Source of the DNA: an uncultured Gammaproteobacteria bacterium | GTDB taxonomy: Bacteria; Patescibacteriota; Patescibacteriia; UBA9934; GWF2-40-263 | Assembly (NCBI GenBank): GCA_964616135.1 | Contig: CAZTTQ010000001.1 | Coordinates: 43,875 to 107,874 of the forward strand | Direction of reading: 5' to 3' | Length of the DNA stretch: 64,000 nucleotides | In this document: one piece after another, positions 1 to 64,000 of the stretch | Position numbering within the stretch: position 1 is the stretch's first letter | How the letters are laid out: each line of letters opens with the position of its first letter | Program-made: the position numbers and the translations under genes | The notes under the pieces: model-generated | The model's input: the letters and a program-made list of their open reading frames with translations, nothing else | Databases searched by the model: none | Told to the model about the DNA's origin: nothing

Positions 1-41
1 CTCCCCACCCATCTCCGGCTCCCAGCCGGGAGGAGCTCTTA

Positions 42-413
42 ATGGATTTCGTCATCGCGTCCGCGTGCGTGTTCACCGTCGTCGTCTTGCTCTGGGCGTT
101 CAGCGGAGAACTGGACCAGGCGTTCATGCCCGTCCATACCTGCCTGGCGACCGTGGTCCGGATCGAGATGGCGCCCGTCAACGTTCCTCCGTCGGGATCC
201 GAGGCGGAGTTGCCCGCTTCCATCACGAATATGCGGGTGGCCCAAATCCGCGTCGTTGACCTCGACTTAGATGACGGCGGAAGCGGCCAGTACGCCGGCC
301 AACCGCCCACACTCCTATCCAAGGACGAACGCGTACGGTGCACCTACCGGATCGGCCGCACGGGCCACCGGTATATCCGCACCGTGGACAAGCTTGCCCC
401 CGCCGACGCCTAG
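42..413 (+). CDS. hypothetical small protein with N-terminal hydrophobic segment
   Basis: The ORF is preceded by GGGAGGAG 7 nt upstream of ATG and is immediately followed by a strong hairpin+T9 terminator; the opposite-strand ORFs look like antisense artefacts. Confidence 0.45.
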   Translation: MDFVIASACVFTVVVLLWAFSGELDQAFMPVHTCLATVVRIEMAPVNVPPSGSEAELPASITNMRVAQIRVVDLDLDDGGSGQYAGQPPTLLSKDERVRCTYRIGRTGHRYIRTVDKLAPADA

Positions 414-436
414 CGTCGCGCGGGGGATTTTTTTTT
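396..436. terminator. intrinsic terminator (GC hairpin cccccgccgacgcc/ggcgtcgcgcggggg + T9)
   Basis: Near-perfect inverted repeat followed by attttttttt, read directly from sequence. Confidence 0.7.
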
Positions 437-443
437 GGAACAG

Positions 444-470
444 AAAAGCGCTCCGTTGCCGGAGCGCTTT
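444..470 (-). terminator. intrinsic terminator for small basic ORF (agcgctccg/cggagcgct, 9-bp stem + TTTTCTGTT on minus strand)
   Basis: Perfect 9-bp stem with 4-nt loop directly after the stop codon of 474..599. Confidence 0.5.
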
Positions 471-473
471 CGC

Positions 474-599
474 TTAGGCTTTCGCCTTGGCCTTGGCGGC
501 CAGTTTCGTCAGGCGGATAGCCTTCTGCGTGCGGATGCGGGCGAGGTCCAGCTTGCGCTGTGCCTTCCACATCGTGCGAACCTTTTTGCGCATGCCCAT
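474..599 (-). CDS. small highly basic protein (41 aa, MGMRKKVRTMWKAQRKLDLARIRTQKAIRLTKLAAKAKAKA); ribosomal-protein-like composition but not identified
   Basis: Short Lys/Arg-rich ORF with its own downstream hairpin terminator; upstream extension to 683 is in track but N-terminal part looks non-coding. Confidence 0.35.
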   Translation of the reverse strand: MGMRKKVRTMWKAQRKLDLARIRTQKAIRLTKLAAKAKAKA

Positions 600-683
600 A
601 GGGAAGTAGATCAGTATGTGCCGGAGGATACAGGAATCCCGGAGGGGAGTCAAGAGCCGGGCCTGTGGTACAATGGAGGCCAT

Positions 684-1082
684 ATGATTGCCATGGGGGA
701 CCCGTATTTGGTGCTGTACGGAGCGATGTTGTTCCTATTCGGCATCGCCTTGGCCTTGGTAGCCCTGCTGCCAAAGGCCGAGCACGCCGGCTGGCCGCTG
801 GCCGGGGTGCTGGGGACGCTGACGGCCTTGTTCGCCGGGTTGTTCGCCTATGACTTGGCACGCCTGTACGCGGCGGACGTGCGCCCGCAGGACTTGGGCT
901 ACCGTTGGGCGCTGTACGTGGCCGCGGTGCTGTTGTGCGGTACGGGCACGCTTCTTTTGGGTACCTTTGGGAACCACATCATGGCCCCGCAGGCAAAAGA
1001 ATACCGTTTGGCGACGCTCATCTGCCTGTTGTTGTCCGCCGCCGCGCTGGCCGGGGTCGTCCTTCAACCCTTGTTCGCCTAA
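684..1082 (+). CDS. hypothetical membrane protein (multiple TM helices)
   Basis: The internal ATG at 684 has a GGAGG 6 nt upstream and a TACAAT -10-like box; the product is hydrophobic and the true start lies inside track ORF 435..1082. Confidence 0.5.
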   Translation: MIAMGDPYLVLYGAMLFLFGIALALVALLPKAEHAGWPLAGVLGTLTALFAGLFAYDLARLYAADVRPQDLGYRWALYVAAVLLCGTGTLLLGTFGNHIMAPQAKEYRLATLICLLLSAAALAGVVLQPLFA

Positions 1083-1083
1083 T

Positions 1084-1434
1084 ATGCCGCACCACTCCAC
1101 GCGCTTGCACGAACCGGTGGCCTTGGGTGCCTTGTTCGCGGCCGGCGTCTCGCTCCACGTCCTGTGGATCGCGAACCTGATTACGCTCCGCGCCCCGGGC
1201 GCCGCGCGGACCATGTCGCTGGTGCCGGAACTCGGCCCCGCGTCCGGATTGTTCGCTTTGTGCGCTCTGGTGTATGCCGTCGTATTCCTGGGAACGGTCG
1301 CGCTGTTCCGTGGGCGCGACTGCGAGCCGGCCCGTGACGGAGTGTTTTGGTTCTTCCTGTCCTCCGTGGTCGCGTTCGCTCTGCTGACCCTGCCGTTCGT
1401 CGCCGGGTTTTCCGCCACGCTGCGCTTGGAGTAG
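1084..1434 (+). CDS. hypothetical membrane protein
   Basis: ATG 1 nt after previous stop (translational coupling); hydrophobic segments; internal start of track ORF 850..1434. Confidence 0.5.
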   Translation: MPHHSTRLHEPVALGALFAAGVSLHVLWIANLITLRAPGAARTMSLVPELGPASGLFALCALVYAVVFLGTVALFRGRDCEPARDGVFWFFLSSVVAFALLTLPFVAGFSATLRLE

Positions 1435-1476
1435 TGCAAGGGGATAACCCTTTTGTGTCTCGTTCCGTGTGCGGAT

Positions 1477-2106
1477 CTAAACGCGAATCTCCGCTCCTGC
1501 GCCGAGAAGCGTCGTGCGCGCGCCTTCGACGAGAATAAATTGTCGGTCCGTTAGTATTTTTACTGGATGGGATGCGGCAGGGACGCGTTCCCTCAGTATG
1601 TCGTCCCATTTCGTCTCATAGTGTACTGACAGTAGAAAAGGGACTAGATTCATTGCAGTAAGATCCGTTAGACCAAAACGATTGACGTGTCGGTCTTTCC
1701 AAGTAGCTGTCTCTATTGTTGGACAGGCAATGTATGCTCCTGCGCTTATGCCGATATAGATCTTTCCCTGATCAAGCATTTTTGGCACCAAGGATATGAA
1801 TCCGCTTTCTCGAGCGCATTTTAAAAGGTAGAACGTATTACCGCCTTGTACGTAGATGATGTCTTGATCTTCCAAGGAACGATGCACGTCCTCCGGTCGC
1901 ATCCCCGCGATGTCTACTTCTTTTATTTGGAAACCAGCTTGTTGCAATAGCAGGTTCTGCTTGATGAGGTATTTCCGGTCGGTCCGAACATTTGCTGCTG
2001 TCACAATGTTCGCGAGTTTTAGTTCTTTTGGTGGTTTGGGGAGGAGTTTAAGAATTTCGTCTTGTGTCAGGGACATCCCCGATGAAGTCAAAAGTAATTT
2101 CCTCAT
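1477..2106 (-). CDS. pepE: peptidase E-like alpha-aspartyl dipeptidase (peptidase S51 family)
   Basis: S51 motifs (YVQGGNTF, GISAG). Likely start is MRKLLLTSSG (M39 of the track ORF). The gene body is distinctly lower in GC than its flanks. Confidence 0.7.
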   Translation of the reverse strand: MRKLLLTSSGMSLTQDEILKLLPKPPKELKLANIVTAANVRTDRKYLIKQNLLLQQAGFQIKEVDIAGMRPEDVHRSLEDQDIIYVQGGNTFYLLKCARESGFISLVPKMLDQGKIYIGISAGAYIACPTIETATWKDRHVNRFGLTDLTAMNLVPFLLSVHYETKWDDILRERVPAASHPVKILTDRQFILVEGARTTLLGAGAEIRV

Positions 2107-2220
2107 AAAACCGAGTGAAAGATGACTCGAGACCGTCATCATACAATGATTCACCCTTTCTCTTAATATACCTCCTTTGGCTGTTGCCCTTCTTTTGTTT
2201 TTCACGCAAGATCGAGCCAT

Positions 2221-3696
2221 ATGGAACTCCTCCTCACACAGGCGAATCCGGCGAAAGTCCTATGCGATACGCTGGCGTTGTTTTGGACGGAAGGAAAACA
2301 AAGCGGGATCACCAAAGAAGTGGATACGGCGTTGGACGGACTGTTGACGCAGGTGTCCGTGGAAGAGGGATTCAAGGGGAAGGCGGGTGAAACGCTCGCG
2401 CTGCGGACCGAGGGGAAATTGGCCGCCAAGCGCGTGCTGTTGGTCGGATGCGGCCCGTTGAAAGAACAGGCGGAGGAGACGGTGCGCGTGGCGGCCGCCA
2501 CGGCGTTGAACGCGGTTAAAAAGACCGGCGGGAAGTTGGTGATCGGCCTGGACGCGTTGAAGGACGTGGGAATGGGCGAAGCCGCCAAGGCGGCCGCGGA
2601 AGGCGCGTTGCTCGCGGGGTATCGGTACGGGCAATTCAAGACGCTGGAAGCGGAAGGGCCCGCGCTGGTCGTTTTGCTCGTTTCGGACGCAAAGGCGTTG
2701 AAGCAGGCGAAAGAAGGATTCGCCCTCGGGAAGCTGTTTGCGGAGGCGACCAAAACCGCCCGCGACTTGGTGAACCACCCGGGCGGGCACCTGACGCCGG
2801 CGGAACTGGCGAAGCAGGCCGAAGCGCTGGTGGCCGGCAAGGCGCGCGTTTCGTTCACGTCGTACGACAAGGCGAAGTTGTCGGAGATGGGCATGGGCGG
2901 GCTGTTGGGCGTCGGGCAGGGGAGCGACCATGACCCGGTGCTCGTCCACATGGCGTACTCGCCCGCCAAGGCAAAGAAGCGCGTGGCGCTGGTCGGAAAA
3001 GCGATCACGTTCGATTCGGGCGGCCTATCCATCAAGACCAGCAAGGGCATGGAGACCATGAAGTGCGACATGGCCGGCGCCGCGGCCGTCATCGGCGCGT
3101 TCTCCGCTATTTCGGCCTTGAAGCCGGACGTGGAAGTGCACGGTATTTTCGGCGCCTGCGAGAACATGGTGAGCGGCAACTCGCTCCGTCCCGGCGACGT
3201 GGTGAAAACCATGGGTGGCAAGACGATCGAAATTCTGAACACGGACGCCGAAGGCCGCGTGACGCTGGCGGACACGCTCCATTACGCAACGACGCTCGAA
3301 CCGGACTACATCATCGACTTGGCGACACTGACGGGCGCCGTCGTGGTCGCGCTCGGGGAGGAAATCACCGGCCTCATGTCCAACGACCCGCGTTTGGCCG
3401 CCAAGGTGAAAGCCGCGAGCGTCGAAGCCGGGGAGAAAATGTGGGAGCTTCCGCTCGAGCCGAACTACACGTTCGAACTGAAGTCCGACGTCGCGGACTA
3501 TAAGAACGACACGAGCCGCAACGGCATGTCGCTGACGGCCGGGTTGCTGCTGCAGGAATTCGTCGCCGGGAAGCCGTGGGTCCACTTGGACATCGCCGGC
3601 CCCGCGTTTGCCGATCGCCCGCACAACGCCTACACCAAAAAAGGCGGCACGGGACACGGGGTGCGCACGTTATTGACGTGGTTGCGCGCGCAGTAG
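2221..3696 (+). CDS. pepA: leucyl aminopeptidase (M17 family)
   Basis: Full-length M17 signature including NTDAEGRL-type motif (NTDAEGRVTLADTL), 491 aa. Confidence 0.9.
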   Translation: MELLLTQANPAKVLCDTLALFWTEGKQSGITKEVDTALDGLLTQVSVEEGFKGKAGETLALRTEGKLAAKRVLLVGCGPLKEQAEETVRVAAATALNAVKKTGGKLVIGLDALKDVGMGEAAKAAAEGALLAGYRYGQFKTLEAEGPALVVLLVSDAKALKQAKEGFALGKLFAEATKTARDLVNHPGGHLTPAELAKQAEALVAGKARVSFTSYDKAKLSEMGMGGLLGVGQGSDHDPVLVHMAYSPAKAKKRVALVGKAITFDSGGLSIKTSKGMETMKCDMAGAAAVIGAFSAISALKPDVEVHGIFGACENMVSGNSLRPGDVVKTMGGKTIEILNTDAEGRVTLADTLHYATTLEPDYIIDLATLTGAVVVALGEEITGLMSNDPRLAAKVKAASVEAGEKMWELPLEPNYTFELKSDVADYKNDTSRNGMSLTAGLLLQEFVAGKPWVHLDIAGPAFADRPHNAYTKKGGTGHGVRTLLTWLRAQ

Positions 3697-3702
3697 GCGG
3701 GA

Positions 3703-3730
3703 AAGAAAAAGCGGCCCGACGAAGTGTCGG
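3703..3730. terminator. imperfect hairpin between convergent pepA and 3742..5265
   Basis: gcggcccgac...gtcggaccgc inverted repeat in 45-nt convergent gap. Confidence 0.35.
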
Positions 3731-3741
3731 ACCGCGAGAGA

Positions 3742-5265
3742 TTACTCGGCGTCTGCCATTGCCGGGACGAACGTCACGGCGACGACGGACGGGGTGAGAT
3801 GGCGGCCGTTCGGGTGGAACAGGACGACGTCGCCGTCGCGCGGGAAGTAGCGGTGGTTGCCGCGTTCCTGCACGTAGAGCGTCTTTCCGTCCTCGACCGC
3901 CTGTTGGAAGCCGCCCTTGGGGTGGCGCCGCCGCACGATGGTGCCGAGTCGGTACCCCGCCAGCTGGAGATGGCGGCGAAGGGCCTTCTCCAGGCCATCG
4001 TCCTCGCGTCCCAGCTGCCGCCAGGCGACGTACACCTTGGAGGCGTTGGCGGACAGGAGGACCCGGCTCACGGTCTTGGCGTAAAAGCCGTGGCGCTCCT
4101 CCGGCGGCAGCTCCAGGAGGAGCGTGAACAGGAACTGCGCCGTCGGCTTCACGAGGAAGTCCTTCTCGACGGCCGCCAGCCGTTCCGCGAAGCGCGTGCG
4201 CTGGTCGACGGACAGACGTGCCCACTCGTCCGCGGGGACGTCCGAGACGGAATCGAGGCGGTCCAGCGCGTCTCCGACGATGATGTCCGCGGCGGCAGCG
4301 TCGAGGCGGCGCAGGATCCGCGCCCGCGCCTTGACCGTCTCGCCCGGGGCCTTCTCGGCGCAGAGGAGGAGTGCGGTCTCGAGCTCGCGGTTCGTCAGCA
4401 CGGACCAGGGGTTCAACCCGCAGAAAGCCGCCGTCCACTTCTCGGCCGCGGTCGGCCGCGCGTGCGGCGGAAACTCGAGCACGAAGTGGAAGGGGACGTT
4501 GGGCGGGAGACCGGCGTCCATCCGGGCGTTCTGCTCTGCCACCGTCTTCTCGATGGACGGCCAGGCCTTGTCCGGGGCACGGACGAGCTCGTCGTGGCGC
4601 CCGTTGCGCCCGTGTTCGATGCCCAGCCTCCGGACGGTCATCGCGATCGGACTTGCGTCCTCCGGTCGCTCGATCCCGTACCGTAGGAAGTCATGGACGT
4701 CGTTTGCCATCCCCGGTTCGATCCGCGTCCCGCGCAGGCGCTCGAGGAGCGCCTCGGCCATCGTCGCGCGGGAGACGCCTGCCATGGCGGCGGCACGCAC
4801 CCACTCGTTGTTGGTGGCGCCGAAGCGGGGATAGAGATCGCGGACGCAGCGGGTGCGGCCCTCGGGGGAGAGAAGCCGCAGCAGCTCCGGGGAGATGAGG
4901 AAGCTCCGGAAGAACCAGTGGGACGAGAGACGGACGCCCTCGTTCTTCTCCTGCGGATTTCCCTCCGCCCGGTCGTAGAGGCGGACCACGCTCTCCAGGA
5001 AGATGTCCGCGTCGCCGACGATCTGCAGGAACGGTTCCGGGTTCTCCGCGATCCAGCGCATTCCCATGGACACGGGGATCGTCTCGAACCCGCAGGCATC
5101 GATGAGGAGGATGAACCGCAGGAGGTCCGTCGGGGTCGCCGTGCCCGCCTTGACCTTCGCGGGGAAGGCGTCGCGGGCGGCCTGGAGTTCGTCGTAGGCC
5201 GTCCAGGTTCCCGCGATTTCCTGTCCCAGGATCTGTCGTGCGTCGATCAAGCTGACGGTCTGCAT
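3742..5265 (-). CDS. hypothetical protein (~507 aa), no recognisable family
   Basis: Protein-like composition and high GC3; start assigned to MQTVSL (M35) because the first 34 codons have low GC3 and the M35 ATG has GGAG 7 nt upstream; overlapping + strand ORF 3724..4686 has antisense-type composition. Confidence 0.6.
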   Translation of the reverse strand: MQTVSLIDARQILGQEIAGTWTAYDELQAARDAFPAKVKAGTATPTDLLRFILLIDACGFETIPVSMGMRWIAENPEPFLQIVGDADIFLESVVRLYDRAEGNPQEKNEGVRLSSHWFFRSFLISPELLRLLSPEGRTRCVRDLYPRFGATNNEWVRAAAMAGVSRATMAEALLERLRGTRIEPGMANDVHDFLRYGIERPEDASPIAMTVRRLGIEHGRNGRHDELVRAPDKAWPSIEKTVAEQNARMDAGLPPNVPFHFVLEFPPHARPTAAEKWTAAFCGLNPWSVLTNRELETALLLCAEKAPGETVKARARILRRLDAAAADIIVGDALDRLDSVSDVPADEWARLSVDQRTRFAERLAAVEKDFLVKPTAQFLFTLLLELPPEERHGFYAKTVSRVLLSANASKVYVAWRQLGREDDGLEKALRRHLQLAGYRLGTIVRRRHPKGGFQQAVEDGKTLYVQERGNHRYFPRDGDVVLFHPNGRHLTPSVVAVTFVPAMADAE

Positions 5266-5385
5266 CAAGGTCTCCGGTCGGTCGTCGAAAGACGTTGCCG
5301 AGTGAGAGGGGGGGGGTCTCGCATTCTCCGAAGGATTTCGAAGAAATACGAGGGGCGTTCTTATCATAAAAAACCCACGTTGTCA

Positions 5386-5676
5386 ATGGATATAGACGAT
5401 ATGCATCTCCTCCAACCGACGCACCGAAAATGGGTATTGGTTTGCACGAACATGAAAGAACCCGGGAAACCCTGTTGTGGGATCCAGGGGAGTGCCGACC
5501 TGCACCTGAAGTTAAAGGAGGCCATGAAGGCGGCGGACCTGACCGTCCGCGTGTCCAAGACCGGCTGTTTGGACCGTTGTTCCGAGGGACCCGTTGTCGC
5601 CATCATGCCGGATAACCGTTGGTTTGGCGGCGTTACCGAAGCGGACATCCCGGCCATCATTGAAGCGGCGAAATAA
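5386..5676 (+). CDS. thioredoxin-like [2Fe-2S] ferredoxin domain protein
   Basis: The Cys pattern C-x9-CC-x29-C-x3-C matches thioredoxin-like 2Fe-2S ferredoxins (NuoE/Fd4-like); the gene ends at a perfect palindromic terminator. Confidence 0.7.
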   Translation: MDIDDMHLLQPTHRKWVLVCTNMKEPGKPCCGIQGSADLHLKLKEAMKAADLTVRVSKTGCLDRCSEGPVVAIMPDNRWFGGVTEADIPAIIEAAK

Positions 5677-5682
5677 AAACGC

Positions 5683-5706
5683 ACGGCCCCGCGGGGCCGT
5701 GTTTGC
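5683..5706. terminator. bidirectional intrinsic terminator (cacggccccgcggggccgtg + TTTGCGTT)
   Basis: Perfect 20-nt palindrome followed by T-rich tail. Confidence 0.7.
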
Positions 5707-5710
5707 GTTG

Positions 5711-5746
5711 GAAGAAAAATCCCCCGGCCACAGGCGTGGTCGGGGG
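5711..5746 (-). terminator. minus-strand terminator of lipoprotein paralog 1; a copy of the cassette hairpin (cccccggccacAGGCGtggtcggggg + T-rich)
   Basis: Same hairpin sequence as at 7406-7432 and 8918-8944; T/A tract gaagaaaaat adjacent. Confidence 0.6.
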
Positions 5747-5752
5747 AGAAGG

Positions 5753-7279
5753 TCAGAACGACAGGTCTTTGCCGGCGACGAGCGGGTCGCCGTTGACGCA
5801 GAAGCCCTGCGCCATGACGAGGTCCGTGTAGCAGAAGCGGAGAATCTCGACGCGGAGGACGTTGCCCGGAACGGCCCGGGTCGCGTCCATTGCGAAACGG
5901 AAGACCCGTTCGGTCCCGTTTGCAAGCGTCCCGCCGTTTCCCGCCATGTTGATGACTGAGACCGTGGGGGAGATCGCCGTCCGGGTGACATCCGCGAAGA
6001 GTGCGGCGTCCGGCAGGGCGGCGTCCGTGGTCCGAACCGCCTCCGTGCCGCCGTACCACCCGTCGTGGGTGAGGCGGTACCGTACGGAGGTGAGGAGGGC
6101 GTCGTGTCCGGCGGGTGCGGCGGGGTTCACTACGCGGAACGCCAGCGTGTTGGCGAACGACGGGGAGACGGTTCCCGCGGGGGAATCGTCCGTCCGCGCG
6201 GCTTGCGGCATCTGGGGGATCCGGATGAACGCGTAGTCGTGGTGGGACGCGTTCGTCGCGCCGTAGGCGATCTCCGGAACTTCTCCCGTATCGGCGTCCC
6301 GCAGGTCGATGGACCGGAGGGACGCGGCCAGGAGGAAGTTCGGCGCGCCGACGTTCGCGTTCGTCCAACAGAAGACGCCGAGTTCGCCGGATCCATGCAG
6401 GACGAACGGTTGGTCCGCGAACGAGAGGACGGTCCGTCCCTCTTCGGCCGCGGGACGCCGTCCGGATGCCTGTCCCGGAGGCGTGGTTGGCCCCGCGTAG
6501 GAAACGTAGCAGGCGCCGATACGGTCGCGCAGCAAGGAGGAAGACGCCTCCCAGACGTTGGTCCCGTCGAACGGGGCCACGTCCTGGACGACGTCGAGGT
6601 CGATCCTGGCCACGCGGACGTTCCGGTCTCCGGCACGGACGGAGAGGCGGAGGAACTGGAACAGGCCGCCCGGATACGACTGGGTGACCGTGTCCTCGTC
6701 CGGAGACGCGTCCCCGACCGCCACGATGCCGGGCGGCGGGTTTACCAACGGTTCGCATGAGCGGCCGTCCGCGGCGAGGGTTTCCCCCCGTTCGCAGCGC
6801 CGCTTGCACGTGGCGGTTGCCGTGTCGAACAGCCATCCCTCGTCACACGTGACGTCGTAGGCGCAGGATGCATGGCCGGTCTCCCGGTCCATGTTCGGCG
6901 AGAGGCCGTCCGGACACGTGATCGTGACGTCCGGGCACTCCTTTTCGGAGAACACCTCCGCGCCCGTGGAGAGACAGACGTAGAAGATCACTTCTTCCGG
7001 CGGCTGCGTCGTGGGGCACGCGCCCGCGCGCGGGCGGATGGAACCGTCGGCGCAGACGTAGACGCGCTTCTCGACGACCTTCGCAGGACCGCCGAACGGA
7101 TGGCAGGCGATCCCGCCGTCTTCCACCACCGCCCCTTCATCGGGGAGGCAGGGGACTGAGAAGCAGGCGCCGGAGGAGGTCGCGTACGACCCTTCCGGGC
7201 ACGAGGAGGAGACGGGGGCGTCTCCACAGGATGCCAGGGCCGATGCGGCCAGGGCGAAGTACATGAGGCGGGTGCGCAT
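5753..7279 (-). CDS. secreted cysteine-rich lipoprotein, paralog 1 of a tandem family (508 aa)
   Basis: The signal peptide ends in a lipobox (ALASC) and the N-terminal half is cysteine-rich. The C-terminal region aligns with paralog 2 (e.g. VRVDVTGFCYRD / LRVEILRFCYTD). The gene has an ATG start with GGAGGT. Confidence 0.75.
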   Translation of the reverse strand: MRTRLMYFALAASALASCGDAPVSSSCPEGSYATSSGACFSVPCLPDEGAVVEDGGIACHPFGGPAKVVEKRVYVCADGSIRPRAGACPTTQPPEEVIFYVCLSTGAEVFSEKECPDVTITCPDGLSPNMDRETGHASCAYDVTCDEGWLFDTATATCKRRCERGETLAADGRSCEPLVNPPPGIVAVGDASPDEDTVTQSYPGGLFQFLRLSVRAGDRNVRVARIDLDVVQDVAPFDGTNVWEASSSLLRDRIGACYVSYAGPTTPPGQASGRRPAAEEGRTVLSFADQPFVLHGSGELGVFCWTNANVGAPNFLLAASLRSIDLRDADTGEVPEIAYGATNASHHDYAFIRIPQMPQAARTDDSPAGTVSPSFANTLAFRVVNPAAPAGHDALLTSVRYRLTHDGWYGGTEAVRTTDAALPDAALFADVTRTAISPTVSVINMAGNGGTLANGTERVFRFAMDATRAVPGNVLRVEILRFCYTDLVMAQGFCVNGDPLVAGKDLSF

Positions 7280-7346
7280 GGCACCTCCGATATCCCCGGA
7301 ATGGGGACGGGTTTTGGCCCTTTCAAGGGGGCCTGGTTGGGAGAGA
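7280..7346 (-). promoter_or_regulatory. conserved structured 5' leader (copy 1): two hairpins GGCCC-CCUUGAAA-GGGCC and UCCCC-AUUCC-GGGGA before GGAGG
   Basis: ~65 nt of near-identical sequence also at 9860-9925 and 10383-10450, read on the minus strand. Confidence 0.5.
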
Positions 7347-7356
7347 GCAAGGACGA

Positions 7357-7385
7357 ATGATAGGTCTTTTTCAACCGTTTGTCAA
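7357..7385 (-). promoter_or_regulatory. sigma70-type promoter TTGACA-N17-TATCAT (minus strand) for paralog 1
   Basis: Exact consensus -35 and 17-nt spacer; part of repeated cassette. Confidence 0.6.
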
Positions 7386-7393
7386 TCGTCCAT

Positions 7394-7432
7394 GGAAAAG
7401 AAAATCCCCCGGCCACGGCGTGTGGTCGGGGG
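7394..7432 (-). terminator. terminator of paralog 2 (hairpin cccccggccac/gtggtcggggg + ATTTTCTTTTCC on minus strand); cassette copy A
   Basis: GC hairpin immediately followed by T-rich run downstream of stop at 7439. Confidence 0.6.
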
Positions 7433-7438
7433 AGAGCG

Positions 7439-8791
7439 TCAGAACGTCCACGTCTCGCCCGTGATGAGCACGGAGGAGTTGTCCAGGCAGGTTTCCACGT
7501 CCGCGAACGGATCGCGGTAGCAGAACCCGGTGACGTCGACGCGGACGGTGTCCGTGCCGGGCGCCCGCGCCTGCTCCGTGTCCATCTGGAACCGGAGCGT
7601 CAGCGGACGGGACGCCTGGATCGGGACCGCGTCGCGGGCCGTGTCCTGCATGAGGAACAGGAATTCCCCGTTGCTGGCGTTCGTCTGGATGTTGGTGAAC
7701 AACGAGCGCGACGGGTCGCGGATGTCGGTCACCCGTACGGTGGAAGGCGCGGTGTACCAGCCGTTGTCGATGATCGCAAACTGGACGGACCAGGTCTGCA
7801 GATCTCGACAGGACGCGTCGGCCACCACGTCGAACCGGAGGACTTCCCGGAGCGTGGTGGGCGTGGTGGGGTCCCAGTCCGTCTGCCCGACCTGGAGGAC
7901 GGGCGGCGGACAGGGGGGAAGCGGCGCGGCGCGGACCTGGTAGCTGAAATCGCTGTTCAGGTCCTCGAAGGTCACTTCGCTGCCGACGATGGGTTCGCCG
8001 GTTTCCGCGTCGACCAGGGTGACCAGGTCGAGCACGAGCGCCACGTGGTATGCGACCGGCGACGGCTTGAGGTCGCACTGGACGCTCACGTTGATGGACG
8101 TCCCCGAGCCGACGGCTTCGGGAAAGAACACCATCGCCTGCTCGGACAGGGGGACGTGGTCCAAGGACACTGGCCCCGCGACCTGCGCGGTGCTTGCATC
8201 CGTCAGCGTGCAGTCGCCGAGGTATTCGGCGACGTCCGCCTGGGTATGGAGCCACAGGGTCCGGTCGGGCACGACGCCGTCCTGCTCCACGCCGACGTAG
8301 GCGAGGAACCGGACGTCGCGCAACGTCACGGCGCGCGTCTCGTCCTGGATGATGAGCGGAAACAGGTCGGTGCGGGTTCCCACCGTCGTGTCGACGAGCC
8401 GCGGGACGCCGCCGTTCGGCGGGCGGACGGAGACGGTCCCCCGGACCTGCTGTCGGACACAGCCGTCGCCGGAGGCGTTCACCGTCTGGCCGGGCGGGCA
8501 CACCTTGAGGCAGGCCTTGGAGACCTCCTCGTACGCGTACCCGTCCGCGCAGGCCCGGGGACAGTCTTCCGGACGATCGACGTAGGTGTCGGTCGCCACG
8601 CACTTGTACTTGGTGACCGTCTCCTTTACGGTCACGGTTTCCTTGATGACGACCGGGGCGTCGACCGGGCACCGGGCCGGGTCGGTCACCCGCGTCTGCG
8701 CCGCGTCGCGGCAGACGTATTCCTGCGGCACGTCACCGCAGGCGGTGGCAAGGGAAAAGAGCAAGACGAACGGGACAGGGGGACGGAACAT
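7439..8791 (-). CDS. secreted cysteine-containing lipoprotein, paralog 2 (451 aa)
   Basis: Start taken at MFRPPVPFVLLFSLATAC (lipobox) with AAGGAG 6 nt upstream; C-terminal homology to paralog 1; longer track ORF to 8887 rejected. Confidence 0.7.
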   Translation of the reverse strand: MFRPPVPFVLLFSLATACGDVPQEYVCRDAAQTRVTDPARCPVDAPVVIKETVTVKETVTKYKCVATDTYVDRPEDCPRACADGYAYEEVSKACLKVCPPGQTVNASGDGCVRQQVRGTVSVRPPNGGVPRLVDTTVGTRTDLFPLIIQDETRAVTLRDVRFLAYVGVEQDGVVPDRTLWLHTQADVAEYLGDCTLTDASTAQVAGPVSLDHVPLSEQAMVFFPEAVGSGTSINVSVQCDLKPSPVAYHVALVLDLVTLVDAETGEPIVGSEVTFEDLNSDFSYQVRAAPLPPCPPPVLQVGQTDWDPTTPTTLREVLRFDVVADASCRDLQTWSVQFAIIDNGWYTAPSTVRVTDIRDPSRSLFTNIQTNASNGEFLFLMQDTARDAVPIQASRPLTLRFQMDTEQARAPGTDTVRVDVTGFCYRDPFADVETCLDNSSVLITGETWTF

Positions 8792-8868
8792 GGGTTTACT
8801 CCTTCGGTGGGGCGCGGCCTTCGCCATTACGATAACACGTCCGTTCATTTGTGATAGGGCGAGGAGTG

Positions 8869-8897
8869 ACGATAGGCGTTTTTCCAAGGTTTGTCAA
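8869..8897 (-). promoter_or_regulatory. sigma70-type promoter TTGACA-N17-TATCGT (minus strand) for paralog 2; cassette copy B
   Basis: Consensus -35, 17-nt spacer; ~85 nt cassette nearly identical to 7345-7440. Confidence 0.6.
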
Positions 8898-8905
8898 CCG
8901 TCCGT

Positions 8906-8944
8906 GGAAAAGAAAATCCCCCGGCCACAGTGTGTGGTCGGGGG
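8906..8944 (-). terminator. terminator of paralog 3 (cassette copy B hairpin + T-rich)
   Basis: cccccggccacagtgtgtggtcggggg hairpin followed on minus strand by attttcttttcc. Confidence 0.6.
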
Positions 8945-8959
8945 AGGTAGGGGGCGCGT

Positions 8960-9859
8960 TTATGGCGTGTCGCGGGGATCGGGCTCCGTCCCGCAGAGGA
9001 TGTACCGGTTGCCGGCCAGCACGTCGAACGCCGTTTCAGAGAGGATGATCCTCTTACCGGTGGTTAGCCCGTACGCTTCGGTCCGGGAGACCACGAGGCT
9101 CGTGGCCCAGCCGTTGAAGCCGTGGGCATTCCGGCAGACGTTCATGTCGCCGGAGAGGCCAGTGTTGAGCTGGCTCGTCCCTCCCTTTGGGACGAACATC
9201 CGGATGGGGATTTGCGCGTCCGCGTTCACCGCTCCGTCGGCGGAGGCGTGGTACGCCACGTTGCCTTCGTCGGTGTAGTACACGTGACTGGCCGTGATCC
9301 AGCTCGCCCAGTCGCCCTGGAGGCCGAGGCTGCCCAGGCCGAGCGCGACCTTGGTGACCACGAAGTCTTCTCCGACCGCGTGGAACACGAACCCGCTCGT
9401 CTCCGCCCAGCTACCATCGGTTGCCGGAGCGTATTCGACGCGCTCGGTGCCGGCGAGGGTCACGTACACGCGGCTGGTGGCCGCGATGCGGGAGAGCTCG
9501 TCGCCGCCGACCGCCGTGCAGGTGCCGTCCGACTGCAGGACGTTGCCGGCGGCGCAAGGGAACTTCCACGCCGGCGTGCACGACCCATCCTCGTGGAGAA
9601 GATCTTCGTCCCCGCAAGGGAACACCCAGGGTGTCTCGGGGTCGGCCGGCGGGACGCAGGTTCCGTCGGACGCCTCGAGCATGCCGCGGGCGCAGTGCTT
9701 CTCCCGGGCGACCAGGTCGTCCGGATCGGCGCAGACGCCGAGGGACGTGAGCACTTCGCCGGCCCTGCAGGGGAACTTCCACGCCGCGGTGTCGCCGCAG
9801 GCGGAGAGGGTCGCCGCAAGCAGGATTGCCGCGGCGTAGAACGACGTGTGGATGCGCAA
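8960..9859 (-). CDS. secreted lipoprotein, paralog 3 (299 aa) with three internal W-[KV]-F-P-C...G.C repeats
   Basis: The signal peptide ends in the lipobox LSAC. The apparent start codon is TTG, directly after the conserved leader with GGAGGCGCG. Three ~35-aa repeats (WKFPCRAGEVL, WVFPCGDEDLL, WKFPCAAGNVL) are visible. Confidence 0.7.
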   Translation of the reverse strand: MRIHTSFYAAAILLAATLSACGDTAAWKFPCRAGEVLTSLGVCADPDDLVAREKHCARGMLEASDGTCVPPADPETPWVFPCGDEDLLHEDGSCTPAWKFPCAAGNVLQSDGTCTAVGGDELSRIAATSRVYVTLAGTERVEYAPATDGSWAETSGFVFHAVGEDFVVTKVALGLGSLGLQGDWASWITASHVYYTDEGNVAYHASADGAVNADAQIPIRMFVPKGGTSQLNTGLSGDMNVCRNAHGFNGWATSLVVSRTEAYGLTTGKRIILSETAFDVLAGNRYILCGTEPDPRDTP

Positions 9860-9925
9860 CGCGCCTCCGATGTCCCCGGGATGGGGACGGTTTTGGCCCT
9901 TTCAATGGGGCCGAGTTGCGAGAGA
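9860..9925 (-). promoter_or_regulatory. conserved structured 5' leader (copy 3)
   Basis: GGCCCCAUUGAAAGGGCC and GUCCCCAUCCCGGGGAC hairpins then GGAGG; near-identical to copies at 7280 and 10383. Confidence 0.5.
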
Positions 9926-9973
9926 GCTGGAGCTGGTCAAGGCTCGCGAGGGATTCGTGAGCTTTGTGCAGCG

Positions 9974-10004
9974 CCCGACGCGGAGAGAGTCTCTCGCGTC
10001 GGGG
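9974..10004. other. strong near-perfect palindrome (cccgacgcggagaga g tctctcgcgtcgggg) between paralogs 4 and 3, no T-tract
   Basis: ~15-bp stem read directly; may be a processing/stability element or partial terminator; no clear promoter for paralog 3 downstream of it. Confidence 0.4.
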
Positions 10005-10016
10005 AAAGAGAATGGG

Positions 10017-10382
10017 TCACTTCGGAGGGATGACACCTTGGATGTCGTAGTCCATTATGGCGTCGCACTGCAGCTGGTCCTGCATATTGTGACCGCAGAA
10101 GTCGGCGGATGGGTCGTGGGTGACCACGATCGGTGCAATAGGTACGGGGTCTATGTGGAAGAAGAAGATCGGCGGATCCATCTCCTGAGCCATCTTGATT
10201 ACCGGCCCGGGCGGGCAGGAGCGGGGGTCGTTCGCCTCGGTGTCGTCGGCACAGACGTACACCTTTTCCGTCTGGACCACGACCTTCTCAGTCGTGACAG
10301 TGACGATCTCCGACTCGCAGGCCGCGATCAGGTTCGCCAGGGCCAGGATGGCCGCGGCGCAGAACGTGGTGTAAGCGCGCAA
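10017..10382 (-). CDS. small secreted lipoprotein, paralog 4 (121 aa)
   Basis: Signal peptide + lipobox (IAAC); TTG start after conserved leader GGAGGCGCT; Cys-containing. Confidence 0.65.
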   Translation of the reverse strand: MRAYTTFCAAAILALANLIAACESEIVTVTTEKVVVQTEKVYVCADDTEANDPRSCPPGPVIKMAQEMDPPIFFFHIDPVPIAPIVVTHDPSADFCGHNMQDQLQCDAIMDYDIQGVIPPK

Positions 10383-10450
10383 AGCGCCTCCGATGTCCCC
10401 GGGATGGGGACGGTTTTGGCCCTTTCAAGGGGGCCTGGTTGGGAACGTGC
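10383..10450 (-). promoter_or_regulatory. conserved structured 5' leader (copy 4)
   Basis: Same two-hairpin sequence as copies 1 and 3. Confidence 0.5.
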
Positions 10451-10542
10451 TCTTTTGGGCGAGAAGCCCGTACTTAGTGACGTTTCCTAGGCAGAAACAC
10501 TCAATAAATACGGGCCTTCCTCCCTGATCAATTCGAGGGAAA

Positions 10543-10571
10543 ACTATAGCACTTTTTGGCCCGTTTGTCAA
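10543..10571 (-). promoter_or_regulatory. sigma70-type promoter TTGACA-N17-TATAGT (minus strand) heading the lipoprotein array
   Basis: Consensus -35/-10 with 17-nt spacer; flanking sequence ccgtttgtcaatcgt matches the cassette. Confidence 0.55.
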
Positions 10572-10586
10572 TCGTGCCAGGGCAAC

Positions 10587-10619
10587 GAAAAACCCACCCG
10601 TGGAATGGGTGGGTTTTTA
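10587..10619. terminator. bidirectional terminator (aaaaa cccaccc gtggaat gggtggg ttttt)
   Basis: Perfect 7-bp GC stem flanked by A5 and T5; downstream of peroxiredoxin stop. Confidence 0.7.
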
Positions 10620-10627
10620 CGTTCGAT

Positions 10628-11179
<552 letters not shown>

Positions 11180-11190
11180 ATCAAGAGAGA

Positions 11191-11814
11191 TTACAGAGAA
11201 ATGGTTCTGGCTTTTAGGTAGAGTTCTTCTGCTCTTGCCCAGTTGAAGTTCTTCCAGAACGCGGCGATGTAAGCCGCCTTGTCCGCGCCGTAGTCCAGGA
11301 AGTACGCGTGTTCGTAGCAATCCATCACGATGACCGGGACACAGCCCCAGACGCCGCCTTGGTTGTGCGCGTCGCCGTTGTACTGCTTCAGCCGGCCGGC
11401 CTTCAAGTCCCAGCAGACGACGCTCCAGCCGCGCGACGCCATGCCGCAGGCGGAGAGATACGCGAGCGCGTTTTCCACGGAGCCCCATTTTTCGGCCAGG
11501 GCTTTGGAGAGTTCCGGCGCCGCGGCGACGTTGCCGTCCCCGCCTAAGACGTCAAAGTACCACTCGTGCAGGTAGACGCCGTTGACGGCGAAGGTCTCCG
11601 CGTCTTTTAGCGAACGCAGGTCCGAATAGGTGGCGTTGCCGGTGGCGGTGCCAGAGAGCGCCAGTTCTTTCAGCTTTTCGCTTACTTCTTTCAACTTATT
11701 CACGTAGCCGACGTACAGCTTGTCATGGTGGATCTCCACCGTCTTTTTTGAAATGCCGTCCAATTCCTTGGAAAAGGGAAGTGGGTGCGCTTGAACGTCC
11801 GCGTGGGAAGCCAT
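11191..11814 (-). CDS. Fe/Mn superoxide dismutase
   Basis: The product is 207 aa with SOD metal-ligand motifs (H...H, DxWEHAYY-like DCYEHAYFLDY); it lies 11 nt upstream of the peroxiredoxin on the same strand. Confidence 0.9.
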   Translation of the reverse strand: MASHADVQAHPLPFSKELDGISKKTVEIHHDKLYVGYVNKLKEVSEKLKELALSGTATGNATYSDLRSLKDAETFAVNGVYLHEWYFDVLGGDGNVAAAPELSKALAEKWGSVENALAYLSACGMASRGWSVVCWDLKAGRLKQYNGDAHNQGGVWGCVPVIVMDCYEHAYFLDYGADKAAYIAAFWKNFNWARAEELYLKARTISL

Positions 11815-11883
11815 AGGAAGCTTCTGGCATCTAGCTGTTAGCTTCTAGCCAGAATCCAGCTGCCACCGTATTCTAGCAGCGTT

Positions 11884-12957
11884 ATGTCATCACGCAACCA
11901 GCGGATCCTGCTTGTGACGGCGGCGGCGGCCCTCTCGGTCGGGGCCGTGGTTTTGCAATACCGTTCGTATCCGACGCCGCCGTTGGGCGTCGCGGGAGCT
12001 GCCGTCTCCAAATCGGACATTCTGCCGTCCGGTCCCGGACCAAACGGGATGCCGGCATTGGAAGACCCGTCGTTCGAATCCGTGCGCGCCGCGGACCAGT
12101 ACCTGAAGGACGACGGCTACGGCGTGGACGTGGAAGTCGGAGGCAAGCGCCGGTTCTACCCGTACCAAGTGTTGGTGTGGCACGCGGTGGCCAATGACGC
12201 GTTCGGGGGAGAAGAATTGGCCGTGACGTTCTGCCCTTTATGCCAAGGAGCCGCCGTGTACCGCCGCGCCATCGGCGGCAAGGACGCCGTGTTCGTCTCC
12301 GCGGGGAGCACGTGGAACGGCAATACGGTGTTGGTGGACCGTGAAAGCGGGTCGCTATGGCTGCAGGCGTCCGGGGAATCCATCGACGGCGCGCTCAAGG
12401 GGCGTCGCCTGGAGACGTACCCGTTCCGCGTCGTCGCATGGAAACGCTGGAAGGCCGCCTATCCGGACGGCCAGGTTCTTTCCCGCGTCACCGGCGTTGA
12501 TCGTGACTACACGCTGGACCCGGCGCTGACGTATGCGGCCGGCCAGTCCCTGCCGTTTCCCTCCGCCCGCGTGGACGCTCGGGAATCCGCCAAGACGCCC
12601 GTGGTCGGGTTGGAGGCGGGAGACGCGCACGTGGCGTACAACGTCGCGGATGTGTCGCGCCTGGGCGTCGTGAACGACGTCGTCGGGGACGTGCCGGCCA
12701 GCGTCTGGTTTGACGCTGACGCGGGCACCGCCGCCGCGTTCGACCGCCGGTTGTCCGACGGTCGCACGCTGACCTTCGTCCAGCGTTCCGGCGGCACCAT
12801 TGAAGACAAGGAAACCGGCTCCGCGTGGCGTCGGGACGGAAAAGCCGTCGCCGGCGCGCTTAAGGGCCGCACGCTTACGCCATTGTCCCTCCGTCCCATG
12901 TTCTGGTCCTGCTGGGCGGGTGCGTTTCCAGGAACTAACCTCTACGAACTTCCGTAA
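11884..12957 (+). CDS. DUF3179-family protein (FCPLC motif, N-terminal TM)
   Basis: Recalled similarity to DUF3179 proteins; signal/TM segment then conserved CPLC. Confidence 0.5.
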   Translation: MSSRNQRILLVTAAAALSVGAVVLQYRSYPTPPLGVAGAAVSKSDILPSGPGPNGMPALEDPSFESVRAADQYLKDDGYGVDVEVGGKRRFYPYQVLVWHAVANDAFGGEELAVTFCPLCQGAAVYRRAIGGKDAVFVSAGSTWNGNTVLVDRESGSLWLQASGESIDGALKGRRLETYPFRVVAWKRWKAAYPDGQVLSRVTGVDRDYTLDPALTYAAGQSLPFPSARVDARESAKTPVVGLEAGDAHVAYNVADVSRLGVVNDVVGDVPASVWFDADAGTAAAFDRRLSDGRTLTFVQRSGGTIEDKETGSAWRRDGKAVAGALKGRTLTPLSLRPMFWSCWAGAFPGTNLYELP

Positions 12958-12959
12958 GT

Positions 12960-13637
12960 ATGCCGGGTATCCTGTACGTCGTCGCCACGCCGATCGGCAA
13001 CCTGTCGGACGCCTCGCCGCGGTCGCATGAGATTTTGCGTTCCGTGGACGCCATTGCCTGTGAAGATACGCGCGTGACGTCCAAGTTATTGGCCGCCGCG
13101 GGGATTTCCCGCACGCTTATCGCCTACCACCAGCACTCGGACGACAGCCGCGTGCAGGACATTTTGGCGGAGCTGGAAGAAGGAAAGAACATCGCGTTGG
13201 TCACCGACGCCGGCACTCCCGCCATTTCGGACCCGGGCGGCATGCTGGTCCGGGACGTGGTGGAAGCGTTCGGCGCGGAGGCCAAGATCGTCCCGATCCC
13301 GGGGCCTTCCGCCTGCATCGCCGCCTTGTCCATTGCCGGGTTCCCGGCGGACCGGTTCGTCTTCCTTGGATTCCCTCCGCACAAGAAGGGGCGCAACACG
13401 TGGTTCAAGGAAATGGCCGGACGTCCGGAGACGGTGGTGTTTTACGAAAGCACGCACCGGATTGAAAAGACGTTGGAGCAACTGGCTGAAGTAGCTCCGT
13501 CCCGTCCGTTGGTCGTCTGTCGCGAGTTAACCAAGATGTACGAAACCACGTATCGCGGAACAGCCGTGGAAGTCATGGCGGCCCTGAAGGCCTCCAGCGA
13601 CAAAGGGGAGTTCGTAATTGTCGTCGGGCCCGTATGA
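12960..13637 (+). CDS. rsmI: 16S rRNA (cytidine1402-2'-O)-methyltransferase
   Basis: Tetrapyrrole-methylase fold motifs (ATPIGNLSD, ACEDTR, SDAGTPAISDPG). Confidence 0.85.
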   Translation: MPGILYVVATPIGNLSDASPRSHEILRSVDAIACEDTRVTSKLLAAAGISRTLIAYHQHSDDSRVQDILAELEEGKNIALVTDAGTPAISDPGGMLVRDVVEAFGAEAKIVPIPGPSACIAALSIAGFPADRFVFLGFPPHKKGRNTWFKEMAGRPETVVFYESTHRIEKTLEQLAEVAPSRPLVVCRELTKMYETTYRGTAVEVMAALKASSDKGEFVIVVGPV

Positions 13638-14239
13638 ATAAGATCATCCTGATCGGCGGTTCGCCGACAGCGGGGAAAACCCACGCCGCGAAAGCGCTGG
13701 CCAAGGAACGCAACCTGCCGTGGATGTCCACGGACACGGTGCGCGAGCAGATGCGTGCGCTGGTGAAGCCCGCGGAGTACCCGGCCCTGTTCCGCTTCGC
13801 GGACGAAACGTCGGGCACAGCCGCGGAAGTCCTCACCGGCAACACGCCGGCCCAGATGGTCGCGCATGAAAAGGCCGAGGGGGAGGAAGTGTGGCGCGGC
13901 GTGAAGGCGCTGATTGAAACCGATTACGCGTGGGGCGACTTCATCATGGAAGGCGTCGCCATTCTCCCGCACCTCGTCGCGGAGTTGTCGGTGCCGGATA
14001 AGGAAATCAAGGCCGTGTTCTTGATCGATGAGGATGAGGCGCGCGTACGTAACACGATCTTCACCCGCGGGCTCTGGGACGAAGCGCACAAGTACCCCGA
14101 CGCTGTGAAGGAATTGGAAGTCGCGTGGATCTTGGCGTTCAATGCGTGGATCAAGAAGGAAGCGCAGGCGTACGGTTTCCCGGTCATCTCCGTGAACCGC
14201 ACGGACCATTTGGAAGAATTGAAGCGCCTTACGGCGTAG
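13634..14239 (+). CDS. P-loop NTPase/kinase family protein
   Basis: Walker A GGSPTAGKT near N-terminus; overlaps rsmI stop by 4 nt (ATGA). Confidence 0.55.
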   Translation: MNKIILIGGSPTAGKTHAAKALAKERNLPWMSTDTVREQMRALVKPAEYPALFRFADETSGTAAEVLTGNTPAQMVAHEKAEGEEVWRGVKALIETDYAWGDFIMEGVAILPHLVAELSVPDKEIKAVFLIDEDEARVRNTIFTRGLWDEAHKYPDAVKELEVAWILAFNAWIKKEAQAYGFPVISVNRTDHLEELKRLTA

Positions 14240-14242
14240 AAA

Positions 14243-14271
14243 GCCCCGCCTCCGGGCGGTCTTTCTTTTTG
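14243..14271 (+). terminator. intrinsic terminator (ccgcc tccg ggcgg + TCTTTCTTTTT)
   Basis: Hairpin + T-tract directly after stop at 14239. Confidence 0.6.
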
Positions 14272-14280
14272 GCTGCAGGA

Positions 14281-14309
14281 TTGACACGCGACCGTTTTTG
14301 CCCTAGAGT
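14281..14309 (+). promoter_or_regulatory. sigma70-type promoter TTGACA-N17-TAGAGT
   Basis: Exact -35, 17-nt spacer, good -10, ~55 nt upstream of ATG 14367. Confidence 0.6.
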
Positions 14310-14311
14310 GT

Positions 14312-14350
14312 CCCCCTTGCGATCCCGTCGGGTTGCAAGGGGGTTTTCGG
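14312..14350 (+). promoter_or_regulatory. leader hairpin cccccttgc...gcaaggggg followed by TTTTCGG (attenuator-like) upstream of SD AAAGGAG
   Basis: 9-bp stem + U-run located between promoter and RBS. Confidence 0.4.
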
Positions 14351-14366
14351 ACCCAAAGGAGATGCT

Positions 14367-14927
14367 ATGGACCTGCTTGCCGTCGCCCCCACCGTCGCCT
14401 GGGGCGCGTTCATCGCCTACGTTCTCGACTTGGTGACCAAGAGGCCGGACCGCGAGTGGGAGACGTTCGCCCGCTACGCCCCGGTTCGGTGGTTCGTTTC
14501 ACCGGAAGGCCGCCAGATCGGCTGGTGGGCCGGAGCGTTCCTGCTCCTGTGCGCCGTCGCGAGCGCCTGGCAGCGGCCGGTCGAAGCCCTGATCGGCTTC
14601 GTCCTGTACGCCGTGACCTTCGGCCAGACCCGCTGGCCGTGGCGCAAGAAGCAGGCGGACGACCCGCTCGGGCGCTCCGCCTTCACCCTGGGCCTGCGCG
14701 TCGCCGCCGACACGTTCGAGACCCTCGAGCGCCGTCTCGGCAACCGCGCCAAGACCGCGAACGTCACCGGCATACGCTTCCAGTCCGGCATCCTCACGGT
14801 CTACGTGCGGGAAGCCGACCCGGTGCTCGAGTCCTTCGTCAAGGACTACGTCCGCGATCGGCGGCCCGACCTGCCGACCTACGTGGTCGAGGACCGCCCG
14901 CCGGATCCCGACCCGAACGTCATGTAA
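14367..14927 (+). CDS. hypothetical membrane protein
   Basis: High GC3, TM segments, SD AAAGGAG; overlapping minus ORF 14499..15323 looks antisense. Confidence 0.55.
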   Translation: MDLLAVAPTVAWGAFIAYVLDLVTKRPDREWETFARYAPVRWFVSPEGRQIGWWAGAFLLLCAVASAWQRPVEALIGFVLYAVTFGQTRWPWRKKQADDPLGRSAFTLGLRVAADTFETLERRLGNRAKTANVTGIRFQSGILTVYVREADPVLESFVKDYVRDRRPDLPTYVVEDRPPDPDPNVM

Positions 14928-14933
14928 TCCTCG

Positions 14934-14963
14934 CCGCCCCGCGCTTCGGGGTGGTTTTTTTAT
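14934..14963 (+). terminator. intrinsic terminator (ccccg cgctt cgggg + TGGTTTTTTTA)
   Basis: Hairpin + T7 right after stop. Confidence 0.65.
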
Positions 14964-14990
14964 TGGTTTTGCGGTAGGATTCACGCATCT

Positions 14991-15542
14991 ATGGATTCCA
15001 CATCGCCCGTTACGTTCGAAGAAACGATTGATTGGAAGGTGGCGTTCTACGTCTATTTGGCCATTGCTGTCATTGTCTTGGCGGGTCGTATCCTTATGGC
15101 TTTCGTCGAAGGTCTCGCTGGGTTCGGGGAGATCGCGGGGTTTGCGGTGGTCATCGCGTTTCTCTCGGTCTGCGGATACTGGTGGTTCCGCGAACGCCAT
15201 ACGACCATCCGTGTAGACCAGACCGGTCTCACTGTCACGGACATAAGCGGCGCCAAGCACATTCCGTTCAACCAGATTCGCTCGGTCCGTCTTGCGCGTA
15301 TCGGCATCGCTCGGCATGGCCACTACGCGTATCTCAGAGAGGCGACGGATTTTAAGACGAATATTCTTAGTTTGCAGCCACGCGTCAATGTGATGTATCG
15401 CAATCCGGGAATGTTCTTTACCTTGAAGCGGGGTGGGCCGAATGCGGTTTTATTGGACATTGGCGCGGATAAGCCTCAAGCCATTCCCTGTAAACGTATC
15501 GATGAACTGCTGACGGCAATCCAATCCGGTCTGTCCCGTTGA
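14991..15542 (+). CDS. hypothetical membrane protein with PH-like (bPH/DUF304-like) C-terminal region
   Basis: Two N-terminal TM helices; lower GC3/atypical codon usage versus neighbours. Confidence 0.5.
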   Translation: MDSTSPVTFEETIDWKVAFYVYLAIAVIVLAGRILMAFVEGLAGFGEIAGFAVVIAFLSVCGYWWFRERHTTIRVDQTGLTVTDISGAKHIPFNQIRSVRLARIGIARHGHYAYLREATDFKTNILSLQPRVNVMYRNPGMFFTLKRGGPNAVLLDIGADKPQAIPCKRIDELLTAIQSGLSR

Positions 15543-15545
15543 CCT

Positions 15546-17051
15546 ATGTCCAAGTATTACCTGACCACCACTTTGCCGTACGTGAACGCCGACCCGCACG
15601 TCGGGTTCGCGCTGGAAATCGTCCAGGCTGACGCGTTGGCCCGCTACCGCCGCCTATTGGGGGACGAAGTCGTCTTCAACACCGGTACGGACGAACACGG
15701 CCAGAAGATTTACGAGAAGGCCTTGGAAGCGAAGCTGGATCCCAAAACGTATTGCGACGGGTACGCCAAAAAGTTCGAAGAGCTCAAAGGAGCCCTCAAT
15801 TTGACGTACACGCACTTCATTCGCACGACGGACGAAAAGCACATCGCCGCCGCCCAGGAATTCTGGCGCCGCTGCGACGCCGCGGGCGACATCTACAAAA
15901 AGGCCTACCAGACCAAGTACTGCGTCGGCTGCGAATTGGAAAAGACGGACTCGGAACTGGTCGAAGGGAAGTGCCCGGTCCACCCCAAGCTGACGGTGGA
16001 ACTGCGCGACGAGGAAAACTACTTCTTCCGTTGGTCGAAATACGAGGGCGCGCTGAAGGTACATTTCGCCGCGCACCCGGACTTTGTCGTGCCGTCCGGC
16101 CGCTTCAACGAAATCAAGTCGTTCTTGGAAGGCGGCCTGCAGGACTTCAGCATTTCGCGCCTGAAATCGAAAATGCCGTGGGGGATTGAAGTCCCGACGG
16201 ATCCGGACCACGTCATGTACGTGTGGTTCGACGCGCTCGTGAATTACATCTCCACGCTCGGTTGGCCGAACAAGGGCTCCGAGTTCGACCAGTTTTGGCC
16301 CGGCACGCAGGTCGCTGGGAAAGACAACCTGCGCCAGCAGTCCGCCATGTGGCAGGGCATGCTGCTGTCCGCCGGCGTTCCGCTGTCCAAGCAGATTTTC
16401 ATCCACGGCTTCATCACGGCCGAAGGGCAGAAGATGTCGAAGTCCTTGGGTAACGTGGTGAACCCGTACGACCTGGTGAACCAGTACGGCACGGACGCGA
16501 CGCGCTACTACCTGTTGGGCGCGCTTCCTTCCCACAGCGACGGGGATTTCTCCAAGAAGATTTTCGAAGACACGTACCTGGCGCGTTTGGCGAACGGCAT
16601 TGGCAACCTGGCCGCGCGCGTGACGACCATGGCCGGCAAGTTCTGCGACGGCAAGGTTCCGGCGCCGTCCACGGACCGCTTCGGCACCGCCGCCGCGTGG
16701 AAGAATTATGACGCCGCGCTGTCCCACTTCCGCTTTGACGACGCGGTGAAGGCGGCCGAGGAACTGATTACGGCCTGCAACCAGTCCATTGACGTAGAGG
16801 CGCCGTGGAAAAAGGCCAAGGCGGGAGAAGACGTGTCCCCGTTCATGTACCAGCTGCTGGAGGCGCTGCGCCACGCGGGCATGATGCTGCTGCCGGTCAT
16901 TCCGGCCGCCGCGGAGAAACTGTTGGCCCAGCTCGGCGTGGACGCCGCCAAGGTCTCGTTACCGAAGGACGCCGCCTGGGGCGGCCTGAAGCAGGGAACC
17001 GCCGTGCAAAGCGGCGTGATCCTGTTCCCGCGTTTGGAAACTAAGTCCTAA
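15546..17051 (+). CDS. metG: methionyl-tRNA synthetase (short form lacking C-terminal tRNA-binding domain)
   Basis: Class I motifs: PYVNADPHVGF (HIGH variant) and KMSKSLGN. Confidence 0.9.
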   Translation: MSKYYLTTTLPYVNADPHVGFALEIVQADALARYRRLLGDEVVFNTGTDEHGQKIYEKALEAKLDPKTYCDGYAKKFEELKGALNLTYTHFIRTTDEKHIAAAQEFWRRCDAAGDIYKKAYQTKYCVGCELEKTDSELVEGKCPVHPKLTVELRDEENYFFRWSKYEGALKVHFAAHPDFVVPSGRFNEIKSFLEGGLQDFSISRLKSKMPWGIEVPTDPDHVMYVWFDALVNYISTLGWPNKGSEFDQFWPGTQVAGKDNLRQQSAMWQGMLLSAGVPLSKQIFIHGFITAEGQKMSKSLGNVVNPYDLVNQYGTDATRYYLLGALPSHSDGDFSKKIFEDTYLARLANGIGNLAARVTTMAGKFCDGKVPAPSTDRFGTAAAWKNYDAALSHFRFDDAVKAAEELITACNQSIDVEAPWKKAKAGEDVSPFMYQLLEALRHAGMMLLPVIPAAAEKLLAQLGVDAAKVSLPKDAAWGGLKQGTAVQSGVILFPRLETKS

Positions 17052-17054
17052 ACT

Positions 17055-17127
17055 CGTCATTGCGAGCCGAAGGCGAAGCAATCCTCTCAGAAAAGATTGC
17101 TTCGTCACTCCGTTCCTCGCAATGACG
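17055..17127. other. nested inverted repeats (12-bp outer cgtcattgcgag/ctcgcaatgacg; 9-bp inner gaagcaatc/gattgcttc) in metG-cvpA gap
   Basis: Perfect IRs read directly; ends 8 nt before cvpA ATG; no T-tract. Confidence 0.4.
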
Positions 17128-17134
17128 GACACAT

Positions 17135-17629
17135 ATGCCCTGGATCGACATTGGTCTGCTCGTACTCATCGTCGGGTTCACCCTTGTCGGTTTTTGGTTG
17201 GGGTTCGTCCAGATGATGGGGAACCTACTGGGCACGTTCCTGGGCATCACGGTCGCGGGGCGCCTGGTGGATCCGGTCATGACGTGGATGCACAGCGACA
17301 GCGGGTGGACGCGCGTCATTGTCTTCATCGTCGCGTACTCCATCGTCTCGCGTGTCTTCGACGTCGTCTTCTGGTTCGTCCGCAAGACGTTCGGCGTGAT
17401 TTCCTGGCTGCCGCTCGCGGGTTTGGCGAACCGCATGGTCGGCGCGGTGCTCGGTTTGGCCGAAGGGATCATTGCCATCGGCGCGGCACTGTTCGTCGCG
17501 TCCGCGTTCGTCCCCGAACCCACGTTGCAGGCCTGGCTCGCGACGTCGTCCGTCGCCTGGGCGCTCCTGGCCATCATGCAGCTCTTCAAATTCCTTCTTC
17601 CCGAGGCCATCCGCCTTCTGAACCGGTAA
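17135..17629 (+). CDS. cvpA: CvpA family membrane protein (colicin V production protein-like)
   Basis: 164-aa 4-TM protein with CvpA-like organisation. Confidence 0.65.
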   Translation: MPWIDIGLLVLIVGFTLVGFWLGFVQMMGNLLGTFLGITVAGRLVDPVMTWMHSDSGWTRVIVFIVAYSIVSRVFDVVFWFVRKTFGVISWLPLAGLANRMVGAVLGLAEGIIAIGAALFVASAFVPEPTLQAWLATSSVAWALLAIMQLFKFLLPEAIRLLNR

Positions 17630-17631
17630 GT

Positions 17632-18471
17632 ATGTTGATTGATACTCATTGCCATGTCAGTTTTGAAGCGTACAAGGACGACGCAGAAGAAGTCGTGAAG
17701 CGCGCGCTTGCCGCCGGCGTGCAGATGGTCACGATTGGCACGCGCATCGAGACTTCCGTTGCCGCGGTGAAGTTTGCCGAGGCACATGAAGGCGTGTGGG
17801 CGACGATCGGCCTCCATCCGGGCCACGTGCACGCGCAGGAGTATGTGGATAAAAACGAAGTGCCCGCGGACCAAGTCGGCGCCGGGCACGCGGCGGAAGT
17901 GTTTGATGCGGAAGCGTATCGGAAACTGCTTGCGCATCCGAAAGTCGTCGCGATCGGCGAATGCGGGTTGGATTACTATCACGCGCCAAAAGACGCGGCG
18001 GACGACGCGTGGAAAACGGAGCAGCAGGCGGTCTGTCGCGCGCAACTCAAGCTCGCTTCTGAAGCGGGGAAGCCGGTGGTGATCCATTGCAGGGACGCGC
18101 ACCAGGACCAGGCGCGGCTCATCCGTGACGAAATCGCCGCGGGAGGCCTCGCCCGCCGCGGAGTGATCCATTGCTTCACCGGCACGGCCGAAGAAGCGGC
18201 GATGTATCGCGAACTGGGATTCATGGTCGCGTTCGGCGGCATTATCACGTTCGGCAAGAGCGTGGCGGACGCGGCCGCGCAGGTTCCGCTCGACCAAATC
18301 GTGCTGGAAACCGACGCGCCGTACCTTGCTCCCGCGCCGTACCGCGGCAAACGCAACGAACCGGCCTACGTCACGGAGGTCGCGCGCAAACTCGCCACGC
18401 TCAAAGGCACGACGGTGGAAGAAATTTCCCGCGTGACGACGGAGAACGCGAAACGGCTGTTCCAGATATAA
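17632..18471 (+). CDS. tatD: TatD family metal-dependent hydrolase/DNase
   Basis: MLIDTHCHV N-terminus, GECGLDY, HCRDA motifs. Confidence 0.85.
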   Translation: MLIDTHCHVSFEAYKDDAEEVVKRALAAGVQMVTIGTRIETSVAAVKFAEAHEGVWATIGLHPGHVHAQEYVDKNEVPADQVGAGHAAEVFDAEAYRKLLAHPKVVAIGECGLDYYHAPKDAADDAWKTEQQAVCRAQLKLASEAGKPVVIHCRDAHQDQARLIRDEIAAGGLARRGVIHCFTGTAEEAAMYRELGFMVAFGGIITFGKSVADAAAQVPLDQIVLETDAPYLAPAPYRGKRNEPAYVTEVARKLATLKGTTVEEISRVTTENAKRLFQI

Positions 18472-18517
18472 AAAATCACCGCCCCGTCCGGAGTACCGGA
18501 GGGGCGGTTTCGCGTTT
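18472..18517. terminator. bidirectional terminator, member of repeated family (ccgcccc gtccggagtaccggag gggcgg + TTTCGCGTTT)
   Basis: Near-identical (~40 nt) to element at 19142-19187. Confidence 0.65.
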
Positions 18518-19059
18518 CAGTACTGGGCGCGGAAGCGCTCCAGCAGCCAGCCGGGACGCGTCGCGAAGCCGAAGACGTCGCAGAGGGCGTTCGGCAGCTT
18601 GTGCCGGTCCTGGTAGCCGTCCTTCACGCCGTAGAGGAGCGGCGCCTCGAGCCGGCCGGCGAGCAGGGCCGCGCACGTGTGGTTGTGCAGCGGTGGCGCG
18701 CGGAAGAAGTAGTGGAGGAGGGCCTCCGCTTCCACCTTCGGCAGGTGCAGGACGTCCGTCCGCTTCTTCTCCTGGGAGACGAGCGTCGTGTCCGCGCGGA
18801 GGAGGGCGTCGTTGTCGTGCGTCTCGCGCTCGACGTCGCGGACCGGCAGGTCGAAGCGGTCCGTGATCACGGGCAGCTGGCCCTTGGCGAGCAGCTCTCG
18901 CGTGTCTGGTAGCAGGTCGTCCGGTTCCGGCACGGCGAAGCGGATGAACCAGCAGCCGATGCCGGGAATACTCGTGTTCATCGTGACCGTGCAGTCCGCG
19001 ATGTCCACGATGATGGTGTTGCCTTCGCACGCGAAGATCCTTGTCGTATAGTCCGACAT
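18517..19059 (-). CDS. hypothetical protein (180 aa)
   Basis: High GC3; own promoter and SD GGAGGAAATAG; flanked both sides by copies of the same terminator element. Confidence 0.55.
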   Translation of the reverse strand: MSDYTTRIFACEGNTIIVDIADCTVTMNTSIPGIGCWFIRFAVPEPDDLLPDTRELLAKGQLPVITDRFDLPVRDVERETHDNDALLRADTTLVSQEKKRTDVLHLPKVEAEALLHYFFRAPPLHNHTCAALLAGRLEAPLLYGVKDGYQDRHKLPNALCDVFGFATRPGWLLERFRAQY

Positions 19060-19101
19060 CCTATTTCCTCCGTCCCGGTTGACTGTTAGGCGGGACGAAG
19101 C

Positions 19102-19130
19102 ACCCTAGCTGAACGGCTGGCCATTGTCAA
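19102..19130 (-). promoter_or_regulatory. sigma70-type promoter TTGACA-N17-TAGGGT (minus strand)
   Basis: Consensus -35 with 17-nt spacer directly downstream (minus sense) of terminator repeat. Confidence 0.55.
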
Positions 19131-19141
19131 TGTATACCGGT

Positions 19142-19187
19142 AAAAAAACGCCGCCCTTCCGGAGTACTGGAGGGGCGGTTTGCGTTT
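19142..19187. terminator. terminator repeat copy 2 (A7 gccgccc ttccggagtactggag gggcgg TTTGCGTTTG)
   Basis: Immediately after NUDIX stop (19192) on minus strand; A-tract/T-tract flanks. Confidence 0.65.
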
Positions 19188-19191
19188 GCGG

Positions 19192-19719
19192 CTACCAGCG
19201 AGGCTTGCCGCTGGCGCGGTCGCGCCGCTCGCGGAAGTAACGGTCCAGGACCGCCTGGTGGGTGGAGAAGACGAGCGTGTCTCCTTCGCGCAGGATGACC
19301 CGTTCCCGGACCTCGGCGTTCGGGACGAACGGGGGCAGGTCGCCGTTCAGGGCGGGAGTGATACCGAACAGCAGGATGATGTTCGATTCCGTCGCATCCC
19401 CCGCGTCGTACTGGAGGATCGAGTGCGGGGGCACGTGGATGCCCAGCTCCTCGTGCAGCTCCCGGGCGCCCGCGGCGCGCCACGGTTCGCGCCGGTTGAC
19501 GTACCCGCCGGGGAAGGCGAGGCCTCCCTTGCCGGGGTCGATATTCCGCCGCACGCCGAGCAGGCCGTCCCCGTAGGGAACCAGCAGAGCGGCGGCCGGC
19601 AGGGGGTTGCCGTATTCGACGTGCCCGCAGCCGGGACAGGTGAGAGGCCAGGCCTCTTGCTCGGGTAGGAGGTGCGTGCAGCGCGTGCAATGAAGGGCTT
19701 CGGGGATCGCGTCGGACAT
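19192..19719 (-). CDS. NUDIX hydrolase with N-terminal zinc ribbon (NudC-like architecture)
   Basis: NUDIX box (GGYVNRREPWRAAGARELHEELGI) plus CxxC...CxxC N-terminus; start at MSDAIPEAL (M57 of track ORF). Confidence 0.8.
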   Translation of the reverse strand: MSDAIPEALHCTRCTHLLPEQEAWPLTCPGCGHVEYGNPLPAAALLVPYGDGLLGVRRNIDPGKGGLAFPGGYVNRREPWRAAGARELHEELGIHVPPHSILQYDAGDATESNIILLFGITPALNGDLPPFVPNAEVRERVILREGDTLVFSTHQAVLDRYFRERRDRASGKPRW

Positions 19720-19759
19720 CCGTCTCCTCAAGTCCCGCCGGGAACGTGGCGGGAGAGGA

Positions 19760-19788
19760 ACGATAGGCGAAATAGGGCCCCTTGTCAA
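19760..19788 (-). promoter_or_regulatory. sigma70-type promoter TTGACA-N17-TATCGT (minus strand) for NUDIX gene
   Basis: Consensus -35, 17-nt spacer; sequence cgataggcg...ttgtcaa resembles the lipoprotein cassette promoter. Confidence 0.55.
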
Positions 19789-19833
19789 TCCGCCCTCGCC
19801 GCTTTTCGCCCGCCGGTTTACACTGTCCCCGCT

Positions 19834-22737
19834 ATGGCCAACCTCCTCGAGAACGCCAATCCGGAGCAGCTCTCCGCCATCACCCACCGGGAGGGGCCGT
19901 TGATGATTGTGGCCGGGGCCGGGACGGGCAAAACGTCCGTCATCACCCAGCGCATCGCCTGGTTGATCGAACAGGGCCTGGCGACGCCGGAAAACATCCT
20001 GGCGCTGACGTTCACGGACAAGGCCGCGGGCGAAATGGAAGAGCGCGTGGACCTGCTGTTACCGTTCGGCTACGCGAACCTGCAGATCTCCACCTTTCAC
20101 GCGTTTGCAGAAATGACGTTGCGCGAATGGGGCGTGGAAATCGGCCTGGCCAAGGACTTCACGCTGCTGGCCGAATTGGACGCGTGGCTCCTGACCCGCC
20201 AGCACTGGGACCGGTTCCAGCTGACCTACTACAAGCCGATGGGGAACCCGACCAAGTATTTGCGCGGGCTGCTTTCGCATTTCTCCCGGGCAAAGGACGC
20301 GGCGATTACCCCGGCGATGTACCGCGACTTCGTCACGCAGAAGGAACGCGACATGCCGCCCAATCCGACGGCGGAAGAACAGGACGAATTGGTGCGCGCG
20401 AAAGAACTGGCCGGCGCGTATGAAACCTACCAGGCGATTTTGCAGGAGAACGACGCCTGCGACTTCGGCGACCTGATGGTCTACCTGTTGGAATTGCTCC
20501 GCCGCCGCCCGCGCGCGCTGAACGCCATCCGCGAACGATTCACCTACGTTCTGGTGGACGAATTCCAAGACACGAACCAGGCGCAGTATGAAATCGTGAA
20601 GTTGGTCGCGGCGCCCCGCAACAACCTGACGATCGTCGGCGACGACGACCAGGCCATCTACAAGTTCCGCGGCGCCAGCATTGAGAACATCCTGCGCTTC
20701 TCGGCCGACTATCCGACGGCCAAGAAGGTGGTGCTCACGCGCAACTACCGTTCGGTCCAGCCGATCTTGGACAAGGCGCACGGATTCATCCAAGCGAACA
20801 ACCCGCGCCGCTTGGAAGCGAGCGACCCGACGTTGAACAAGAAGCTGTCGTCGGAGAAAGCCGGGGAAGGGAACGTGGAACACCTGCATTTCCCGTCGTT
20901 GGAGGACGAAGTGGACGCGGTCGCGATGAAGATCATGGAATTGAAGCAGCTCCATCCGGACGCGGAATGGAGCGACTTCGGCATCCTGGTCCGCGGGAAC
21001 GACGCGGCCAACCCGTTCTTGGGGCCGCTTGAACGCGCGGGCATTCCGTACCGCTTCCACGCGCTTTCCGGCTTGTACACCAAGCGCGTGTTGCTCGACC
21101 TGCTCGCGTTCTTGCGCGTGATCGACGACCCGTACGACGGCCCCAGCACCTACCGCCTGCTGACGCTGCCGATCCACGCCATTCCGGTAGAAGCGATCGT
21201 GGCGGTGACGCATGAGGCGCACAAAAAAGGGAAATCGCTCACGGACGCGTGCGAACTGGTGCGCGCGGCCGGCGGATTCGCCCCGGACGTGGCCGACAAA
21301 ATCGGCAGCCTGCTTTCCACCCTGGCCAAGCTGCGCGAGGACGCGCCGAAGATGCGCGTCACGGAGTTCTTCCTGAAGGTCGCCAAGGACACGGGCTACC
21401 TGCACTGGCTGAACCAGCAAAAGGAACAGCAGAAGCTGGAGGACTTCCGCTATTTGCAGCAATTCTACGAACGCCTGAAGCGGTTTGAAGAGCGCCAGGA
21501 CCATCCGGTTCTCCGGCGTTTCTTGGAGGAATTCAAGCATGAACGTGACGCGGGCGAGGACGGTTCGTTGGCCCAGGACGTAGAGGCGGGCCCGGACGTC
21601 GTGAGTATCATGACTGTGCACGGTTCCAAGGGGTTGGAGTTCCGGTTCGTGTTCGTCGTGTCGTTGGTGGACCGCAAATTCCCGGCGCAGGCGCGCGCGG
21701 AAAGCATCCCGCTGCCCGCGGGGCTTCTTCCGGCCGAAGCGGAAGACGGCGACGCGCACTTGGAAGAAGAACGCCGCCTGTTCTACGTGGCCGTGACGCG
21801 CGCCAAGGAACACCTGTACTTCACGTCCGCGGACGACTACGGCGGCAGCCGCAAGCGCAAGCCGTCGCGGTTCTTGGTCGAATTGGGATACGTGGAAGAG
21901 CAGAAGAAACTGACCAAAAAGGAACGCGACCTCGCAAAACAGATCGAAGCGGCGGGGAAGCCGCCCGAACCCGTTTCGGACGACATGCCGGTGATTGAAG
22001 TGCCCAAGGCGTTTTCGTTCACGCAGTTGGCCGCGTTCGCCAGTTGCCCGTTGCAGTACAAGTTTGCCCACGTCTACAAGATCCCGATCTTCGGCAGCCG
22101 GTCGATGTCGTTCGGCAAGACGGTCCACAACGCGCTGCAGCAGTTCTTCCAAGCGTGGATTGACCGGAAGGGAGGGGTGACGCTGGATGAACTCGAATCC
22201 TTCTACCGTGACCACTGGCAGGATGATTGGTACAAGGACGACAACGAGCGCGAGCAATTCCGCCAGCAGGGCCTGGACATGTTGCGGACGTATTACGGAA
22301 CCCTGGCCGAAGCGAAGCCGGATCCGCTGTTTCTGGAACAAGCATTCACGTTGAAACTGGCCGGCGTGATCTTGAAAGGACGCATCGACCGCATCGACCG
22401 CTGCGGCGACGGCGTGGAAATCATCGACTACAAGACCGGCAGCCCGAAAACCGAAGACGACTTGAAAAAGGACAAGACCAAAAAGGAACAGCTGTACCTG
22501 TACCAGCTGGCGGCGCGCGACGTGTTGGGCTTGGACGTGAAGAAACTGACGTTCCATTATTTGGAAGACGGTTCCCGCGTGTCGTTCCTGGCGGATCCGG
22601 GCGAACTGCTCACGTTCCAAGAGGACCTGGCGGACCGCGTGGAGCGCATCAAGAAGGGCGTGTTCGACGCGACGCCTGGCTTCCATTGCCGGTTCTGCGA
22701 CTTCAAGGACATCTGCGAATTCAGGGCGAAAGAATAA
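19834..22737 (+). CDS. UvrD/PcrA-family ATP-dependent DNA helicase fused to C-terminal PD-(D/E)XK (Cas4/AddB-like) nuclease with Cys cluster
   Basis: The helicase region has Walker A GAGTGKT, motif II DEFQDTN and UvrD motifs. The C-terminal ~250 aa carry RIDRID...DYKTG...QLYLY and CRFCDFKDIC, typical of RecB-fold nucleases with an Fe-S cluster. Start is MANLLEN (M55). Confidence 0.85.
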   Translation: MANLLENANPEQLSAITHREGPLMIVAGAGTGKTSVITQRIAWLIEQGLATPENILALTFTDKAAGEMEERVDLLLPFGYANLQISTFHAFAEMTLREWGVEIGLAKDFTLLAELDAWLLTRQHWDRFQLTYYKPMGNPTKYLRGLLSHFSRAKDAAITPAMYRDFVTQKERDMPPNPTAEEQDELVRAKELAGAYETYQAILQENDACDFGDLMVYLLELLRRRPRALNAIRERFTYVLVDEFQDTNQAQYEIVKLVAAPRNNLTIVGDDDQAIYKFRGASIENILRFSADYPTAKKVVLTRNYRSVQPILDKAHGFIQANNPRRLEASDPTLNKKLSSEKAGEGNVEHLHFPSLEDEVDAVAMKIMELKQLHPDAEWSDFGILVRGNDAANPFLGPLERAGIPYRFHALSGLYTKRVLLDLLAFLRVIDDPYDGPSTYRLLTLPIHAIPVEAIVAVTHEAHKKGKSLTDACELVRAAGGFAPDVADKIGSLLSTLAKLREDAPKMRVTEFFLKVAKDTGYLHWLNQQKEQQKLEDFRYLQQFYERLKRFEERQDHPVLRRFLEEFKHERDAGEDGSLAQDVEAGPDVVSIMTVHGSKGLEFRFVFVVSLVDRKFPAQARAESIPLPAGLLPAEAEDGDAHLEEERRLFYVAVTRAKEHLYFTSADDYGGSRKRKPSRFLVELGYVEEQKKLTKKERDLAKQIEAAGKPPEPVSDDMPVIEVPKAFSFTQLAAFASCPLQYKFAHVYKIPIFGSRSMSFGKTVHNALQQFFQAWIDRKGGVTLDELESFYRDHWQDDWYKDDNEREQFRQQGLDMLRTYYGTLAEAKPDPLFLEQAFTLKLAGVILKGRIDRIDRCGDGVEIIDYKTGSPKTEDDLKKDKTKKEQLYLYQLAARDVLGLDVKKLTFHYLEDGSRVSFLADPGELLTFQEDLADRVERIKKGVFDATPGFHCRFCDFKDICEFRAKE

Positions 22738-22738
22738 T

Positions 22739-23074
22739 ATGAAAAACGCGATCCCCATCGGCGACCTGCTCGGCCGCGCCATCAAGCGCGCCGGCATTGA
22801 GAGGGAAGTGACGCGCGCGCAGCTGTTGGAAGCGGCAAATGAAGCGGTGGCCAAGGCCCTGCCCGCCGGCCACGCGGCGGACGCCAAGGCGGTGTCTTTG
22901 AAAGACGGCCTCCTGCTGGTGGCCTGCCGCCACGCCGCCGCCGCCAGCGCCGTTTCGCGCGCGGGAAACGAGGTATTGGCGGCGCTGAAGCGCGCCGCCC
23001 CGCGGGCGGACGTCCGCCGGCTCCTGACGCGGGTAGAGTCCTCGCTCACGCGCGCCGACGGCATGGTAGAATAA
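22739..23074 (+). CDS. DUF721 (DciA-like) domain protein
   Basis: IGDLLGRAIKRAGIE...LKDGLLLVACRHAAAASAV pattern matches DUF721 consensus as recalled. Confidence 0.55.
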   Translation: MKNAIPIGDLLGRAIKRAGIEREVTRAQLLEAANEAVAKALPAGHAADAKAVSLKDGLLLVACRHAAAASAVSRAGNEVLAALKRAAPRADVRRLLTRVESSLTRADGMVE

Positions 23075-23081
23075 GAACGCT

Positions 23082-23471
23082 ATGACCTTCCGGGACTACC
23101 TGCTTGTCATGTCCGCCGGCACCGGCGCCGTTTGGTTGGCGTTCGTCGTCGTGTTGCTGGCGATTGATCCCACGCGCTCGGGCACTCTCGGATTCGTCCT
23201 GTTCTACGCCACGTTCGGCCTGTCCGTCTTGGGTACGTTCGCCATCGCCGGCACGGCCGTGCGGACCCATTTCCACCCGGAGGACGTCGTGTCGCGCCAA
23301 GTCGCCCGGGCGTTCCGCCAGGCCCTGCTCATTTCGGCCATCCTCATCGGTTCCATGATGTTGTCCGCCGCCGGATTGTTCCGTCCGTGGACCGGCATTC
23401 TGCTGGTGTTAGCGGCGGCATTGGTCGAATTGGCGTTCCTGGCCGCCGGACGTCCACGGCAAGGCGCGTAA
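23082..23471 (+). CDS. hypothetical membrane protein (3-4 TM)
   Basis: Hydrophobic composition, high GC3. Confidence 0.45.
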   Translation: MTFRDYLLVMSAGTGAVWLAFVVVLLAIDPTRSGTLGFVLFYATFGLSVLGTFAIAGTAVRTHFHPEDVVSRQVARAFRQALLISAILIGSMMLSAAGLFRPWTGILLVLAAALVELAFLAAGRPRQGA

Positions 23472-23523
23472 CGGCCTTGCGTCGCCCCGCTTCGGCTGTT
23501 AAGGTCGTTCCAGTTTTCCTCGT

Positions 23524-24576
23524 GTGTTCAACCGCATTCTCGGCGCATTCTCCAAGGACCTCGGCATCGACCTCGGGACCTGCAATACCCGGGTGTTTTC
23601 GCGTGACAAAGGCATCGTCGTGCAAGAGCCGTCCATCGTGGCGGTGAACATGCGCACGGAGCAGATCGTCGCCGTCGGGCTGGACGCCAAGGACATGATC
23701 GGCAAGACGCCGCCGCACATCGTCGCGTCCCGTCCGCTGGTGAAAGGCGTGATTTCGGATTTTGAAATCAGCGAGAAGATGCTGAAGTACTTCATCAATA
23801 AAGTGCACGCGGAATCCTTCACCATCGTCCCGCGTCCGCGCATTGTCATCGGCGTGCCGTTGGAAACGACGGAAGTGGAGCGCAAGGCCATTGAGGACGT
23901 CGTGATCTCCGCGGGCGCCCGCCAGGTGTTTTTGGTGGAAAACCCGATGCTGGCCGCCATCGGCGCGCGCCTGCCGGTCACGGATTCCGTCGGCACCATG
24001 GTCGTGGACTTGGGCGGCGGCAAGACGGAAATCGCCGTGTTGTCGTTAGGAGGCGTGGTCACGTGGAAGTCGTTGCCCATCGCCGGGGACGAACTAAACC
24101 GCACCATCACGCAGTACGCGCGCGAAGTCTTCAACCTGCTTCTCGGCGACAAGATGGCGGAACAGGTGAAGATGCGCATCGGCTCGGCCGTGCCCGGCGA
24201 CGCGCCGTCGCAGATGGAAATGCGCGGCCGTGACTTGATCACGGGCCTGCCCAAGGAAATCACCGTCAACGACGGCCAGATCCGGGAGGCCATGCACCGT
24301 TCCATCGCCTCCATCGTTGAAAACATCAAGGCCGCGTTGGAAAACACGCCGCCGGAACTGGTCGCCGACATCTATGAACGCGGCATCGTGCTGACGGGCG
24401 GCACGTCGTTGTTGCGCGGATTGGACGTTCTTATTTCCCGCCAGGCGCAGATTCCGGTCCGCGTCGCGGAAGACCCGATGACGTGCGCCGTCCGCGGGGC
24501 GGGAGCGTTGCTGGACCAGGACGCGATTTTGAAGGACATGGCCCTGCCGTCCACGCTCACGGGCGGATTGGTCTAA
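23524..24576 (+). CDS. mreB: rod shape-determining protein MreB (actin-like ATPase)
   Basis: GIDLGT...N, actin-fold motifs over 350 aa; GTG start per track. Confidence 0.9.
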   Translation: MFNRILGAFSKDLGIDLGTCNTRVFSRDKGIVVQEPSIVAVNMRTEQIVAVGLDAKDMIGKTPPHIVASRPLVKGVISDFEISEKMLKYFINKVHAESFTIVPRPRIVIGVPLETTEVERKAIEDVVISAGARQVFLVENPMLAAIGARLPVTDSVGTMVVDLGGGKTEIAVLSLGGVVTWKSLPIAGDELNRTITQYAREVFNLLLGDKMAEQVKMRIGSAVPGDAPSQMEMRGRDLITGLPKEITVNDGQIREAMHRSIASIVENIKAALENTPPELVADIYERGIVLTGGTSLLRGLDVLISRQAQIPVRVAEDPMTCAVRGAGALLDQDAILKDMALPSTLTGGLV

Positions 24577-24585
24577 CCGTTCCCT

Positions 24586-25383
24586 ATGCTCCAGGACACC
24601 GTATCCCGCGCCCGTCGGCGTCGGAACCAGACGGTGGTCGCCGTCCTCGCCTTATTGGCGCTGGCGGCGTTTTTTCCGTTCCGCCGTTCGTTCGGGTTCA
24701 TCCAACGGCCGTTCGTGATCCTTGGCACGTGGGTGGCGAACGCGGGATTCGGCTTGTTCCAGCCGGGATCCGTTTCTCCGGAACGCGTGAAGGAATTGGA
24801 GGCGCAGCGCGACGTGCTGGCCGCGGATGCGGCCGTTTTGCGCCGCACGCTGGATGAAAATGAGGATTTGCGCCGCCGCCTCGCCTTTGTGGACCGTACG
24901 CGCGCGCAAGTCGCGTCCGGCCACATCGTCGGGCGCGTGACGGGCGCGGACCGCGCGGCATTCGCCATCGACCTGGGCGCCGCCGATGGCGTCGGCGTTG
25001 GGATGGCCGTCATTGTCGGTGACGGATTGCTGGTAGGGAAGGTCGCCGCCGTCACGTCCTCGGGCGCGACGGTCTCGGCGCTGACCGATCGCGGCACCGC
25101 GACCGCCGTGTCCTTGTTGAACAGCGCGCGTACCATCGGCGTCGCGCAGGGGTTGGACGCGACCCTGTTGTCCGTCGGGTACATCCCCAAGGACCAGCGT
25201 GTCCAAGTGAATGATTTGCTGGTGACGTCCGGGTTGGAAGACTTGGTGCCTGCGGGCTTGTTGGTCGGTATCGTGAACGCGGTGCAAAGCGACGACGGGG
25301 ATCCGTTCCAGCGCGCCGTCGTGGAACCGCTCGCCGACGCGCGCCGGTTGGAGACGGTCACGGTCCTGTTGGGACGCCTATGA
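24586..25383 (+). CDS. mreC: rod shape-determining protein MreC
   Basis: N-terminal TM, coiled-coil then beta-rich domain; position after mreB. Confidence 0.8.
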   Translation: MLQDTVSRARRRRNQTVVAVLALLALAAFFPFRRSFGFIQRPFVILGTWVANAGFGLFQPGSVSPERVKELEAQRDVLAADAAVLRRTLDENEDLRRRLAFVDRTRAQVASGHIVGRVTGADRAAFAIDLGAADGVGVGMAVIVGDGLLVGKVAAVTSSGATVSALTDRGTATAVSLLNSARTIGVAQGLDATLLSVGYIPKDQRVQVNDLLVTSGLEDLVPAGLLVGIVNAVQSDDGDPFQRAVVEPLADARRLETVTVLLGRL

Positions 25384-25889
25384 CCCCCGGCCGCATTCCG
25401 CCGGCGATCCTGCTGTTCCTGGTCGCCTCTTGCTTTGAAACCGGGTTGGTCGCGTCCATTCCCGGCCCATTAGGTTTGGTGCCGTTCACGTTGGCGGCGG
25501 GGATTTACCTGACCCAATCGCGCAGTTGGTGGGGCGGGCCGTGGCTTATCGCCGGATTTGGCCTGTTTTCCGATGCGGCCGGTCTCTCGCCTCTCCCCGG
25601 CCAGACGTTCGCCTGCGCGGCCGCTGCGTTGGCGGCATGGCTCTCGGCCCGCGAGCTCTTCTCCAACCGTTCGCTCTACGGCATCCTGGGCTGCGGTGTC
25701 GTCGCGTGGAGCGCGCACGCCGTGGTGCAGACGGCCATTTGGCTCATTCAGCGCCTGATGGGCGGCGGCGCGTCCGGCGTTGCGTACGCGACGTGGATGG
25801 GCTGGCGATTCGTCCTGTGCCTTCTCCTGCTCTCCGTGTTTTTTTACGCGGTGCCGCGCCGAAGCCGCGTTGCCTTCACCGTCCGTTAG
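25380..25889 (+). CDS. mreD: rod shape-determining protein MreD (polytopic membrane)
   Basis: Small multi-TM protein overlapping mreC stop, between mreC and PBP2. Confidence 0.6.
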   Translation: MTPGRIPPAILLFLVASCFETGLVASIPGPLGLVPFTLAAGIYLTQSRSWWGGPWLIAGFGLFSDAAGLSPLPGQTFACAAAALAAWLSARELFSNRSLYGILGCGVVAWSAHAVVQTAIWLIQRLMGGGASGVAYATWMGWRFVLCLLLLSVFFYAVPRRSRVAFTVR

Positions 25890-25892
25890 CAC

Positions 25893-27872
25893 ATGCCCAA
25901 GCCCGACCTGCGCATTTTCGCCATCCAGGAAGACGGCCGATTCGGCTCCGTCTCGTCTTCGGTTGGCGATCGGCCGTGGGACGAGGCCGTGACGCGCGAC
26001 GGGTACGCCCGCTCCTTGGAACAGGAAGGGCTCGGGTCGCCGTTGCCCGCGCGCCGTTTCCGCTGGGCCTTGGTCTTTTTGTTGGTCCTGTTCGGCGGGT
26101 TGTTTGCCCGCGCCGCACAACTCCAGGTGGTTTCCGGCGCGTCGTACCGCGCGCTGGCGGAACGCAACCGCGTGCAGACACGCGTGCTGCCCGCGCCGCG
26201 CGGCGCCGTCACGGACCGGTTCGGCGCGCCGCTTGCGGCGAACGTCCCGACCTTCGCGCTGACGGTCCGGCCGGACGAACTGCCGCGCGTCCGCGCGTCG
26301 CAACCGCCGGAGGACCAGGCCCGCGCCGCTGCGGAGCGCGCGTCCGCCATTGCGCGCGCGTCCGCCTTGTCCGGCATGGCGCCGGACGAGCTGACGGCTC
26401 GCCTGGACGAATTTTCGCCAACCACGTCCGACGAGGTCACGCTGAAGCGCGGCATCCCGTACGAGGCGGCGATGCGCCTGGCCGTGGCCCTGCCCACGTT
26501 GCCCGGGTTCGGCCTGCAGACGACTTCCATCCGCTCCTATGACACCACGGTGCGGTCCTTGGGCCACGTGCTCGGGTACGCGGGGCTGATTAGCGCTGCT
26601 GAATTGGAAACGCTCCGCAAGGATGGCTACCGCCCGGTGGACGCGGTGGGGAAGACGGGCTTGGAAAAAAGCGCGGAGAAATTGTTGCGTGGCACCGCGG
26701 GGCGCGTCTTGGCGGAAGTGGACGCCCGTGGCCGAGAACTGCGCCTGGTCGACAAGACGGAACCCGTGCCGGGATCCAACCTGACGCTGTCCATTGACCT
26801 CGCGTTCCAGCGGTATGCGGAAGAACGCCTATTGGCCACGTTGAAGCGCACGGGCGTGGAGAAGGCGAGCGTGGTCGCGTTGGATCCGCGCGACGGCGCG
26901 GTGCGCGCGCTCATCAGCTGGCCGTCGTATGACGCGAACGCGTTCGTCCAAGGCATCAGCGCGGACGCGTACAAGGCGTTGGCGGAAGACCCGGCCCATC
27001 CGCTGTTTCCCCGCGCCGTTTCGGGCGAATTCCCGGCCGGCTCCACGTTCAAGCCGTTCGTTTCGTACGCGGCATTGAACGAAGGCGTCGTGAATGAGCA
27101 CACCAGTTTCCTCTCCACGGGCGGCCTTTCCGTCGGCCCGTGGTTTTTCCCGGACTGGAAGGCGGGCGGCCACGGCGTGACGGACGTGCGCAAGGCCATC
27201 GCGGAGTCCGTGAACACGTTCTTCTACATCGTCGGCGGCGGGTACGACGCCACGACCGGCCTCGGGGTAGAACGCATTACGGACTATGCGCGCCGCTTCG
27301 GCTTCGGCCAAAAGACGGGCGTCGACCTGCCGGGCGAAGCGGACGGATTCCTGCCGTCCAAGGAATGGAAGGAGCAGGCCAAGGGCGAACGCTGGTTCGT
27401 CGGCGACACGTACCACCTGGCCATCGGCCAGGGGGATTTGCTCTCCACGCCGTTGCAACTGGCGTCCGCGGGCGCCGTGATCGCGAACGGCGGGCGGCGC
27501 GTGGTGCCGCACGTGGTCGAGAAAATCGACGGCGTACCGGCGCAAACGCAAACGCCAGAAGGGGCGTTTGACGCGGACAATATCGCGATCGTGCGTCAGG
27601 GAATGCGGCAGGCGGTCACGTCCGGCAGCGCGCGCTCCCTGGGCGACTTGAAATTTCCCGTGGCCGGTAAGACGGGGACGGCACAGCCGGGCGGGGACGT
27701 GAAAACCCACGCGTGGTTCCTCGGCTTCGGCCCCTACCAAGATCCAACGCTGACCGTCGTCGTGTTGTTGGAAAACGGCGGGGAAGGGTCGTCGTACGCG
27801 GTGCCGATCGCCAAGGACCTCTTTGCGTGGTGGTTTGCCCATCGCGGATCGGGCGACACGCTGGTACAATAA
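25893..27872 (+). CDS. mrdA: penicillin-binding protein 2 (peptidoglycan D,D-transpeptidase)
   Basis: SxxK (GSTFKP), SxN and KTG(T) motifs; N-terminal TM. Confidence 0.85.
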   Translation: MPKPDLRIFAIQEDGRFGSVSSSVGDRPWDEAVTRDGYARSLEQEGLGSPLPARRFRWALVFLLVLFGGLFARAAQLQVVSGASYRALAERNRVQTRVLPAPRGAVTDRFGAPLAANVPTFALTVRPDELPRVRASQPPEDQARAAAERASAIARASALSGMAPDELTARLDEFSPTTSDEVTLKRGIPYEAAMRLAVALPTLPGFGLQTTSIRSYDTTVRSLGHVLGYAGLISAAELETLRKDGYRPVDAVGKTGLEKSAEKLLRGTAGRVLAEVDARGRELRLVDKTEPVPGSNLTLSIDLAFQRYAEERLLATLKRTGVEKASVVALDPRDGAVRALISWPSYDANAFVQGISADAYKALAEDPAHPLFPRAVSGEFPAGSTFKPFVSYAALNEGVVNEHTSFLSTGGLSVGPWFFPDWKAGGHGVTDVRKAIAESVNTFFYIVGGGYDATTGLGVERITDYARRFGFGQKTGVDLPGEADGFLPSKEWKEQAKGERWFVGDTYHLAIGQGDLLSTPLQLASAGAVIANGGRRVVPHVVEKIDGVPAQTQTPEGAFDADNIAIVRQGMRQAVTSGSARSLGDLKFPVAGKTGTAQPGGDVKTHAWFLGFGPYQDPTLTVVVLLENGGEGSSYAVPIAKDLFAWWFAHRGSGDTLVQ

Positions 27873-27878
27873 GCTCCT

Positions 27879-29003
27879 ATGATCCGTCGTCTTTTTGCCG
27901 CGCTCGCGTTCGTCCTGCTCTTGCCCTATTCCGTCCATGCGCAGACGGCCGCGGGCGACGTGCCTCCGCAGGGCAGTTCCCAGAACGTCCAAGCCGTCGT
28001 GACCGAGGTGGAAAAAGACTGGACCGTGAACGGGAAACGGCAGATGATTTTCGACGCCAAGACGCAAGACGGCGCCACGTACCGCGTGGATACCACGCAA
28101 GGATACGTGGAGGGTCTCCGCTACGACGTAAAAGAAGGCACGCGCGTGTTGCTGGAAGTGAACAGCGGGGACGACGGCACCCAGGCGTACCTGGCCGACG
28201 TCGTACGCACGGACGGTCTCTTGGTGATCTTCCTCGCCTTCTGCCTGCTGACGGTGGCGGTCGGCTATTGGCGCGGGTTCGCCGCATTGATCGGTTTGGG
28301 CTTGACCCTGGGCGTCCTGTTCGGGTTCGTGTTCCCGCGCATCCTGGCCGGCGACAACCCGCTCCTCATCACCGCCGCTGGCGGCGTGGTAATTTTGGCG
28401 GTGAACATGCACCTGTCCCACGGGTTTTCCCGCCGGACGTTCGTCGCGTTCCTGTCCACGCTCGGCGGGTTCTTCCTGGCGCTCATCGCCAGCGTCGCCT
28501 TCGTCCGCCTGGCGCATTTGTCCGGCCTCGCGTCGGAAGAAGCGAACTTCCTGTTCTGGCGTTTCGGTTCCTCCACGTATCCGCAGGGAATCCTGCTCGC
28601 CGCCATCCTGCTCGGCGCGCTCGGCGTGCTGGACGACATCACCGTGACCCAAACGGAAACCGTCGCGGAGCTGAAACACGCGGACCCGTCCTTGTCCGCC
28701 AAGGAGCTGTACGTGCGCGCCATGCGCGTCGGACGCCATCACATCGCCTCCACGGTGAATACGCTCATCCTGGCGTACGTGGGCGCTTCCATGCCGCTTT
28801 TCCTCCTGTTCCTCTCCACGCCAGGCATGACGTTCACCCAGTTCCTCAACACGGAACAGGTCGCGGAAGAAATCGTCCGCACGTTGGCCGGTACCGCGGC
28901 GTTGGTGCTGACTGTCCCGTTGTCTACGTGGCTCGCGGCCCTGGTCGTGCGGGCCAAGGACGGTCACGGCGCGGGACACGGACATACCCACAGCGGTGCT
29001 TGA
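27879..29003 (+). CDS. YibE/F-family membrane protein
   Basis: Signal peptide, extracytoplasmic N-domain then ~6 TM; recalled similarity to YibE/F. Confidence 0.5.
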   Translation: MIRRLFAALAFVLLLPYSVHAQTAAGDVPPQGSSQNVQAVVTEVEKDWTVNGKRQMIFDAKTQDGATYRVDTTQGYVEGLRYDVKEGTRVLLEVNSGDDGTQAYLADVVRTDGLLVIFLAFCLLTVAVGYWRGFAALIGLGLTLGVLFGFVFPRILAGDNPLLITAAGGVVILAVNMHLSHGFSRRTFVAFLSTLGGFFLALIASVAFVRLAHLSGLASEEANFLFWRFGSSTYPQGILLAAILLGALGVLDDITVTQTETVAELKHADPSLSAKELYVRAMRVGRHHIASTVNTLILAYVGASMPLFLLFLSTPGMTFTQFLNTEQVAEEIVRTLAGTAALVLTVPLSTWLAALVVRAKDGHGAGHGHTHSGA

Positions 29004-29089
29004 CGGCCCCCGCGGCGCTCCGTACAGTAGAGCAAACGATGTTGGACACGCTCGTGGCGATTTCCGCCGCGGGCCCTTTTTTTCGCCTT

Positions 29090-29542
29090 ATGCCCACGTA
29101 TCTTTCCGCGGACGGTTTGGAGAAATTGAAGCAGGAATGGGAGGACCGCAAGACCAAGGTCCGTGCGGAAATCGCGGAAAAAATCAGCGCCGCCAAGGAA
29201 TTGGGCGACCTGTCCGAAAACTTCGAATATCAGGAGGCAAAAGAACAGCAGGGGCAAAATGAGGGACGCATCATGGAGCTTGAATCCATGATCAAGGATT
29301 TTTCCCTGGTGGAGCAGCAAAAAGGCGGCACCATCAACCTCGGTTCCCGGTTCTCGGTCCAGGTGAACGGCGCCAAGCGCCAATTTGAAATCGTCGGTTC
29401 GTCCGAGGCGGATCCGCTGCAGGGCAAGATCAGCAACGAGTCCCCGCTTGGCCAGGCCTTCATGGGCCGCGGAGAAGGAGAAGTGGTGGAGGTGAAAGTT
29501 CCGTCCGGCCTCATGTCGTATAAGATCCTCTCCATCGCCTAA
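29090..29542 (+). CDS. greA: transcription elongation factor GreA
   Basis: ELGDLSENFEYQEAKEQQ and C-terminal FKBP-like domain; start chosen by alignment to E. coli GreA (alternative ATG 29039). Confidence 0.85.
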   Translation: MPTYLSADGLEKLKQEWEDRKTKVRAEIAEKISAAKELGDLSENFEYQEAKEQQGQNEGRIMELESMIKDFSLVEQQKGGTINLGSRFSVQVNGAKRQFEIVGSSEADPLQGKISNESPLGQAFMGRGEGEVVEVKVPSGLMSYKILSIA

Positions 29543-29543
29543 T

Positions 29544-31019
29544 ATGCAAGAAGAACAGGCACGCAGGGAACGGTTGGAGGCGCTGCGCGCGTCCGGCGTT
29601 GACCCATACCCGGCCCGGGTGTCCCGGACCCATTTCGTGTCCTCGTTCTTGGCGGCGTTTGACGCGCTTGCCGCGGCACAGCAGTCCGCCACGTTGGTCG
29701 GCCGCCTCCGCACCGTGCGCAAGCACGGCGGATTGACGTTCGCCCAGCTGGAGGACGGCTCCGGCGTGGTCCAGATCGCCATCCGTAAGGACCACGTGGG
29801 TGAGGACGTCTATGAGTTCTTCCACAAGACGGTCGACATGGGGGACTTCGCGGAAGTCACGGGCGTCCCGTTTATCACCAAAAAAGGCGAACGCTCGTTG
29901 GATGCCGCGTCCTACCGCGTCATCACTAAGACGCTGTTGCCGATGCCGGAAAAGTGGAGTGGGCTCCAGGACGTGGAAACCCGTTACCGCCAGCGCTATC
30001 TGGATTTGATGTCGAATGAGGACGTGCGCCGCATTTTCCGCGTGCGCGCGGCCATGCTGACGGGCTTCCGCCGCTACCTGGACGAACACGGGTTCTTGGA
30101 AGTGGAAACCCCGGTACTTCAGGCCATTCCCGGCGGCGCCTCTGCCCGTCCGTTTATCACGCACCACAACGCGTTGGACGCGGACTTGTACCTGCGCATC
30201 GCGCCGGAATTGTATTTGAAGCGCCTGCTGGTCGGCGGCTATGAGCGCGTGTATGAAGTCGCGCGTTGTTTCCGCAATGAAGGCATCGACCGCTCCCACA
30301 ACCCGGAGTTCACGCAGATCGAGGCGTACGCCGCCTACATGGACTACCGCGAGCTGATGGACTTCGTGCAGGGCATGGTCGTGTCCGGCATTACCGCGAC
30401 CGGCTTGGATCCCAAGGCCGTACCGTGCCAAGGCGACGTGCTGGATTTCGCGTCCCCGTGGCCGCGCCTCACGTACCGTGACGCGTTGTTGCAATACGCC
30501 AAATTGGACATCGAACAATGCCCCACGCGCGACTTGCTCGCCAAGGCCGCCATGAAGTTGGGCGTGCCCGTGGAAAAAACCGACAGCCACGGCACCATCG
30601 CCGACAACGTCTACAAGCATTTCGTCCGTCCGAATATCGTGCAGCCGACCTTCGTCATTGATTTTCCGGCGGAATTGACCCCGCTTGCCAAGCGCAAGGC
30701 GGAGGATCCGCGCTACGTGGAAATGTTCCAGTTGGTGTACGGCCGCGGCGTGGAAAACGTAAAGGCGTTTTCCGAGCTGAACGACCCGTTGGACCAGGAG
30801 GCGCGCTTCAAGGAACAAGAAGCCGCGCGCCAGGGCGGAGATGAAGAGGCCCAGTTCGGGGACGACGATTTCGTCACCTCGTTGAAGCACGGCATGCCGC
30901 CGACGGCCGGCTTCGGCATCGGCATCGACCGTTTTGCCGCCACGCTCGCGGACGCGCACGCGTTGAAAGAAGTGATTTTGTTCCCGACCCTGAAGCCGGC
31001 GGCGCCGGCCCAGGAGTAA
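29544..31019 (+). CDS. lysS: lysyl-tRNA synthetase (class II)
   Basis: OB-fold N-domain, class II motifs 1-3 (FRNEG, GIGIDR). Confidence 0.9.
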   Translation: MQEEQARRERLEALRASGVDPYPARVSRTHFVSSFLAAFDALAAAQQSATLVGRLRTVRKHGGLTFAQLEDGSGVVQIAIRKDHVGEDVYEFFHKTVDMGDFAEVTGVPFITKKGERSLDAASYRVITKTLLPMPEKWSGLQDVETRYRQRYLDLMSNEDVRRIFRVRAAMLTGFRRYLDEHGFLEVETPVLQAIPGGASARPFITHHNALDADLYLRIAPELYLKRLLVGGYERVYEVARCFRNEGIDRSHNPEFTQIEAYAAYMDYRELMDFVQGMVVSGITATGLDPKAVPCQGDVLDFASPWPRLTYRDALLQYAKLDIEQCPTRDLLAKAAMKLGVPVEKTDSHGTIADNVYKHFVRPNIVQPTFVIDFPAELTPLAKRKAEDPRYVEMFQLVYGRGVENVKAFSELNDPLDQEARFKEQEAARQGGDEEAQFGDDDFVTSLKHGMPPTAGFGIGIDRFAATLADAHALKEVILFPTLKPAAPAQE

Positions 31020-31027
31020 TCCCGCGT

Positions 31028-31402
31028 ATGTCCGCCCGAAAACTCGTGCTTGCCTTCGGAACCTTCGACGTGTTCCACAAGGGGCACGAGTTTTTGCTTG
31101 CCGAAGCGGCCAAGTTGGGGGATCTGCGCGTGGCCGTGGCGCGTGACGCGCACGTGCGTGCCCTGAAGGGCAGGGAACCCGCGCGCGGGGAGGCGCAACG
31201 CCTCGCGACCGTGGCGCGCGTGCCGGGCGTCGCCTCCGCGGTGCTGTCCGACGTGGAGTTGGGCACCTACGGCGTCGTCCGCGCCTACGCGCCGGACCTG
31301 ATCGTCCTCGGCCACGACCAAACGGCGCTCAAGGCGGATTTGGAACGCTGGATGGAAGAAACGGGCGTCCGCGCGGCAGTGGTTCAACTTCCCAAGGTCT
31401 GA
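31028..31402 (+). CDS. cytidylyltransferase-like nucleotidyltransferase (HxGH motif)
   Basis: GTFDVFHKGH motif of the cytidylyltransferase superfamily; 124 aa. Confidence 0.55.
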   Translation: MSARKLVLAFGTFDVFHKGHEFLLAEAAKLGDLRVAVARDAHVRALKGREPARGEAQRLATVARVPGVASAVLSDVELGTYGVVRAYAPDLIVLGHDQTALKADLERWMEETGVRAAVVQLPKV

Positions 31403-31403
31403 T

Positions 31404-32543
31404 ATGCCCATGCACCGCACCTGGGTCGAATTGGACGAGCGCGCGTTGGTGAATAATCTGAACGTGCTGCGTTCATTGATGGCGCCGGGCGCCCGTTTTT
31501 GCGCCGTCGTGAAGGCGAACGCATACGGCCACGGCTTGCGCGAAACCGTCCAGATCTTGGCACGTAATGGCGTGGATGCGTTTGCGGTGGATTCTCTGGA
31601 CGACGCGTTGGCGCTGCGTTCGATTTTGCCGTCCGCATTGGTGTTGGTCACCGGCTACGTGTTGCGCGAACGGCTGGCCGAAGCCGCGCGCGCGGACCTG
31701 TCATTGACCGTATACGATCGGGAGACGATCCGCGCGTTGGAGGAACTAGCGGCGGGAGACGCCCGGACGGTGCGCGTCCATCTGAAATTAGAAACGGGCA
31801 CGAATCGCCAAGGGGTGCTGCCTGAAGGCCTTTCGGACGTCCTGGAGACCCTTCGGCAATGCCCGCGGGTTCTGTTGGAAGGCGTCTCCACCCATTTCGC
31901 CAACATTGAAGACCCGGCGGACACGCGTTTTGCTACCTTGCAGCTGACGCGTTTTCAAGAAGGGTTGAATGCGGTGCGCATGGCCGGATTCGATCCTTCC
32001 TTGGTGCACTGTGCCTGCAGCGCGGCGCTCATTTTGTATCCTGACACGCATTTTTCCATGGTCCGGGCGGGCATTTCGCTCTACGGCCACTGGTCCGCGC
32101 CGGAAACGCAACTCGCCGCGATCAAACACGTGGTAAAATGCGACCTAAGCCCCGTGCTGTCCTGGAAGACGCGCGTCGCCCAAGTGAAGCAGGTGCCCGC
32201 GGGTGTTTCCGTGGGCTACGAGTTGTCCGAAGTGACGCGCAAACCGACGCGGCTGGCGATTTTGCCCGTGGGATACTGGGACGGGTATGACCGGTCCTTG
32301 TCCTCCGTGGGCGAAGTGCTCATTGCCGGCAACCGCTGCAAGGTGGTCGGCCGCGTGTGCATGAACATGCTGATGGTCGACGCTTCCGCCGTGCCGAACC
32401 TCCAGCCGGAACAAGAAGCCGTCCTCATCGGCCGCGGCGGCCGCCACCACGTGACGGCGGAGGAAATCGCCGCGCGCACCGGCACCATCGCCTACGAGAC
32501 CTTGTCCCGCATCCATCCAACCCTTCCGCGTATCGTCGTGTGA
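31404..32543 (+). CDS. alr: alanine racemase
   Basis: PLP-binding motif VVKANAYGHG; 379 aa. Confidence 0.85.
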   Translation: MPMHRTWVELDERALVNNLNVLRSLMAPGARFCAVVKANAYGHGLRETVQILARNGVDAFAVDSLDDALALRSILPSALVLVTGYVLRERLAEAARADLSLTVYDRETIRALEELAAGDARTVRVHLKLETGTNRQGVLPEGLSDVLETLRQCPRVLLEGVSTHFANIEDPADTRFATLQLTRFQEGLNAVRMAGFDPSLVHCACSAALILYPDTHFSMVRAGISLYGHWSAPETQLAAIKHVVKCDLSPVLSWKTRVAQVKQVPAGVSVGYELSEVTRKPTRLAILPVGYWDGYDRSLSSVGEVLIAGNRCKVVGRVCMNMLMVDASAVPNLQPEQEAVLIGRGGRHHVTAEEIAARTGTIAYETLSRIHPTLPRIVV

Positions 32544-33433
32544 GACACCGCCCCTCCTATTTCCAACGGGCCCAACACAAGCGCTATGAATCGCGCTCGT
32601 TTCAGAATCCGTATTTCCGCCCGAAGGAACCGCGGCGCTGGATCGGCTACGCGGTCGGCGTCCTCTGCCTTGCGGGCACCGTGGGCGGCACCTGGGCGCT
32701 GTTGTCCGCTCCCGCGTTCGCGTACGCGGACGTGCGCGTAGAAGGCACGGAGACCATCCCCGCCGCGGACGTGGAACGGGACGTGCGCGCGTACATGGAA
32801 GAACCGGTCCTCCGCGCGTTCCGCCACGCGAACCGATTTCTCTTTGACGCCGACGCGTTGCGGGACCGCTTGTCCGCCGCGTACCCATTCGACCGCGTAA
32901 CGGTGGAGGCCAAAGGGAAGGGGGTCAGCGTGCGCGTCCGGGAACGCCAAAGCGAACTGCTGTGGCGCAGCGGCGGGCGCCTATGGCTCGTCGACCTGCA
33001 AGGCGCGGTCATCCGCCCGCTTTCAGAGGAAGAAACTGTGGGCATCGCCGGACCCGCGCCCGCGTGGGAACCGGGCGCACCGTTGCCGCCGCTGTTGCGA
33101 CTGAAGCGCCTGCAGACGTTCGTCGACGTGAACGGAGAGGACGTCGCGGTCGGCGGCTCGGTGCTGTCCGCCGCGGAAGTGTCGGGCATCCGCCAGGTCC
33201 AGGACAAACTGTTGGACCTGGGTATCCCGTTTACGGAAACGCGGGTCGACCGCATCGCGGGACAACGCGTTTCCATCCGCGCCCTGTCCGGTTACGACAT
33301 CCTGATCAACCCGCTGGGCGACCCCGCGGCACAGGCGGACCGTCTGGCCGCGTTGCTCCGGAATACCATCAAGCAGCCGAAGACCCTCGAATACGTAGAC
33401 CTCCGTTTCGGCGATCACGTGTACTACAAATAA
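32540..33433 (+). CDS. cell division protein FtsQ/DivIB-like (POTRA domain)
   Basis: Basic N-terminus, single TM (WIGYAVGVLCLAGTVGG), POTRA-like region; GTG start overlapping alr stop (GTGTGA); upstream part of track ORF overlaps alr and is rejected. Confidence 0.55.
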   Translation: MRHRPSYFQRAQHKRYESRSFQNPYFRPKEPRRWIGYAVGVLCLAGTVGGTWALLSAPAFAYADVRVEGTETIPAADVERDVRAYMEEPVLRAFRHANRFLFDADALRDRLSAAYPFDRVTVEAKGKGVSVRVRERQSELLWRSGGRLWLVDLQGAVIRPLSEEETVGIAGPAPAWEPGAPLPPLLRLKRLQTFVDVNGEDVAVGGSVLSAAEVSGIRQVQDKLLDLGIPFTETRVDRIAGQRVSIRALSGYDILINPLGDPAAQADRLAALLRNTIKQPKTLEYVDLRFGDHVYYK

Positions 33434-33440
33434 CCGGCCT

Positions 33441-34700
33441 ATGGATTTGTTGAAATACGACGGCGGCTACATGCGCATTACCGACGCGGACCGCGCTTCG
33501 TTCCGCCCAAAGACGGAGGCGGCGCACGATCGCGTGGAAGCCGTCCGCGCCTCGGGCGCCCAGGGGTGGTTCGACCTGCCTTCGACCAATGTGACGGACG
33601 TCCTGGCGGAAGCCAAGCGTCTGCATAAGGCATTCAAACGGCTCGTCGTCGTCGGCATCGGCGGGTCTGATTTGGGTGCCCGCGCCCTGGTACAGGCATT
33701 GGGGAAACCCGGCGCCATGGAAGTCAGCTTCGTCTCGTCTCCGGACGCACACGTGCTGCAGCCGTACTTGAAGGCTTCCAAGGATTGGTGGGCCGGCACG
33801 GCGCTGTTTGCCGTATCCAAGTCCGGCGGCACGGTGGAGACGCTGACGGCATTTTTCTTGCTGCGCAAGGCCTTGATGAAGGCCGTGGGCATGAAGGCGC
33901 ACCGGGCGCACGTGAGCCTGATGTCGGACCCGGTGCCGGGTAATCCGTTGGTCGCGTTTGCCGCGCAAGAGGCGTACGCGTTTTTACCGCATCCGGTGAA
34001 CGTCGGCGGGCGGTTTTCCGTGCTCTCCGGCGTGGGCTTGCTGCCCGCCGCCTGCGCGGGAGCGGACGTGAAGCGTTTATTGGCCGGTGCCAAGGCCATG
34101 GAAGACGCCCGGCGCAAAGAAGGCGCCAAGCACGCCTCCATGCGGTACGTCGCCGATCAGTTCATCTCCATGATGGGCGGGCGCCGTATCCATGTCCTCA
34201 TGCCGTATAGCCAGGCGTTGGAACAGGTCGGCCGTTGGTACCGCCAACTCTGGGCCGAATCCTTGGGGAAGAACGGCCAGGGCCCGACGCCGGTCGCCGC
34301 CTTGGGTCCCGTGGACCAGCATTCGCAGATGCAGCTGTACGTCCAAGGGCCGGAGGACAAGACCGTGACGTTCATTGAAGTGGCCGACTACGGATCAGAG
34401 CTCGTCGTGCCCGCCATCTCGGGTGCGCCGGCGTTTGCTTGGCTCTCCGGCCTTGAATCGGGGCAGATCCTGCGGGCCGAACGCCGCGGCAGCGCGGACG
34501 CCTTGGCTGCCGCGGGACGTCCATGCTCGACGATCACGCTCGCCAACTTGGAACCCGAATCCGTCGGCGCGCTGCTCATGTTTTACGAACAATCGACCGT
34601 CAACCTGGCGGCGCTTATGGGCGTGGACGCGTATGACCAGCCGGGGGTGGAAGACGGCAAGCGCCGCGCAAAAGCCCTCTTAACGGGCCGTAAGGTCTGA
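33441..34700 (+). CDS. pgi: glucose-6-phosphate isomerase (short form)
   Basis: PGI family similarity over 419 aa (VVVGIGGSDLG...). Confidence 0.8.
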   Translation: MDLLKYDGGYMRITDADRASFRPKTEAAHDRVEAVRASGAQGWFDLPSTNVTDVLAEAKRLHKAFKRLVVVGIGGSDLGARALVQALGKPGAMEVSFVSSPDAHVLQPYLKASKDWWAGTALFAVSKSGGTVETLTAFFLLRKALMKAVGMKAHRAHVSLMSDPVPGNPLVAFAAQEAYAFLPHPVNVGGRFSVLSGVGLLPAACAGADVKRLLAGAKAMEDARRKEGAKHASMRYVADQFISMMGGRRIHVLMPYSQALEQVGRWYRQLWAESLGKNGQGPTPVAALGPVDQHSQMQLYVQGPEDKTVTFIEVADYGSELVVPAISGAPAFAWLSGLESGQILRAERRGSADALAAAGRPCSTITLANLEPESVGALLMFYEQSTVNLAALMGVDAYDQPGVEDGKRRAKALLTGRKV

Positions 34701-34706
34701 CCGGCT

Positions 34707-35114
34707 ATGAAGATCCGTTACGTCTTCGGGACGATGGCCGCCGTATACCTTCTCAACTCCTTTTTTTACCCAGCGATGAGCGCTTGGTGGCGCGAGGTGG
34801 ACGTGCCGATGCATTTCTTGGGCGGGCTTCTGTCGGGCCTGCTCGGCCTTGCGTGTTGGGAGTGGCTTCAGGCCCGTTATCACGTGAAAAACGTTCCTAC
34901 GTGGACGGTGGCGCTCTTGGCCGTGTGTTTTACCGCGTTCGTCGCCGTGTCCTGGGAACTGTATGAGTTCGGCGTGGATGCTTGGCACCGGAGCAGGGGA
35001 ATCATCGCCCTCACGCAACAGCCGTCCGTCGCGGACACGATGGCGGACATGGCGTTAGGTCTGTTGGGTGCCGCAGTCAGCACGTTGACCTTGGTGCGTC
35101 GTTCGAGGTCGTAA
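34707..35114 (+). CDS. hypothetical membrane protein
   Basis: 4 predicted TM segments; high GC3. Confidence 0.45.
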   Translation: MKIRYVFGTMAAVYLLNSFFYPAMSAWWREVDVPMHFLGGLLSGLLGLACWEWLQARYHVKNVPTWTVALLAVCFTAFVAVSWELYEFGVDAWHRSRGIIALTQQPSVADTMADMALGLLGAAVSTLTLVRRSRS

Positions 35115-35183
35115 GGATTACTCTTTCCAGGTAGTGTCGTAAAACGAAGTAACAGGGAAGGACGGAGCAGGGGAAGGTGATCG

Positions 35184-35218
35184 CAAAAACGGGTACCGAT
35201 GCGGGTACTCGTTTTTCG
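35184..35218 (+). terminator. intrinsic terminator (acgggtacc gatgc gggtactcgt + TTTTT)
   Basis: Hairpin with A-tract before and T5 after, 75 nt downstream of 35114. Confidence 0.5.
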
Positions 35219-35696
35219 TTCGTCCCCATCTCTGCGCGCGGGAAAAATGTTTTCCGACGCGTCCGGATTTTTCTCCTACGCGGTTTTATTTTTTGCGCGG
35301 AAGAAAAATTTCGTCGCACGAATCTTTTCTTTGTGTCTGGTTATATCTTCCGAGAGGCCCTTCGACTGCGCTCAGGGCGGTCAGCATCATAAAGAGCAAA
35401 AAATGCTGACCGTTTAAAATCGCCTAGGTTGATTTGAGGGGTACTAGGATACCTGTGGCTATAGAGCCCTATGGCGCGTTTTTACGGCTTTGCGTGCATG
35501 GGGTCATCTGGAGCATGGAAAACGTCCTGAGGCACGTATAGAGGGCCGTGCGGGTTTGAAATAGAGGTACGTAGATAGGTCCAAATACAAACGGAGCGAA
35601 TAGAGATACGGACAGAAACGAATCCGCAAACGCGGAATCTATTTTGCGACAACGGCTTAAGAAGACCCGCAGAGCAGGTGTCGACAAAATGGATTC

Positions 35697-35752
35697 ATCT
35701 TAGATGACACTACAGCCCCGCGGCCTTTTCTAGGCTGTAGTGTCGTCTAAGA
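35697..35752 (-). terminator. long hairpin (20-bp stem tcttagatgacactacagcc/ggctgtagtgtcgtctaaga, 15-nt loop); likely 3' end of Cys-rich gene transcript
   Basis: 19/20 complementary positions; on minus strand followed by gaauccauuuug. Confidence 0.5.
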
Positions 35753-35877
35753 TATAATGTGCGACACCACGTATCGAATAAGGAAACCGGGCGGAAAAGA
35801 AGAAAACCCCCTGCCCTCCGATGCGGATCGGAAGAGGCAAGGGGCAAGGAGGTCCATGAAGACGGACCGGACGTATT

Positions 35878-36237
35878 TCAGAACCTGGAGAGGTCCTTCA
35901 GCTCCACGGCGTCATCCGGGTGCGGACGGCAGAGGACGCAGCGCGGCGCTTCCAGGGCCGTTCCCTGCTCCACGACGGCGTGGAAGGTCTCGGCGCTGCA
36001 CGGAACGCACGAACGCGGTTCGTAGCGCGTCACGACGATCGGGACATGCTCATCGCTCTCGCCGAAGACCGTGACGGTCTTGCAGCGCTCGCAGACGTTC
36101 GCGGGACGGATCGTCCCGTTCACGAAGTTTCCCTTGTGCTGCAGCGTATTCGTGCCGCAGCGTTCGCACCTCCTGTGTCCGACGGTGGTCTGCACCAAGT
36201 TGGTGGGCCTGGACGGGACGGTCGTGGCGGGCGCCAT
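35878..36237 (-). CDS. small protein with four CxxC motifs (two zinc-ribbon-like modules), 119 aa
   Basis: Codons are almost all G/C at position 3 (typical for this genome) whereas the overlapping + frame has mixed third positions; CERCGT...CERCKT and CVPCS...CVLCRP. Confidence 0.55.
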   Translation of the reverse strand: MAPATTVPSRPTNLVQTTVGHRRCERCGTNTLQHKGNFVNGTIRPANVCERCKTVTVFGESDEHVPIVVTRYEPRSCVPCSAETFHAVVEQGTALEAPRCVLCRPHPDDAVELKDLSRF

Positions 36238-36305
36238 GCGGGGCGTGCCCTCTTCGAGGAACGTGGGACCGGAAGTGGTCCGGAACGAGCCTACCAGGTC
36301 TTTCC

Positions 36306-36338
36306 GCCAAACGCAAAACCGCCCCGTGGAGGGCGGTT
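36306..36338 (-). terminator. terminator (aaccgccc cgtgga gggcggtt + TTTTGCGTTTGG on minus strand)
   Basis: 8-bp perfect stem; tail shares GGGCGGTTTTGCGTTTG motif with terminators at 18501 and 19171. Confidence 0.6.
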
Positions 36339-36348
36339 GGCACGGCGC

Positions 36349-36567
36349 TTACGCGAGTTGGTTCAGGAACGGCGTGAAGTAGGCTAAGGCGAGCATGGCG
36401 CTTCCCAACAGCACCAGGGAGAACGCGAGCGAGACCAGGCCCTTCAGCAAGGGATCCTCATTGGAGACGTTCATCAGCACGTAGACCGTAATGGCGAACG
36501 TGGCGGTGATGGGACCGATCACGAAGATCCAACCGACGGCCTTCACGATGAATAACAGGTTGAACAT
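36349..36567 (-). CDS. small membrane protein (2 TM, 72 aa)
   Basis: Hydrophobic ORF 5 nt downstream of the M23 peptidase gene on same strand. Confidence 0.45.
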   Translation of the reverse strand: MFNLLFIVKAVGWIFVIGPITATFAITVYVLMNVSNEDPLLKGLVSLAFSLVLLGSAMLALAYFTPFLNQLA

Positions 36568-36571
36568 AGAC

Positions 36572-37792
36572 TCAGAATGACGGGAGGTATGGCAGCGGAT
36601 TCACCGGAATGCCTTCTTTGCGGACTTCAAAGTGCAGGTGCGGGCCCGTGGACAATCCGGCGCCGGGCGACCCGGCAAGGCCGCCGGAGAGCGCGATCAC
36701 GTCGCCGCGGTTCACGAACTGGTCCGGCTTTACGAGCGGCTTGGACAAGTGGGCGTACAAGGTCGCCAGACCGTCCGCGTGGATGATCATGACGTAGTTG
36801 CCGTATTGCGACCCTTTGCGGACCCAGGCAACGTATCCAGGCGCCGCAGAACGGACCTGCGTTCCTTGGGGCTGCGGGATGTCCAAGCCCATGTGCTCAA
36901 ACAGGTAGCGGAACGGATACGTGGGGTCATGGAACAAGGTGGAAAGACCGCGGTAGCTTGGGTCCACCGGCCACGCCATCGGGCCGCTGGTGTCTTCCCC
37001 GTCCAATTTTGATTCCAGTTGGCGTTGGAGCTTTGCCACTTCGCCGTTGGTCCGCTGCTGTTCTTCTTTTAGGTCCAGCAGGAGCGTGCGGAACTGGTTT
37101 TCAGACGACTTGGTGGCGGCCAGCAAGCCTTCCTTGGCCCCCGTCTCCGTCTGCAGGCGCGTCTTCATGGTTTGGAGCTGGCCTTCCAGTTCTTCCAACC
37201 GCTTGCGCTTGCCGTCTTTGGCCGCGCGCGTGGCAAGCAGTTGGTCCCGGGCAAGTTTTGCCTTGCGCGACGCTTCGGCGAGGTCCGTATTGAGGTTTTC
37301 CAGTGACTGGAGGCGGTCGAAAATCTCTCCGAACGTCTCCGAGCCGAACAGGACCTGCAGGTTCATGTCGTTGTCCAGCGAATTGATGCGCAGCAAAAGC
37401 TGGGACATCAGTTCTCGCTGACGGGCCAGACGCGCGTTGGCGTCCGCCGCCTGGCGGTCCAAGACGGCAATCTCCGCGTTCACGGCGTCCATGTCCACGT
37501 GCGTCGCCTCCAGGTCCAGGTTGGTCTTTTCCACGCGGTTGGACAGGAGGTCCAACGAATCCTTGAGGGACTTCCCTTCCTGCTCTTTCTTTTTGATCTG
37601 CGCGCTGTACGTGTCGATGCGCCGCTGCAAATCCGTGAGCCGCGCCTTGCTGGCGGCGATGTCCTCATTGAGGCTGCGGATGCCGACGTCTTCCAATGGC
37701 AGGGTCCCCGTTTGCGCATACGTAAAACCGACCCCACCGGAAACGAGGAATATCGCACCCAGCAACGTCGGAAGAACGCGCATGTACTTCAT
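36572..37792 (-). CDS. M23-family peptidoglycan metalloendopeptidase with N-terminal coiled coil (EnvC-like)
   Basis: Signal peptide, long coiled-coil, C-terminal M23 motifs (HxxxD...GPHLHFEV). Confidence 0.8.
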   Translation of the reverse strand: MKYMRVLPTLLGAIFLVSGGVGFTYAQTGTLPLEDVGIRSLNEDIAASKARLTDLQRRIDTYSAQIKKKEQEGKSLKDSLDLLSNRVEKTNLDLEATHVDMDAVNAEIAVLDRQAADANARLARQRELMSQLLLRINSLDNDMNLQVLFGSETFGEIFDRLQSLENLNTDLAEASRKAKLARDQLLATRAAKDGKRKRLEELEGQLQTMKTRLQTETGAKEGLLAATKSSENQFRTLLLDLKEEQQRTNGEVAKLQRQLESKLDGEDTSGPMAWPVDPSYRGLSTLFHDPTYPFRYLFEHMGLDIPQPQGTQVRSAAPGYVAWVRKGSQYGNYVMIIHADGLATLYAHLSKPLVKPDQFVNRGDVIALSGGLAGSPGAGLSTGPHLHFEVRKEGIPVNPLPYLPSF

Positions 37793-37816
37793 GCCGGAAT
37801 CCTAACACTTTTGCCT

Positions 37817-39283
37817 CTACTTGGCCAGGTTTTTGAGGGCGAGATCCAGACGGCGCAAGGTTTCGGCCTTGCCGAGGATCCAGGCGAATTCGAACGGGCC
37901 GGGAGACATGGCGCGGCCGGACAGCGCGACGCGGGTCGGCCACAGCACGTTGCCGTTTTTGAGTCCGTTGGCGGCGATGTAGCCGAGCACTTCCGCTTCC
38001 AGCGCCTTCAGGTCCGCGAACGCCGCTTCCGGAAGGCCGTCCAGCAGTTTGGACACGGCCTGCAGGCTGCGGATGGCGTCCTTCGCGTCCGCTTTCTTCC
38101 AAACGAGCAGGGACGGCTCATACGCGGGCAGCGCGGCAAACGTTTCCACGGACGCGTTGATGTCCGACAGCTTCACCAGGCGCGCGCGCTCGACGGCGCA
38201 GAGTTTAAGAAGGAGCGTTTCTTCCACGGGCGCCGCCAGGAACGGACGGCAGAGGTCCGCGAGCTCCTCCGGTGTTTTCTTTTGGAGGTACTGCTGGTTC
38301 ATCCAGTCCAATTTTTCCAAGTTGAAGACGCCTCCGGCGCTGTTCACCTTGGACAGGTCGAAGAGCGAGATCATTTCCTCCCGCGTATAGATTTCCTGGT
38401 CGCCCTTGGGATTATAGCCGATGAGCGAGAGGAAGTTTTCCAACGCCTCGGGCAGGTAGCCCTTCGCCAAATAGTCTTCCACCGCGACGTCGCCCTGACG
38501 CTTGGACAATTTGCTCTTGTCCGCGTTTAGGATGAGCGGCAGGTGGGCGTACACGGGCTTTTCCCAACCGAACGCGTCAAAGAGACGGTAGTGCTTGGGC
38601 AGCGAAGACAACCACTCTTCCCCGCGGATGACGTGGGTCGTGTCCATCAGGTGGTCGTCCACGGCGTGGGCGAGGTGGTACGTCGGGAAGCCGTCCGTCT
38701 TGAGGGCGATGAAGTCCTCTTGGTCGGCGTTCGGGAAGCGGACCGTGCCGCGGATGACGTCCTTGGTTTCCGTGACGCCTTCGTCCGGCATGCGGACGCG
38801 GATGACGTGCGCCTCGCCGGCAGCGGCGCGCTTGGCACTTTCTTCCGCGGACAATTTCACGCAGGCGCGGTCATACTTGAGCGGCTGCTTGGTAGCTTCC
38901 TGGACCTTGCGCACTTCGTCCAGGCGTTCGCGGGTGCAGAAACAGCGGTACGCGTGGCCGTCCGCGACCAACTGGGCCGCGTACTTCTTATACAAGTCCA
39001 AGCGGTTGGATTGGACGTACGGGCCTTTGTCTCCCTTTTCCGCTAGCGTGCCGTCCGCCTTCAGCACGGGGCCTTCGTCATACTCAATGCCAAGTCGGCC
39101 CAAGGTGCGGATGAGCGCCTCTACCGCGCCAGGAACGAGGCGTTCCTGGTCCGTGTCTTCGATGCGGACGAAAAACGTGCCACCGTTTTGGCGGGCGACG
39201 TAGTACGCGTAAAGGGCGGTGCGCAAATTGCCGACGTGCAGGTAGCCGGTCGGCGACGGGGCGATACGGGTGCGAACGCGCAT
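37817..39283 (-). CDS. gltX: glutamyl-tRNA synthetase
   Basis: Start at MRVRTRIAPSPTGYLHVGN (HIGH-type HVGN), KLSKR (KMSKS-type); N-terminal 166 aa of track ORF are non-coding-looking. Confidence 0.9.
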   Translation of the reverse strand: MRVRTRIAPSPTGYLHVGNLRTALYAYYVARQNGGTFFVRIEDTDQERLVPGAVEALIRTLGRLGIEYDEGPVLKADGTLAEKGDKGPYVQSNRLDLYKKYAAQLVADGHAYRCFCTRERLDEVRKVQEATKQPLKYDRACVKLSAEESAKRAAAGEAHVIRVRMPDEGVTETKDVIRGTVRFPNADQEDFIALKTDGFPTYHLAHAVDDHLMDTTHVIRGEEWLSSLPKHYRLFDAFGWEKPVYAHLPLILNADKSKLSKRQGDVAVEDYLAKGYLPEALENFLSLIGYNPKGDQEIYTREEMISLFDLSKVNSAGGVFNLEKLDWMNQQYLQKKTPEELADLCRPFLAAPVEETLLLKLCAVERARLVKLSDINASVETFAALPAYEPSLLVWKKADAKDAIRSLQAVSKLLDGLPEAAFADLKALEAEVLGYIAANGLKNGNVLWPTRVALSGRAMSPGPFEFAWILGKAETLRRLDLALKNLAK

Positions 39284-39293
39284 AAGAAAAGGC

Positions 39294-40100
39294 TTAGCGC
39301 CCGGCAAGGAGAAGGCCGAAGACGCGGCGGCAGGCGGAGAAGAATTTTTTCTGCTTGAGTGTAGCCAAAGCGACGGTGGTTGGGAAGACAACGACGGCGC
39401 GGGCGATCCGGACGAACCGGCGCGGTTCCAGGCCCAGGCGCCACAGCCATTCCCACCCTCGGTCACGCCAAGCCTGCGGCGCGCGCGGGAGAACGCCTCC
39501 CAGCATTTCCAGGGCGCCGCCGACGCCGATGGCGACGCGGACGTCCGGGAATCCGGACAGAACCTCTTCCATGAACAGTTCTTGCTTCCCCTGGCCGAGC
39601 GCCACCGCGACGACCGACGGGCGGCGGAGGCGGAACAGGTCCCGCGTGCTGGGTGACATGGTCCATGTCCCGTTTTCCGCGCGCAAAACCGTGCCGGGGT
39701 CATGGGCCTCAACCCGGAGCGTTGGGTACAGGCCGCGCAGATAGGCGGCGGCCGCTTCCCCGCTGCCCGTTTTGCCGCCAAGAAGCATCAAGGACTTTCC
39801 ATGTGCCGCGCACATGGCCGCCAACTCCTTTAGGACGTCCACGCCCGCGTGGCGATGCTCCAACCGGTCGCCGAACGCGGCGGCGGCGTACTGCAGGCCG
39901 ACGCCGTCCGGAACGGAGAGATCCGCCCGGTTCAACCGGGCGGCAAAGGCCTCATCTTTTTTGGCCTGCAGGAGGATTTCCGGGTTTGGCGTGACGACCG
40001 TATGCAAGCGCGGTTCTTCAAACCACGCCTCTACAAGCCCCCGCAGCTCCGCGAGGGTCAGGTCTTGGACGACGACACCGAACAGGGGGACGGGACGCAC
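39294..40100 (-). CDS. WecB/TagA/CpsF-family glycosyltransferase
   Basis: TPNPEIL and VPDGVGL motifs align with TagA/WecG; start uncertain (candidate GTG at 40100; no clear SD). Confidence 0.65.
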   Translation of the reverse strand: MRPVPLFGVVVQDLTLAELRGLVEAWFEEPRLHTVVTPNPEILLQAKKDEAFAARLNRADLSVPDGVGLQYAAAAFGDRLEHRHAGVDVLKELAAMCAAHGKSLMLLGGKTGSGEAAAAYLRGLYPTLRVEAHDPGTVLRAENGTWTMSPSTRDLFRLRRPSVVAVALGQGKQELFMEEVLSGFPDVRVAIGVGGALEMLGGVLPRAPQAWRDRGWEWLWRLGLEPRRFVRIARAVVVFPTTVALATLKQKKFFSACRRVFGLLLAGR

Positions 40101-40219
40101 ATGGGGGCACGGTAGCGCGAATAGGGAGGAAAAGAAAGGGGGCGCGGGTCTTGCCCGCACCCGCCTTTTCTGGTACCTTCCGGGTCCACGTCCGATCATT
40201 CCATCCGTCCGGAGGCCCC

Positions 40220-40657
40220 GTGGAAGTCTCGTTCCTGTCCGCTCGTGAACTGCAGCAGCGCTATCCATCCGCAACCAAGGCGTTCCGCCCGCCTGGCGGC
40301 CGCCACCCGTACGCGTTTGTCGCGACGAAGACGGAGGCCGTGGTCGGCGACGTCGGGAACCACCTGGCGCTGGCGCTTGCCGCGTGGCCGCCGTTCCCGG
40401 TGGACCTCACGTCCTATCTGCTCCGCGCGGTTTCCTTGGACACCCGTACCCAGGTGGTCGGGCTGGTCCGGCCGCACGTCGTCGTCGGCGGCCTGCTCGA
40501 CGTGCAAGGGATCGTGCGTTCGTGCGAGTGTCCCTCCGTCGGCGTCTTTTTCAGCGAACAGGACACCCCGCACGAAACGGTCCTGTACCTGAACGACCTG
40601 CGCGCGGCACTCTACGATTTCTTCGCGGAGCGGCGGCGCGCCCACCTCTCTCCCTGA
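40220..40657 (+). CDS. hypothetical protein (~145 aa) on opposite strand to flanking genes
   Basis: GTG start 4 nt after GGAGG; possible TTGCCC-N17-TACCTT promoter; ends at strong terminator; overlapping minus ORF 40196..40645 has antisense-like composition. Confidence 0.4.
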   Translation: MEVSFLSARELQQRYPSATKAFRPPGGRHPYAFVATKTEAVVGDVGNHLALALAAWPPFPVDLTSYLLRAVSLDTRTQVVGLVRPHVVVGGLLDVQGIVRSCECPSVGVFFSEQDTPHETVLYLNDLRAALYDFFAERRRAHLSP

Positions 40658-40680
40658 CCCGGCTTCCCGGGTCTTTTTTA
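40658..40680 (+). terminator. intrinsic terminator (cccggcttcccggg + TCTTTTTTA)
   Basis: Hairpin+T-tract immediately after stop 40657. Confidence 0.7.
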
Positions 40681-41679
40681 TACGGTGAACCGTCCGTCTT
40701 GGAATACCACGTCTTCGTCGATGAACACGCGGTCCGTATCCACGAACACGTCGATGTGGTACCGGCCGTCCTTGCGGGACAATCCGGGCTTGGCGTAGAT
40801 GGGGTGCTTCGCCCCGATGGACAGATGGACGCCCGTCATGCGTTCGTACGCGGTGATGTCGTCCACGACGCGGTGGCGGTCCATGGCCGGGTTCAACCCC
40901 AAGCCGAATTCCCGTACGAGCGGTCGTTCATGGCCCGAAACCAGTTCCATGACTTTGGCGAAATCCGCCGGCGCCGCGCTCCAGTCCGTGACAAGCCCGT
41001 CTTTCACTTCCAGGCGGAACGGCTCCACAATGCGGACGATGTGGTCGTCCGGAGCGTAGCCGTACACCAGAACCGCGCCGTTCACGCGGGTGAGATCCGC
41101 CGGCTCCGTGAAGACTTCCCCGATCGGGAATCCTCCGCCGACGTTTTTCAGTCCCTCATAGTTCCCCGTGTTCATTTTGGCGGGCTCCATGGCCCCGTCA
41201 TAGCGCAATTCGGCGCCGTGGCACACCACGCGGGCCGAGGCGCAGCGGTCGAGGCGTTCTTTCAGGCGGCGGCCGACGGCGCCGTCGCGTTCCGGGTGGA
41301 AGCCGAGCGACGCGACGTACGTGGCTTCCTGTGTCGGCGGGATGCGGTTCAGATGGCCGTGTTCGACCACTTTTAGCCCGCGGGCGAACAGTTCCACGCG
41401 GATGCGGAATTCGTTCAGGCGGAAATTGGCCGACTGGACGAGCACGACCAGTTCGCCGGGGACGCAGGCGTTCAGCGCGTCCTTGGTGGCGTCGACGCCC
41501 GCTTGGTCAAAATCCAGCACGCGCGCCCGCGGCAAAACGGCCTTGTACGCGTCGGTCAGTACGCGCGACAACGGGGACTGCAGGTCGAATACCAACAAGG
41601 CCGGCGCGTCGGCCGGGTGCCGGATGGCGTCCCGGACGATGGTGCCGGCGTGCTGCGTCGCAAGGGCGAGGAGGTCCAT
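40678..41679 (-). CDS. aminopeptidase, probably M29 (aminopeptidase T/S) family
   Basis: GFPIGEVFTEP and VHLSIG-type motifs recalled from M29; start at MDLLALATQ (M46). Confidence 0.45.
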   Translation of the reverse strand: MDLLALATQHAGTIVRDAIRHPADAPALLVFDLQSPLSRVLTDAYKAVLPRARVLDFDQAGVDATKDALNACVPGELVVLVQSANFRLNEFRIRVELFARGLKVVEHGHLNRIPPTQEATYVASLGFHPERDGAVGRRLKERLDRCASARVVCHGAELRYDGAMEPAKMNTGNYEGLKNVGGGFPIGEVFTEPADLTRVNGAVLVYGYAPDDHIVRIVEPFRLEVKDGLVTDWSAAPADFAKVMELVSGHERPLVREFGLGLNPAMDRHRVVDDITAYERMTGVHLSIGAKHPIYAKPGLSRKDGRYHIDVFVDTDRVFIDEDVVFQDGRFTV

Positions 41680-41789
41680 ATCGCGGGAAGGATACGGCAA
41701 AACGCCTTCCGCGGGAAGGGTTGACGCGCCGCGTGTTTTCTGGTTGAATGCGACGTCCGGCAGTCGGACACTGTCCCGAGGTGCAGCCC

Positions 41790-42713
41790 ATGGTGAAGAA
41801 AGCTTCCCCCTCACGTCAGGGGAAACGGTCGTCGAGGGGGTCTTCCTCTTCGCTCGGCGTGGATGCCTGGTTCCGTTACCAGGCGGAGATCAGCTCGCAT
41901 CCGATCCTGACGGCAGAGGAAGAACAGGATCTTGCACGGCGGTTTCGGGACGAAGGCGACCTGGACGCCATGCACGCGCTTATCACCTCGAACCTCCGGT
42001 TCGTCGTGAAGGTCACCTACGAGTACCGCAGCTACGGCTTTCGGCTGGCCGACCTCGTGCAGGAAGGCAACATCGGGCTCATGAAGGCCGTCCGGAAGTT
42101 CGACCCGGACCGGAATATCCGGCTCATCACGTACGCTGTCTGGTGGATCCGCGCGTACATCCAGAGCTTCATCCTGAGGAACTGGAGCCAGGTGAGGTTG
42201 GGAACGACCAATGCGCAGCGCACGCTGTTCTTCTCCCTTGCCCGCGTCCAGCGCGAGCTGGAACGGATGGGCGAAGAAGAGACCACGGACGAATCCATCG
42301 CGGAGCTGCTCCGGACCAAGCCGGAAGAGGTGCGCAACATGCGCGCCCGGCTCGAGGCGCGGGACGTGTCGCTCGACACGCCCGTCGGCGAGGAAGGGAC
42401 GGCGACGGCGCTGGACTTCCTCTCGGACGCGGCGCAATTGTCCGCGCACGATCTCCTGGAGGACGCGACGCGCGGACGCCTGGTCCGCGACCAGGTCGCC
42501 CGGGCGTTACGGTGCCTGAACCCGCGTGAGCTCTACGTCGTCAAGCAGCGGGTCATGGCCGATCCCCCCATGCCGCTCCAGGACGTCGGCAAGCATTTCG
42601 GCGTTTCACGCGAACGCGCCCGCCAAATCGAGGTGCGGGCGAAGCAGCGTCTCCGCTCCATCCTCGGCGCGTACCTGGAAATCCCGCTTGAGGACGAAGA
42701 AGAGAAGAAGTGA
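41790..42713 (+). CDS. sigma-70 family sigma factor, RpoH (sigma-32)-like
   Basis: Regions 2-4 present; QRTLFFSL resembles the RpoH box Q(R/K)(K/R)LFFNLR; start MVKKASPS with GAGGTG SD; possible TTGACG-N17-TTGAAT promoter at ~41721-41749. Confidence 0.8.
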   Translation: MVKKASPSRQGKRSSRGSSSSLGVDAWFRYQAEISSHPILTAEEEQDLARRFRDEGDLDAMHALITSNLRFVVKVTYEYRSYGFRLADLVQEGNIGLMKAVRKFDPDRNIRLITYAVWWIRAYIQSFILRNWSQVRLGTTNAQRTLFFSLARVQRELERMGEEETTDESIAELLRTKPEEVRNMRARLEARDVSLDTPVGEEGTATALDFLSDAAQLSAHDLLEDATRGRLVRDQVARALRCLNPRELYVVKQRVMADPPMPLQDVGKHFGVSRERARQIEVRAKQRLRSILGAYLEIPLEDEEEKK

Positions 42714-42722
42714 TCTCCCCTC

Positions 42723-42758
42723 CCCCGCCTCCGCCACTCGGAGACGGGGTCTTTTTTA
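42723..42758 (+). terminator. intrinsic terminator after sigma factor gene
   Basis: ccccgcctccg/cggagacgggg stem + TCTTTTTTA. Confidence 0.6.
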
Positions 42759-42769
42759 TGCGGACAGGT

Positions 42770-43579
42770 TTATGCGGACAGGACGACTTCCACCGGGCAG
42801 TGGTCGCTGCCCATCTGCGAGGCGAGGATGGCGGCGGACCTGATGCGGCTTTTCAGCGCCTTGCTGGCCAGCCAGTAGTCGATGCGCCAGCCGACGTTGC
42901 GCGCGCGGGCGTTCGCCCAGTGCGTCCACCAGGAATAGTGGCCGTTCCCTTTGGTGAACAGGCGGAACGTGTCGAGGAATCCGGCGTCCAGGAACGCCTG
43001 GAATCCGGCGCGTTCCTCCTCCGTGAACCCGTGTTTGCCGACATTCTGCTTGGGGTTTGCCAGGTCGTCTTCCGTATGGGCGACGTTGAAGTCCCCGGAG
43101 ACCAACACGGGCTTGGTCTTTTCCAGCAGCTTCACGTGGGCCAAGAACGCCGGATCCCAGTGTTTTTTCCGCAGGTCCAGGCGCGACAAGTCCTCTTTGC
43201 TGTTGGGCACGTAAGCCGTGACCACCCAGAAGTCCTTGAACTCCGCGCTGATGACGCGGCCTTCGCACGTCGGGTCGCCGTATTCGTCCGCACCGAGTTT
43301 GTATTTTTCCGCAATGCCGTCCGCAAAGCCGTAGAGAACGGAGATCGGCTTTTCCTTGCTGAAGATGGCGGTGCCGCTGTAACCGGCTTTTTCCGCGCTG
43401 TTCCAGTATTCCTCATAGTCCGGCAGGTCCACGTCGGCCTGGCCTTGCTTTGCCTTGGTTTCCTGCAGGCAGAGGACGTCGGGTTCGTACGCTTCAATGA
43501 ACGCGCGAAAATCCCCCTTGTTCAACACGGCGCGGATCCCGTTTACGTTCCAGGAAATGAGGCGGAGGGTTTTGGGCAT
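42770..43579 (-). CDS. xth: exodeoxyribonuclease III (AP endonuclease, Xth family)
   Basis: LISWNVNGIRA, LCLQETK, SDHCPV motifs. Confidence 0.9.
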   Translation of the reverse strand: MPKTLRLISWNVNGIRAVLNKGDFRAFIEAYEPDVLCLQETKAKQGQADVDLPDYEEYWNSAEKAGYSGTAIFSKEKPISVLYGFADGIAEKYKLGADEYGDPTCEGRVISAEFKDFWVVTAYVPNSKEDLSRLDLRKKHWDPAFLAHVKLLEKTKPVLVSGDFNVAHTEDDLANPKQNVGKHGFTEEERAGFQAFLDAGFLDTFRLFTKGNGHYSWWTHWANARARNVGWRIDYWLASKALKSRIRSAAILASQMGSDHCPVEVVLSA

Positions 43580-43662
43580 AACGCGGGCAGTATACCACTT
43601 GCGCGGGCGGCGAAAACGTAGTAGGTTCGGGGACCGGCATTGGTGCCGATAGGAGTCGACGG

Positions 43663-44496
43663 ATGTCCGCAGATGTCGAAAAAGCGCTGGACCGCGCCCT
43701 GAAGTACATTCTCGAAACGTATCGGGAGCACGTTAGGACTTCCATGCCGAACGACACGGTCCTCATGCTCTCCCGGTTCTGCCGGGGCATAACGCAGTCG
43801 TTGGATAGCCCCGAGGGGGAGGAGACCCGCCGATTCATGGTCGCGGCACGTCCCCAGGGGATGTCCGAGGACGAAGCGGACTTCCAGTACGCTCTGGCGT
43901 TCTTCGCAATCCTCCTTGTCCAGTACGACCCCGAGGTCTACCGGCGTCTCCGCAAGGTCTTTCTCACGTCTCATCCGGACGGAACCGGGCGGATCCCGCC
44001 GCGCCCGGCTCCGGCGGATCTGCGCCTGACCGCCCTGCGTCTCCGGGCACAGGTCGCGGATTGCGTTCCGACCATCGAGCCGCTGATCGCACGGGGCGAG
44101 TACGACCGTGCCGAAGGCTTCCTTAAGGAGGCCGAACGGGCAGCGCGTGTCCGTCAGGAGCGCGCCGATCTGGAGGCGGAGGCGTCTGCCCTCGGCGTCC
44201 CCTTCCCGGCCGACGAGGCGTCCGACCGGATCCGCCTCCGCTTGGCGAAAGCCCGCCGCGTCCAGCGTGCGCGGCAGGAAGACGAACGGCGGCAGGCGGA
44301 GGCGATGCGCCTGCGGGATCTGGAGCGGGAACGCCGCCGGCAGGAGCTGGCGCGCCTCTCCGGTCTGTGGGAACGGACGCCCGTGCACAAACGTCCGTCC
44401 GAGGCCGCGCTTGCGCAACTCACCACGCTCGTCGACGCGGCCAAGCCCCGGGACTTCCGCAAGGCATGTCACGTCTTCGAACGGCAACTCTCCTGA
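43663..44496 (+). CDS. hypothetical protein with Arg/Glu-rich C-terminal coiled-coil
   Basis: SD AGGAG before ATG; followed by hairpin+T7 terminator at ~44497-44528. Confidence 0.55.
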   Translation: MSADVEKALDRALKYILETYREHVRTSMPNDTVLMLSRFCRGITQSLDSPEGEETRRFMVAARPQGMSEDEADFQYALAFFAILLVQYDPEVYRRLRKVFLTSHPDGTGRIPPRPAPADLRLTALRLRAQVADCVPTIEPLIARGEYDRAEGFLKEAERAARVRQERADLEAEASALGVPFPADEASDRIRLRLAKARRVQRARQEDERRQAEAMRLRDLERERRRQELARLSGLWERTPVHKRPSEAALAQLTTLVDAAKPRDFRKACHVFERQLS

Positions 44497-44532
44497 ACCG
44501 CCTTGTGCGGTTCTTTTTTTGCGCCGCCCCTG

Positions 44533-44565
44533 ATAAAAAATCCCCCGTTCGAAAGAAGGGGGGAT
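44533..44565. terminator. bidirectional terminator (A6 cccccg ttcgaaagaa cggggg-type hairpin)
   Basis: GC stem flanked by A-run (plus) / T-run (minus), after stop of 44565..44942. Confidence 0.55.
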
Positions 44566-44942
44566 CAAGAATCTTCCCGGGCAAGTGCCCGCGCCGCCTC
44601 GCGTGCCGCGGTCGTCACGCGGCGCTCAACCCGTGCGATCTCGGCGGATGCGTTCGCCAGACGTTCCTTCACGTCCGCCAGCAGCCGGCCCGTCCGCGTC
44701 GTGCTGCCGAAGCCGGCCCCTTCCATCGTTTCCAGCGTCGCCGCGACGAATTCGAGCTCCGCCTTGGGCACGCCGACGGCCGCGCGCGCCACCCGGGCCC
44801 CGTGCGTCTGGACGAGGCCGACGGCCGCGTCCAGGGCGATGATGCTCCGTTCAAGCGCCTGCAACCGTTCGACCAACTTGCTTTGCGCGTAACTGTCGGT
44901 CAGCTTGCCGGCGCGTTTCCGTTCCTGCGCTTCATCCGTCAT
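44565..44942 (-). CDS. hypothetical protein (125 aa)
   Basis: Start MTDEAQ with GGAG 7 nt upstream. Confidence 0.5.
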   Translation of the reverse strand: MTDEAQERKRAGKLTDSYAQSKLVERLQALERSIIALDAAVGLVQTHGARVARAAVGVPKAELEFVAATLETMEGAGFGSTTRTGRLLADVKERLANASAEIARVERRVTTAAREAARALAREDS

Positions 44943-45056
44943 GCGTTTCTCCGGGGGAATGTCCGCGGCATACGCTGGCACGTTTTTCGCGGAACGTCAA
45001 TGGACTTCCCCTAGGTGCTTAAACGAAAATCCACGCGGATGCGTGGATGTCCTGCC

Positions 45057-45455
45057 TTACACCGCCAACCGTTGCAACAGCTTGTGCAGCAGGGCGATTT
45101 CCGGCGCGGCCATGCGGGAGAAGATGCCGGCGCCGTGTTCCTCCAACGCCTCACGCAGCTGGCCGGCGGCCTTTTTGCCGTTGGCGGTGAGTGAGAGCAT
45201 CTTGGCGCGCTTGTCCTTGCCGGTCTTTTTGCCGACCAGTTTTTCTTCTTCCAGCTTGGCGATCTGCTCCGACATGGCGGCCGGTTTCATGGCCAGGTGT
45301 TCTCCCAGCTCCGACAGCGTGACCGGAGCGTCTTCCAGGCCGATCAGGATGGCGGCGGTCAGCATGGAGTCCGTGCTGCCGGCCTTGGCCGCGAATTTCA
45401 CGCGGCGGCCGACGCGGTACAGGGCCAGGAGGGTCTCGGTCTTTTCGTATTTCAT
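45057..45455 (-). CDS. MarR-family transcriptional regulator
   Basis: Winged-helix MarR pattern (…LSELGEHLAMKPAAMSEQIAKLEEEKLV…). Confidence 0.75.
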   Translation of the reverse strand: MKYEKTETLLALYRVGRRVKFAAKAGSTDSMLTAAILIGLEDAPVTLSELGEHLAMKPAAMSEQIAKLEEEKLVGKKTGKDKRAKMLSLTANGKKAAGQLREALEEHGAGIFSRMAAPEIALLHKLLQRLAV

Positions 45456-45489
45456 ACTTCACCTAGTATTACGGTTTCCGAACCTGCCG

Positions 45490-46458
45490 TCAAGTCCCCT
45501 CCTCTGCCGCGCAGGCGGCGAACGTGCGGGTAAACAGGGCGCGGTCCAGGGCGCGGCCAATCAGTACCACGTCGCTCCGGCGCTCTTCCCCCTCCTTCCA
45601 CGGACGGTCAGGCAGCGTTTCGAAATGGTGGTGCACGCCTTGGAAGACGAAGCGCTCCTCGCGTCCCTCGATGAAGAGGATGCCCTTGTAGCGCATGAGC
45701 TGGTCCCCGTTCAGCAACAGCGTTTCCGCGACCCAGCGGGACACCTTGGCCAGCGCGAGCGGTCGGGTTTCCTTTAACGCCACGCTCATCACGGCCGGGT
45801 TGTGGCCGTGGCGGTCTTGGGAAAAGCCCGTGGCGCGTTCATACGCCCGTCCGGAGGCGTTGGGCGCGAAGAGAACGTCCAGCGGGAGCTCCGAGCGCAC
45901 CGTGCGGACGACGCGGACGTGCTCGTTGTATTTCCGGATGACGTCCTCCAGTCTGCGCAGCGCGTCGGGGGCGACCAGGTCCGTCTTGTTGAGCAGGACG
46001 ACGTCCGCCGCGGCCAACTGTTCCGCCGCCTCCTTGGTTTCGGCCAGCTGGCCCTCCAAGTGGAACGCGTCCGCCACGGTGACGATGGAATCCAGCGCGT
46101 ACGCCTTGGCGAGCGAGGGGCGGTTCAGGAACGCCTTTACCAACGGGAACGGGTCGGCCAGGCCCGTGGTTTCGATGAAGACGCGTTCGAGACTCCCTCC
46201 CTCCCGCTTCAATTCCAACAGCTGCACCAACGCGTTGGCGGTGTCGCCGAGGGCGGCGCAGCAAATGGCGCCGTTCGACAGGGTCACGGTGGCGCCGGTG
46301 CCTTCCGGCAGGATCTGGTCGTCGATGCCGACGTCGCCGAATTCGTTCACCACCACCGCGACGCGGCGGCCGTGGAAGTCGTTCAGCAGGCGGTTCAACA
46401 GCGTGGTTTTGCCCGCGCCGAGAAAGCCGGTGATGAGGGTGACGGGGATGTGGGACAT
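45490..46458 (-). CDS. CobW/COG0523-family G3E GTPase (putative metal chaperone)
   Basis: Walker A GFLGAGKTT, CxCC-type motif (GAICCA), 322 aa. Confidence 0.75.
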   Translation of the reverse strand: MSHIPVTLITGFLGAGKTTLLNRLLNDFHGRRVAVVVNEFGDVGIDDQILPEGTGATVTLSNGAICCAALGDTANALVQLLELKREGGSLERVFIETTGLADPFPLVKAFLNRPSLAKAYALDSIVTVADAFHLEGQLAETKEAAEQLAAADVVLLNKTDLVAPDALRRLEDVIRKYNEHVRVVRTVRSELPLDVLFAPNASGRAYERATGFSQDRHGHNPAVMSVALKETRPLALAKVSRWVAETLLLNGDQLMRYKGILFIEGREERFVFQGVHHHFETLPDRPWKEGEERRSDVVLIGRALDRALFTRTFAACAAEEGT

Positions 46459-46460
46459 AC

Positions 46461-46835
46461 TTATTTGGTTTTGGCGCGCTTGGCTGCGGCGGCGGCGGCT
46501 TCCGCCCAGCGGACGGCTTCTTCCGGACGTTCCAGGATTTCCTCCGGCACGGAAAGGTAGCCCAGGGACACTTCCGTCCGGTCCTTGGCCGCGTAGGAGA
46601 ACGGTTCCCCGCCCGCCGCGGCCATCATGGCGCGGTTCTTTTCATCCACCTTAAGGTACAGGATGCCTTCCGCAACGATGCCGAAAAAGACGGAACCGGC
46701 GTACAGGCCATGCCCGCCGAACATGGCACGGGCCCGCAGCCCGGGCAGCCCGGCCAAGACGTCACCTAACACGTGTTCGACGAAACGGTCCGGTTTGCGG
46801 GCCATAGGAAGGATGGTGAGGGTCTTCTGTACCAT
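46461..46835 (-). CDS. TfoX N-terminal domain protein
   Basis: RARAMFGGHGLY...LYLKVDE matches TfoX_N consensus; start at MVQKTL (M91 of track ORF). Confidence 0.6.
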   Translation of the reverse strand: MVQKTLTILPMARKPDRFVEHVLGDVLAGLPGLRARAMFGGHGLYAGSVFFGIVAEGILYLKVDEKNRAMMAAAGGEPFSYAAKDRTEVSLGYLSVPEEILERPEEAVRWAEAAAAAAKRAKTK

Positions 46836-46911
46836 GTTTCGCCCCGCGGCGGTAGGGGCGAGGGGCGCCCCATGTTCAAACGTCCGCGTTTGCCCTATTG
46901 TACTTCCTCGT

Positions 46912-47265
46912 ATGGATTTCACCGAATTCGAACGCCTGGTCTCCGAGGCCGTCGATTCCCTGCCCGCCCACGTTTCGTCCGAGTTGGACAACGTGGCGTT
47001 TCTGGTCGAACCCGCAAGCCCGAACGGCGACGCGTTGGGCGAATACATCGGCGTGCCGCGCACGGAGCGCATCGCGTCGGATCCGTTGGAGTTGCCGGAC
47101 CGCATCGTGCTCTACCATGCCGACATCGTGGACGAATGCGACGGGGATCCCGCGGCGATCAGGGTGGAAATAGAACGCACGCTGTGGCATGAGATTGGCC
47201 ACCACTTGGGTTGGGACGACGACGTGATGGAGGAAGTGGAACGCAGCAAAGGATGGCGGGAATGA
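46912..47265 (+). CDS. zincin-like metallopeptidase family protein (HEIGHH)
   Basis: HEXXH motif WHEIGHHLGWDDD in a ~117-aa protein. Confidence 0.5.
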   Translation: MDFTEFERLVSEAVDSLPAHVSSELDNVAFLVEPASPNGDALGEYIGVPRTERIASDPLELPDRIVLYHADIVDECDGDPAAIRVEIERTLWHEIGHHLGWDDDVMEEVERSKGWRE

Positions 47266-47357
47266 GGCGGACGGACCCTGGACAACGGGGTCCGTTTTTG
47301 CTAGGCCCCGCGCGCCTTAATGTCCGGATGTCCCGGACTTTTGGCAAGAGGTAGGCC

Positions 47358-47636
47358 GTGAAGCGTGACTTGTACTGGCTGTTTGATCAGGCGTTGCAGA
47401 TCCTGGATCCGGCGAAGGCGTTCGACCTCACATTCAACACGTCCGGATTCGGTCCGGACTACGCCGTGTACTTCCCTGACGACGAAGGGGCTGTGCGCTA
47501 CTCGAGCGAGTCGCCGCACCGCCTGAGGGTCGCCATCATCGAAGGCGCCCGCACGGGCCTGACCTGGGCCGGCACGCGACAACCCCCGCCGCTCCGATCT
47601 GGAGCCGGCGGGGATTTTTTATCGCTGAACGATTGA
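47358..47636 (+). CDS. hypothetical small protein (C-terminus overlaps terminator hairpin)
   Basis: GTG with GAGGTAGG SD; protein-like N-terminal 75 aa. Confidence 0.35.
   Translation: MKRDLYWLFDQALQILDPAKAFDLTFNTSGFGPDYAVYFPDDEGAVRYSSESPHRLRVAIIEGARTGLTWAGTRQPPPLRSGAGGDFLSLND
47583..47622 (+). terminator. terminator, member of repeated pair (cccccgccgctccgatctggagccggcgggg + ATTTTTTAT)
   Basis: Near-identical 40-nt copy at 48431-48468. Confidence 0.65.
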
Positions 47637-47661
47637 CAAACCCCCCGTTTTGCTGTATAAG
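47633..47661 (+). promoter_or_regulatory. sigma70-type promoter TTGACA-N17-TATAAG
   Basis: Consensus -35/-10; ~70-nt structured leader to ATG 47736. Confidence 0.6.
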
Positions 47662-47735
47662 AAAAATGTCGGATACCTCCGACGACCCGCGGCCGGTTTT
47701 GGTCGTTTCGTAGGACGAAAGGATGTGAAGGCACG

Positions 47736-48422
47736 ATGGGACTGACCCTGCTCTGGGTACTGAACTTTGCCATCTCGTGGTTCAACGCGTGGGCCTGCGG
47801 CCAGGCGTGGAACGAAAGCAAGAAGCAGGGCGGCTTCCCGCATCTGACCAACTGGGCGGGTGCGATCATGTCCGCCAGCGGCTTCAGCTGGTGCTACATG
47901 GTGGTTCTCGCCTGGTTCGGCGCCACGGTGCCGTTCACGGACAAGAAGACCCACGTGGTGTCCACCCTGCTCAGCCAGGCGGACCTGCAGGCCTTCTGCG
48001 ACCTCGGCTACGCCGTGATCGTGATCCCGATCATCGGGTCGGGCCTGATCATCATGCTCGACACGTGGGCGCACTTCTACCGGAAGCGCACCATCGGGAA
48101 CGCCCTGCTCTCCGGGTACAACACCTTCGCCCAGCTGCACAACATGTACAGCGCGGCGCAGCACCTGCCCGGCGTCTTCACGCGGCTCGGAGACTTCTTC
48201 TTCGCCAAGGGCAGCAAGGACGGAAAGGGCAAGCTCATCATCGCCCTCGTCGTCCTCTCCGTGGCGGGCGGCATCCTGACGGCCCGCGCCATCCTGCTCG
48301 CGTCCGCCGGCAGCCGCGCCCGCCGCACCTCCGACGACCTTCACGACGCGGAACGTGAGTTCAAGCGCCGCGAACGCGAACGTGGGCACGCCGCCGGCAG
48401 CGGAGCCGCTTCCGCCGCCTGA
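47736..48422 (+). CDS. hypothetical polytopic membrane protein
   Basis: Hydrophobic, SD AAGGATG; flanked by two copies of the same terminator. Confidence 0.55.
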   Translation: MGLTLLWVLNFAISWFNAWACGQAWNESKKQGGFPHLTNWAGAIMSASGFSWCYMVVLAWFGATVPFTDKKTHVVSTLLSQADLQAFCDLGYAVIVIPIIGSGLIIMLDTWAHFYRKRTIGNALLSGYNTFAQLHNMYSAAQHLPGVFTRLGDFFFAKGSKDGKGKLIIALVVLSVAGGILTARAILLASAGSRARRTSDDLHDAEREFKRRERERGHAAGSGAASAA

Positions 48423-48430
48423 AACGCAAT

Positions 48431-48468
48431 CCCCGCCACTCCGATCTGGAGCCGGCGGGGATTTTTTA
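48431..48468. terminator. bidirectional terminator repeat copy 2
   Basis: ccccgccactccgatctggagccggcgggg + ATTTTTTATT; also directly follows ATPase stop on minus strand with TTGCGTTT tail. Confidence 0.65.
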
Positions 48469-50325
48469 TTCCGCAGAAGCGACGCGCAGCGCGTTCAAGA
48501 TGACGACGACGTCCACCGCCTCCTGCAGGATGGCGCCGTAGAGCGGCGGGAGATATCCGGCCGCGGCGACGCCCATGAGGAGAAACGACAGCGCCATGCC
48601 GAGTTGGATACCGCCGACGGCGACGCTCACCGTGCGTTTGGCGATGGCGCGGACTTCCGCGACCTTGTGTACGTCGTCCAAGGTGATGACGATGTCCGCC
48701 GTTTCCGCGGAGGCGGCGGATCCGTTCGCCCCCATCGCGATACCGACGTCGGCGGCAGCCAGCGCGGGCGCGTCGTTCACGCCGTCGCCGACCATGGCTA
48801 CCGCGCCGCGGGTTTGGAGCTGGGCGATCCGCTTCACCTTGTCGCCCGGCAGGCATTCGGCAAACACGCGGCTGACGCCCGCTTCTTTTGCCAGGGCCTT
48901 TGCGACGGTCTCTTTGTCGCCGGTGAGCAATTCCACGTCCTTTACGCCCGCGCGGCGCAGTTCCGCGACGAACGCGGCCAGTCCGGGACGGGCCTTGTCC
49001 GAAAACGAGATGGATCCGCGGAGCCGGTTCCCTTCTGCCAAATATACGGTGCGGATGCCGCGGGACTTTTTCTTTTCCGCGTCCTTTGCCAACGCCCCCG
49101 GGATGGCGACGCCTAATCCCTTGAGGAAGCTGAGGCGGCCGAACGCGTACGTCTTTCCGCCCAGGCGGCCGGTGACGCCGCGGCCCACGTCTTCCTTAAA
49201 GCGTTCCGGGAACGGCAGAGCGAGTCCGCGCTCTTCTGCCTGAGCCGTCAGGGTGCGGGCCAATACGTGGGACGATCCCTGGTCCAAGGACGCGGCGAGG
49301 CGCAGTACGTCTTCTTCCGAGCCGTATTCGGCGGCAATCCCGCGTACGACCGGCGTGCCGAACGTGAGCGTGCCGGTCTTGTCGAAGACGAACGCGCGGG
49401 CGCGGGCCAATACCTCCAAGGCCCCTCCGTGCTTCACGATGATACCCCGGCCCGCCGCCCGGCTGATGCCGGAAATCATGGCGATCGGCGTGGCCAGGAT
49501 AAGCGGGCACGGCGTGGCCACCACTAGCACGGCCAGCACGCGCGTCGGATCGCCGGAAACCATCCACGCCCCCGCGGCCACCAAGAACGTGACGAGGGTG
49601 AAGAATCCGCTATACCGGTCCGCCAGGCGCACGAGCGGCGCTTTTTTGCTTTCCGCCTCCTGCACGAGCGTCACGATGCGTCCGTATTGGCTTTCCGCCG
49701 CGTTGGAGAGCGCGCGGACGGTCAGAAGCGATCCGCCGTTGACGGCGCCGCCGGGAATGCGGCTGTGCGGCGCCACGTCCATGGGCAGTGATTCGCCCGT
49801 CAGGCGCGATGCGTCCATTTGTCCCGTCCCTGCGATGACCACCGCGTCCACCGGCACCACGTCACCCGGTTTAACGGCCAAGCGGTCGCCCGCCTTTACC
49901 TGTTCTACCGGCACGTTTTTCACTTTGCCGCGCACGTACAGGTGCGCCACGGTCGGCGCGGCGGACAACAGCGCCCGGAGCGATCGGCGCGCACGGACGA
50001 GCGCATACGCTTCCAGCGCTTCGCCGCCAGAAAGCATGAGCAAGATGACGCAGCCGGCCACCCACTGGCCGAAGAAGGCCGCCGCGCCCATGGCCGCGAC
50101 CGCGATCACGTCCACGCCGAACCGGCCCTTTGTGAGCTGGCGCAACAGACCGGCTGCCGCGGGGATCCCGCCCGCCGCCAGGAGCAGGACGAACGCCGGC
50201 AGCGCCGCTTCCGCTCCTGATCGGGACTGCCAAGCCAGCGCCGCTCCAAACCACAACGCGAACACGACCGGTTGCACCAAGGCGTGCGCGGCGCGGGAAC
50301 GCTCCTCCTGAGCCTGCTGTTTCAT
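48466..50325 (-). CDS. P1B-type heavy-metal-translocating P-type ATPase (no N-terminal HMA domain)
   Basis: CPx (ATPCPLILATP), DKTGTLT, GDGVNDAPAL; start MKQQAQEE with TATACT box 7 nt upstream (possibly leaderless). Confidence 0.85.
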   Translation of the reverse strand: MKQQAQEERSRAAHALVQPVVFALWFGAALAWQSRSGAEAALPAFVLLLAAGGIPAAAGLLRQLTKGRFGVDVIAVAAMGAAAFFGQWVAGCVILLMLSGGEALEAYALVRARRSLRALLSAAPTVAHLYVRGKVKNVPVEQVKAGDRLAVKPGDVVPVDAVVIAGTGQMDASRLTGESLPMDVAPHSRIPGGAVNGGSLLTVRALSNAAESQYGRIVTLVQEAESKKAPLVRLADRYSGFFTLVTFLVAAGAWMVSGDPTRVLAVLVVATPCPLILATPIAMISGISRAAGRGIIVKHGGALEVLARARAFVFDKTGTLTFGTPVVRGIAAEYGSEEDVLRLAASLDQGSSHVLARTLTAQAEERGLALPFPERFKEDVGRGVTGRLGGKTYAFGRLSFLKGLGVAIPGALAKDAEKKKSRGIRTVYLAEGNRLRGSISFSDKARPGLAAFVAELRRAGVKDVELLTGDKETVAKALAKEAGVSRVFAECLPGDKVKRIAQLQTRGAVAMVGDGVNDAPALAAADVGIAMGANGSAASAETADIVITLDDVHKVAEVRAIAKRTVSVAVGGIQLGMALSFLLMGVAAAGYLPPLYGAILQEAVDVVVILNALRVASAE

Positions 50326-50403
50326 GCGGCCCAGTATAGCGCGTCTTCCCACCCCACCCCAAACCCTGGCGGAATACGGGGATCTCGCCTACACTTCCCC
50401 CGT

Positions 50404-50913
50404 ATGCGTCTCCCTACGAGAAAATCAGAAACCGACCGTATCGCCCTCCAGGGAGAACCGGACCGCTTCCTTACGCCGGAGACCATGGAACGGATGCGGC
50501 GCCAAATTTACGACCTGGAAACCGTCCAGCGCCCGTCCGCTAAGTTGGAGCTGCAAAAAGCGCAGGAAATGGGCGACTTGTCCGAAAACTTCGGCTATCA
50601 GGAAGCCAAACGCCGGCTGCGCAACATCAATGACCGCATCGTGATGCTGGAAGAAAAGCTCAAAGTTGCCGTCCCGATCCACGCCGGGTCTGAAGACGGC
50701 AAAATCCGCATCGGTTCCACGGTCACGGTGGAAACCGGCGGCAAGGAGACCGAATACATGATCGTCGGTGCGCAGGAAGCCATGCCGCTCCGTCGCAAGA
50801 TTTCGTATCTGTCGCCGCTTGGTGCGCTCCTTATGGGCAAATCCGCGGGCGACGTCGTGACGGTCAAAACCGAACGCGGCGACGCCGTCTACCGCATTTT
50901 GTCGGTCGCGTAA
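50404..50913 (+). CDS. GreA/GreB-family transcription elongation factor (second paralog)
   Basis: MGDLSENFGYQEAKRRLR and C-terminal domain similar to 29090..29542 product. Confidence 0.75.
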   Translation: MRLPTRKSETDRIALQGEPDRFLTPETMERMRRQIYDLETVQRPSAKLELQKAQEMGDLSENFGYQEAKRRLRNINDRIVMLEEKLKVAVPIHAGSEDGKIRIGSTVTVETGGKETEYMIVGAQEAMPLRRKISYLSPLGALLMGKSAGDVVTVKTERGDAVYRILSVA

Positions 50914-50943
50914 AACAACAGACCCCTCGCGGGGTCTGTTGTT

Positions 50944-51741
50944 TTATCCGTACATCCACACACCGAGCGCATCCGACAAGCGGCCGTACCAGGCGGACAG
51001 TGCCGGTCCCCAAAAGAGGACGGCCGTGCCGGCCGCCACCAGGAACGGACCGAACGCCATGGTCGACGTGCGCATCAACCGGCCCGCGGCGATCAGGCAA
51101 AGCGCCACGGCCGCCCCGCCGACGTACGCAAGCAGGAGCGCGGCCAGGATGCCGGGGAATCCCAGTAGGACGCCCAAGGCGAGACCGATCCATGCGTCGC
51201 CCAGGCCGACCCATTTCCCTTTGGAGAGGAAATGCTGCGCGGCGAAGAACCCGACGCCGACCAACGCCCCCGCCGCCACGGACGCGGGCGCCATGCCCAG
51301 CATGAGCTGCGCCGGCACGAGCGCGGCGGCAGATCCGACCATAAGGAGCGGTGACACGTCCTGCCGCAACGCGTCCGTCAGGAAGGTGTACGTGAACACG
51401 CAGAGGACGAACCAGTTCCGCAACAAGGCAAGTTCATTGCCGTCCGCCGCCAGGAATGCCAGGACGAACAGGACGCCGAGCACCGCCTCCACGACCGGAT
51501 ACCGCCACGGGATCAGGCCCTTGCATCCCGCGCACTTCCCCCGTAACGCGATCCAGGAGAATACCGGGACCAGTTCCATCGGCCCCAGCGCCTTGCGGCA
51601 CGCGTTGCAGGCCGACCGGCGGAACGGGGACGACGGTCCGTCCGCGCACGTATGGACGAAGCTGCCGAGCGCGGCGCCGAGCAATCCCGCCAACGCGAGG
51701 ACGGACGGCGAGGACGAGAGGAGGGAGAGAAGTTGGGCCAT
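50944..51741 (-). CDS. prepilin peptidase (A24 family, type IV pilin leader peptidase/N-methyltransferase)
   Basis: Two CxxC pairs in N-terminal cytoplasmic loop, GLGDAWIGLALG catalytic-Asp region, multi-TM. Confidence 0.7.
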   Translation of the reverse strand: MAQLLSLLSSSPSVLALAGLLGAALGSFVHTCADGPSSPFRRSACNACRKALGPMELVPVFSWIALRGKCAGCKGLIPWRYPVVEAVLGVLFVLAFLAADGNELALLRNWFVLCVFTYTFLTDALRQDVSPLLMVGSAAALVPAQLMLGMAPASVAAGALVGVGFFAAQHFLSKGKWVGLGDAWIGLALGVLLGFPGILAALLLAYVGGAAVALCLIAAGRLMRTSTMAFGPFLVAAGTAVLFWGPALSAWYGRLSDALGVWMYG

Positions 51742-51742
51742 A

Positions 51743-52282
51743 TTAGGCGGCGTCCTTCAACAGCGCGCGGAACCGGTCGCGCAGCTTGTCCATTTTAGGA
51801 TTGATGACCAGGCGGCAGTACGCCTTGTCCGGGTTGTTTTGGAAGTACTGGCGATGATACGCCTCGGCCGGATAGAACGCCGGGAGCGGGGCGATTTCCG
51901 TCACGACCTTCTTTCCTTCCTCATTCAACTTGGAGACGAACGCCTCCGCGGCCGCCTTTTGCGCCCGCGTCGTGTAAAAGACGACGGATCGGTACTGCGT
52001 GCCGATATCGTTTCCCTGCCGGTTCAATGTGGTTGGGTCGTGCGTGGCGAAAAACACCGTCAGCAGGTCGTCAAAGGCGACGACTGCGGGGTCGAATTCC
52101 ACACGCAACACCTCCGCGTGGCCCGTTTCACCCGTACAGACCTGTTCGTACGTCGGGTTTGGCACCGATCCGCCCGCGTAGCCGGGCAGGACGGACGTGA
52201 CGCCCTTCAGTGATTCGAACACCGCCTCCGTACACCAGAAGCACCCGCCGCCGAACGCGACCGTCTCCAACATGGAAGCCAT
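51743..52282 (-). CDS. msrA: peptide methionine sulfoxide reductase MsrA
   Basis: GGGCFWC active-site motif. Confidence 0.9.
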   Translation of the reverse strand: MASMLETVAFGGGCFWCTEAVFESLKGVTSVLPGYAGGSVPNPTYEQVCTGETGHAEVLRVEFDPAVVAFDDLLTVFFATHDPTTLNRQGNDIGTQYRSVVFYTTRAQKAAAEAFVSKLNEEGKKVVTEIAPLPAFYPAEAYHRQYFQNNPDKAYCRLVINPKMDKLRDRFRALLKDAA

Positions 52283-52562
52283 AGTGCCCGGATTATCGCA
52301 TATCGTCCGCGCAAACGAAAACGGCCCTGATGGGGCCGTTTTGTATCCGTACTTCCGTCGCGTTACTTCTTTCCCTCTTCCGGCGGAGCCAGCTTCTTGC
52401 CTTCTTCGGGCGGGGCGATGAATACCATAGGATGAGGTTGGTGAATGAATAAACGCGTCTTCAGCACGGCGTTAAGCCGTAGAACGAGGGTACGCCGAAA
52501 ACGGCCCCGCGTCCACCGTTTATGGGGACAAAAAACTTGCGGGAAATCCCCCGTTCTGCCTC

Positions 52563-53762
52563 TTACCATCCCGCCAGCGTACGCAGCTCGTTTCGCCTGG
52601 TTTCAAAGGCTTGACGCGCGTCCGCCTTTATGGGGTCTCCCGCCGGAAATTCGACCTCCAGCGGGTTCACCAATTTGCCGTTGTACGAAACCTCGTAGTG
52701 CAGGTGGGGTCCGGTCGAAAAGCCCGTGGACCCGACGTAGCCGATGACCTGCCCTTGGCTGACCGTACTTCCCTTCTTGACGCCCTTGGCGAAGGCGGAC
52801 AAGTGCGCGTAGTTGGTGCCGTACGTGTCGTTGTGGCGGATCTTGACGAAGTTCCCGTAGCCGGCGGAATTCCATCCCGCGAACGTGACGACGCCGTCAC
52901 CGACGGCCTTGACCGGCGTCCCGACGGCGGCCGCGTAGTCGATGGCGCGGTGCGGCGCGGTCTTTTGGGTGACCGGGTGGAAACGCGCGTACGTGAACCC
53001 GGACGTGATGCGGTTGAAAGCGAGCGGCGCCTTCAGGAACGCGCGCACGAGCGAGTTGCCGTCCGCGTCGTAGTAGCCGCCCTTGCCGTCCTGCTCAAAC
53101 CAAAACGCCTCTTGGCGCTTCCCGGCGTTGGTGAAGCTTGCGGCCAGCACGCGCCCGACGCCGGCGTCCTTGCCGTCGCGGGTCCGCGTCTCGTACAGCG
53201 TCTGGAACGTGTCTCCTACGCGCGTCTGCGTGGCGAAATCGATCGTCCAGGCGAACGCCTCGGCCATCTCCAGCACGGCGATCTCCGGGATGCCGGCGTC
53301 CAAGGCGGACACGTACAGCGACGAGTCGATGGTGCCGGACCCGGTTTTGAGCGCCACGTCGTAGGCGATGGGTTCCTCTTTGGCCGTCCAGGCGTCGCCC
53401 GCCGGTTCCGCGACGACAACGCGCGCGTTGTCCGGCTCGTACGAAATGGAGAGCAAGGCGCCGTCCAGGGATTCGGTGCGGACCAAGGCGCGGCCGACGC
53501 GCACGCGGGTGAAGTCGTACACGTCCGCGGCCGACGCGGCGAGCGCGATGGCCTGCGCGTACGACAGCCCCAAGTCCTGGGCCGCGACGGCGAAGGTCTC
53601 GCCTTCCCCGATGACGTGTTCCTTCCGCACGGTGCGCGGCGCCTCGGGCACGACGGGCGCCGGAACCGAAGCGGCGGGCGAAACGGACGCGGGTCGCAAG
53701 AACCAAACGCTCCCGCCGACGAGCAGCAAGGCGGCGGGAATCGCGAGATAGGCGCGGCGCAT
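52563..53762 (-). CDS. M23-family peptidoglycan metallopeptidase (N-terminal OapA/LysM-like region)
   Basis: HRAIDYAA...GYGNFVKIRH...GPHLHYEV. Confidence 0.8.
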   Translation of the reverse strand: MRRAYLAIPAALLLVGGSVWFLRPASVSPAASVPAPVVPEAPRTVRKEHVIGEGETFAVAAQDLGLSYAQAIALAASAADVYDFTRVRVGRALVRTESLDGALLSISYEPDNARVVVAEPAGDAWTAKEEPIAYDVALKTGSGTIDSSLYVSALDAGIPEIAVLEMAEAFAWTIDFATQTRVGDTFQTLYETRTRDGKDAGVGRVLAASFTNAGKRQEAFWFEQDGKGGYYDADGNSLVRAFLKAPLAFNRITSGFTYARFHPVTQKTAPHRAIDYAAAVGTPVKAVGDGVVTFAGWNSAGYGNFVKIRHNDTYGTNYAHLSAFAKGVKKGSTVSQGQVIGYVGSTGFSTGPHLHYEVSYNGKLVNPLEVEFPAGDPIKADARQAFETRRNELRTLAGW

Positions 53763-53826
53763 AGCCGCCCTACGATACCAAACCGCGCGCGAACAAACAA
53801 AACGGACCCCGAAGGGTCCGGTTCGC

Positions 53827-54270
53827 TTAGATCAGGTTTACGTCCTGAACCACTTCCTTGCCGCCTTCTTCCTCATCTTCGCCGTCTTCGTCGATGTCCT
53901 CCGTGAGGGCTTCGATCAGGGCGTCGAGCTTTTCTTCAATGCGGGCCAAGCGGGCTTCTACCTTGCCCAAGTCCAGGCCGGCGGACGGACGGGACTGGTA
54001 GGCCGGGCGTTCCGCGCGGTCGCCGCCGAAGGACGGGCGGTCGAACGAGCGCTTCGGGCCGGAAACCATGCCCTGGTCGTCTTTCTTGAAGCAGTTGCGG
54101 CAGTAGACCGGCTTGGAACCGTTCGGAATGAACGGGACCTGGCACATGTCGCCGCAGCCGTCGCACTTGGCGTCATGCTTCGGGCGGTCCTGGAATCCAC
54201 CGTAACGGCGTCCGCCGTTGCTAAAGCCACCGGCGCCACCACCACGATTGTCGCGAAAATTATTGTACAT
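53827..54270 (-). CDS. small protein: Gly/Arg-rich (RGG-like) N-terminus, C4 zinc ribbon, acidic C-terminal tail
   Basis: CDGCGDMC...CRNC cysteines; composition consistent with coding; hairpin+T-rich terminator at ~53790-53818. Confidence 0.5.
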   Translation of the reverse strand: MYNNFRDNRGGGAGGFSNGGRRYGGFQDRPKHDAKCDGCGDMCQVPFIPNGSKPVYCRNCFKKDDQGMVSGPKRSFDRPSFGGDRAERPAYQSRPSAGLDLGKVEARLARIEEKLDALIEALTEDIDEDGEDEEEGGKEVVQDVNLI

Positions 54271-54386
54271 ATTGGAATTCGCGAAGGATAGCGGAATCCG
54301 CGCGAAAAGTCAATGGCCGGAGGCCTTATTCGAACAAATGGCGCGGACTGGGGCGTTTTGGCGGGACGACGGGCGACTCCGCAGGG

Positions 54387-54797
54387 TTACGCTTTGCGTA
54401 CGACGGCGTTAAAGGCGGCGGACGCTTGCTCCGGCGGAATGCCGAACTTGCCCAACTGCTTGATGACCTTTTCTTCCTTGGCGCAGTTGCCGCAGAAATT
54501 GGAGACGTTGCGATCCAACCCGACGTGCGCGTACAGGTCACGCCAGACGGCCAGGCGGTCCATGAACTTTTTTACCGAACCGAGGCTGGATTTCCACAGC
54601 GTGCCGTTCAGGCCGAAGCGCCAGTGCGCCCACAGCTGGCCGAAATGCATCACGTCGCCCCACTCTTCCTTCATCCCCGCCTTGTTCCACTTAACGACCT
54701 CCACGGCGAATTCAACCACCTCCGCCCACACTTCTTTGAAGCGGACGCGGTCTTTTGACGTGAACTTCTCGATGTACTCCCGGATGGTCATGTCCAT
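54387..54797 (-). CDS. MazG-like nucleotide pyrophosphohydrolase domain protein
   Basis: EVVEFAVEVV...EEWGDVMHFGQLW resembles MazG EExxE/EELGD motifs; alternative ATG at 54836. Confidence 0.5.
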   Translation of the reverse strand: MDMTIREYIEKFTSKDRVRFKEVWAEVVEFAVEVVKWNKAGMKEEWGDVMHFGQLWAHWRFGLNGTLWKSSLGSVKKFMDRLAVWRDLYAHVGLDRNVSNFCGNCAKEEKVIKQLGKFGIPPEQASAAFNAVVRKA

Positions 54798-54836
54798 ATG
54801 GCGGCCATGGTACGATATCGCAAACGTTTCGCCCAT

Positions 54837-55229
54837 ATGCCCAGTATTCCCGCCGACCTTCGCAAGGCCCTTGCGGCTAACCCTGTAGTCGCGGCCAAGT
54901 GGAAGGACCTTACGCCCGTCTCCCGCCGGGACTTCACCCGTTGGATCGAAGGGGCGAAGCAAGAAGCGACCCGCAAGCGCCGCGTCGTGGTCGCGTGCGA
55001 CAAACTGAAGCGCGGCGACCGCCGCCCGTGCTGTTACGCCGTGGTCCCGATGCCGCTCTACCGCGCCCTGGGCGCCAACCCAAAGGCCAAAGCGGCGTGG
55101 AGCGCCCTTTCCGCCGACCACAAGCGCGACCTGGTCGACTGGGTCGAATCCCCCAAGCCGCCGGAGACGCAAGCGGACCGGATCAAACAAGCGTGCGTAA
55201 AACTCGCCACTGGGAACGTCCGTGCGTAG
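54837..55229 (+). CDS. YdeI/OmpD-associated family protein (tandem helical repeats)
   Basis: LRKALAANPVVAAKW...RRDFTRWI and second repeat YRALGANPKAKAAW...RDLVDWV. Confidence 0.5.
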   Translation: MPSIPADLRKALAANPVVAAKWKDLTPVSRRDFTRWIEGAKQEATRKRRVVVACDKLKRGDRRPCCYAVVPMPLYRALGANPKAKAAWSALSADHKRDLVDWVESPKPPETQADRIKQACVKLATGNVRA

Positions 55230-55261
55230 ACAAAAACCGGCCTGATGGGCCGGTTTTTGCG

Positions 55262-55495
55262 TTAGTTCTTCCACCGTGGGGCAAATCGGACGCTCCAGGC
55301 AAACAACGACGCGAGCAACGGGTGCATGCCGTTTTTGACCATACCTTGGCGGCACACCTCTTGAAACCCCTTCAGGTCACCCTCATAGCACAACCTTCCG
55401 TCCTTAAAGCAGTAGCTGCAATACCGCGGGTCTTCACGCTTCCCGAGGTCCTTTGCGAACGGCATGAGGCAGCTTTGGCAGGCATTTTGGTTCAT
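55262..55495 (-). CDS. small zinc-ribbon domain protein (77 aa)
   Basis: CQSC...CSYC...C pattern; start MNQNACQSC. Confidence 0.45.
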   Translation of the reverse strand: MNQNACQSCLMPFAKDLGKREDPRYCSYCFKDGRLCYEGDLKGFQEVCRQGMVKNGMHPLLASLFAWSVRFAPRWKN

Positions 55496-55502
55496 ATGGC
55501 AA

Positions 55503-55928
55503 CTAGGAATTTTGATCAAACTCCACGGTCCATTCAATCCCGAACTTGTCGCGGAACATGGCAAAGGAGGTTCCCCACGGACTTGCAGCCATCGGCATCT
55601 CTACCGCGCCGCCTGCCGAGAGGCCGTTGAAAATCCGTTCCGCTTCTTCCTTACTGTCCACCGTGACGGAGATCTTGCTCCGGTTTTCATTTTCATTGAC
55701 CGGTCCCAAGAAACTGGGAACGTCGTTGGCGATCAACGTGTTGTTCCCAATGGGCAACACGATGCGCATGATCTTGTGTGCGTCCGCGTCCCCTACCGGA
55801 AATTCAGGACCCGCGATGTCTTTGAATCGAATGATCTTGCCAAACTCGCCACCGAATACGGATTTGTAAAAGGTAAACGCTTCTTCTGCGTTTCCATTGA
55901 AGTTGATCCACGGGTTGATGGAGGGCAT
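55503..55928 (-). CDS. VOC-family protein (glyoxalase/bleomycin-resistance fold, PhnB-like)
   Basis: 141 aa, typical VOC pattern. Confidence 0.65.
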   Translation of the reverse strand: MPSINPWINFNGNAEEAFTFYKSVFGGEFGKIIRFKDIAGPEFPVGDADAHKIMRIVLPIGNNTLIANDVPSFLGPVNENENRSKISVTVDSKEEAERIFNGLSAGGAVEMPMAASPWGTSFAMFRDKFGIEWTVEFDQNS

Positions 55929-55933
55929 AGGCG

Positions 55934-56374
55934 TTATTCAAGGTTGAGCGCGCGTGTCGGTTTCATGATGGCAAGCGGGTCTGTTTTCCACGCGTCGGAA
56001 ACGTCCGCGTACAGTTCAAGCTCGTTTCCGTCCGGGTCCAGGATGTAGATGCTGTGCGTCACGCCGTGGTCGCCCGTGCCGATGATGGGCACGCCTTTCT
56101 CCTTCAGCTCCTTGTACGCCTGCTTGGCGGCTTCCGGCCCGTCGCCGATCTTGAAGCCGATGTGGTACAGCCCGGGCTTGGTTTCTTCCTTGCGTTCCGG
56201 TTCCCCGCCCACTTCCAGCAGCAACATTTCATGGTGCGTGCGCCCGGCGGAAAACGCCGCCGCTCCCGGCCGGCGCGTCAGTTCCTGAAACCCAAGCGTG
56301 TCGCGGTAAAAATCCGCGGAGCGCTGCAGGTCGCTCACGAAGAGCACGACATGGCCGAGTTCGAGGATGTGCAT
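55934..56374 (-). CDS. VOC-family protein (glyoxalase I-like)
   Basis: MHILELGHVVLFVSDLQRSADFY...HIGF typical glyoxalase-fold metal ligands. Confidence 0.7.
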   Translation of the reverse strand: MHILELGHVVLFVSDLQRSADFYRDTLGFQELTRRPGAAAFSAGRTHHEMLLLEVGGEPERKEETKPGLYHIGFKIGDGPEAAKQAYKELKEKGVPIIGTGDHGVTHSIYILDPDGNELELYADVSDAWKTDPLAIMKPTRALNLE

Positions 56375-56381
56375 AGAAATT

Positions 56382-56398
56382 TATTCCCCTTTCGTTAA
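56382..56398. repeat. left copy of 17-bp imperfect direct repeat TATTCCCCTTTCGTTAA bounding low-GC island
   Basis: 15/17 identity with 58533-58549; positioned exactly at the GC-content break. Confidence 0.45.
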
Positions 56399-56441
56399 GC
56401 CGTTGTCGGAAACGAACTAGACCAGCGGGGTATAGGAAAAA

Positions 56442-58238
56442 CTATAGGTTTGTATCTATCCAATCAAAGATCTGGTTGAATCGAGTAATTGTGTCGATAT
56501 GAATTTTTTTCTTAGTAATTGATCCATCCGACACTTTCTCAAAAAAAGATTTAGCAAATACAATCTTCCGTTTTTCACCGATGGACTCAGCTGGATCTGT
56601 TTTTTGAACAATTTTATCGTCAATTAACTTTAAGTCATCCAAATGAAGTAGGTTTTCTACGGATGAAATTCCAATAGTGATATACATCTTGGAGGCAGCA
56701 GCTCCCTCGTCTTTTTCGAAGAGATGTTCTTTGATTTCTTCGTAAGTTTTTTGAGAATCTTTTCCTCGCGAAGAATCGTCATCGAAAATTGCGACCCAAG
56801 AAATACCGTAACCAATACAAAATGAAACTAGAGTGTATTGTTTTCTGACACCTATTCCCGGTATGAAGGCGTAGTCTGCAATATCACGTTTGAGGAGGGT
56901 TCTCATTGCACTGTAGTAATAAAAATCTGAAACTCCTTCCAGAATCACACTCTTTTTATTTGTCAGCCCAAAATCGCTTACCGAGAAGCCAATAGCATTT
57001 GCCACTGGCTGGAGTGCATCTTGTTTATTCTGAGAATCAATTTTGGAGGAAGTGATATTCTCTATCAATGTTCCTTTGGTTTTATCATTTACGATGAGGT
57101 GTATTCTTTCAAGATGATCTGTCCTGATCAAATTTGGCGAATGAGTTGAGTAGAGAAATTGATGCCCCGTTTTTGTTAGAGATTCAAATACATTGAGGAT
57201 GTCGGTCTGAGCTTTTATATGAAGATAGAGTCCGGGTTCATCCGCTAAAACAATCAATTCTCTCTCATGACCACTCGCCTGTAATTCCATCCAAAAAGAA
57301 AGAAACCATACCAATCCCTTACTCCGCATTCGGGGACGAATTTTTTGTTTATCCTTTGTCTCAATATAAAAACTTACAAAAGTGTCATCTTCGGAAGATC
57401 GTTTTTCGAATTTATAGGCAATTTTTACTCTATTATCACCGTGAATTTGTTGCTTCCATGCTTTTGTAAAATCAATCGATATAGCTTCATTATGTTTTTC
57501 CTCAATAGAGTCTCTCTTCAAGTCATCTAGACTGTACAGAGTTTTAAAATCTGCACCTGATATTTTTTCAAAGTTTTTTACGGCCTTATACCCTTTTGAA
57601 TCTTTTTTGTCGCTTTTTAGATCCTTAAGCGAGAAGGTGTCTGGCAATAGATCGCAGAAATCATTAAACAAGATGATTTTAGGAGTATGGTTCCAGAATA
57701 ACTCAGCGACTTCTGAATTCTGATCGTCAGTAAGTTCAATAATCTTTTTCCTCTCCTTCTTTACTGGAGCAACTTCTGCCTCCACATTAACGTCTTCTTC
57801 AAGAATAGAGCTACGAAAGATCTGAAAAACTGCTTCAGGGATAGATGTCTGCACCTTTTTAGAGGGATTTAGCGTTCGAGTAATTTTAAAATCTTTTACC
57901 GTGCGTTTCAGTTTTGGGATGTCAATTAATGATCCGACTTTAGCTCGCTCAATCTCATTCTGTTCACCAAATGTTTTTTCAATTTCATCCCAAAAATCAG
58001 AATCCGATTCTTCAATTTCGTATGTGCATGACACCTCTTGAATTGGTGACTCAAAATCAAATGGTATGGAATCTGATTCAAATTCTGCGTTTTCAAAAGC
58101 AGCCAGACCCTCTAAAATAGAGCTTTTACCAGACTCATTTTGACCAGCGAAAATTGCAATTCTCCCATTACCTAAAGAAATCTCTCCAGTATCCTGAATG
58201 GACTTATAATTCTTAATTCGGAATGATTTCAATTTCAT
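56442..58238 (-). CDS. OLD-family ATP-dependent endonuclease (ABC-type ATPase + C-terminal Toprim), standalone
   Basis: The ATPase half has Walker A GQNESGKSS, Walker B LIVLADEPGLYLH and H-loop STHSP. The Toprim half has Glu (VILEGVSD) and DxD (IFDDDS). Gene GC is ~35% against a ~65% background. Confidence 0.75.
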   Translation of the reverse strand: MKLKSFRIKNYKSIQDTGEISLGNGRIAIFAGQNESGKSSILEGLAAFENAEFESDSIPFDFESPIQEVSCTYEIEESDSDFWDEIEKTFGEQNEIERAKVGSLIDIPKLKRTVKDFKITRTLNPSKKVQTSIPEAVFQIFRSSILEEDVNVEAEVAPVKKERKKIIELTDDQNSEVAELFWNHTPKIILFNDFCDLLPDTFSLKDLKSDKKDSKGYKAVKNFEKISGADFKTLYSLDDLKRDSIEEKHNEAISIDFTKAWKQQIHGDNRVKIAYKFEKRSSEDDTFVSFYIETKDKQKIRPRMRSKGLVWFLSFWMELQASGHERELIVLADEPGLYLHIKAQTDILNVFESLTKTGHQFLYSTHSPNLIRTDHLERIHLIVNDKTKGTLIENITSSKIDSQNKQDALQPVANAIGFSVSDFGLTNKKSVILEGVSDFYYYSAMRTLLKRDIADYAFIPGIGVRKQYTLVSFCIGYGISWVAIFDDDSSRGKDSQKTYEEIKEHLFEKDEGAAASKMYITIGISSVENLLHLDDLKLIDDKIVQKTDPAESIGEKRKIVFAKSFFEKVSDGSITKKKIHIDTITRFNQIFDWIDTNL

Positions 58239-58438
58239 AGGGTATGTCAGAAACTGGTTCAGAGTTATCTATTAAACTTATCGACTTTGGGTAGGAGCTC
58301 GCTCGCAAGAATATTGATCAACACATCGCGACACACCCCAATCGCTGCGCTGCCCAGCTTCCCAAAATTATTCTTTTGAATCTTCGTAGTTTGCATCATA
58401 AACGAAAGGATGATCGTCAACGGAGTCAGAAACATTAA

Positions 58439-58475
58439 TACTCCCGTCGGATTTGAACCGACCAGGCCACAAGCA
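58439..58475 (-). tRNA. tRNA 3'-half-like fragment (T-arm GTCGG-TTCAAAT-CCGAC + acceptor 3' strand GGGAGTA); no complementary 5' half found
   Basis: Canonical T-stem-loop read on minus strand; cannot complete a cloverleaf, so probably an att-site remnant/pseudo-tRNA. Confidence 0.35.
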
Positions 58476-58531
58476 AGCCCCTGCCAGAATCGACAATGTT
58501 GTAAAGGTTCTCTTCTTCTAACGTATCACCC

Positions 58532-59386
58532 CTATTCCCCCTTCGCTAATTCAACCGCTTTCTTTCCCACCATCATTGCCAGGCCGCCGCCGGGGACGAA
58601 GTTGGCCAATTCTTTTCCAAATTCAAAGATCTCGTCGTTGCTGAAGGAACGGCGGAGTTTGTCCGTGATCTTGTTCGCCTTGGGACGCAGTTCGCCCGTG
58701 ACGCCGTCATAGGAGACGGTGACGCGCTTGTCCTTGGCCTTCCAGTGGAATTCAAACGTGTAGATCGGCACGAAGTAAAGCGCCAGTTCATTAATGGCGA
58801 TTTGTTCGTCCAAAATCTGGTCGGCCTGGATGGGCTTGATGAGCGCGTTTACGACTTTGCGAACGAGGAAGGCGGGCTTCGCCTCGAGTGCCACGATCGG
58901 CGTGCCGTCTTTGGTCAGCGCGTCGGTGGTTTCGATGGGTTGGCTCAAGTACGTCAGGTATTTGGCAAAGCCCGGGTCCGCTTGGCCCGTTTGCGCGTCC
59001 ACGATTTCTTCTTGCCGGTATTCTTCCACGCAGCGTTCGACCCCTTCCACTTCAAACGTCTTTCCCTGCGGAGGCACGGTAAACGACGTACCGAGCAATT
59101 CGATTTCCTTCACCATCGGCTCCACGGGAACGTGGTAGGCCTTGCGGCGCTTGTATTCAAAGCGGGAGGAACCGAGCACGCGCCAAAAGGCGTCGTAGCG
59201 CTTTTCCTCATACACGACGTCGATGTCTTCCGGCAGCGGGCGGCTGAACAGCCCGGCGAGGAGACCGAAGGCTTTGACTTTGTGCGCCTGGGCGAGCTCC
59301 TTGGCTTTTTCCATGCCAAGGACGTCTTCCAGGACCAGAAGCTTTTCGCCGTCGATCTTGATGTTGCTGATTCCTTCGCCGGGCAT
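58532..59386 (-). CDS. hypothetical protein (284 aa)
   Basis: Clean ORF with moderate GC; no family recognised. Confidence 0.55.
   Translation of the reverse strand: MPGEGISNIKIDGEKLLVLEDVLGMEKAKELAQAHKVKAFGLLAGLFSRPLPEDIDVVYEEKRYDAFWRVLGSSRFEYKRRKAYHVPVEPMVKEIELLGTSFTVPPQGKTFEVEGVERCVEEYRQEEIVDAQTGQADPGFAKYLTYLSQPIETTDALTKDGTPIVALEAKPAFLVRKVVNALIKPIQADQILDEQIAINELALYFVPIYTFEFHWKAKDKRVTVSYDGVTGELRPKANKITDKLRRSFSNDEIFEFGKELANFVPGGGLAMMVGKKAVELAKGE
58533..58549. repeat. right copy of direct repeat TATTCCCCCTTCGCTAA
   Basis: Overlaps stop codon of 58532..59386. Confidence 0.45.
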
Positions 59387-59396
59387 AGGGACGGGA

Positions 59397-59789
59397 TTAT
59401 TTGCGGACGAAGAGCTGCTTGTACTTGTCCCAGTACGCGTAACCGAAGTAGACGTTCAATACTGTGACAATGATGCCGACAGGCAAACTCTCCGGGGACG
59501 TGCGTGCGTGGAACACTAGGACGCCGATACAGATCGGTGCCAAGAAAATGGCGGCGAGGGCCGGGAGGAATCCCGTGACCAGCATCAGGCCGGCGACGAT
59601 TTCCGTGATCTTAATCATGTGAAAAATCCCCGTGGCGATGAGTGCCTGCGTCATCGGGACCATCTGGGGCGGAATGCCTTCAAGCGTCGGGGACTGCATG
59701 GCCAGGAGGCCGCCCACGCCGGACATGATGAAGAAGAGACCGGTCAGGACGCGCAGCGTGGTGAGCAAATACTTGTTGCGGAAGTTCAT
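59397..59789 (-). CDS. DoxX-family membrane protein
   Basis: 4-TM pattern typical of DoxX; start MNFRNKYLL. Confidence 0.55.
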   Translation of the reverse strand: MNFRNKYLLTTLRVLTGLFFIMSGVGGLLAMQSPTLEGIPPQMVPMTQALIATGIFHMIKITEIVAGLMLVTGFLPALAAIFLAPICIGVLVFHARTSPESLPVGIIVTVLNVYFGYAYWDKYKQLFVRK

Positions 59790-59799
59790 ACGAACGTGG

Positions 59800-60291
59800 T
59801 TATGGTTTTTCTTGCATGATAATGTCATCGATCTGAAAATCGCTGGCGGTCACGCGTACGACAAAGTCAGGATGAACGGATGTTTCCGCGCGCCATTCCC
59901 CACGGACGGGCTGAAACATTTTCCTGGGTAACACGTGGACGTACCCCACTTTTTCTCTCAATCCTGCCAGGACCGCTTTGGACATTTTCACGTACGGCTT
60001 TCCGTCCGCGACTCCAAACGCGCTGTAGTAGCCGTAGTCGGGAAACTGGTCCTGGTTTACGAGCGCGCGGAAGATGGCGATGTCCGCGTGTTCGGTTGCT
60101 GCGACGGCAGGAGCCCCGTCCGGTTCCATACGCCTGCTGGCGGGAGAAAAATTTTTCCCTTGGCGCGGCTCAAGCGTTTCAATGCTCCGCGCCGAGCCAT
60201 GGAACACATAGCGCCCGCTCCGCTCAAGCTCCAACAGACGCTCGCGCGGCGAGCGTTCGCGTTCCGGCGGTTTCGGCATTCCCTGTTCCAT
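59800..60291 (-). CDS. hypothetical protein (163 aa)
   Basis: ORF contiguous with neighbours on same strand; no family recognised. Confidence 0.4.
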   Translation of the reverse strand: MEQGMPKPPERERSPRERLLELERSGRYVFHGSARSIETLEPRQGKNFSPASRRMEPDGAPAVAATEHADIAIFRALVNQDQFPDYGYYSAFGVADGKPYVKMSKAVLAGLREKVGYVHVLPRKMFQPVRGEWRAETSVHPDFVVRVTASDFQIDDIIMQEKP

Positions 60292-60299
60292 ACGGACGG

Positions 60300-60926
60300 T
60301 TAATTGCAGTCAGGACACGGCACGGACACGTTCAACTTGGCGGAAACGACGCCTTCGCCGTCGCATTCCTCGCAGTCGAGCGGCTTGCCGTGTTCGTCGC
60401 GGCGTTCCTCCGGGTCTTCCCCGCTGCCTTCGCAATGGGCGCACTTCATGGTCGGTTCGTATTCCTGCTCCACCTCCTTGGTCCCGTTGCAGCGGGCGCA
60501 GACGCCCGTCGTTTCGCCCGTTCCGTTGCACTGCGGGCATTTCTTCCCGCTGTCTTTGCCCTGCTTCAAGGCCTGTTGTATCCCAAGGAGCGTGAGAACG
60601 CCACCCAGGGCGCCGGCCACGGCGGAGAGGACATTCGAAAGCGGGCCGGACGTCAGGTCCGCCGCCGTTTCCGCGGCTTGTTGCACTTGTTCAAGCGAAG
60701 GTTTCGGCACGGTCGTGGTCGGTGCCGGTTTGGGCGTTGGTGCAGGTGCGGGAACCGTGACGGGCGCGGCGGTTGTCGTCGTGATGGCGGTAGGGTCAAT
60801 CGTCGTGGGTGCCACCATCGGATCAAGGCCAGGAATATTGATCGTGCCCGCGGTCGCGCGGGTCTGGGCGAAGGAAGGAAGCGGAGCGGCTAACGCGGCA
60901 ATGGCGAACAGGAGGCGAATGCGCAT
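60300..60926 (-). CDS. secreted/membrane protein with Pro/Thr-rich linker and C-terminal DnaJ-type zinc-finger repeats (4x CxxCxGxG)
   Basis: Signal peptide MRIRLLFAIAALAAPLPSFA, TM segment, CPQCNGTG/CARCNGTK/CAHCEGSG/CEECDGEG. Confidence 0.55.
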   Translation of the reverse strand: MRIRLLFAIAALAAPLPSFAQTRATAGTINIPGLDPMVAPTTIDPTAITTTTAAPVTVPAPAPTPKPAPTTTVPKPSLEQVQQAAETAADLTSGPLSNVLSAVAGALGGVLTLLGIQQALKQGKDSGKKCPQCNGTGETTGVCARCNGTKEVEQEYEPTMKCAHCEGSGEDPEERRDEHGKPLDCEECDGEGVVSAKLNVSVPCPDCN

Positions 60927-60985
60927 AATTTGCCCCAGAGTACCACCGCGTGGGAAATAGAAAAACACCCGGGAGGGCGTTTTCC

Positions 60986-62032
60986 TTACGGCTTATAGGT
61001 GAACGGCAGGCGGCCGAGCACTTGTCCGCGTTCGGTCTCGACCGTCACGCGCCACTTGCCCGCCGTGACGCGGCTCTTATACGAGTAGCCGCGGTAGCCC
61101 TGTTCACGCCCGCCACTGACGGCGTACGAGAACCGGTCCGTGGTGACCCACGCCTTCTTGGTCGTGTCAAAGCGTTCCCAACGGTGGTAGATGACCGTGT
61201 TCAGGTCCGCGGGCGCATGTACGGCCACGTAGGCGAAGATGCGGCCGTCCTCGTCTCCCTTGATGGTCTGCCACGGCAACAAGCGTCCCAGGAACGAATC
61301 GTCGCTTCCCTTCAGCTCGTATTCGCCGCCGACGCGGCGGACGTTGTTGTAGATGCCGGCCTCGCGGATGGAGAGCGGAATCGGCGGGATGAAGTTGCCG
61401 AAGTAGAGCGCGTTCATGGCCACGAACACCGCGAGCACGCTGCTGAAGAACAGCTTGCGGCGCGCGCGCAGTTTCTCCATGTGGGTCAGCGCGATCACCA
61501 GGACCAGGGACACGGCCGTGCTGGCGACCCCGCCGACGAAGTACACGAGCGGGTCAAGCGAGTTGAGGAGGAACGGGAACAGCAGGGACCCGTACGAGAA
61601 CAGGACGAAGGCGAAGATGGTGACCTGGGCGAACGGACGCTGCAGGTGCGCGCGGAACGCTTCATTGGACACCATGAGCCCCGCCACGACGGCCAAGACC
61701 GGCCAGCTGACGGAGGCCGAGCCGCTGAACCAGTAAAACAGCAGGGACTGGCTGAGGAGCGCGCCGAAGGCGAACTGGACGAAGAACTCCGCGGCGGCAT
61801 GCAGGCGCCCACGCTCCTCACGCGCATGGAGGAACGGGATGCAGAACGCGGTGATGAGCGCGTAGGCGCCCAGGATCTGGAACGTGGTTTCCACCTGGAG
61901 CGTCTTGTAGGTGAATACGTCCAGCAAAAAGCCGCCCAACAAAAAAGCGGGCATGAGCAGCGGCTCGTACCGCTTTTTCCACGCCTCGAATTTCCGTTCT
62001 TCCTTCCACTGGCGGATCTTGTCGAAGATCAT
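60986..62032 (-). CDS. polytopic membrane protein with C-terminal DUF2914-like domain
   Basis: ~8 TM then soluble domain with YHRW...GKWRVTV...GQVLGRLPF recalled as DUF2914. Confidence 0.5.
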   Translation of the reverse strand: MIFDKIRQWKEERKFEAWKKRYEPLLMPAFLLGGFLLDVFTYKTLQVETTFQILGAYALITAFCIPFLHAREERGRLHAAAEFFVQFAFGALLSQSLLFYWFSGSASVSWPVLAVVAGLMVSNEAFRAHLQRPFAQVTIFAFVLFSYGSLLFPFLLNSLDPLVYFVGGVASTAVSLVLVIALTHMEKLRARRKLFFSSVLAVFVAMNALYFGNFIPPIPLSIREAGIYNNVRRVGGEYELKGSDDSFLGRLLPWQTIKGDEDGRIFAYVAVHAPADLNTVIYHRWERFDTTKKAWVTTDRFSYAVSGGREQGYRGYSYKSRVTAGKWRVTVETERGQVLGRLPFTYKP

Positions 62033-62041
62033 GGCGCCAGT

Positions 62042-62602
62042 TTACTTGTTCCGGATCGCCTTTTCAATCGCGGCACGGATTTCGCCGCGGTTCCCTTCTT
62101 CCCGGATGGAGTGGAAGAAGTGCGGGACGGTCGGGTACGCGGTGGCGAGCGTCCGCGACAAAACGGACGTCTCCTGGTGGGTCAGCTTGTCGGACTTGTT
62201 CACGACCAGGACGACGTTCTTGCCGATCTCCAAGATCCAGTTCAGCATTTCCGTGTCCAGGTCCGTCAGCCCGCGGCGGGCGTCGATGACGAGCAGGATA
62301 AGCGCGAGGTGCGCCGTCTGCTCAATGTAGTCCGTGATGAGCGTGGCGAATTTTTCCCGATTGGCCGCGTGCTTGGCATAGCCGTAGCCCGGCAGGTCCA
62401 GCAGGTAGTATGTGTTCGCCAGCTGGTAGACGTTGATGGTCTGGGTGCGACCCGGGGACGCGCTGACGCGGGCCAGGTCCTTTTGCCCGGCAAACGCGTT
62501 GACAAAGGACGACTTGCCCACGTTCGAACGGCCAACCATCGCCACGTGCGGACGCGTGGTCTCTGGCAGGTCCGCGAGGTTGGCGACGGCTTTCAGGAAC
62601 AT
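62042..62602 (-). CDS. engB: ribosome biogenesis GTP-binding protein YihA/YsxC
   Basis: G1 GRSNVGKSS, DLPGYG, NKSD motifs. Confidence 0.9.
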   Translation of the reverse strand: MFLKAVANLADLPETTRPHVAMVGRSNVGKSSFVNAFAGQKDLARVSASPGRTQTINVYQLANTYYLLDLPGYGYAKHAANREKFATLITDYIEQTAHLALILLVIDARRGLTDLDTEMLNWILEIGKNVVLVVNKSDKLTHQETSVLSRTLATAYPTVPHFFHSIREEGNRGEIRAAIEKAIRNK

Positions 62603-62607
62603 AGGGA

Positions 62608-63762
62608 CTAGTTGATGGCCTGGCCGTCCTGGTAGACGGTCATGCCCTTCTTTTTTAATTCGGCGAAGAAGAGGTCGGTCGGCACGCAGCCGTCCGGGGC
62701 GAAGCTGCCGCGGGCGGAAATGCGCCCGTCCAGCAGCATTTGCGCGATAATCGACGCGGGAAAGCCAGTATCGATGTTACACCCCGCTTCTGTCCAGCCC
62801 GGCAGCGTGGAGACGATGCACTCCATGCGCATGAGCTTGATGCCGCCGTCCTTGCCGGTGCCGCTGATTTCGACCCAGAGGTTTTCCTTTTCCATGTAGC
62901 CGTCGGGCTTCCCCAGGCGGGTCAAAATGCGGGAAACGGCGTCCACGGGACGGATGTCGGTGCGTTCGAACTTGAGCAGCTTTTTTCCGCCGAATCCCAA
63001 GCCGATGAGCGTGTTCAGGACCGCCAGCGAGTGGTCCGGGAACCCGGCGTAGAAGCGGATGTTCTTGGGCTTCAGGTCGGCGTAGTCCTGGGTGAACGTG
63101 TACGTCTCCGGATGGCGGACCAGGTAGCACTTTTGCGCGCCGATCTCGCGCACTTCTCGGACGACCTCCGTGTCCTTGGGGTTCTTTTCCAACCAGACGC
63201 CGTTTTCCAACACGGGCGCCGGGTCCGTCAGTTCTTCGATGATGCTCTCCATGGAGAACGGCACGGCGAATTTCTTCACGTTGGAATCCCAGTTGAAGCC
63301 GATCTCAATGGTGTCGATGGCCGAAAAGGACCGCGACGCGTGCTTCATCATGACGTTGTTGATGCCCGGCGTGGAGCCGCAGCCCGTCACGGCCGTCTTG
63401 TCCGCCTTTTTGAAGGCGGCGTCCATGGCCAATTGTGTTTTCGTCATCGGAATGTCGCTGCCCAGGTCCATCACGTGGCAACCCTGCTCCAACGCGACGC
63501 GGTACACGTCGTGGTTCCAGTCCCCTTCCGCGCAGTTCACGATCACCGCGGGCGCCGCCTGGCGGACGAACGTGCGGCACGCCTCCAAGTCGCGCAAATC
63601 CAAGTAGGAGAACGCCGTCCCCGGATATTCGGACAGGATTTCCTCCGAGCCTTCCCGGTACAGGTCCGCGCAATGGACCTTGAACCCGGCCTCCAGGAGG
63701 TCTTTGGTGACGATGCGTCCCTGCATGCCGCTCGAACCGATGACGAGGAAGTCGTAGGTCAT
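62608..63762 (-). CDS. saccharopine dehydrogenase-family NAD(P)-binding protein (carboxynorspermidine/homospermidine synthase-like)
   Basis: Rossmann N-terminus VIGSSGMQG and family-wide similarity. Confidence 0.7.
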   Translation of the reverse strand: MTYDFLVIGSSGMQGRIVTKDLLEAGFKVHCADLYREGSEEILSEYPGTAFSYLDLRDLEACRTFVRQAAPAVIVNCAEGDWNHDVYRVALEQGCHVMDLGSDIPMTKTQLAMDAAFKKADKTAVTGCGSTPGINNVMMKHASRSFSAIDTIEIGFNWDSNVKKFAVPFSMESIIEELTDPAPVLENGVWLEKNPKDTEVVREVREIGAQKCYLVRHPETYTFTQDYADLKPKNIRFYAGFPDHSLAVLNTLIGLGFGGKKLLKFERTDIRPVDAVSRILTRLGKPDGYMEKENLWVEISGTGKDGGIKLMRMECIVSTLPGWTEAGCNIDTGFPASIIAQMLLDGRISARGSFAPDGCVPTDLFFAELKKKGMTVYQDGQAIN

Positions 63763-63771
63763 AAGGAAAGG

Positions 63772-64000
63772 TTACATCTTGCGGCTGTCGTACGCCCAGT
63801 GGAGCAAGGCCTGGCGTTGAACCGGCCGGCACGTTTTGTCTCCCGGCGCGCAGTGCTTTTTGATTTGGCCGACGTGGCGGGCGATGGCTTTCCAACGCTT
63901 GATCTGGCGCGCGTCTTCTTCCGGCAGGCGGCGGCCCAGGTAGTAACGGCAGTACCACTGGAACCACCCGCGCGGGTCGTGTTCCTCATTAATCCAACCC
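63772..64000 (-). CDS. partial CDS (C-terminal 75 aa, ...[33 protein letters not shown]...), product unknown; continues beyond window
   Basis: Open minus-strand frame with high GC3 ending at TAA 63772-63774. Confidence 0.5.

Follow-up and report, generated by a model that had tools for sequence, protein, structure and literature searches.

The 763-nt gap between two convergent genes in the 64-kb window (the whole stretch of DNA that was analysed) is best read as the intergenic stretch in which a chromosome of Candidatus Uhrbacteria (Patescibacteria/CPR) has its replication terminus, and it probably combines a non-canonical dif-like site at the replichore junction with an accessory insert. The site is an intergenic 28-bp motif whose arms show dyad symmetry about an AT-rich 6-bp centre. 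It is the sole element of the region kept in every relative examined, always at the syntenic spot between the same converging gene blocks, and a probable recombination site of this kind at the replication terminus is what the first-pass annotation missed within its hairpin/TATAAT element.

34707-35114, plus strand: DUF2238-like gene, left flank of the gap
35740-35767, no strand: dif-like core site GTGTCGTCTAA-GATATA-ATGTGCGACAC, 11-bp arm, 6-bp centre, 11-bp arm
35878-36237, minus strand: Cys-rich gene, right flank of the gap, convergent with the DUF2238-like gene

The region is non-coding and lacks a credible ORF on either strand, as had been claimed. Stop codons occur in all six frames (4-14 per frame), no ORF kept in frame among relatives was found in the gap, where indels of 1 and 5 nt displace the longest open frames from one lineage to another, and a Pfam search with four local ORFs returned no match; a protein-coding gap was rejected. 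With a G+C of 0.47-0.52, against ~0.63 for the window, the gap is the largest truly ORF-free one on a crude gene map of the window, although the assertion that other intergenic gaps stay below 150 nt was overstated, as the same map holds further gaps of 220-400 nt. ARAGORN found no tRNA or tmRNA, and neither tandem repeats nor CRISPR were found. A replication origin was also considered and rejected, given that genes and polar motifs converge rather than diverge and that a DnaA-box cluster is absent.

The 28-bp motif and the polar heptamer around it

The motif occurs once in the window, once per relative locus of 7-17 kb and once in a complete 42.9-kb phage. It is identical in lineages L086, L084 and L098, reads GAGTCGTATAA-GATATA-ATGTGCGACGC in L102 (gap of 263 nt) and GCGTCGTATAA-GATATA-TTGTACGACAC in L104 (gap of just 71 nt, with 22 of the 28 motif positions self-complementary), and takes the form GTGTCGTTTAA-GTTTTA-TTGTGCGACAC in L002, a 40%-GC Uhrbacterium.

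Under the dif criteria of PMC9765430, the layout agrees (two ~11-bp arms about a centre of 6-8, up to 11, bp, AT-rich and intergenic), as does the location at the terminus, with which GC skew is only partly in accord; a match to canonical XerC/XerD arms is lacking. [quoted passage not shown] The inner core ATAA-GATATA-TTGTG resembles ATAA-TGTATA-TTATG of E. coli. Since the right arm is unlike the XerD arm and a canonical-dif pattern search (ATAA-N6-TTATGT, 2 mismatches) did not pick up the motif, the site, if a dif, must be a non-canonical one. Sites of XerH, XerS, XerA and XerL are members of this non-canonical group. Considered by itself, the motif is probably a dif-type recombination site; against this, no Xer or FtsK gene was seen in the window, and no integrase-family domain was found in the 20 window ORFs scanned.

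Conservation, site architecture, the polarity switch and the phage copies are observed, and the action of a recombinase and a pump is inferred: a Xer-type tyrosine recombinase would bind each of the two 11-bp arms, strand exchange at the edges of the 6-bp AT-rich centre would resolve dimeric chromosomes into monomers when the cell divides, and copies of the heptamer GGGGAAG on both sides would guide an FtsK-type DNA pump towards the motif.

35170-35176, plus strand: GGGGAAG (KOPS-like), last plus-strand copy before the site

In the window, GGGGAAG is found in 11 copies on the plus strand left of the site and in 13 on the minus strand right of it, so that 24/24 point at the site, whatever the gene strand; the first copy after that at 35170 is on the minus strand at 36994. 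Five copies lie on the template strand of genes facing the opposite way, and the bias therefore tracks replication, not transcription. Six other lineages, left out when the heptamer was chosen, have 27/28 copies pointing at the site (binomial tail ~1e-7), although polarity counts in these loci are partly confounded with gene orientation; in L104 the switch is bracketed to ~550 nt. A motif that is frequent, strongly skewed, transcription-independent and inverting at the site belongs with the KOPS type, its reading by FtsK gamma being putative, and known KOPS motifs are similar purine-rich 7-8-mers (PMC3384302). On the crude gene map, genes are all on the plus strand over 19.2-35.1 kb and all on the minus strand over 35.9-47.1 kb, and in 5/6 lineages the left side of the site has the higher GC skew; the cumulative GC-skew maximum of the window, at ~47-48 kb and not 35.7 kb, counts against a junction at the site. 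Taken together, the site very probably marks the replichore junction.

The proposed insert left of the motif, and the gene terminators

The remainder of the gap, positions 35134-35739 (~600 bp), looks like accessory DNA inserted at the left arm and bracketed by a direct repeat of the arm, as elements integrating by Xer recombination are. It includes the upstream gene's terminator, additional arm-like half-sites and the conserved blocks M3, M5 and M6.

35134-35144, plus strand: M1, arm-only copy of the left arm, GTGTCGTAAAA, left boundary of the insert
35185-35217, plus strand: intrinsic terminator of the DUF2238-like gene, 13-bp stem, 6-nt loop, T5; -19.5 kcal/mol, z = -5.1
35247-35300, no strand: M3 (TTTTCCGAC ... 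TCCTACGCGGTTTTATTTTTTGC), 85% identical to L086, 81% to L084
35378-35412, no strand: variable 10-bp hairpin (35378-35387 / 35403-35412), 100% complementary
35413-35455, plus strand: M5 (TTTAAAATCGCCTAGGTTGATTTGAGGGGTACTAGGATACCTG), 43 nt, hairpin GGUAN-loop-NUACC, 92% identical in L086 and L084
35458-35600, plus strand: M6, three of the four ATAGAG(G) motifs, weak hairpin and T5 at 35458-35483; 88% identical in L086, 70% in L084
35639-35692, no strand: hairpin with arm-like half-sites TGCGACA (35646-35652) and GTGTCGA (35678-35684), z = -5.6
35697-35753, no strand: 21-nt inverted repeat (35697-35717 / 35733-35753), 95% complementary, z = -6.8
35795-35846, minus strand: intrinsic terminator of the Cys-rich gene, stem CCCCUUGCC...GGCAGGGGG, U-rich tail; -28.3 kcal/mol, z = -3.5

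Several observations bear on an insertion. Almost all of the region is missing from L104 and L102, where the motif stands alone, and GTGTCGTAAAAY, found just 3' of the upstream gene in all insert-bearing lineages (the window, L086, L084, L085, L098 and L002), is absent from both of these insert-free ones. M1 (GTGTCGTAAAA) is one base off the arm GTGTCGTATAA and overlaps the left copy of a 10-nt direct repeat, GTAGTGTCGT, at 35131-35140 and 35737-35746, a repeat whose chance expectation of ~0.5 per kb counts against the insert reading; GTGTCG occurs in 4 copies in 763 nt against ~0.5 expected. The hairpin at 35639-35692 carries compensatory changes in L084 and L086, and in L086 its second half-site, GTGTCGTCTAAGAT, amounts to the complete left arm with one half of the centre. 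The 20-bp-stem hairpin of the first-pass annotation is present as the 21-nt inverted repeat, in which the right arm takes in 8 flanking nt together with the left arm of the dif-like site and half its centre, and the left arm is an inverted copy of this; its flanks change in step in L084 (CTCTAGGC/GCCTAGAG vs CTACAGCC/GGCTGTAG), and it is absent from L098, L002, L102 and L104.

Like an IMEX, the DNA lies at a dif-like site with a full site, a partial repeat (short enough for chance) and an empty site in relatives; genes of its own or a free attP form are lacking, there being no conserved ORF and no match to M5 in 2.9 million viral contigs. An exact 20-mer from M5 retrieved from metagenome contigs one known relative and one chance match (L096), and nothing else related. 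Arrival of the insert by recombination at the dif-like site is put forward tentatively, as a somewhat doubtful proposal, and the insert is best explained as old, vertically inherited and dispensable. Of the earlier idea of a decayed remnant of an inserted element, the insertion is plausible, given the lineages without the region and the left-arm repeat at the boundary, but the decay is not supported, since conservation of large blocks far exceeds that of neutral sites and parts persist in the 40%-GC relative.

Four close lineages share the region in synteny, and it can still be made out in the distant low-GC Uhrbacterium. Identity reaches 81-94% in some blocks, against 44-67% at codon third positions, the latter being the value for position 3 of the flanking genes and the neutral reference for M3, M5 and M6. 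M5 is recognisable in L002 and inverted in L098, an inversion that counts against the preferred explanation, and the fifth stem pair of its hairpin is C-G in L086, L084 and L085 and U-A in L002. In L098 only the end of M6 can be recognised; beyond M1, M5, this end and the dif-like site, BLAST matches within the L098 gap were weak and not collinear, and were treated as noise. The four ATAGAG(G) motifs described earlier are present, all on the plus strand within 145 nt (35461, 35538, 35561 and 35600, the fourth starting at the last base of M6), against a background of 12 copies in the whole 64 kb where 6 are expected. M6 shows little covariation and folds no better than shuffled sequence. On these comparisons M3, M5 and M6 are under purifying selection, which an inert integration scar fails to explain; short structured RNA or DNA bound by protein is the likeliest nature of these blocks.

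The comparative alignment suggested earlier showed compensatory changes in several hairpins, but the core has almost no covariation, and an alignment search there found next to no covarying helices in M6. The stem at 35185-35217 differs in L086, L084 and L085 yet still forms, using G-U pairs possible on the plus strand only, which agrees with the terminator annotated at 35184-35218 (hairpin 35185-35216 plus T-run, z = -5.1); in the terminator at 35795-35846, L086 keeps the 3' half unaltered and has a changed 5' half that can still pair with it. Both thus have the properties of rho-independent terminators, on the plus and minus strand respectively. The hairpin annotated at ~35375-35413 exists, with a stem of 10 bp and not 9, and just before it, at 35356-35380, lies a short repeat common to L084 and the unrelated contig L095. 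Separately, a scan of the genome collection with the PGI protein returned mostly distant Alphaproteobacteria, but included the Uhrbacteria locus L002.

The conserved blocks could also reflect one or more independent small RNAs, encoded beside the recombination site and unrelated to it, a reading that may coexist with the preferred explanation and that we consider less likely than not. Candidates are an RNA starting after TAAAAT at 35415 and ending at the weak hairpin and T5 (35458-35483), and the block at 35485-35640. In their favour, M3, M5 and M6 are 70-92% identical against 44-67% at neutral sites; where the window has normal GC, just two TATAAT/TAAAAT hexamers are intergenic (35753 and 35415, both in this region), and M5 holds one of them; the plus strand forms a hairpin GGUAC-UACG-GUACC with a UNCG-type loop, the fifth pair of which covaries with L002; the plus strand also folds better (z = -7.0) than the minus strand (z = -5.0); and an independent gene can invert, as M5 has in L098. 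Against them, a promoter with a -35 element was not found, shuffled sequences fold as well as the candidate 58-nt RNA does (z = -0.9 to +0.6), core covariation is almost absent, and M5 in L098 is followed directly by a cupin gene in antisense, M6 being missing behind it. The Rfam/Infernal check invited by the earlier small-RNA suggestion yielded no known RNA family in the window, L002 or L084: the whole window at gathering thresholds and three lineages at relaxed E-values gave only spurious microRNA-like hairpin matches.

Alternatively, the insert may be a functional companion of the dif site and not a scar, much as cer and psi have accessory sequences or as SMC is unloaded at XerD-only sites. 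It is rather improbable that the half-site array (35134, 35646, 35678, 35705) and M5 bind the recombinase or a terminus-organising protein, or yield terminus-linked small RNAs; if true, this would be a terminus-organising module not described before in any bacterium.

Phage copies, the TATAAT hexamer and the improbable large-RNA reading

The motif also occurs, in a single copy each, in three phage-like sequences, namely the IMG/VR contigs L107, in which it lies ~100 nt from the contig end, and L109, and the complete circular GenBank phage MW202497.1, where it reads GTGTCGTACAA-CATATA-TTGTGCGACGT; L108, a relative of L107, retains one arm and the centre. Such copies in three or four phage-like sequences, together with flanking DNA that is present or absent depending on the relative, would also be expected if the motif were an attB for phage-encoded integrases, without host function, and the region the scars of past prophages. 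This is very unlikely: a functionless site would not stay nearly invariant in an intergenic spacer across 40-63% GC genomes, its location at the replichore junction would be left unexplained, and no integrase is detectable near the motif in the phage contigs or in the complete phage, among whose 70 annotated features none is present and in 12 of whose hypothetical ORFs Pfam found no integrase domain.

35753-35758, no strand: TATAAT, inside the 28-bp motif (centre and first bases of the right arm)

The perfect TATAAT of the first-pass annotation is there, but its promoter role is not supported, as the hexamer has no -35 partner and sits in the centre, itself variable, of a palindromic motif. 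A consensus scan of 34900-36400 found no sigma-70-type promoter (-35 and -10 pair), and the motif centre, GATATA-TT in L104, is GTTTTA in L002 (the hexamer there being GTTTTA/TTTTAT), so that TATAAT is no conserved promoter. An operator over a promoter, in which a dimeric repressor would bind GTGTCG-N16-CGACAC over the -10 box and control an RNA antisense to the downstream convergent gene, would account for the dyad symmetry of the flanks of the box, for its perfect form in four lineages (TATATT in L104 and L107) and for the sequence 3' of it being antisense to the Cys-rich gene or to a 72-aa gene. That reading is scarcely probable given the missing -35 element, a centre of GTTTTA in L002 and of CATATA or GGTATA in phages, the unconserved sequence 3' of the box between distant lineages, the single copy per phage genome, and a position exactly at the polarity switch for which an operator gives no reason.

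Least probable, and largely refuted by loss of collinearity, is that all of 35134-35767 forms one large structured ncRNA (~630 nt; OLE, ROOL or GOLLD-like) closed by pairing of GUGUCGU (35134) with GCGACAC (35761): the size, the lack of ORFs in all lineages, the strong fold (-258 kcal/mol, z = -7.0), the RNAalifold pairing of both ends (25 pairs with changes on both sides, 3 sequences) and the adjoining small membrane-protein genes, as with OLE, would fit, but no Rfam match exists, transcription from the proposed 5' end would meet a strong intrinsic terminator after 50 nt, the closing helix is invariant and so receives no support from covariation, M5 in L098 is inverted relative to both ends with a protein gene inside the unit, and L104 and L102 lack the unit altogether, although in them the motif survives alone and is therefore independent of the rest of the region.

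Comparison with known systems

A dif-like site at the terminus, as preferred here, bears on a little-described aspect of CPR biology. CPR bacteria are very small cells without pure culture, and chromosome separation in cells that cannot be so grown is poorly known; for the Candidate Phyla Radiation, our search of papers turned up no account of a dif site or of motifs that guide FtsK. If the reading is true, a 28-bp site and a 7-nt guide motif would locate the terminus and help to orient and check CPR assemblies, some CPR phages would be predicted to integrate via the host recombinase, and a defined substrate would be available for testing the Xer proteins of CPR bacteria in E. coli.

With OLE and other large ncRNAs the region shares a size of ~600 nt, freedom from ORFs, conserved blocks, many hairpins and nearby membrane-protein genes; it differs in having no Rfam match, non-collinear parts, an internal terminator and no counterpart in close relatives. 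There is also a resemblance to IMEX (CTX-phi, VGJ-phi, TLC-phi, the gonococcal genetic island) and to the pdif modules of Acinetobacter plasmids, in which DNA likewise lies at dif between a full site and a degenerate or partial one, integrase-free phages carry a dif mimic, and arm-like copies alternate in orientation, the one inverted segment in L098 recalling pdif modules. Unlike these, the 600-bp insert has no genes and no free or phage-borne copy was found; it also seems vertically inherited, with a G+C that follows the host and blocks under purifying selection.

Compared with the polar motifs of FtsK and SpoIIIE (KOPS/SRS: GGGNAGGG, GAGNAGGG, GAAGAAG; PMC3384302), the candidate motif GGGGAAG is a new sequence and is denser (~1 per 2.7 kb vs ~1 per 10-13 kb), but it is likewise a purine-rich heptamer, with a skew of 1.0 around the site that flips there and does not depend on gene strand.

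The site itself shares with dif/XerCD (E. coli GGTGCGCATAA-TGTATA-TTATGTTAAAT; B. subtilis ACTTCCTAGAA-TATATA-TTATGTAAACT) the 28-bp, 11-6-11 layout with partial dyad, an AT-rich centre, an intergenic position at the replichore junction, converging polar purine-rich motifs and the inner core ATAA-xxTATA-TTxTG. It differs in the outer right arm, where GCGACAC is unlike GTNAANT of the XerD arm, and in having arms more alike than those of XerC/XerD sites, a hint that a single recombinase, or a pair of closely similar ones, may be at work. The dif/XerL site of Legionellales, found via the attachment site of the mobile element LME-1 (PMC9765430), has a different sequence and a recombinase that was identified and genetically tested, whereas the present motif comes from sequence comparison; it is likewise a non-canonical, strongly symmetric site of ~29 bp, clade-conserved and near the terminus, with mimics on mobile elements and arms that match no known Xer-binding motif.

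The gap between convergent genes and its 28-mer

The ORF-poor, hairpin-bearing stretch singled out in the first-pass annotation is real: it separates two convergent genes, contains stop codons in six of six frames, shows no in-frame conservation of its open frames among lineages, and has a G+C of 0.47-0.52 against ~0.63 for the window. The accompanying statement that other gaps stay below 150 nt was overstated, several of 220-400 nt being present in a rough gene map, but this is the largest ORF-free gap. A further 781 nt of lower G+C (window 1440-2220), left empty by the GC3-filtered gene map, looks like a minus-strand gene lost to that filter and not a second ORF-free region.

Features of the locus (window coordinates)
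34707-35114, plus strand: DUF2238-like membrane protein gene, left neighbour
35115-35877: non-coding gap
35134-35144: M1, arm-only copy GTGTCGTAAAA, left boundary of a ~600-bp insert
35185-35216: terminator hairpin with T-run, z = -5.1
35378-35412: hairpin, 10-bp stem
35646, 35678, and inverted at 35705: arm-like pieces
35697-35753: hairpin, 21-bp inverted repeat, z = -6.8
35740-35767: dif-like 28-mer
35753-35758: TATAAT
35878-36237, minus strand: Cys-rich 119-aa gene, right neighbour

The terminator, the TATAAT and the four ATAGAG motifs (all plus-strand, inside 145 nt; 12 in the window versus ~6 expected) were recovered as first described, and the two remaining hairpins exist with stems of 10 rather than 9 bp and 21 rather than 20 bp. 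The 28-mer, flanked by the terminators of both convergent genes, is organised like a tyrosine-recombinase core site (11-bp arm, 6-bp centre, 11-bp arm).

Judging by the named proteins homologous to the adjacent M23 peptidase, the source organism is a relative of Candidatus Uhrbacteria (Patescibacteria/CPR). A graded series of relatives' loci was reached via contigs carrying homologs of the flanking proteins, with M23 peptidases 91% (L086/L082; amino acid level), 84% (L084; amino acid level), 61% (L098), 54% (L102, L104) and 46% (L002, a 40%-GC Uhrbacterium) identical to that of the window; L085 lacks the M23 gene on its contig, and its DUF2238 protein is 61% identical. Gap size and order are equal across the four closest lineages. 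Since block identities exceed those of the spacers and of codon third positions, the region is under selection rather than decaying.

Identity to the window in L086 and L084
35247-35300 (block M3): 85%, 81%
35405-35457 (containing block M5): 92%, 92%
35458-35600 (block M6): 88%, 70%
35737-35768 (containing the 28-mer): 94%, 94%
Spacers separating blocks: 33-67%
Flanking genes, third codon positions: 57-67%, 44-60%

The convergent genes of L104 lie 71 nt apart, with GCGTCGTATAAGATATATTGTACGACAC in the spacer, and the 263-nt gap of L102, filled with unrelated repeats, carries GAGTCGTATAAGATATAATGTGCGACGC; the 28-mer also occurs in L098 and L002, and is therefore the sole universal element, independent of the rest of the region.

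The 28-mer by lineage (arm, centre, arm)
Window: GTGTCGTCTAA GATATA ATGTGCGACAC
L102: GAGTCGTATAA GATATA ATGTGCGACGC
L104: GCGTCGTATAA GATATA TTGTACGACAC
L002: GTGTCGTTTAA GTTTTA TTGTGCGACAC

A promoter reading of the TATAAT was rejected because the hexamer is not conserved as a -10 box (L002 has GTTTTA) and has no -35 partner.

Probable replichore junction and polar heptamer

The locus is very probably the replichore junction: all genes at 19.2-35.1 kb lie on the plus strand and all genes at 35.9-47.1 kb on the minus strand. The heptamer GGGGAAG, chosen by an unbiased k-mer screen of the window for orientation toward the site, occurs ~1 per 2.7 kb across the whole window, with 11 copies on the plus strand to the left (2376, 5161, 7915 ... 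35170), 13 on the minus strand to the right (36994 ... 62908) and none opposite, such that 24/24 point toward 35.7 kb and the orientation flips between 35170 and 36994. Five copies fall within oppositely facing genes, on the template strand; the bias thus tracks replication, not transcription. Across six lineages outside the motif choice, 27 of 28 copies face the 28-mer (binomial tail ~1e-7, with gene orientation a partial confounder), and in L104 GGGAAG brackets the site to within ~550 nt. GC skew is higher left of the site than right in five of six lineages; the window's cumulative maximum falls at ~47 kb, not at the site. For Legionella, site and skew inflection are reported to lie tens of kb apart (PMC9765430). 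The motifs known to guide FtsK are 7-8-mers rich in purines whose skew is ~1 near dif (PMC3384302), and GGGGAAG is a candidate for such a KOPS-like motif in Uhrbacteria. The best-supported identity of the 28-mer is a non-canonical dif-like recombination site, which a recombinase would bind, located where replication of a CPR chromosome terminates. Conservation, site layout, polarity switch and phage copies are directly shown, whereas binding by a recombinase, guidance of FtsK and the way the insert originated are inferred.

RNA structure and origin of the insert

Small RNAs, one of the two initial proposals, found no match in Rfam at the gathering score over the whole window; relaxed thresholds, applied to the window and two relatives, returned microRNA-like hairpin noise only, and the gap holds no tRNA or tmRNA. 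L098 carries M5 in reversed orientation with respect to both ends, abutting at its stop codon a cupin gene that lies inside the unit; the terminal part of M6 has not been turned. This arrangement rules out a single collinear RNA. Compensatory or G-U changes valid on the plus strand preserve pairing in the terminator, 35639-35692, 35697-35753 and the M5 hairpin (GGUAN...NUACC); covariation is nearly absent from the M6 core, and the fold of a candidate 58-nt RNA is no stronger than that of shuffled sequence. M3, M5 and M6 may be short RNAs or protein-binding DNA. The L098 cupin gene starts 6 nt past a TAAAAT immediately downstream of the arm-only copy (GTGTCGTAAAATATAAATATG; 10918-10940), and its mRNA may be leaderless.

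The other proposal, the decayed remnant of an inserted element, is plausible as to insertion but not supported as to decay, given the conserved blocks. M1, which bounds the insert, differs by one base from the arm GTGTCGTATAA and, together with 35737-35746, makes up the direct repeat GTAGTGTCGT. It sits behind the upstream gene in all insert-bearing lineages (L098 and L002 included) and is missing wherever the insert is missing. Furthermore, the arm-like piece at 35678 is a full arm plus half centre in L086, and the 763 nt hold four copies of GTGTCG versus ~0.5 expected. This pattern suggests integration at the site, possibly in more than one event. A simple scar is disfavoured because the insert is gene-free, gave no match in viral contigs, tracks the host's G+C, and retains a 43-nt M5 recognisable as far as L002; the insert is old, dispensable, conserved non-coding DNA adjoining the dif-like site.

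Additional apparent insertions were noted. The sequence GGCCCTTCGACTGCGCTCAGGGCGG (35356-35380), common to the window and L084 (1708), absent from the closer relative L086 and present as a 21/25 copy in an unrelated groundwater contig (L095, 514), has the look of a short, widespread repeat that entered the region's variable part. The Cys-rich gene has several CxxC pairs, no Pfam family and two relatives only among 5.8 billion proteins. The window, L082 and L098 carry it, whereas L084, L102, L104 and L002 do not; it constitutes another lineage-specific insertion, the second at the terminus, on the right-hand side of the site. In L102 (8590-8800), a 47-nt tandem duplication over the DUF2238 gene end and two GAAGAGATTGCTTCGGC repeats are another sign that the spot gathers insertions. 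Elsewhere, a 37-48% GC island in this 63% GC genome (56375-58531), probably horizontally acquired, carries a single gene (56442-58238, minus strand) for a 598-aa AAA_15/AAA_21 ATPase of the OLD/Abi-like type found in defence systems.

Phage copies and known dif systems

A degenerate motif pattern matched two IMG/VR phage-like contigs, one copy each (L106/L107 and L109), and BLAST against GenBank phages found MW202497.1, a complete circular 42.9-kb spring-water phage annotated with capsid, portal and terminase genes.

Phage copies of the motif
L107, 10565-10592: ~100 nt from contig end
L108, ~10676: half motif (one arm and centre), same genomic place as in its relative L107
L109, 3606-3633
MW202497.1, 3301-3328: GTGTCGTACAA CATATA TTGTGCGACGT, intergenic, single

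No integrase is listed among the 70 annotated features of MW202497.1, and no Pfam integrase domain was found in the 12 hypothetical ORFs scanned. The motif-bearing phage genomes come from groundwater and spring metagenomes, with no integrase detected, and are candidate CPR phages integrating via the host recombinase. Integrase-less phages copying a host site are the hallmark of elements exploiting Xer recombination.

A canonical-dif pattern search missed the 28-mer, whose right arm departs from the XerD arm of dif in its outer part. The inner ATAA-GATATA-TTGTG of the 28-mer resembles ATAA-TGTATA-TTATG of E. coli dif, and the inner part also resembles B. subtilis dif (sequences from PMC3025954). 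The Legionella dif/XerL system was discovered through a mobile element's mimic of the host site (PMC9765430).

Follow-up and report, generated by a model that had tools for sequence, protein, structure and literature searches.

The locus is best explained, with good but not overwhelming probability, by an acquired sigma factor cassette that lies within a minus-strand string of genes, beside a small orphan gene that is independent of the sigma factor. The window, i.e., the whole 64,000-nucleotide (nt) stretch that was analyzed, here carries a high-G+C housekeeping string (DAO, xth, a variable slot, an M29-like peptidase gene and, farther along, wecG, gltX, and M23) with two plus-strand units inside it. 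A first-pass annotation had suggested that the sigma factor, the peptidase, and the small open reading frame (ORF) might make up a stress-responsive module. All of the sequence features that it described are present, either where it placed them or a few bases away, and its interpretation is partly supported.

A variable slot between xth and the peptidase gene

The sigma factor gene encodes 307 amino acids (aa) on the plus strand (positions 41790 to 42713) within an enclosing ORF at 41748 to 42713, and its start codon is likely the ATG at 41790, with GAGGTG as the Shine-Dalgarno sequence at 41778 to 41783. A plus-strand promoter-like site, TTGACG-N17-TTGAAT (41721 to 41749), precedes the gene and is kept as TTGACG-N17-TGAAT in all four sigma-bearing lineages; because a consensus promoter scan left this site uncalled, we infer its function from its conservation in relatives. 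The gene is followed on the same strand by an intrinsic terminator (42723 to 42756; folding energy, −17.8 kcal/mol) with the stem CCCCGCCTCCG...CGGAGACGGGG and then six T's, and a homologous hairpin and T-run occur after the sigma gene in lineages L001, L089, and L005. In a check for a thermosensor, the 5′-most 205 nt of the sigma mRNA folded no better than shuffled sequences (z = −1.2). Beyond the cassette lies the minus-strand gene for exodeoxyribonuclease III (xth; 42770 to 43579), which scored 287 bits with TIGR00633 (cutoff, 99).

The slot between xth and the peptidase gene differs among the seven syntenic lineages: two (the window and L005) hold an RpoH-type sigma gene, two (L001 and L089) hold a 238-aa derivative that lacks the RpoH box, and three are empty. 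The tree of the flanking genes, (L090,(L005,(L085,((L001,L089),(window,L086))))), places the empty slots in L085, in the sister lineage of the window (L086), and in the outgroup (L090). In a DNA comparison of the window with L001, an identity of about 75% drops to 22 to 55% exactly across positions 41747 to 42744, and both types of sigma gene are flanked by the same upstream site and a homologous terminator. In the sigma-less relatives, xth immediately precedes the peptidase gene in the same direction, at a distance of 20 to 63 nt, and the peptidase-proximal hairpin is joined straight to the xth stop codon. This small hairpin with four T's (minus strand, 41688 to 41717; −13.8 kcal/mol) lies directly 5′ of the peptidase start codon and is kept in all six crown-clade lineages, sigma-bearing and sigma-less alike, the spacer of the outgroup L090 being just 20 nt; it is an ancestral element of the xth-peptidase spacer.

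The presence/absence pattern over the seven lineages therefore identifies the sigma gene as an accessory cassette and not as part of a conserved module; since the sigma-less contigs span 6 to 13 kb, a sigma gene may lie elsewhere in those genomes. We propose that a cassette of about 1.1 kb, comprising the promoter-like site, the Shine-Dalgarno sequence, the 307-aa gene, and the terminator, was inserted into the xth-peptidase spacer. The divergent spacer that the first-pass annotation regarded as a shared control region of about 110 nt does measure 110 nt (41680 to 41789), but it is a by-product of the cassette; xth and the peptidase gene are co-directional in the relatives without it.

These comparisons make it very improbable that the three genes form one stress-responsive module in which the sigma factor uses the 110-nt region to co-regulate the peptidase gene, with the small gene serving as an insulated accessory of that circuit. 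The geometry behind that proposal, a divergent spacer and flanking terminators, is real, and the RpoH regulons of other bacteria include proteases (PMC545781). However, the adjacency of sigma and peptidase genes is missing in three of the seven syntenic lineages, the window's sister included, and a sigma gene was found beside the peptidase gene at none of 79 more distant peptidase-encoding loci, so that synteny largely refutes the module. Moreover, the peptidase-proximal spacer element is the same with or without the sigma gene, and none of the three genes, the sigma gene included, is preceded by a sigma-32-like motif with two or fewer mismatches. The peptidase gene and the small ORF stay together in the narrow syntenic clade whether the sigma gene is present, remodelled, or absent.

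Family placement and probable origin of the sigma factor

The product contains sigma regions 1.2, 2, 3, and 4 (Pfam PF00140, PF04542, PF04539, and PF04545, all above their cutoffs), which is the group 3 architecture. It passed the NCBIfam model of the sigma-32 subfamily (NF005143, 286.4 bits; cutoff, 241) and missed the narrower proteobacterial equivalogs (TIGR02392, 291 against 323; NF005693, 250 against 315), with scores for other families of 192 (RpoS), 168 (RpoD), and 78 (SigB/F/G) bits compared with 291 and 286 for the RpoH models. The motif QRTLFFSL, on which the first-pass annotation had based its assignment, occupies aa 143 to 150 (positions 42216 to 42239), and the nine-residue RpoH box, QRTLFFSLA (plus strand, 42216 to 42242), matches six of nine residues of the E. 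coli sequence QRKLFFNLR and eight of nine of the Myxococcota-type QRKLFFSLA. This box, Q(R/K)(K/R)LFFNLR, located between regions 2.4 and 3.0, is a hallmark of the RpoH family (PMC4843759). In a distance-based neighbor-joining (NJ) tree built from 126 sequences over 297 columns, for which E. coli RpoH, RpoS, and RpoD were the only reference sigma factors, the sigma factors of the window and L005 fell inside the RpoH clade in 97 of 100 bootstraps to the exclusion of RpoS and RpoD; within that clade, E. coli RpoH branched outside them. By profile scores, RpoH box, and tree position, the protein is a true RpoH-family group 3 sigma factor, as had been suggested.

The best database matches are RpoH proteins at 54 to 61% identity, and those with names are mostly from Myxococcota: Melittangium, Archangium, Corallococcus, Anaeromyxobacteraceae, and Myxococcales, with 54 to 58% identity for the named set, which also includes two "Pseudomonadota bacterium" metagenome-assembled genomes (MAGs) and one Solirubrobacterales MAG. 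None of the 120 best matches carries a Patescibacteria name. The gene contexts of three top matches are diderm-like, featuring an outer membrane β-barrel protein, kdsA/kdsB, and the arrangement HisKA-rpoH-DUF192-PilZ, the last of which is absent from the window locus. The window protein has the same domain set as the RpoH proteins of Myxococcota and deltaproteobacteria, and the recognition segments of its regions 2.4 and 4.2 are close to those of this subfamily. It differs from these relatives in its 14-aa basic, Ser-rich N-terminal extension, in its sub-equivalog score, and in being encoded as a dispensable cassette in what is probably a Patescibacteria genome.

To judge from gene content, the host looks like a lineage of Patescibacteria (Uhrbacteria/Magasanikbacteria-like) and not a proteobacterium. 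The genes cited in this connection are that of the peptidase, whose nearest named relatives are from Uhrbacteria, Magasanikbacteria, and Patescibacteria, and those of a PRK12267-type MetRS, a PRK03868-type PGI, PcrA, and a TarA-like WecG; the window contains no rRNA or tRNA genes, and the peptidase family extends to some bacteria outside Patescibacteria.

With the closest relatives being mostly Myxococcota and all three examined contexts diderm-like, horizontal acquisition of the sigma gene is the most likely origin. It would have been gained by an ancestor of the small clade, the direction of transfer being deduced from sequence comparisons. The alternative, in which an RpoH-type sigma factor was ancestral and vertically inherited and the sigma-less relatives lost it, strikes us as unlikely, although a single origin of the cassette is backed by the shared flanking signals, the G+C and GC3 contents of the sigma gene equal those of the host genes, and the NJ tree places the two sigma factors basally with respect to the Myxococcota-type set and not deep inside it. 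Vertical descent is at odds with the absence of the gene from the outgroup L090 and the 79 wider loci, as well as with the lack of Patescibacteria among the best matches. Furthermore, the sigma factors of this clade are 55 to 66% identical to sequences from Myxococcota-like diderms as against 36 to 39% to E. coli RpoH, which is hard to reconcile with vertical inheritance in a phylum so deeply separated.

Under horizontal acquisition, the sigma gene would have evolved rapidly after its gain, losing the RpoH box and region 3 in one sublineage and disappearing from the slot in two others. The sigma factors of the window and L005 formed a clade in 0 of 100 NJ bootstraps, and that of L005 is 64 to 66% identical to outside RpoH proteins compared with 55 to 58% to that of the window; this failure to group may reflect either independent acquisitions or a long-branch artifact, which look alike to distance methods.

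The peptidase gene and its convergent orphan neighbor

The minus-strand gene at 40678 to 41679 encodes a 333-aa protein that had been described as an M29-type aminopeptidase, an assignment that holds at the level of fold but not of sequence models. Pfam M29 (PF02073) covered only 53 residues and reached 18.1 bits (E = 1.3e-3), below its cutoff of 27, and sequence searches returned no NCBIfam match and no M29 match among PDB sequences. The AF2 model (pLDDT, 86.9) retrieved 2ayi, 4ics, 4icr, 4icq, and 1zjc as its top five Foldseek hits (probability, 1.00; E, 4e-11 to 4e-10), and the named hits comprised the M29 enzymes AmpT, PepS, and AmpS (E, ~1e-11) and CgnB/CgnE (E, ~1e-9). The predicted protein has a two-domain fold in common with AmpT of Thermus, AmpS of S. 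aureus, PepS of S. pneumoniae, and CgnB/CgnE, matching them with a probability of 1.0, E values of 1e-11 to 1e-8, and TM scores of 0.52 to 0.65 by query length. It is shorter than the M29 enzymes (~400 to 413 aa), to which it is 14 to 15% identical, and is nearer in size to CgnB/CgnE (~305 aa), which, according to their PDB entry names, are proteins of the biosynthesis of crocagin, a peptide natural product.

Residues E188, E192, E257, E279, H285, H292, H308, and D310 are invariant in 22 homologs. Such invariant Glu, His, and Asp residues, including a C-terminal H-x-D, are expected of a di-metal site as in M29, and they appear compatible with a ligand set of two Glu, two His, and one Asp. The family, which the sequence models of Pfam and NCBIfam fail to recognize, has over 1,000 homologs, the named members of which are mostly Patescibacteria (the nearest belong to Uhrbacteria, Magasanikbacteria, and Patescibacteria), and it occurs at 44 to 50% identity in some other bacteria as well.

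The small ORF (plus strand, 40220 to 40657) starts, as reported, with GGAGG (40211 to 40215), CCCC, and then GTG, but encodes 145 aa, the earlier figure of 146 having included the stop codon. G+C content by codon position in its frame is 0.73/0.47/0.84, the pattern of real genes in the window, and an antisense ORF (40196 to 40645) displays the mirror pattern. Homologs are confined to the narrow syntenic clade, where they hold a constant position in all seven lineages, and dN/dS values of 0.25 to 0.65 indicate fast evolution under purifying selection. No match was found in Pfam, PDB, PHROG, or PADLOC, and the product is predicted to be a cytoplasmic protein.

The signals around the small gene are conserved. 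A sigma-70-like promoter site, TTGCCC-N17-TACCTT (plus strand, 40151 to 40179), occurs in five of the seven lineages, with TTGCCC-N17/18-TACATT or -TATATT in L001, L086, L085, and L089; its promoter role is suggested by this conservation. The first-pass annotation had correctly bracketed the gene with two terminators. Its own terminator (plus strand, 40656 to 40679) consists of a stem at 40656 to 40673 and six T's at 40674 to 40679 that overlap the peptidase stop codon, and a hairpin and T-run on the plus strand recur in all seven lineages with differing stem sequences. The minus-strand terminator (40130 to 40162; −25 kcal/mol) has a stem at 40162 to 40140 (nine pairs, eight of them G-C) followed by CCTTTCTTTT (40139 to 40130) and is kept in five lineages, in which the stem changes are compensatory and the CTTTCTTTT tail is invariant; the loop of this hairpin forms the −35 element of the promoter-like site. 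It separates the small gene from a minus-strand gene for a 268-aa WecG/TagA/CpsF-family glycosyltransferase (39294 to 40100; Pfam PF03808, E = 2e-36). We place the wecG start at GTG 40100 and not at ATG 40199, where the gene callers put it, the supposed extension (40101 to 40199) having flat codon-position G+C and the relatives being called at 267 to 270 aa; therefore, the minus-strand hairpin is intergenic. The region contains 8 terminator-like sites compared with 2.8 ± 1.9 in shuffled sequences.

These features support the view that the small ORF is a genuine gene, probably transcribed separately between terminators from its own promoter-like site and convergently with the peptidase gene. 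Older than the sigma insertion and kept where the sigma gene is absent, it is therefore no partner of the sigma factor. It could still be imagined as an anti-sigma factor or other dedicated regulator of the neighboring sigma factor, since it lies one gene away and is small, lineage restricted, and fast evolving, as are many anti-sigma factors; we regard this as the least probable of the readings. The ORF occupies the same position in the sigma-less L085 and L086 and in the outgroup L090, which predates the cassette, and it has no anti-sigma domain match. The divergences of the two proteins are uncorrelated: identity to the L001 counterpart is 61% for the small ORF and 30% for the sigma factor, whereas relative to L005, the values are 22 to 25% and 55 to 58%. 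RpoH-type sigma factors are, moreover, classically controlled by chaperones and FtsH and not by anti-sigma factors.

On the minus strand, the first U-tailed terminator that follows the peptidase gene is the one at 40130 to 40162, and transcripts of this gene may therefore cross the whole small gene antisense up to that point. An excludon-like switch, in which the peptidase mRNA carries an antisense 3′ untranslated region of about 520 nt ending there and expression of either protein precludes that of the other, is a possibility to which we give some, but clearly minor, weight. The hairpin at the peptidase stop codon is U-tailed on the plus strand only in all seven lineages, and the next minus-strand terminator, with its compensatory changes, lies beyond the small gene and has no other minus-strand gene to end; yet the stop-codon hairpin follows an A-tract and may be a partial terminator for either strand, and the minus-strand terminator might serve only to shield wecG from pervasive or antisense transcription. 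As in excludons and bidirectional terminators, the small gene falls wholly within the potential 3′ read-through of its convergent neighbor, and terminator placement allows complete transcript overlap. Known excludons, in Listeria and elsewhere, were defined by transcriptomics, whereas this locus is known from its conserved geometry.

Candidate targets of the sigma factor

Given its domain content, RpoH box, 54 to 61% identity to RpoH proteins, and similar recognition segments, the sigma factor is expected to use promoters of the form CTTGAAA-N11-16-CCCCAT, the sigma-32 consensus that we adopted (PMC545781). About 30 kb away, a 55-nt promoter-leader block occurs in three copies (at 5.7 to 10.4 kb) before the genes of three mutually unrelated lipoproteins, among which the block is nevertheless conserved. 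Its motif, CTTGAAA-N13/14-CCCCAT, is present in three perfect or near-perfect copies and nowhere else in the window; the exact sigma-32 motif has 2 matches in the window compared with 0.03 expected and none in 906 kb of other loci. Because the three sites are copies of one block, they constitute one independent event (P ~ 0.03), and because CCCCAT forms half of a 6-bp hairpin beside the Shine-Dalgarno sequence, the block could be an RNA leader and not a sigma-32 promoter. It is thus a candidate target, with promoter use and regulon membership suggested by motif similarity.

The window contains no CIRCE element and, with neither chaperone nor ATP-dependent protease genes in it, offers no test of a heat-shock regulon; whereas RpoH proteins are typically heat-inducible and serve the promoters of chaperone and protease genes, the candidate targets here are lipoprotein genes. 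The protein is most likely an ordinary alternative sigma factor that would associate with core RNA polymerase and guide it to promoters of the CTTGAAA-N13-14-CCCCAT type, and its gene is a dispensable, probably horizontally acquired insert that close relatives either lack or have remodelled.

An RpoH-family sigma factor in a variable slot

The sigma factor is a protein of a known kind, a member of the RpoH family, in an unexpected and volatile genomic setting. Its gene (307 aa) runs from an ATG at 41790, with GAGGTG ahead of it, to 42713 on the forward strand, and a terminator (42723-42756, +; a hairpin with a slight mismatch, -17.8 kcal/mol) lies 3' of it. The peptidase gene (40678-41679, -; 333 aa) is transcribed divergently across a 110-nt spacer, as the first-pass annotation described. 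The gene beyond the sigma factor is xth, encoding exodeoxyribonuclease III (42770-43579, -); codon-position G+C contents are 0.66/0.43/0.84 for the sigma gene and 0.58/0.41/0.83 for xth.

Pfam regions 1.2, 2, 3, and 4 are all present in the sigma factor, and its top-ranked NCBIfam models are RpoH models. It passes NF005143 (sigma-32 subfamily; 286 bits against a cutoff of 241) and scores 291 bits with TIGR02392, under the proteobacterial equivalog cutoff of 323, with far lower scores for RpoS (192), RpoD (168), SigB (141), and SigB/F/G (78). The RpoH box, a hallmark of the family (PMC4843759), reads QRTLFFSLA at residues 143 to 151 (nt 42216-42242, +), where E. coli has QRKLFFNLR. We built a neighbor-joining tree of 126 sequences (the window sigma factor, three sigma factors of related loci, the 119 best database matches, and E. 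coli RpoH, RpoS, and RpoD), and in 97 of 100 bootstraps the window sigma factor fell inside a clade lacking RpoS and RpoD. Model scores, motif, and placement thus agree with the original assignment as RpoH-like. A link to defense systems through MzaA matches was discarded, as these reflect only generic sigma-70 domain similarity.

The setting of the gene varies among relatives. A scan with the single peptidase sequence gave no match, whereas an alignment-based scan with one genome per species recovered 80 loci encoding the peptidase. By tblastn, a sigma factor adjoins it at the closest of these only (L005, 81% identity) and at none of the other 79. Together with additional contigs of close relatives, found through exact-protein look-ups, seven lineages retain the order M23-gltX-wecG-[small ORF, opposite strand]-peptidase-...-xth, in which wecG encodes a WecG/TagA-family glycosyltransferase on the far side of the small ORF. 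In the slot that separates the peptidase gene from xth, the window and L005 carry an RpoH-type sigma factor, L001-3 and L089 a 238- or 239-aa sigma factor, and L085, L086-88, and L090 nothing but a spacer of 20 to 63 nt. Compared with L001, the window is about 75% identical at the DNA level in the flanks, and the value falls to 22 to 55% exactly over 41747-42744. The earlier proposal that sigma factor, peptidase, and small ORF form a stress-responsive module is not supported by this distribution and is best dropped, the sigma factor being absent from nearly all of the wider loci and the slot variable within the syntenic ones.

A tree of concatenated flanking proteins (1,283 columns) has the topology (L090,(L005,(L085,((L001,L089),(WIN,L086))))), where WIN is the window, with support of 100/100/70/99.5/100. 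The sister lineage of the window, L086 (flanks 87% identical), and the outgroup L090 therefore both lack a sigma factor in the slot. All four sigma-bearing lineages have an upstream element resembling GGGTTGACG-N17-(T/C)TGAAT, with TTTCAT in L005, and a hairpin/T-run terminator at the same downstream position, whose homology is clear among the window, L001, and L089. At the sigma-less loci, the peptidase-proximal hairpin is joined directly to the xth stop codon. The shorter sigma factors (L001, 11572-12288, +; L089, 5180-5899, -) occupy the same slot with the same flanking signals as the window gene, and the two types probably share one origin. The shorter proteins share 59% identity with each other and 31 to 36% with the window sigma factor; the RpoH box and region 3 are both missing from them, they pass no NCBIfam model, and in the tree they form the sister group of the RpoH clade. 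They look like an in situ remodeled derivative of the RpoH-type protein.

In the simplest history, an rpoH-type cassette would have been inserted once, after L090 had split off; internal deletion and rapid divergence would have followed in the ancestor of L001 and L089, as would two losses, in L085 and in L086. Alternatively, recombination among relatives may have spread the cassette. Under either history, insertion with losses or spread by recombination, the sigma gene is accessory. A search for mobile-element signatures around the cassette found only a perfect 14-nt tandem duplication (TTTATGCGGACAGG twice, 42755-42782), which sits at the junction with the sigma terminator, spans the last xth codons and stop, and is absent from the relatives.

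Host lineage and origin of the sigma factor

The peptidase belongs to an M29-fold family of more than 1,000 peptidase-like proteins that is missed by current sequence models. Its Pfam M29 match is weak (E = 1.3e-3, 18 bits against a cutoff of 27), and it has no NCBIfam match and no PDB sequence match. An AlphaFold model from 22 sequences is confident (pLDDT 86.9), and the best PDB matches to this predicted fold are the M29 aminopeptidases AmpT, PepS, and AmpS (E of about 1e-11 to 1e-10, probability 1.0), followed by the shorter M29-like crocagin proteins CgnB and CgnE. The label "M29-type" given to this aminopeptidase at first therefore holds for the predicted fold and falls short by sequence score. 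Glu, His, and Asp residues are invariant across the family, including a C-terminal H308-x-D310. Named members are mostly from Patescibacteria, and others occur in Massilia, Zemynaea, Nitrospirota, and Acidobacteriota at 44 to 50% identity. Members, of about 333 aa, are mostly annotated as hypothetical and lie under the Pfam and NCBIfam thresholds.

The nearest named relatives of the window peptidase come from Candidatus Uhrbacteria, Magasanikbacteria, and the "Patescibacteria group." The window also carries gene types that are common in monoderm and CPR genomes more than in Proteobacteria, namely, a PRK12267-type MetRS, a PRK03868-type PGI, a PcrA-type helicase, and a TarA-like WecG; it has no rRNA, tRNA, or Rfam match. 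Because of these peptidase relatives and gene types, the host is probably a lineage of Patescibacteria with an unusually high G+C content (62%). The closest metagenome-assembled genomes (MAGs) are titled "uncultured Gammaproteobacteria," at odds with the gene types. Many MAGs so titled, L005 among them, carry peptidases as close to that of the window as those in the Uhrbacteria, Magasanikbacteria, and Patescibacteria records, and the window, which is closely syntenic with L005, has gene types that are not gammaproteobacterial; the titles are probably placeholders or mis-mapped taxonomy.

The best 120 database matches of the sigma factor are 54 to 61% identical to it, and those named are RpoH of Melittangium, Archangium, Corallococcus, Anaeromyxobacteraceae, and Myxococcales, two "Pseudomonadota bacterium" MAGs, and one Solirubrobacterales MAG; no protein named as patescibacterial is among the 120. 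Three top matches are in diderm-type contexts, with an outer membrane beta-barrel protein, kdsA/kdsB, and a recurrent HisKA|rpoH|...DUF192-PilZ arrangement. The L005 sigma factor is 64 to 66% identical to such RpoH proteins and only 55% identical to that of the window. E. coli RpoH (36% identity) falls outside the group formed by the window sigma factor and its best matches, and because it is the more distant branch, the best reading of these sequence comparisons is that the sigma gene was acquired horizontally from a Myxococcota-like donor. In the neighbor-joining tree, the window and L005 proteins are successive basal branches rather than a pair, a pattern that may reflect two acquisitions or long-branch effects. 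Third-position G+C is uninformative on transfer since that of the sigma gene (0.84) equals that of host genes. A literature search for RpoH or alternative sigma factors in Patescibacteria/CPR found nothing relevant.

The small gene and its transcription signals

The small ORF (40220-40657, +; 145 aa), downstream of the peptidase gene, starts with GGAGG-CCCC-GTG, and a consensus scan places a hairpin/T-run on either side of it: one on the minus strand (stem 40162-40140, tail to 40130) and one on the plus strand (stem 40656-40673, T6 to 40679). Terminator-like sites in the region number 8, compared with 2.8 ± 1.9 in shuffles. The plus-strand terminator recurs in all seven lineages with differing stem sequences, and the codon-position G+C of the frame (0.73/0.47/0.84) is that of coding DNA, like sigma and xth. 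The geometry first reported is confirmed, and the description as an insulated small gene is correct. An antisense ORF of 149 aa (40196-40645, -) was rejected as a mirror-frame artifact from its mirrored codon-position G+C pattern.

Word-indexed and exhaustive searches with the small ORF returned members of the clade only (P0002, P0123, and P0124, all 144 to 145 aa), the exhaustive HMMER search yielding just two representatives, both of that clade. A five-member profile detects positional equivalents in L090 (E = 3e-9; 147 aa) and, weakly, in L005 (E = 3.5e-4; 167 aa). All five clear members have a GTG start and 144 to 145 aa, except in L089, where the gene caller extends the ORF to 175 aa. Values of dN/dS are 0.25 to 0.65 for the small ORF, compared with 0.06 to 0.23 for the peptidase and 0.04 to 0.09 for xth, indicating purifying selection on the predicted protein that is relaxed relative to these neighbors. 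The protein has no Pfam, PDB, PHROG, or PADLOC family match, and a structure model from a two-sequence alignment was unusable (pLDDT 39). A role as anti-sigma factor or partner of the sigma factor is unlikely because the ORF is found in lineages without the sigma factor and the two do not diverge in parallel.

The minus-strand hairpin, with tail CTTTCTTTT, is conserved in five lineages with compensatory changes. Its invariant loop, read on the plus strand, is a -35-like TTGCCC followed after 17 to 18 nt by TACATT, TATATT, or TACCTT (40151-40179 in the window), and this site is the putative promoter of the small gene. The peptidase gene itself lacks a U-tailed terminator, and on the minus strand the next terminator comes only after the small gene; peptidase transcripts might therefore run antisense across the full length of the small gene, which we consider rather doubtful.

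Gene callers add 99 nt to the N terminus of wecG (39294-40100, -). In this extension, codon-position G+C is flat (0.61/0.64/0.64) and the protein sequence is not conserved, and the gene models of relatives are 267 to 270 aa long; wecG therefore starts at the GTG at 40100, and the minus-strand hairpin is intergenic. In several relatives, too, gene callers overshoot the start in the upstream direction by about 100 nt. Nowhere in the region is the DNA more conserved than at 40030-40124 (94% identity to L001), a segment that covers the first wecG codons and about 24 nt upstream (…CGCTACCGTGCCCCCATGTG) and may be a promoter region with a short leader or none. The small ORF is an orphan gene, and the architecture of its transcription unit is unusually well conserved.

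A candidate target cassette at lipoprotein genes

Motif searches for DnaK, GroEL, ClpB, FtsH, Lon, and others found no chaperone or ATP-dependent protease genes in the window; a loose Hsp20-like pattern gave three chance matches, and a CIRCE search gave none. The 5' leader of the sigma mRNA, examined as an RNA thermometer, is no more structured than shuffles, and no sigma-32-like motif (up to 2 mismatches) occurs near the sigma factor, peptidase, or small ORF. The deltaproteobacterial sigma-32 consensus is CTTGAAA-N11-16-CCCCAT (PMC545781). It matches at 7301-7327, 10404-10429, and 9881-9906, all on the minus strand with N13/14 spacing, two exactly and one with one mismatch. A Markov model predicts 0.03 exact matches in the window, and 906 kb of other loci contain none.

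The three sites lie within a 55-nt block, GCCCC[C/A]TTGAAAGGGCCAAAA(C)CCGTCCCCAT[C/T]CCGGGGA[C/T]ATCGGAGG[C/T]GC, that includes GGAGG and ends 2 nt before the start codons of lipoprotein genes at 5753-7279, 8960-9859, and 10017-10382 (all -). Because the three lipoproteins have no BLASTP similarity to each other (and no Pfam match) and the DNA on either side of the block is unrelated among copies, the block is, as read from these sequences, a selected regulatory cassette and not a duplication remnant. The three copies amount to a single independent event (P of about 0.03), CCCCAT doubles as one half of a 6-bp hairpin adjoining the Shine-Dalgarno sequence, and two JGI metagenome scans returned no match to the cassette. 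Dependence of the lipoprotein genes on the sigma factor is graded as tentative, a possibility somewhat short of even.

Near-consensus sigma-70 promoters (TTGACA-N17-TATCAT or TATCGT) occur at 7357-7385, 8869-8897, and 19760-19788 (all -), two of them upstream of Cys-rich lipoprotein genes (5753-7279 and 7439-8785), so that gene 5753-7279 has tandem sigma-70-like and sigma-32-like sites. Beside the lipoprotein cluster is an oxidative-stress pair of adjacent, slightly overlapping genes for an AhpC/TSA peroxiredoxin (10628-11203, -) and an Fe/Mn superoxide dismutase (11191-11814, -). Elsewhere, a 598-aa OLD/AriA/PtuA-like AAA ATPase (56442-58238, -; PADLOC Old, E = 4e-24; Pfam AAA_15) is encoded within a patch of 36.5% G+C, compared with 62% for the window, and is probably a horizontally acquired antiphage defense gene.

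Patescibacteria are thought to have few regulators. An unlikely reading, which rests on one promoter-like cassette, is that an ultrasmall member of this group captured an RpoH-type sigma factor from a Myxococcota-like bacterium and rewired it from chaperones to unrelated surface-lipoprotein genes sharing the 55-nt block, with the sigma gene present, absent, or truncated among sister lineages; all this together would make up a sigma-based switch for surface remodeling. If true, such a switch could, for example, help an episymbiont attach to its host or evade immunity. For experiments, the locus provides three naturally occurring states (an intact RpoH-type sigma factor, a derivative without the RpoH box, and none) and a candidate target cassette. 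It would be a documented case of an alternative sigma factor that was gained by horizontal transfer, evolves fast, and was lost repeatedly, which would show the regulatory capacity of the reduced patescibacterial genomes to be fluid at the level of single lineages.

Follow-up and report, generated by a model that had tools for sequence, protein, structure and literature searches.

In the stretch of DNA analysed here, 64 kb in length and called the window throughout, two near-identical hairpins frame a phage-family membrane-protein gene (locus a), which stands where part of the housekeeping aminopeptidase gene pepA lies in related genomes. The source genome is Uhrbacteria-like. The reading we favour, at a probability of about 0.68, is that a terminator resident at the locus was copied around the gene which replaced part of pepA, in a local rearrangement of palindromes that are not themselves mobile. 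The features concerned are collected in Table 1.

Table 1. Features of locus a, its neighbours and the companion locus b (positions in the window)
Feature	Position	Strand	Remarks
Zincin_1 metallopeptidase gene, 117 aa	46912..47265	+	PF06262, E 1.5e-17; conserved upstream neighbour
pepA remnant (Peptidase_M17 codons 1-74), putative pseudogene	47358..47579	+	blastn to L009 8655-8872
Replacement segment, ~820 bp	47579..48397	+	takes the place of pepA codon 75 through stop
Hairpin copy 1, predicted terminator	47580..47622	+	stem-loop 47584-47613, then A-T6-AT; covariance-model score 68.9 bits
Sigma-70-like promoter, predicted	47633..47661	+	TTGACA 47633-47638, 17-nt spacer, TATAAG 47656-47661; sequence match
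Membrane-protein gene, 228 aa, hydrophobic helices	47736..48422	+	phrog_37671, E 2.1e-34
Former pepA 3'UTR (AGCGGAGCCGCTTCCGCCGCCTGAAACG...)	48398..48426	+	28/28 identical to the sequence just past the pepA stop in the nearest relative
Hairpin copy 2, predicted terminator	48427..48469	+	stem-loop 48431-48460
Heavy-metal P-type ATPase gene	48466..50352	-	Pfam E1-E2_ATPase + Hydrolase; convergent neighbour
Companion locus b	18469..19187	-	hairpins b1 and b2 around a 180-aa gene with a TTGACA promoter

The two hairpins form a direct repeat of 43 nt, with 41 of the 43 positions identical and mismatches at positions 4 (C/T) and 12 (G/A). An earlier note on this DNA had placed a repeat of about 40 nt at 47583-47622 and 48431-48468, framing a membrane-protein gene with the promoter TTGACA-N17-TATAAG; the repeat is real and slightly longer, the framed ORF encodes hydrophobic helices, and the promoter-like sequence is present. 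Each unit reads CAAY-CCCCGCC...GGCGGGG-ATTTTTTAT, a GC-rich hairpin of 12 pairs with a T-tract (A-TTTTTT-AT) immediately 3' of the stem. Folding energies of copies 1 and 2 are -28.4 and -25.4 kcal/mol (z about -4.5 and -4.0), and none of 200 shuffled sequences was equally stable. Allowing up to 3 mismatches, the 39-nt core occurs at exactly two sites in the window, and at none in 100 shuffles. Whether the copies resemble each other more than unrelated terminators do, the doubt raised in the earlier note, is settled by the 28 strong terminator-like hairpins of the window: among the resulting 378 pairs copies 1 and 2 are the most alike, with 95% identity, where the median pair has 58% and the 95th percentile lies at 72%. 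A homology of the two hairpins, beyond the mere resemblance found between terminators, is supported. The loop GATCT and the GGGG-A tail are common to both copies and missing from Ra and R2a, the orthologous hairpins of two relatives, which indicates that the likeness of copies 1 and 2 arose inside this lineage. We regard the two units as paralogous copies of one predicted Rho-independent terminator. The terminator is probably bidirectional: copy 2 folds on both strands, and the tail of the repeat on the minus strand is only TTGCGTTTC, a weaker T-tract than that on the plus strand. No Rfam family reached the gathering threshold in the window, and region 47250-48520 gave sub-threshold noise only.

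The locus was compared with those of three relatives, R (L009/L010, ATPase 90% identical), L012 (ATPase 66% identical) and R2 (L061/L062, Zincin_1 90% identical). Zincin_1, pepA and a terminator are present in all three; the window lacks a full pepA gene, and retains codons 1-74 only. The Zincin_1 protein is 89-90% identical at the amino acid level to those of R and R2, and its gene is followed by a terminator-like hairpin of its own (~47279-47300). At the other side, copy 2 adjoins the convergent ATPase gene at its stop codon (TTA, 48466-48468 on the plus strand). Copy 2 and both its flanks are orthologous to L009 7343-7384 (91.8% identity over 73 nt), and the hairpin has a further orthologue behind pepA in R2, a relative without the ATPase gene (L061 8955-9002). 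The hairpin of copy 2 is hence common to the window, R and R2, and the orthologous hairpins of the relatives fold alike. The pepA genes of the relatives carry no hairpin at the position corresponding to copy 1. On these comparisons copy 2 is the ancestral, resident predicted terminator of pepA, and copy 1 its lineage-specific paralogue. Breakpoints relative to the related genome fall by blastn at 47578/47580 and 48397/48398, the right-hand junction being placed by local alignment. A possible microhomology of 4-5 nt (ACGCG) was read by eye at the left junction.

A mechanically called ORF, 47358..47636 (92 aa), runs through copy 1 to a stop at 47634-47636. The earlier note held that copy 1 encodes the C-terminus of this small ORF; the frame does read through the hairpin, but the ORF is a decaying remnant of pepA rather than a small gene. 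By blastp 35 of 74 residues are identical to residues 1-73 of the M17 protein of a relative (E 3e-18), and a whole-library HMMER search at E <1e-7 returned nothing but the ORF and one 490-aa protein, matched at residues 4-75. Three further HMMER matches are weak and of low identity, to large proteins matched in multiple stretches. The remnant is 47% identical to R and 45% to R2 at the amino acid level, R and R2 being 74% identical to each other, and its nucleotide branch (0.31) is 4-8 times longer than those of neighbouring genes (0.04-0.085), a sign of relaxed constraint on a decaying pseudogene. Survival of the 3' coding end of pepA upstream of 48398 was considered and rejected, since a similarity to R2 as high as this arises in 822 of 2000 shuffles and is not significant.

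The replaced portion of pepA measures 1242 bp in the relative (L009 7413-8654). The new segment includes copy 1, which is its left end and is accompanied by 775 bp of other DNA, the TTGACA-N17-TATAAG sequence, and most of the membrane-protein gene. The promoter-like site begins 10 nt past the T-tract of copy 1; it was omitted by an automated promoter scan because a T was required at the last -10 position. The predicted 5'UTR, from ~47668 to 47735, hosts no Rfam family. The last 8 codons of the membrane gene and its stop (48398-48422) are former pepA 3'UTR, and copy 2 starts 9 nt past this stop codon. The encoded protein belongs to a phage-associated family: tblastn matches at 35-39% were found in phages of E. 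coli, Aeromonas, Burkholderia and Pseudomonas, and homologues occur also in four IMG/VR contigs. It has 42 non-self homologues, none of them more than 53% identical and one or more from Ca. Uhrbacteria, and no match in Pfam, NCBIfam or PADLOC; its AF2 model (pLDDT 94.7) found no significant fold match in PDB or BFVD. The gene is missing from every relative locus compared, at this position from R, R2 and L012, and repeated hairpins do not flank its homologues elsewhere (L001, L002 and the four viral contigs). GC content is 66.5%, and GC3 is 92%, against 74-88% in neighbouring genes, a host-like composition. That the membrane gene is a lineage-specific insertion, equipped with a promoter-like site of its own, is supported by these sequence comparisons.

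The companion locus, which the earlier note had placed at 18472-19187, holds as well. Hairpins b1 (18469-18517) and b2 (19141-19187) are ~86-88% identical, and flank a 180-aa gene (18517..19059, minus strand) lying between convergent TatD and NUDIX genes. Support was obtained for this gene, too, being an insertion particular to the lineage, and it has a promoter-like site of its own. Relatives L054 and L051 carry a single hairpin, and its two sides correspond to the outer flanks of b1 and b2, which points to one ancestral terminator duplicated around the inserted gene. Locus b shares the architecture of locus a and is older, a single bidirectional terminator being the predicted ancestor. It is confirmed by an independent Logan contig (99.85% identity, L049), and was found also in a relative (L057-L060).

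The local-copying account may be detailed as follows. After the split from the nearest sampled relative, pepA codon 75 through the stop would have been replaced by ~820 bp in which the terminator recurs, followed by a sigma-70-type promoter and the phage-family membrane gene, whose reading frame would have entered the old pepA 3'UTR and ended there. Copy 1 would stop upstream transcripts, coming from the surviving pepA promoter and remnant; the membrane gene would then be driven solely by its own promoter, and copy 2 would end both the membrane-gene and the ATPase mRNA. Copy 1 may have been copied from the resident terminator during or near the rearrangement, by illegitimate or template-switch recombination, and would have been retained by selection, since in a compact genome a gene lodged between two convergent ones must have a terminator at either end. 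A hint that homology goes on for ~11 nt beyond copy 1, into bases derived from the ATPase gene, would prove copying from copy 2 but is weak (reached by 29 of 1000 shuffles when anchored, and by 1090 of 5000 when local). No intermediate genome was found for the step making copy 1. Tandem gene duplication as the source of repeated terminators was discarded, since neither flanked gene is a copy of the one beside it: the membrane gene has no relation to pepA or to the ATPase gene, and the 180-aa gene has no similarity to NUDIX. Unlike the flanked genes, the 5.7-8.9 kb array does consist of paralogues.

The earlier note had imagined a family of mobile or recombinogenic palindromes which insert insulated transcription units. 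Independent insertions of a mobile palindromic repeat (REP/BIME, MITE, Correia or RPE-like) on either side of the gene, and where the small ORF ends, would agree with the location of copy 1 within an ORF, as in Rickettsia palindromic elements, and with the occurrence of the hairpin family at more than one locus in a relative. This explanation is nonetheless largely refuted, and little credit is left to it. A covariance model of the hairpin recovered the two copies of the window and three in relatives (two in the nearest, one in another) at 52-75 bits, and all other terminators in 228 kb scored 25 bits or less. A pattern scan across metagenomes gave no sites other than the two of the nearest relative; one across a genome collection, in which the source genome is not included, gave only 34 palindromes put down to chance, from Actinobacteria and further high-GC taxa, and none in a CPR genome. 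Neither copy has a target-site duplication, nor inverted repeats at its ends other than the stem; among the annotated neighbours there is no gene for a transposase, an integrase or a RAYT. The putative flank signature TTYGCGTTT is not enriched (5 sites against 2.6 expected), and three other single-gene insertions in the source genome have no duplicated hairpin. Copy 2 is orthologous in three genomes, copy 1 came along with other DNA, and the ORF hosting it is a pseudogene remnant. The synteny comparison which the note had recommended bears out a lineage-specific insertion, and finds an ancestral copy 2 in place of a mobile palindrome. Mobility of the palindromes is unsupported, and they look like ordinary intrinsic terminators, locus-specific and locally duplicated; that they are recombinogenic is possible, and unproven. 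Very improbable in our opinion is also that the hairpin is a site for site-specific recombination (attC-like, Xer/dif-like or similar), at which circles carrying promoter and gene integrate, leaving a site on each side. The site-gene-site architecture is seen at two loci in one window, the duplicated unit of locus b is the whole spacer between convergent genes, as in a Campbell-type event, and terminator hairpins contain several of the rearrangement breakpoints of relatives; in compact genomes, however, convergent spacers are nearly all terminator, and breakpoints are expected there by default. No tyrosine or serine recombinase was found near either locus or in syntenic relatives. By eye the unit has neither an attC core (RYYYAAC...GTTRRRY), GTTRRRY being missing on its 3' side, nor a dif-like sequence. 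The hairpins of loci a and b are distinct (74-77% alike), the unit brings its own promoter, and at locus a a simple crossover at the hairpin would have left the old 3'UTR on the other side, pepA being moreover deleted. Integron cassettes depend on IntI and a promoterless array; here a single gene has a promoter-like site, and no integrase was found nearby or in syntenic relatives.

Against local copying, a related terminator carried by the donor is conceivable, and Rb, the MarR terminator of a relative, documents a-like hairpins at other loci. A fragment of ~820 bp, coming from another locus of the same genome or of a close relative, could have had the membrane gene already downstream of a related terminator; the near-identity of the copies, 847 bp apart, would then reflect family relatedness, possibly sharpened by short-tract gene conversion. 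We deem this unlikely, while giving it real weight. Rb is identical to copy 2 at 36 of 39 positions; Rb and its positional orthologue R2b share the outer stem only, and the interior of Rb is a-like, a pattern compatible with conversion between terminators. The host-like GC3 of the membrane gene fits as well, and the insert seems to be joined illegitimately at either end, as a captured fragment would be. Yet neither a donor locus nor a membrane-gene homologue above 53% amino acid identity was found, an extra conversion step is needed to explain the loop and tail which copy 1 shares with copy 2 and which are absent from the orthologues of the latter, and locus b is a case in which one resident hairpin was truly duplicated. 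More doubtful, and suggested with reserve, is that in compact CPR genomes the bidirectional terminator hairpin of convergent genes is a preferred landing and breakage site, and that integration of a promoter-gene unit duplicates the whole hairpin, by staggered breaks at a cruciform or hairpin or by template switching. On this view nearby hairpins might, in addition, homogenise one another by short-tract conversion. Should this be so, each acquired gene would automatically be insulated by a terminator on both sides, in a 'terminator-duplicating' gene gain that is enzyme-independent or relies on an enzyme as yet unknown. Hardly any probability is given to a chimeric metagenome contig joined at the shared 43-mer. 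Locus a comes from one MAG contig, and the exact proteins looked up from it (membrane protein and ATPase) were found in no other assembly; k-mer collapse, on the other hand, would not create the novel junctions, as neither is at the repeated sequence (one joins pepA codon 74 to the hairpin, the other the membrane gene to the 3'UTR). The long-term accelerated divergence of the pepA remnant, and the verification of the similarly built locus b in other sequences, also speak against an artefact.

Parallels to the arrangement can be drawn from several known systems. Intrinsic terminators of convergent genes share with the hairpins a GC-rich stem-loop followed by a T-tract, the location at 3' ends and a conserved orthologous position, and, when bidirectional, an A-rich or weakly T-rich flank on the other strand; peculiar to this case is a putative terminator copy duplicated 5' of a new gene, inside the reading frame of a remnant. 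Illegitimate or microhomology-mediated recombination accompanies DNA uptake or repair, in the forms of HFIR, double illegitimate recombination and template switching. Replacement of resident by unrelated DNA, non-homologous junctions, the possible left-junction microhomology and the competence-type genes (TfoX_N, prepilin peptidase) in the window are in line with it; no homologous anchor was identified, however, and a duplicated 43-nt unit is no standard product. Transposon target-site duplications, and the repeat duplication made by Cas1-Cas2 at CRISPR arrays, also leave a palindromic unit on both sides of an insert, and the outer flanks at locus b are likewise those of one ancestral unit; here, though, the unit is a 43-49 nt terminator, no integrase or transposase was found, and the geometry of locus a is unfit for insertion by a simple staggered cut. 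No tRNA gene, a possible integration target, is present in the window. REP/BIME, Correia, RUP, Rickettsia palindromic elements and attC cassettes are likewise short palindromes flanking genes, one here lying inside an ORF, but differ in copy number, ends, core motifs and associated enzymes. Phage morons are extra genes with their own promoter and terminator, set between genes which are adjacent in related genomes (the Hendrix/Juhala concept; PMC2920897). The membrane gene resembles a moron in being a single extra gene of a phage family, absent from relatives at that place, with a promoter-like site and terminators. It differs in residing among housekeeping genes of a CPR chromosome with no prophage context, in having replaced pepA rather than slipped between genes, in its host-like composition, and in a terminator copied, on our reading, from that of the host. 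Nothing directly relevant was found in the literature on duplicated terminators at insertion sites.

No new class of element is present here. Two misleading annotations are corrected by the analysis: the 92-aa ORF is a fragment of a pepA pseudogene, and the C-terminus of the membrane protein is a recruited 3'UTR. The locus offers a clean, dated example of gene swapping in a streamlined Patescibacteria/Uhrbacteria genome, in which a housekeeping aminopeptidase gene has been overwritten by a phage-family membrane gene, and the host terminator reused on both sides. With a host terminator at either end, the newcomer would be transcribed as an insulated unit. That 64 kb contain two cases of this kind, each between convergent genes, suggests that insertions which regenerate the terminator are favoured by selection, or possibly by mechanism; as a rule of how compact genomes gain genes, this can be tested.

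The feature at locus a, where two similar hairpins enclose a membrane-protein gene, is best read from the sequence comparisons as an ordinary intrinsic terminator, locally duplicated at a site of gene replacement. The repeat framing the gene is real, as the earlier note had held. A repeat search of the window identified a 43-nt direct repeat present twice, CAA(C/T)CCCCGCC(G/A)CTCCGATCTGGAGCCGGCGGGGATTTTTTAT, the copies being 847 nt apart and identical at 41 of 43 positions; the 39-nt core, with up to 3 mismatches, occurs in the window at these two sites alone and at none in 100 shuffles. Upon folding, each copy forms a GC-rich hairpin of 12 pairs with one bulge or internal loop (copy 1, -28.4 kcal/mol, z about -4.5; copy 2, -25.4 kcal/mol, z about -4.0), and A-T6-AT lies directly 3' of the stem in both. 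The copy 2 hairpin forms on the minus strand too, with a weaker tail, UUGCGUUUC. A custom script found 64 terminator-like sites in the window, 28 strong ones were retained, and the two copies top the resulting 378 pairwise comparisons (95%; median 58%, 95th percentile 72%); the objection that they are no more alike than unrelated terminators thus fails. The proposed promoter TTGACA-N17-TATAAG is also present as a sequence match, with a 17-nt spacer, and the product of the framed ORF is 228 aa long and has hydrophobic helices.

Coordinates of the features at locus a, at the companion locus b and elsewhere in the window, with counterparts in relatives
Feature	Window	Strand	Relatives
Zincin_1 and first 73 pepA codons (blastn)	46895-47578		L009 9336-8655
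Small ORF	47358..47636
Replacement segment	47579-48397
Copy 1 (blastn: pepA terminator)	47580-47622		L009 7384-7343
Promoter-like site	47633-47638, 47656-47661
Membrane-protein gene	47736..48422
Right-hand blastn match	48399-50913		L009 7412-4899
Copy 2	48427-48469
P-type ATPase gene	48466-50352	minus	missing, L061/L062 8937-9052
GreA gene	50272..50913
Locus b	18469-19187	minus
Hairpin b1	18469-18517
Hairpin b2	19141-19187
Half b hairpin			L054 6846-6870
MarR terminators			L009 10764-10801; L061 5495-5540
Sigma-70 family gene	41748..42713
Sigma-70 insertion	41720-42778		L048 4491-4522
Terminator of sigma-70 insert	42722-42760
14-nt tandem duplication	about 42757-42784
TfoX_N gene	46461..46793	minus
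TfoX_N insertion	46455-46894
Interval with third inserted gene	13631-14270
M17-family paralogue	2989-3597
Paralogue array genes	5753..7279, 7439..8887
Array terminators	5712-5748, 7398-7434, 8910-8946	minus
98-nt repeat	7337-7434, 8849-8946
Low-GC island	56000-59000
AAA_15/AAA_21 ATPase gene	56442..58238	minus
100-nt stretch	29196-29295, 50564-50663

Protein searches assign the window to a high-GC, Candidatus Uhrbacteria-like (Patescibacteria) MAG. Locus a lies in the order MarR, CobW, TfoX_N gene, Zincin_1, locus a, heavy-metal P-type ATPase (minus strand), GreA, prepilin peptidase, MsrA; no tRNA genes or Rfam families were found in the window. Synteny was compared with relatives R (contigs L009/L010/L011/L048; ATPase 90% identical), R2 (L061/L062; Zincin 90% identical) and L012 (ATPase 66% identical). 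Each of them has a complete Peptidase_M17 (pepA) gene (482-497 aa) directly 3' of Zincin_1, where the window has only a 5' remnant and a new segment. In R and L012 pepA and the ATPase gene converge; in R2 GreA comes next and the ATPase gene is absent, which makes the entire Zincin-GreA interval a hotspot of changing gene content. The 28 nt AGCGGAGCCGCTTCCGCCGCCTGAAACG directly following the pepA stop codon in R are identical to the last codons and stop of the window membrane-protein gene. Given this shared 3' sequence and the blastn correspondences, pepA from codon 75 through the stop codon (1242 bp in R) has been replaced by about 820 bp. The new DNA comprises copy 1, the promoter-like site, ~70 nt of 5'UTR and all but the original end of the membrane-protein gene. 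A second, distant M17-family paralogue in the window, 33% identical over 213 aa to a relative's pepA, may compensate for the loss. Cumulative GC skew peaks at about 47000-48000, in locus a, and declines to about 59 kb; the maximum may reflect gene orientation alone, or closeness to a replication terminus.

The small ORF is what is left of pepA. Over its first 74 residues it can be aligned to positions 1-73 of the M17 protein from a relative (35/74 identical, E 3e-18). Among 1.84 billion representative proteins searched, only the ORF itself and one 490-aa protein, at residues 4-75, matched with E < 1e-7; the three further hits were weak and of low identity, to large multi-stretch proteins. The remnant is decaying: its amino acid identity is 47% between window and R and 45% between window and R2, against 74% between R and R2, and its nucleotide branch to the window measures 0.31 substitutions per site, against 0.04-0.085 for Zincin, CobW and MarR. 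The adjacent Zincin gene is 89-90% identical in all three pairs. The frame does read through copy 1, as previously proposed, but no real gene owes its C-terminus to the hairpin: the ORF is a pseudogene, whose open frame just extends into copy 1.

Copy 2 is the ancestral, resident pepA terminator, because it shares both flanks with that of R (91.8% over 73 nt) and the same hairpin is also found 3' of pepA in R2. No hairpin occurs in the relatives at the pepA position corresponding to copy 1. The likeness of the two copies arose inside the window lineage, by duplication or conversion, because both have a GATCT loop and a GGGG-A tail, neither of which occurs in the orthologues of copy 2 (R, loop ATTCC and GGG-A; R2, loop GACGCT and GGG-T). 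The copies differ at 2 of 43 nt, copy 2 and its R orthologue at 5, which by our own estimate is compatible with a duplication at any point along the branch leading to the window.

The most parsimonious account is one complex illegitimate event on this branch, or two close together, by which the resident terminator would have been copied onto the left edge of the DNA coming in. Template switching with microhomology is a possible route; alternatively, insertion and duplication of the 3'UTR plus terminator may have been followed by loss of the stretch between pepA codon 75 and the hairpin base. At the left junction the sequence is ...GGCACGCGA up to the breakpoint and CAAC... after it, to be compared with AAACGCAA upstream of copy 2; the indication that ATPase-derived sequence extends beyond copy 1 is statistically weak. 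A less likely account, which fits the same observations, is that the donor brought a related terminator, its likeness then sharpened by gene conversion with the resident copy. Conversion between terminators is hinted at by those downstream of MarR in R and R2, which hold orthologous positions and a common outer stem, ATCCCCGC...GCGGGGAT; the interior matches the pepA-terminator family in R and does not in R2, and could derive from short-tract conversion between terminators 3.4 kb apart.

At locus b the minus strand carries a NUDIX gene, hairpin b2, a TTGACA promoter, a 180-aa gene and hairpin b1, TatD being convergent. The structure is confirmed, at 99.85% identity, by an independent Logan contig from the same species as the window, and the arrangement is the same in R, with both hairpins. 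Orthologous hairpins are here more alike than paralogous ones, hence this duplication is older. In R2 (L051) a single b-type hairpin lies beside NUDIX and the 180-aa gene is absent. The outer flanks of b1 and b2 match the TatD and NUDIX sides, respectively, of one ancestral hairpin; thus one bidirectional terminator, constituting the entire spacer between convergent genes, was duplicated around an inserted promoter-gene unit. Tandem gene duplication is ruled out, the 180-aa protein being unrelated to NUDIX. In the more distant L054, TatD is followed by the left half of a b hairpin only (AAAAACACCGCCCGTCCGGAG), then by unrelated sequence as far as UvrD, a deletion having its breakpoint in the hairpin loop.

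The hairpins of the two loci are only 74-77% alike, and those of b score about 20 bits on a covariance model of the a hairpin. Built from the five known members of the a family, this model gave them 52-75 bits, and all other terminators in 228 kb of window and relatives ≤25 bits. A metagenome pattern scan retrieved only two sites of R, the pepA terminator and the a-like hairpin downstream of MarR; a scan of the genome collection turned up nothing but chance palindromes from high-GC taxa. No transposase, integrase or RAYT genes were found among the neighbours here or in syntenic relatives. The earlier note proposed a family of mobile palindromes inserting insulated transcription units. The flanked genes are indeed lineage-specific, insulated insertions and the hairpins homologous copies, but palindromes as mobile agents are wrong or unproven, given the low copy number and the lack of a nearby recombinase.

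Three other single-gene insertions distinguish the window genome from R, and none has a duplicated hairpin. The left breakpoint of the sigma-70 insert falls within the relative's terminator hairpin, leaving a truncated stem, and the insert carries a different terminator; a 14-nt tandem duplication (TTTATGCGGACAGG twice) directly after the terminator at 42752 spans the stop codon and last codons of a minus-strand gene. The TfoX_N gene, absent from R and R2, was inserted between divergent CobW and Zincin_1, with no flanking repeat.

Elsewhere in the window, a third set of similar terminators (84-86% alike), embedded in a 98-nt repeat carrying a TTGACA promoter, belongs to a tandem array of distant paralogues (22% amino acid identity) and stems from tandem gene duplication. 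A low-GC island (GC 0.37-0.48; window mean 0.62), with a 598-aa ATPase gene and AT-rich short repeats, probably represents a recent, defence-like acquisition. The GreA gene has a 100-nt stretch in common, at 70% identity, with a locus at 29.2 kb; the latter also matches inside the L009 GreA gene, and may therefore hold another gene of the GreA type.

Pfam, NCBIfam and PADLOC gave no match for the 228-aa protein, but it matches phrog_37671 (function unknown; E 2e-34). Phages of E. coli, Aeromonas, Burkholderia (jumbo phages) and Pseudomonas carry homologues 35-39% identical to it, as do four IMG/VR contigs; the closest cellular ones, at least one from Ca. Uhrbacteria, are ≤53% identical. No repeated hairpins flank the homologues in other Uhrbacteria and viral contigs. 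The AlphaFold model (pLDDT 94.7) is all-helical, with no significant match in PDB or BFVD. GC3 is 92%, host-like, hence the donor was compositionally similar. With its promoter-like site and terminator, the unit recalls in architecture a phage moron, defined as an additional gene carrying a promoter and a terminator of its own (PMC2920897); unlike a moron, it is chromosomal, and took a gene's place.

It seems improbable that new genes in CPR genomes land preferentially, for mechanistic reasons, at terminator hairpins that duplicate themselves in the process. According to the reading favoured here, copy 1 would end transcripts that the remaining pepA promoter starts upstream, the new gene would be transcribed from its own promoter, and copy 2 would terminate both its mRNA and that of the ATPase. 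The duplicate may then have been maintained by selection, because in such compact genomes the spacer between convergent genes is little more than the terminator, and an inserted gene needs one per side; the presence of duplicated hairpins at both convergent junctions, a and b, and at none of the other three insertions, also fits selection.
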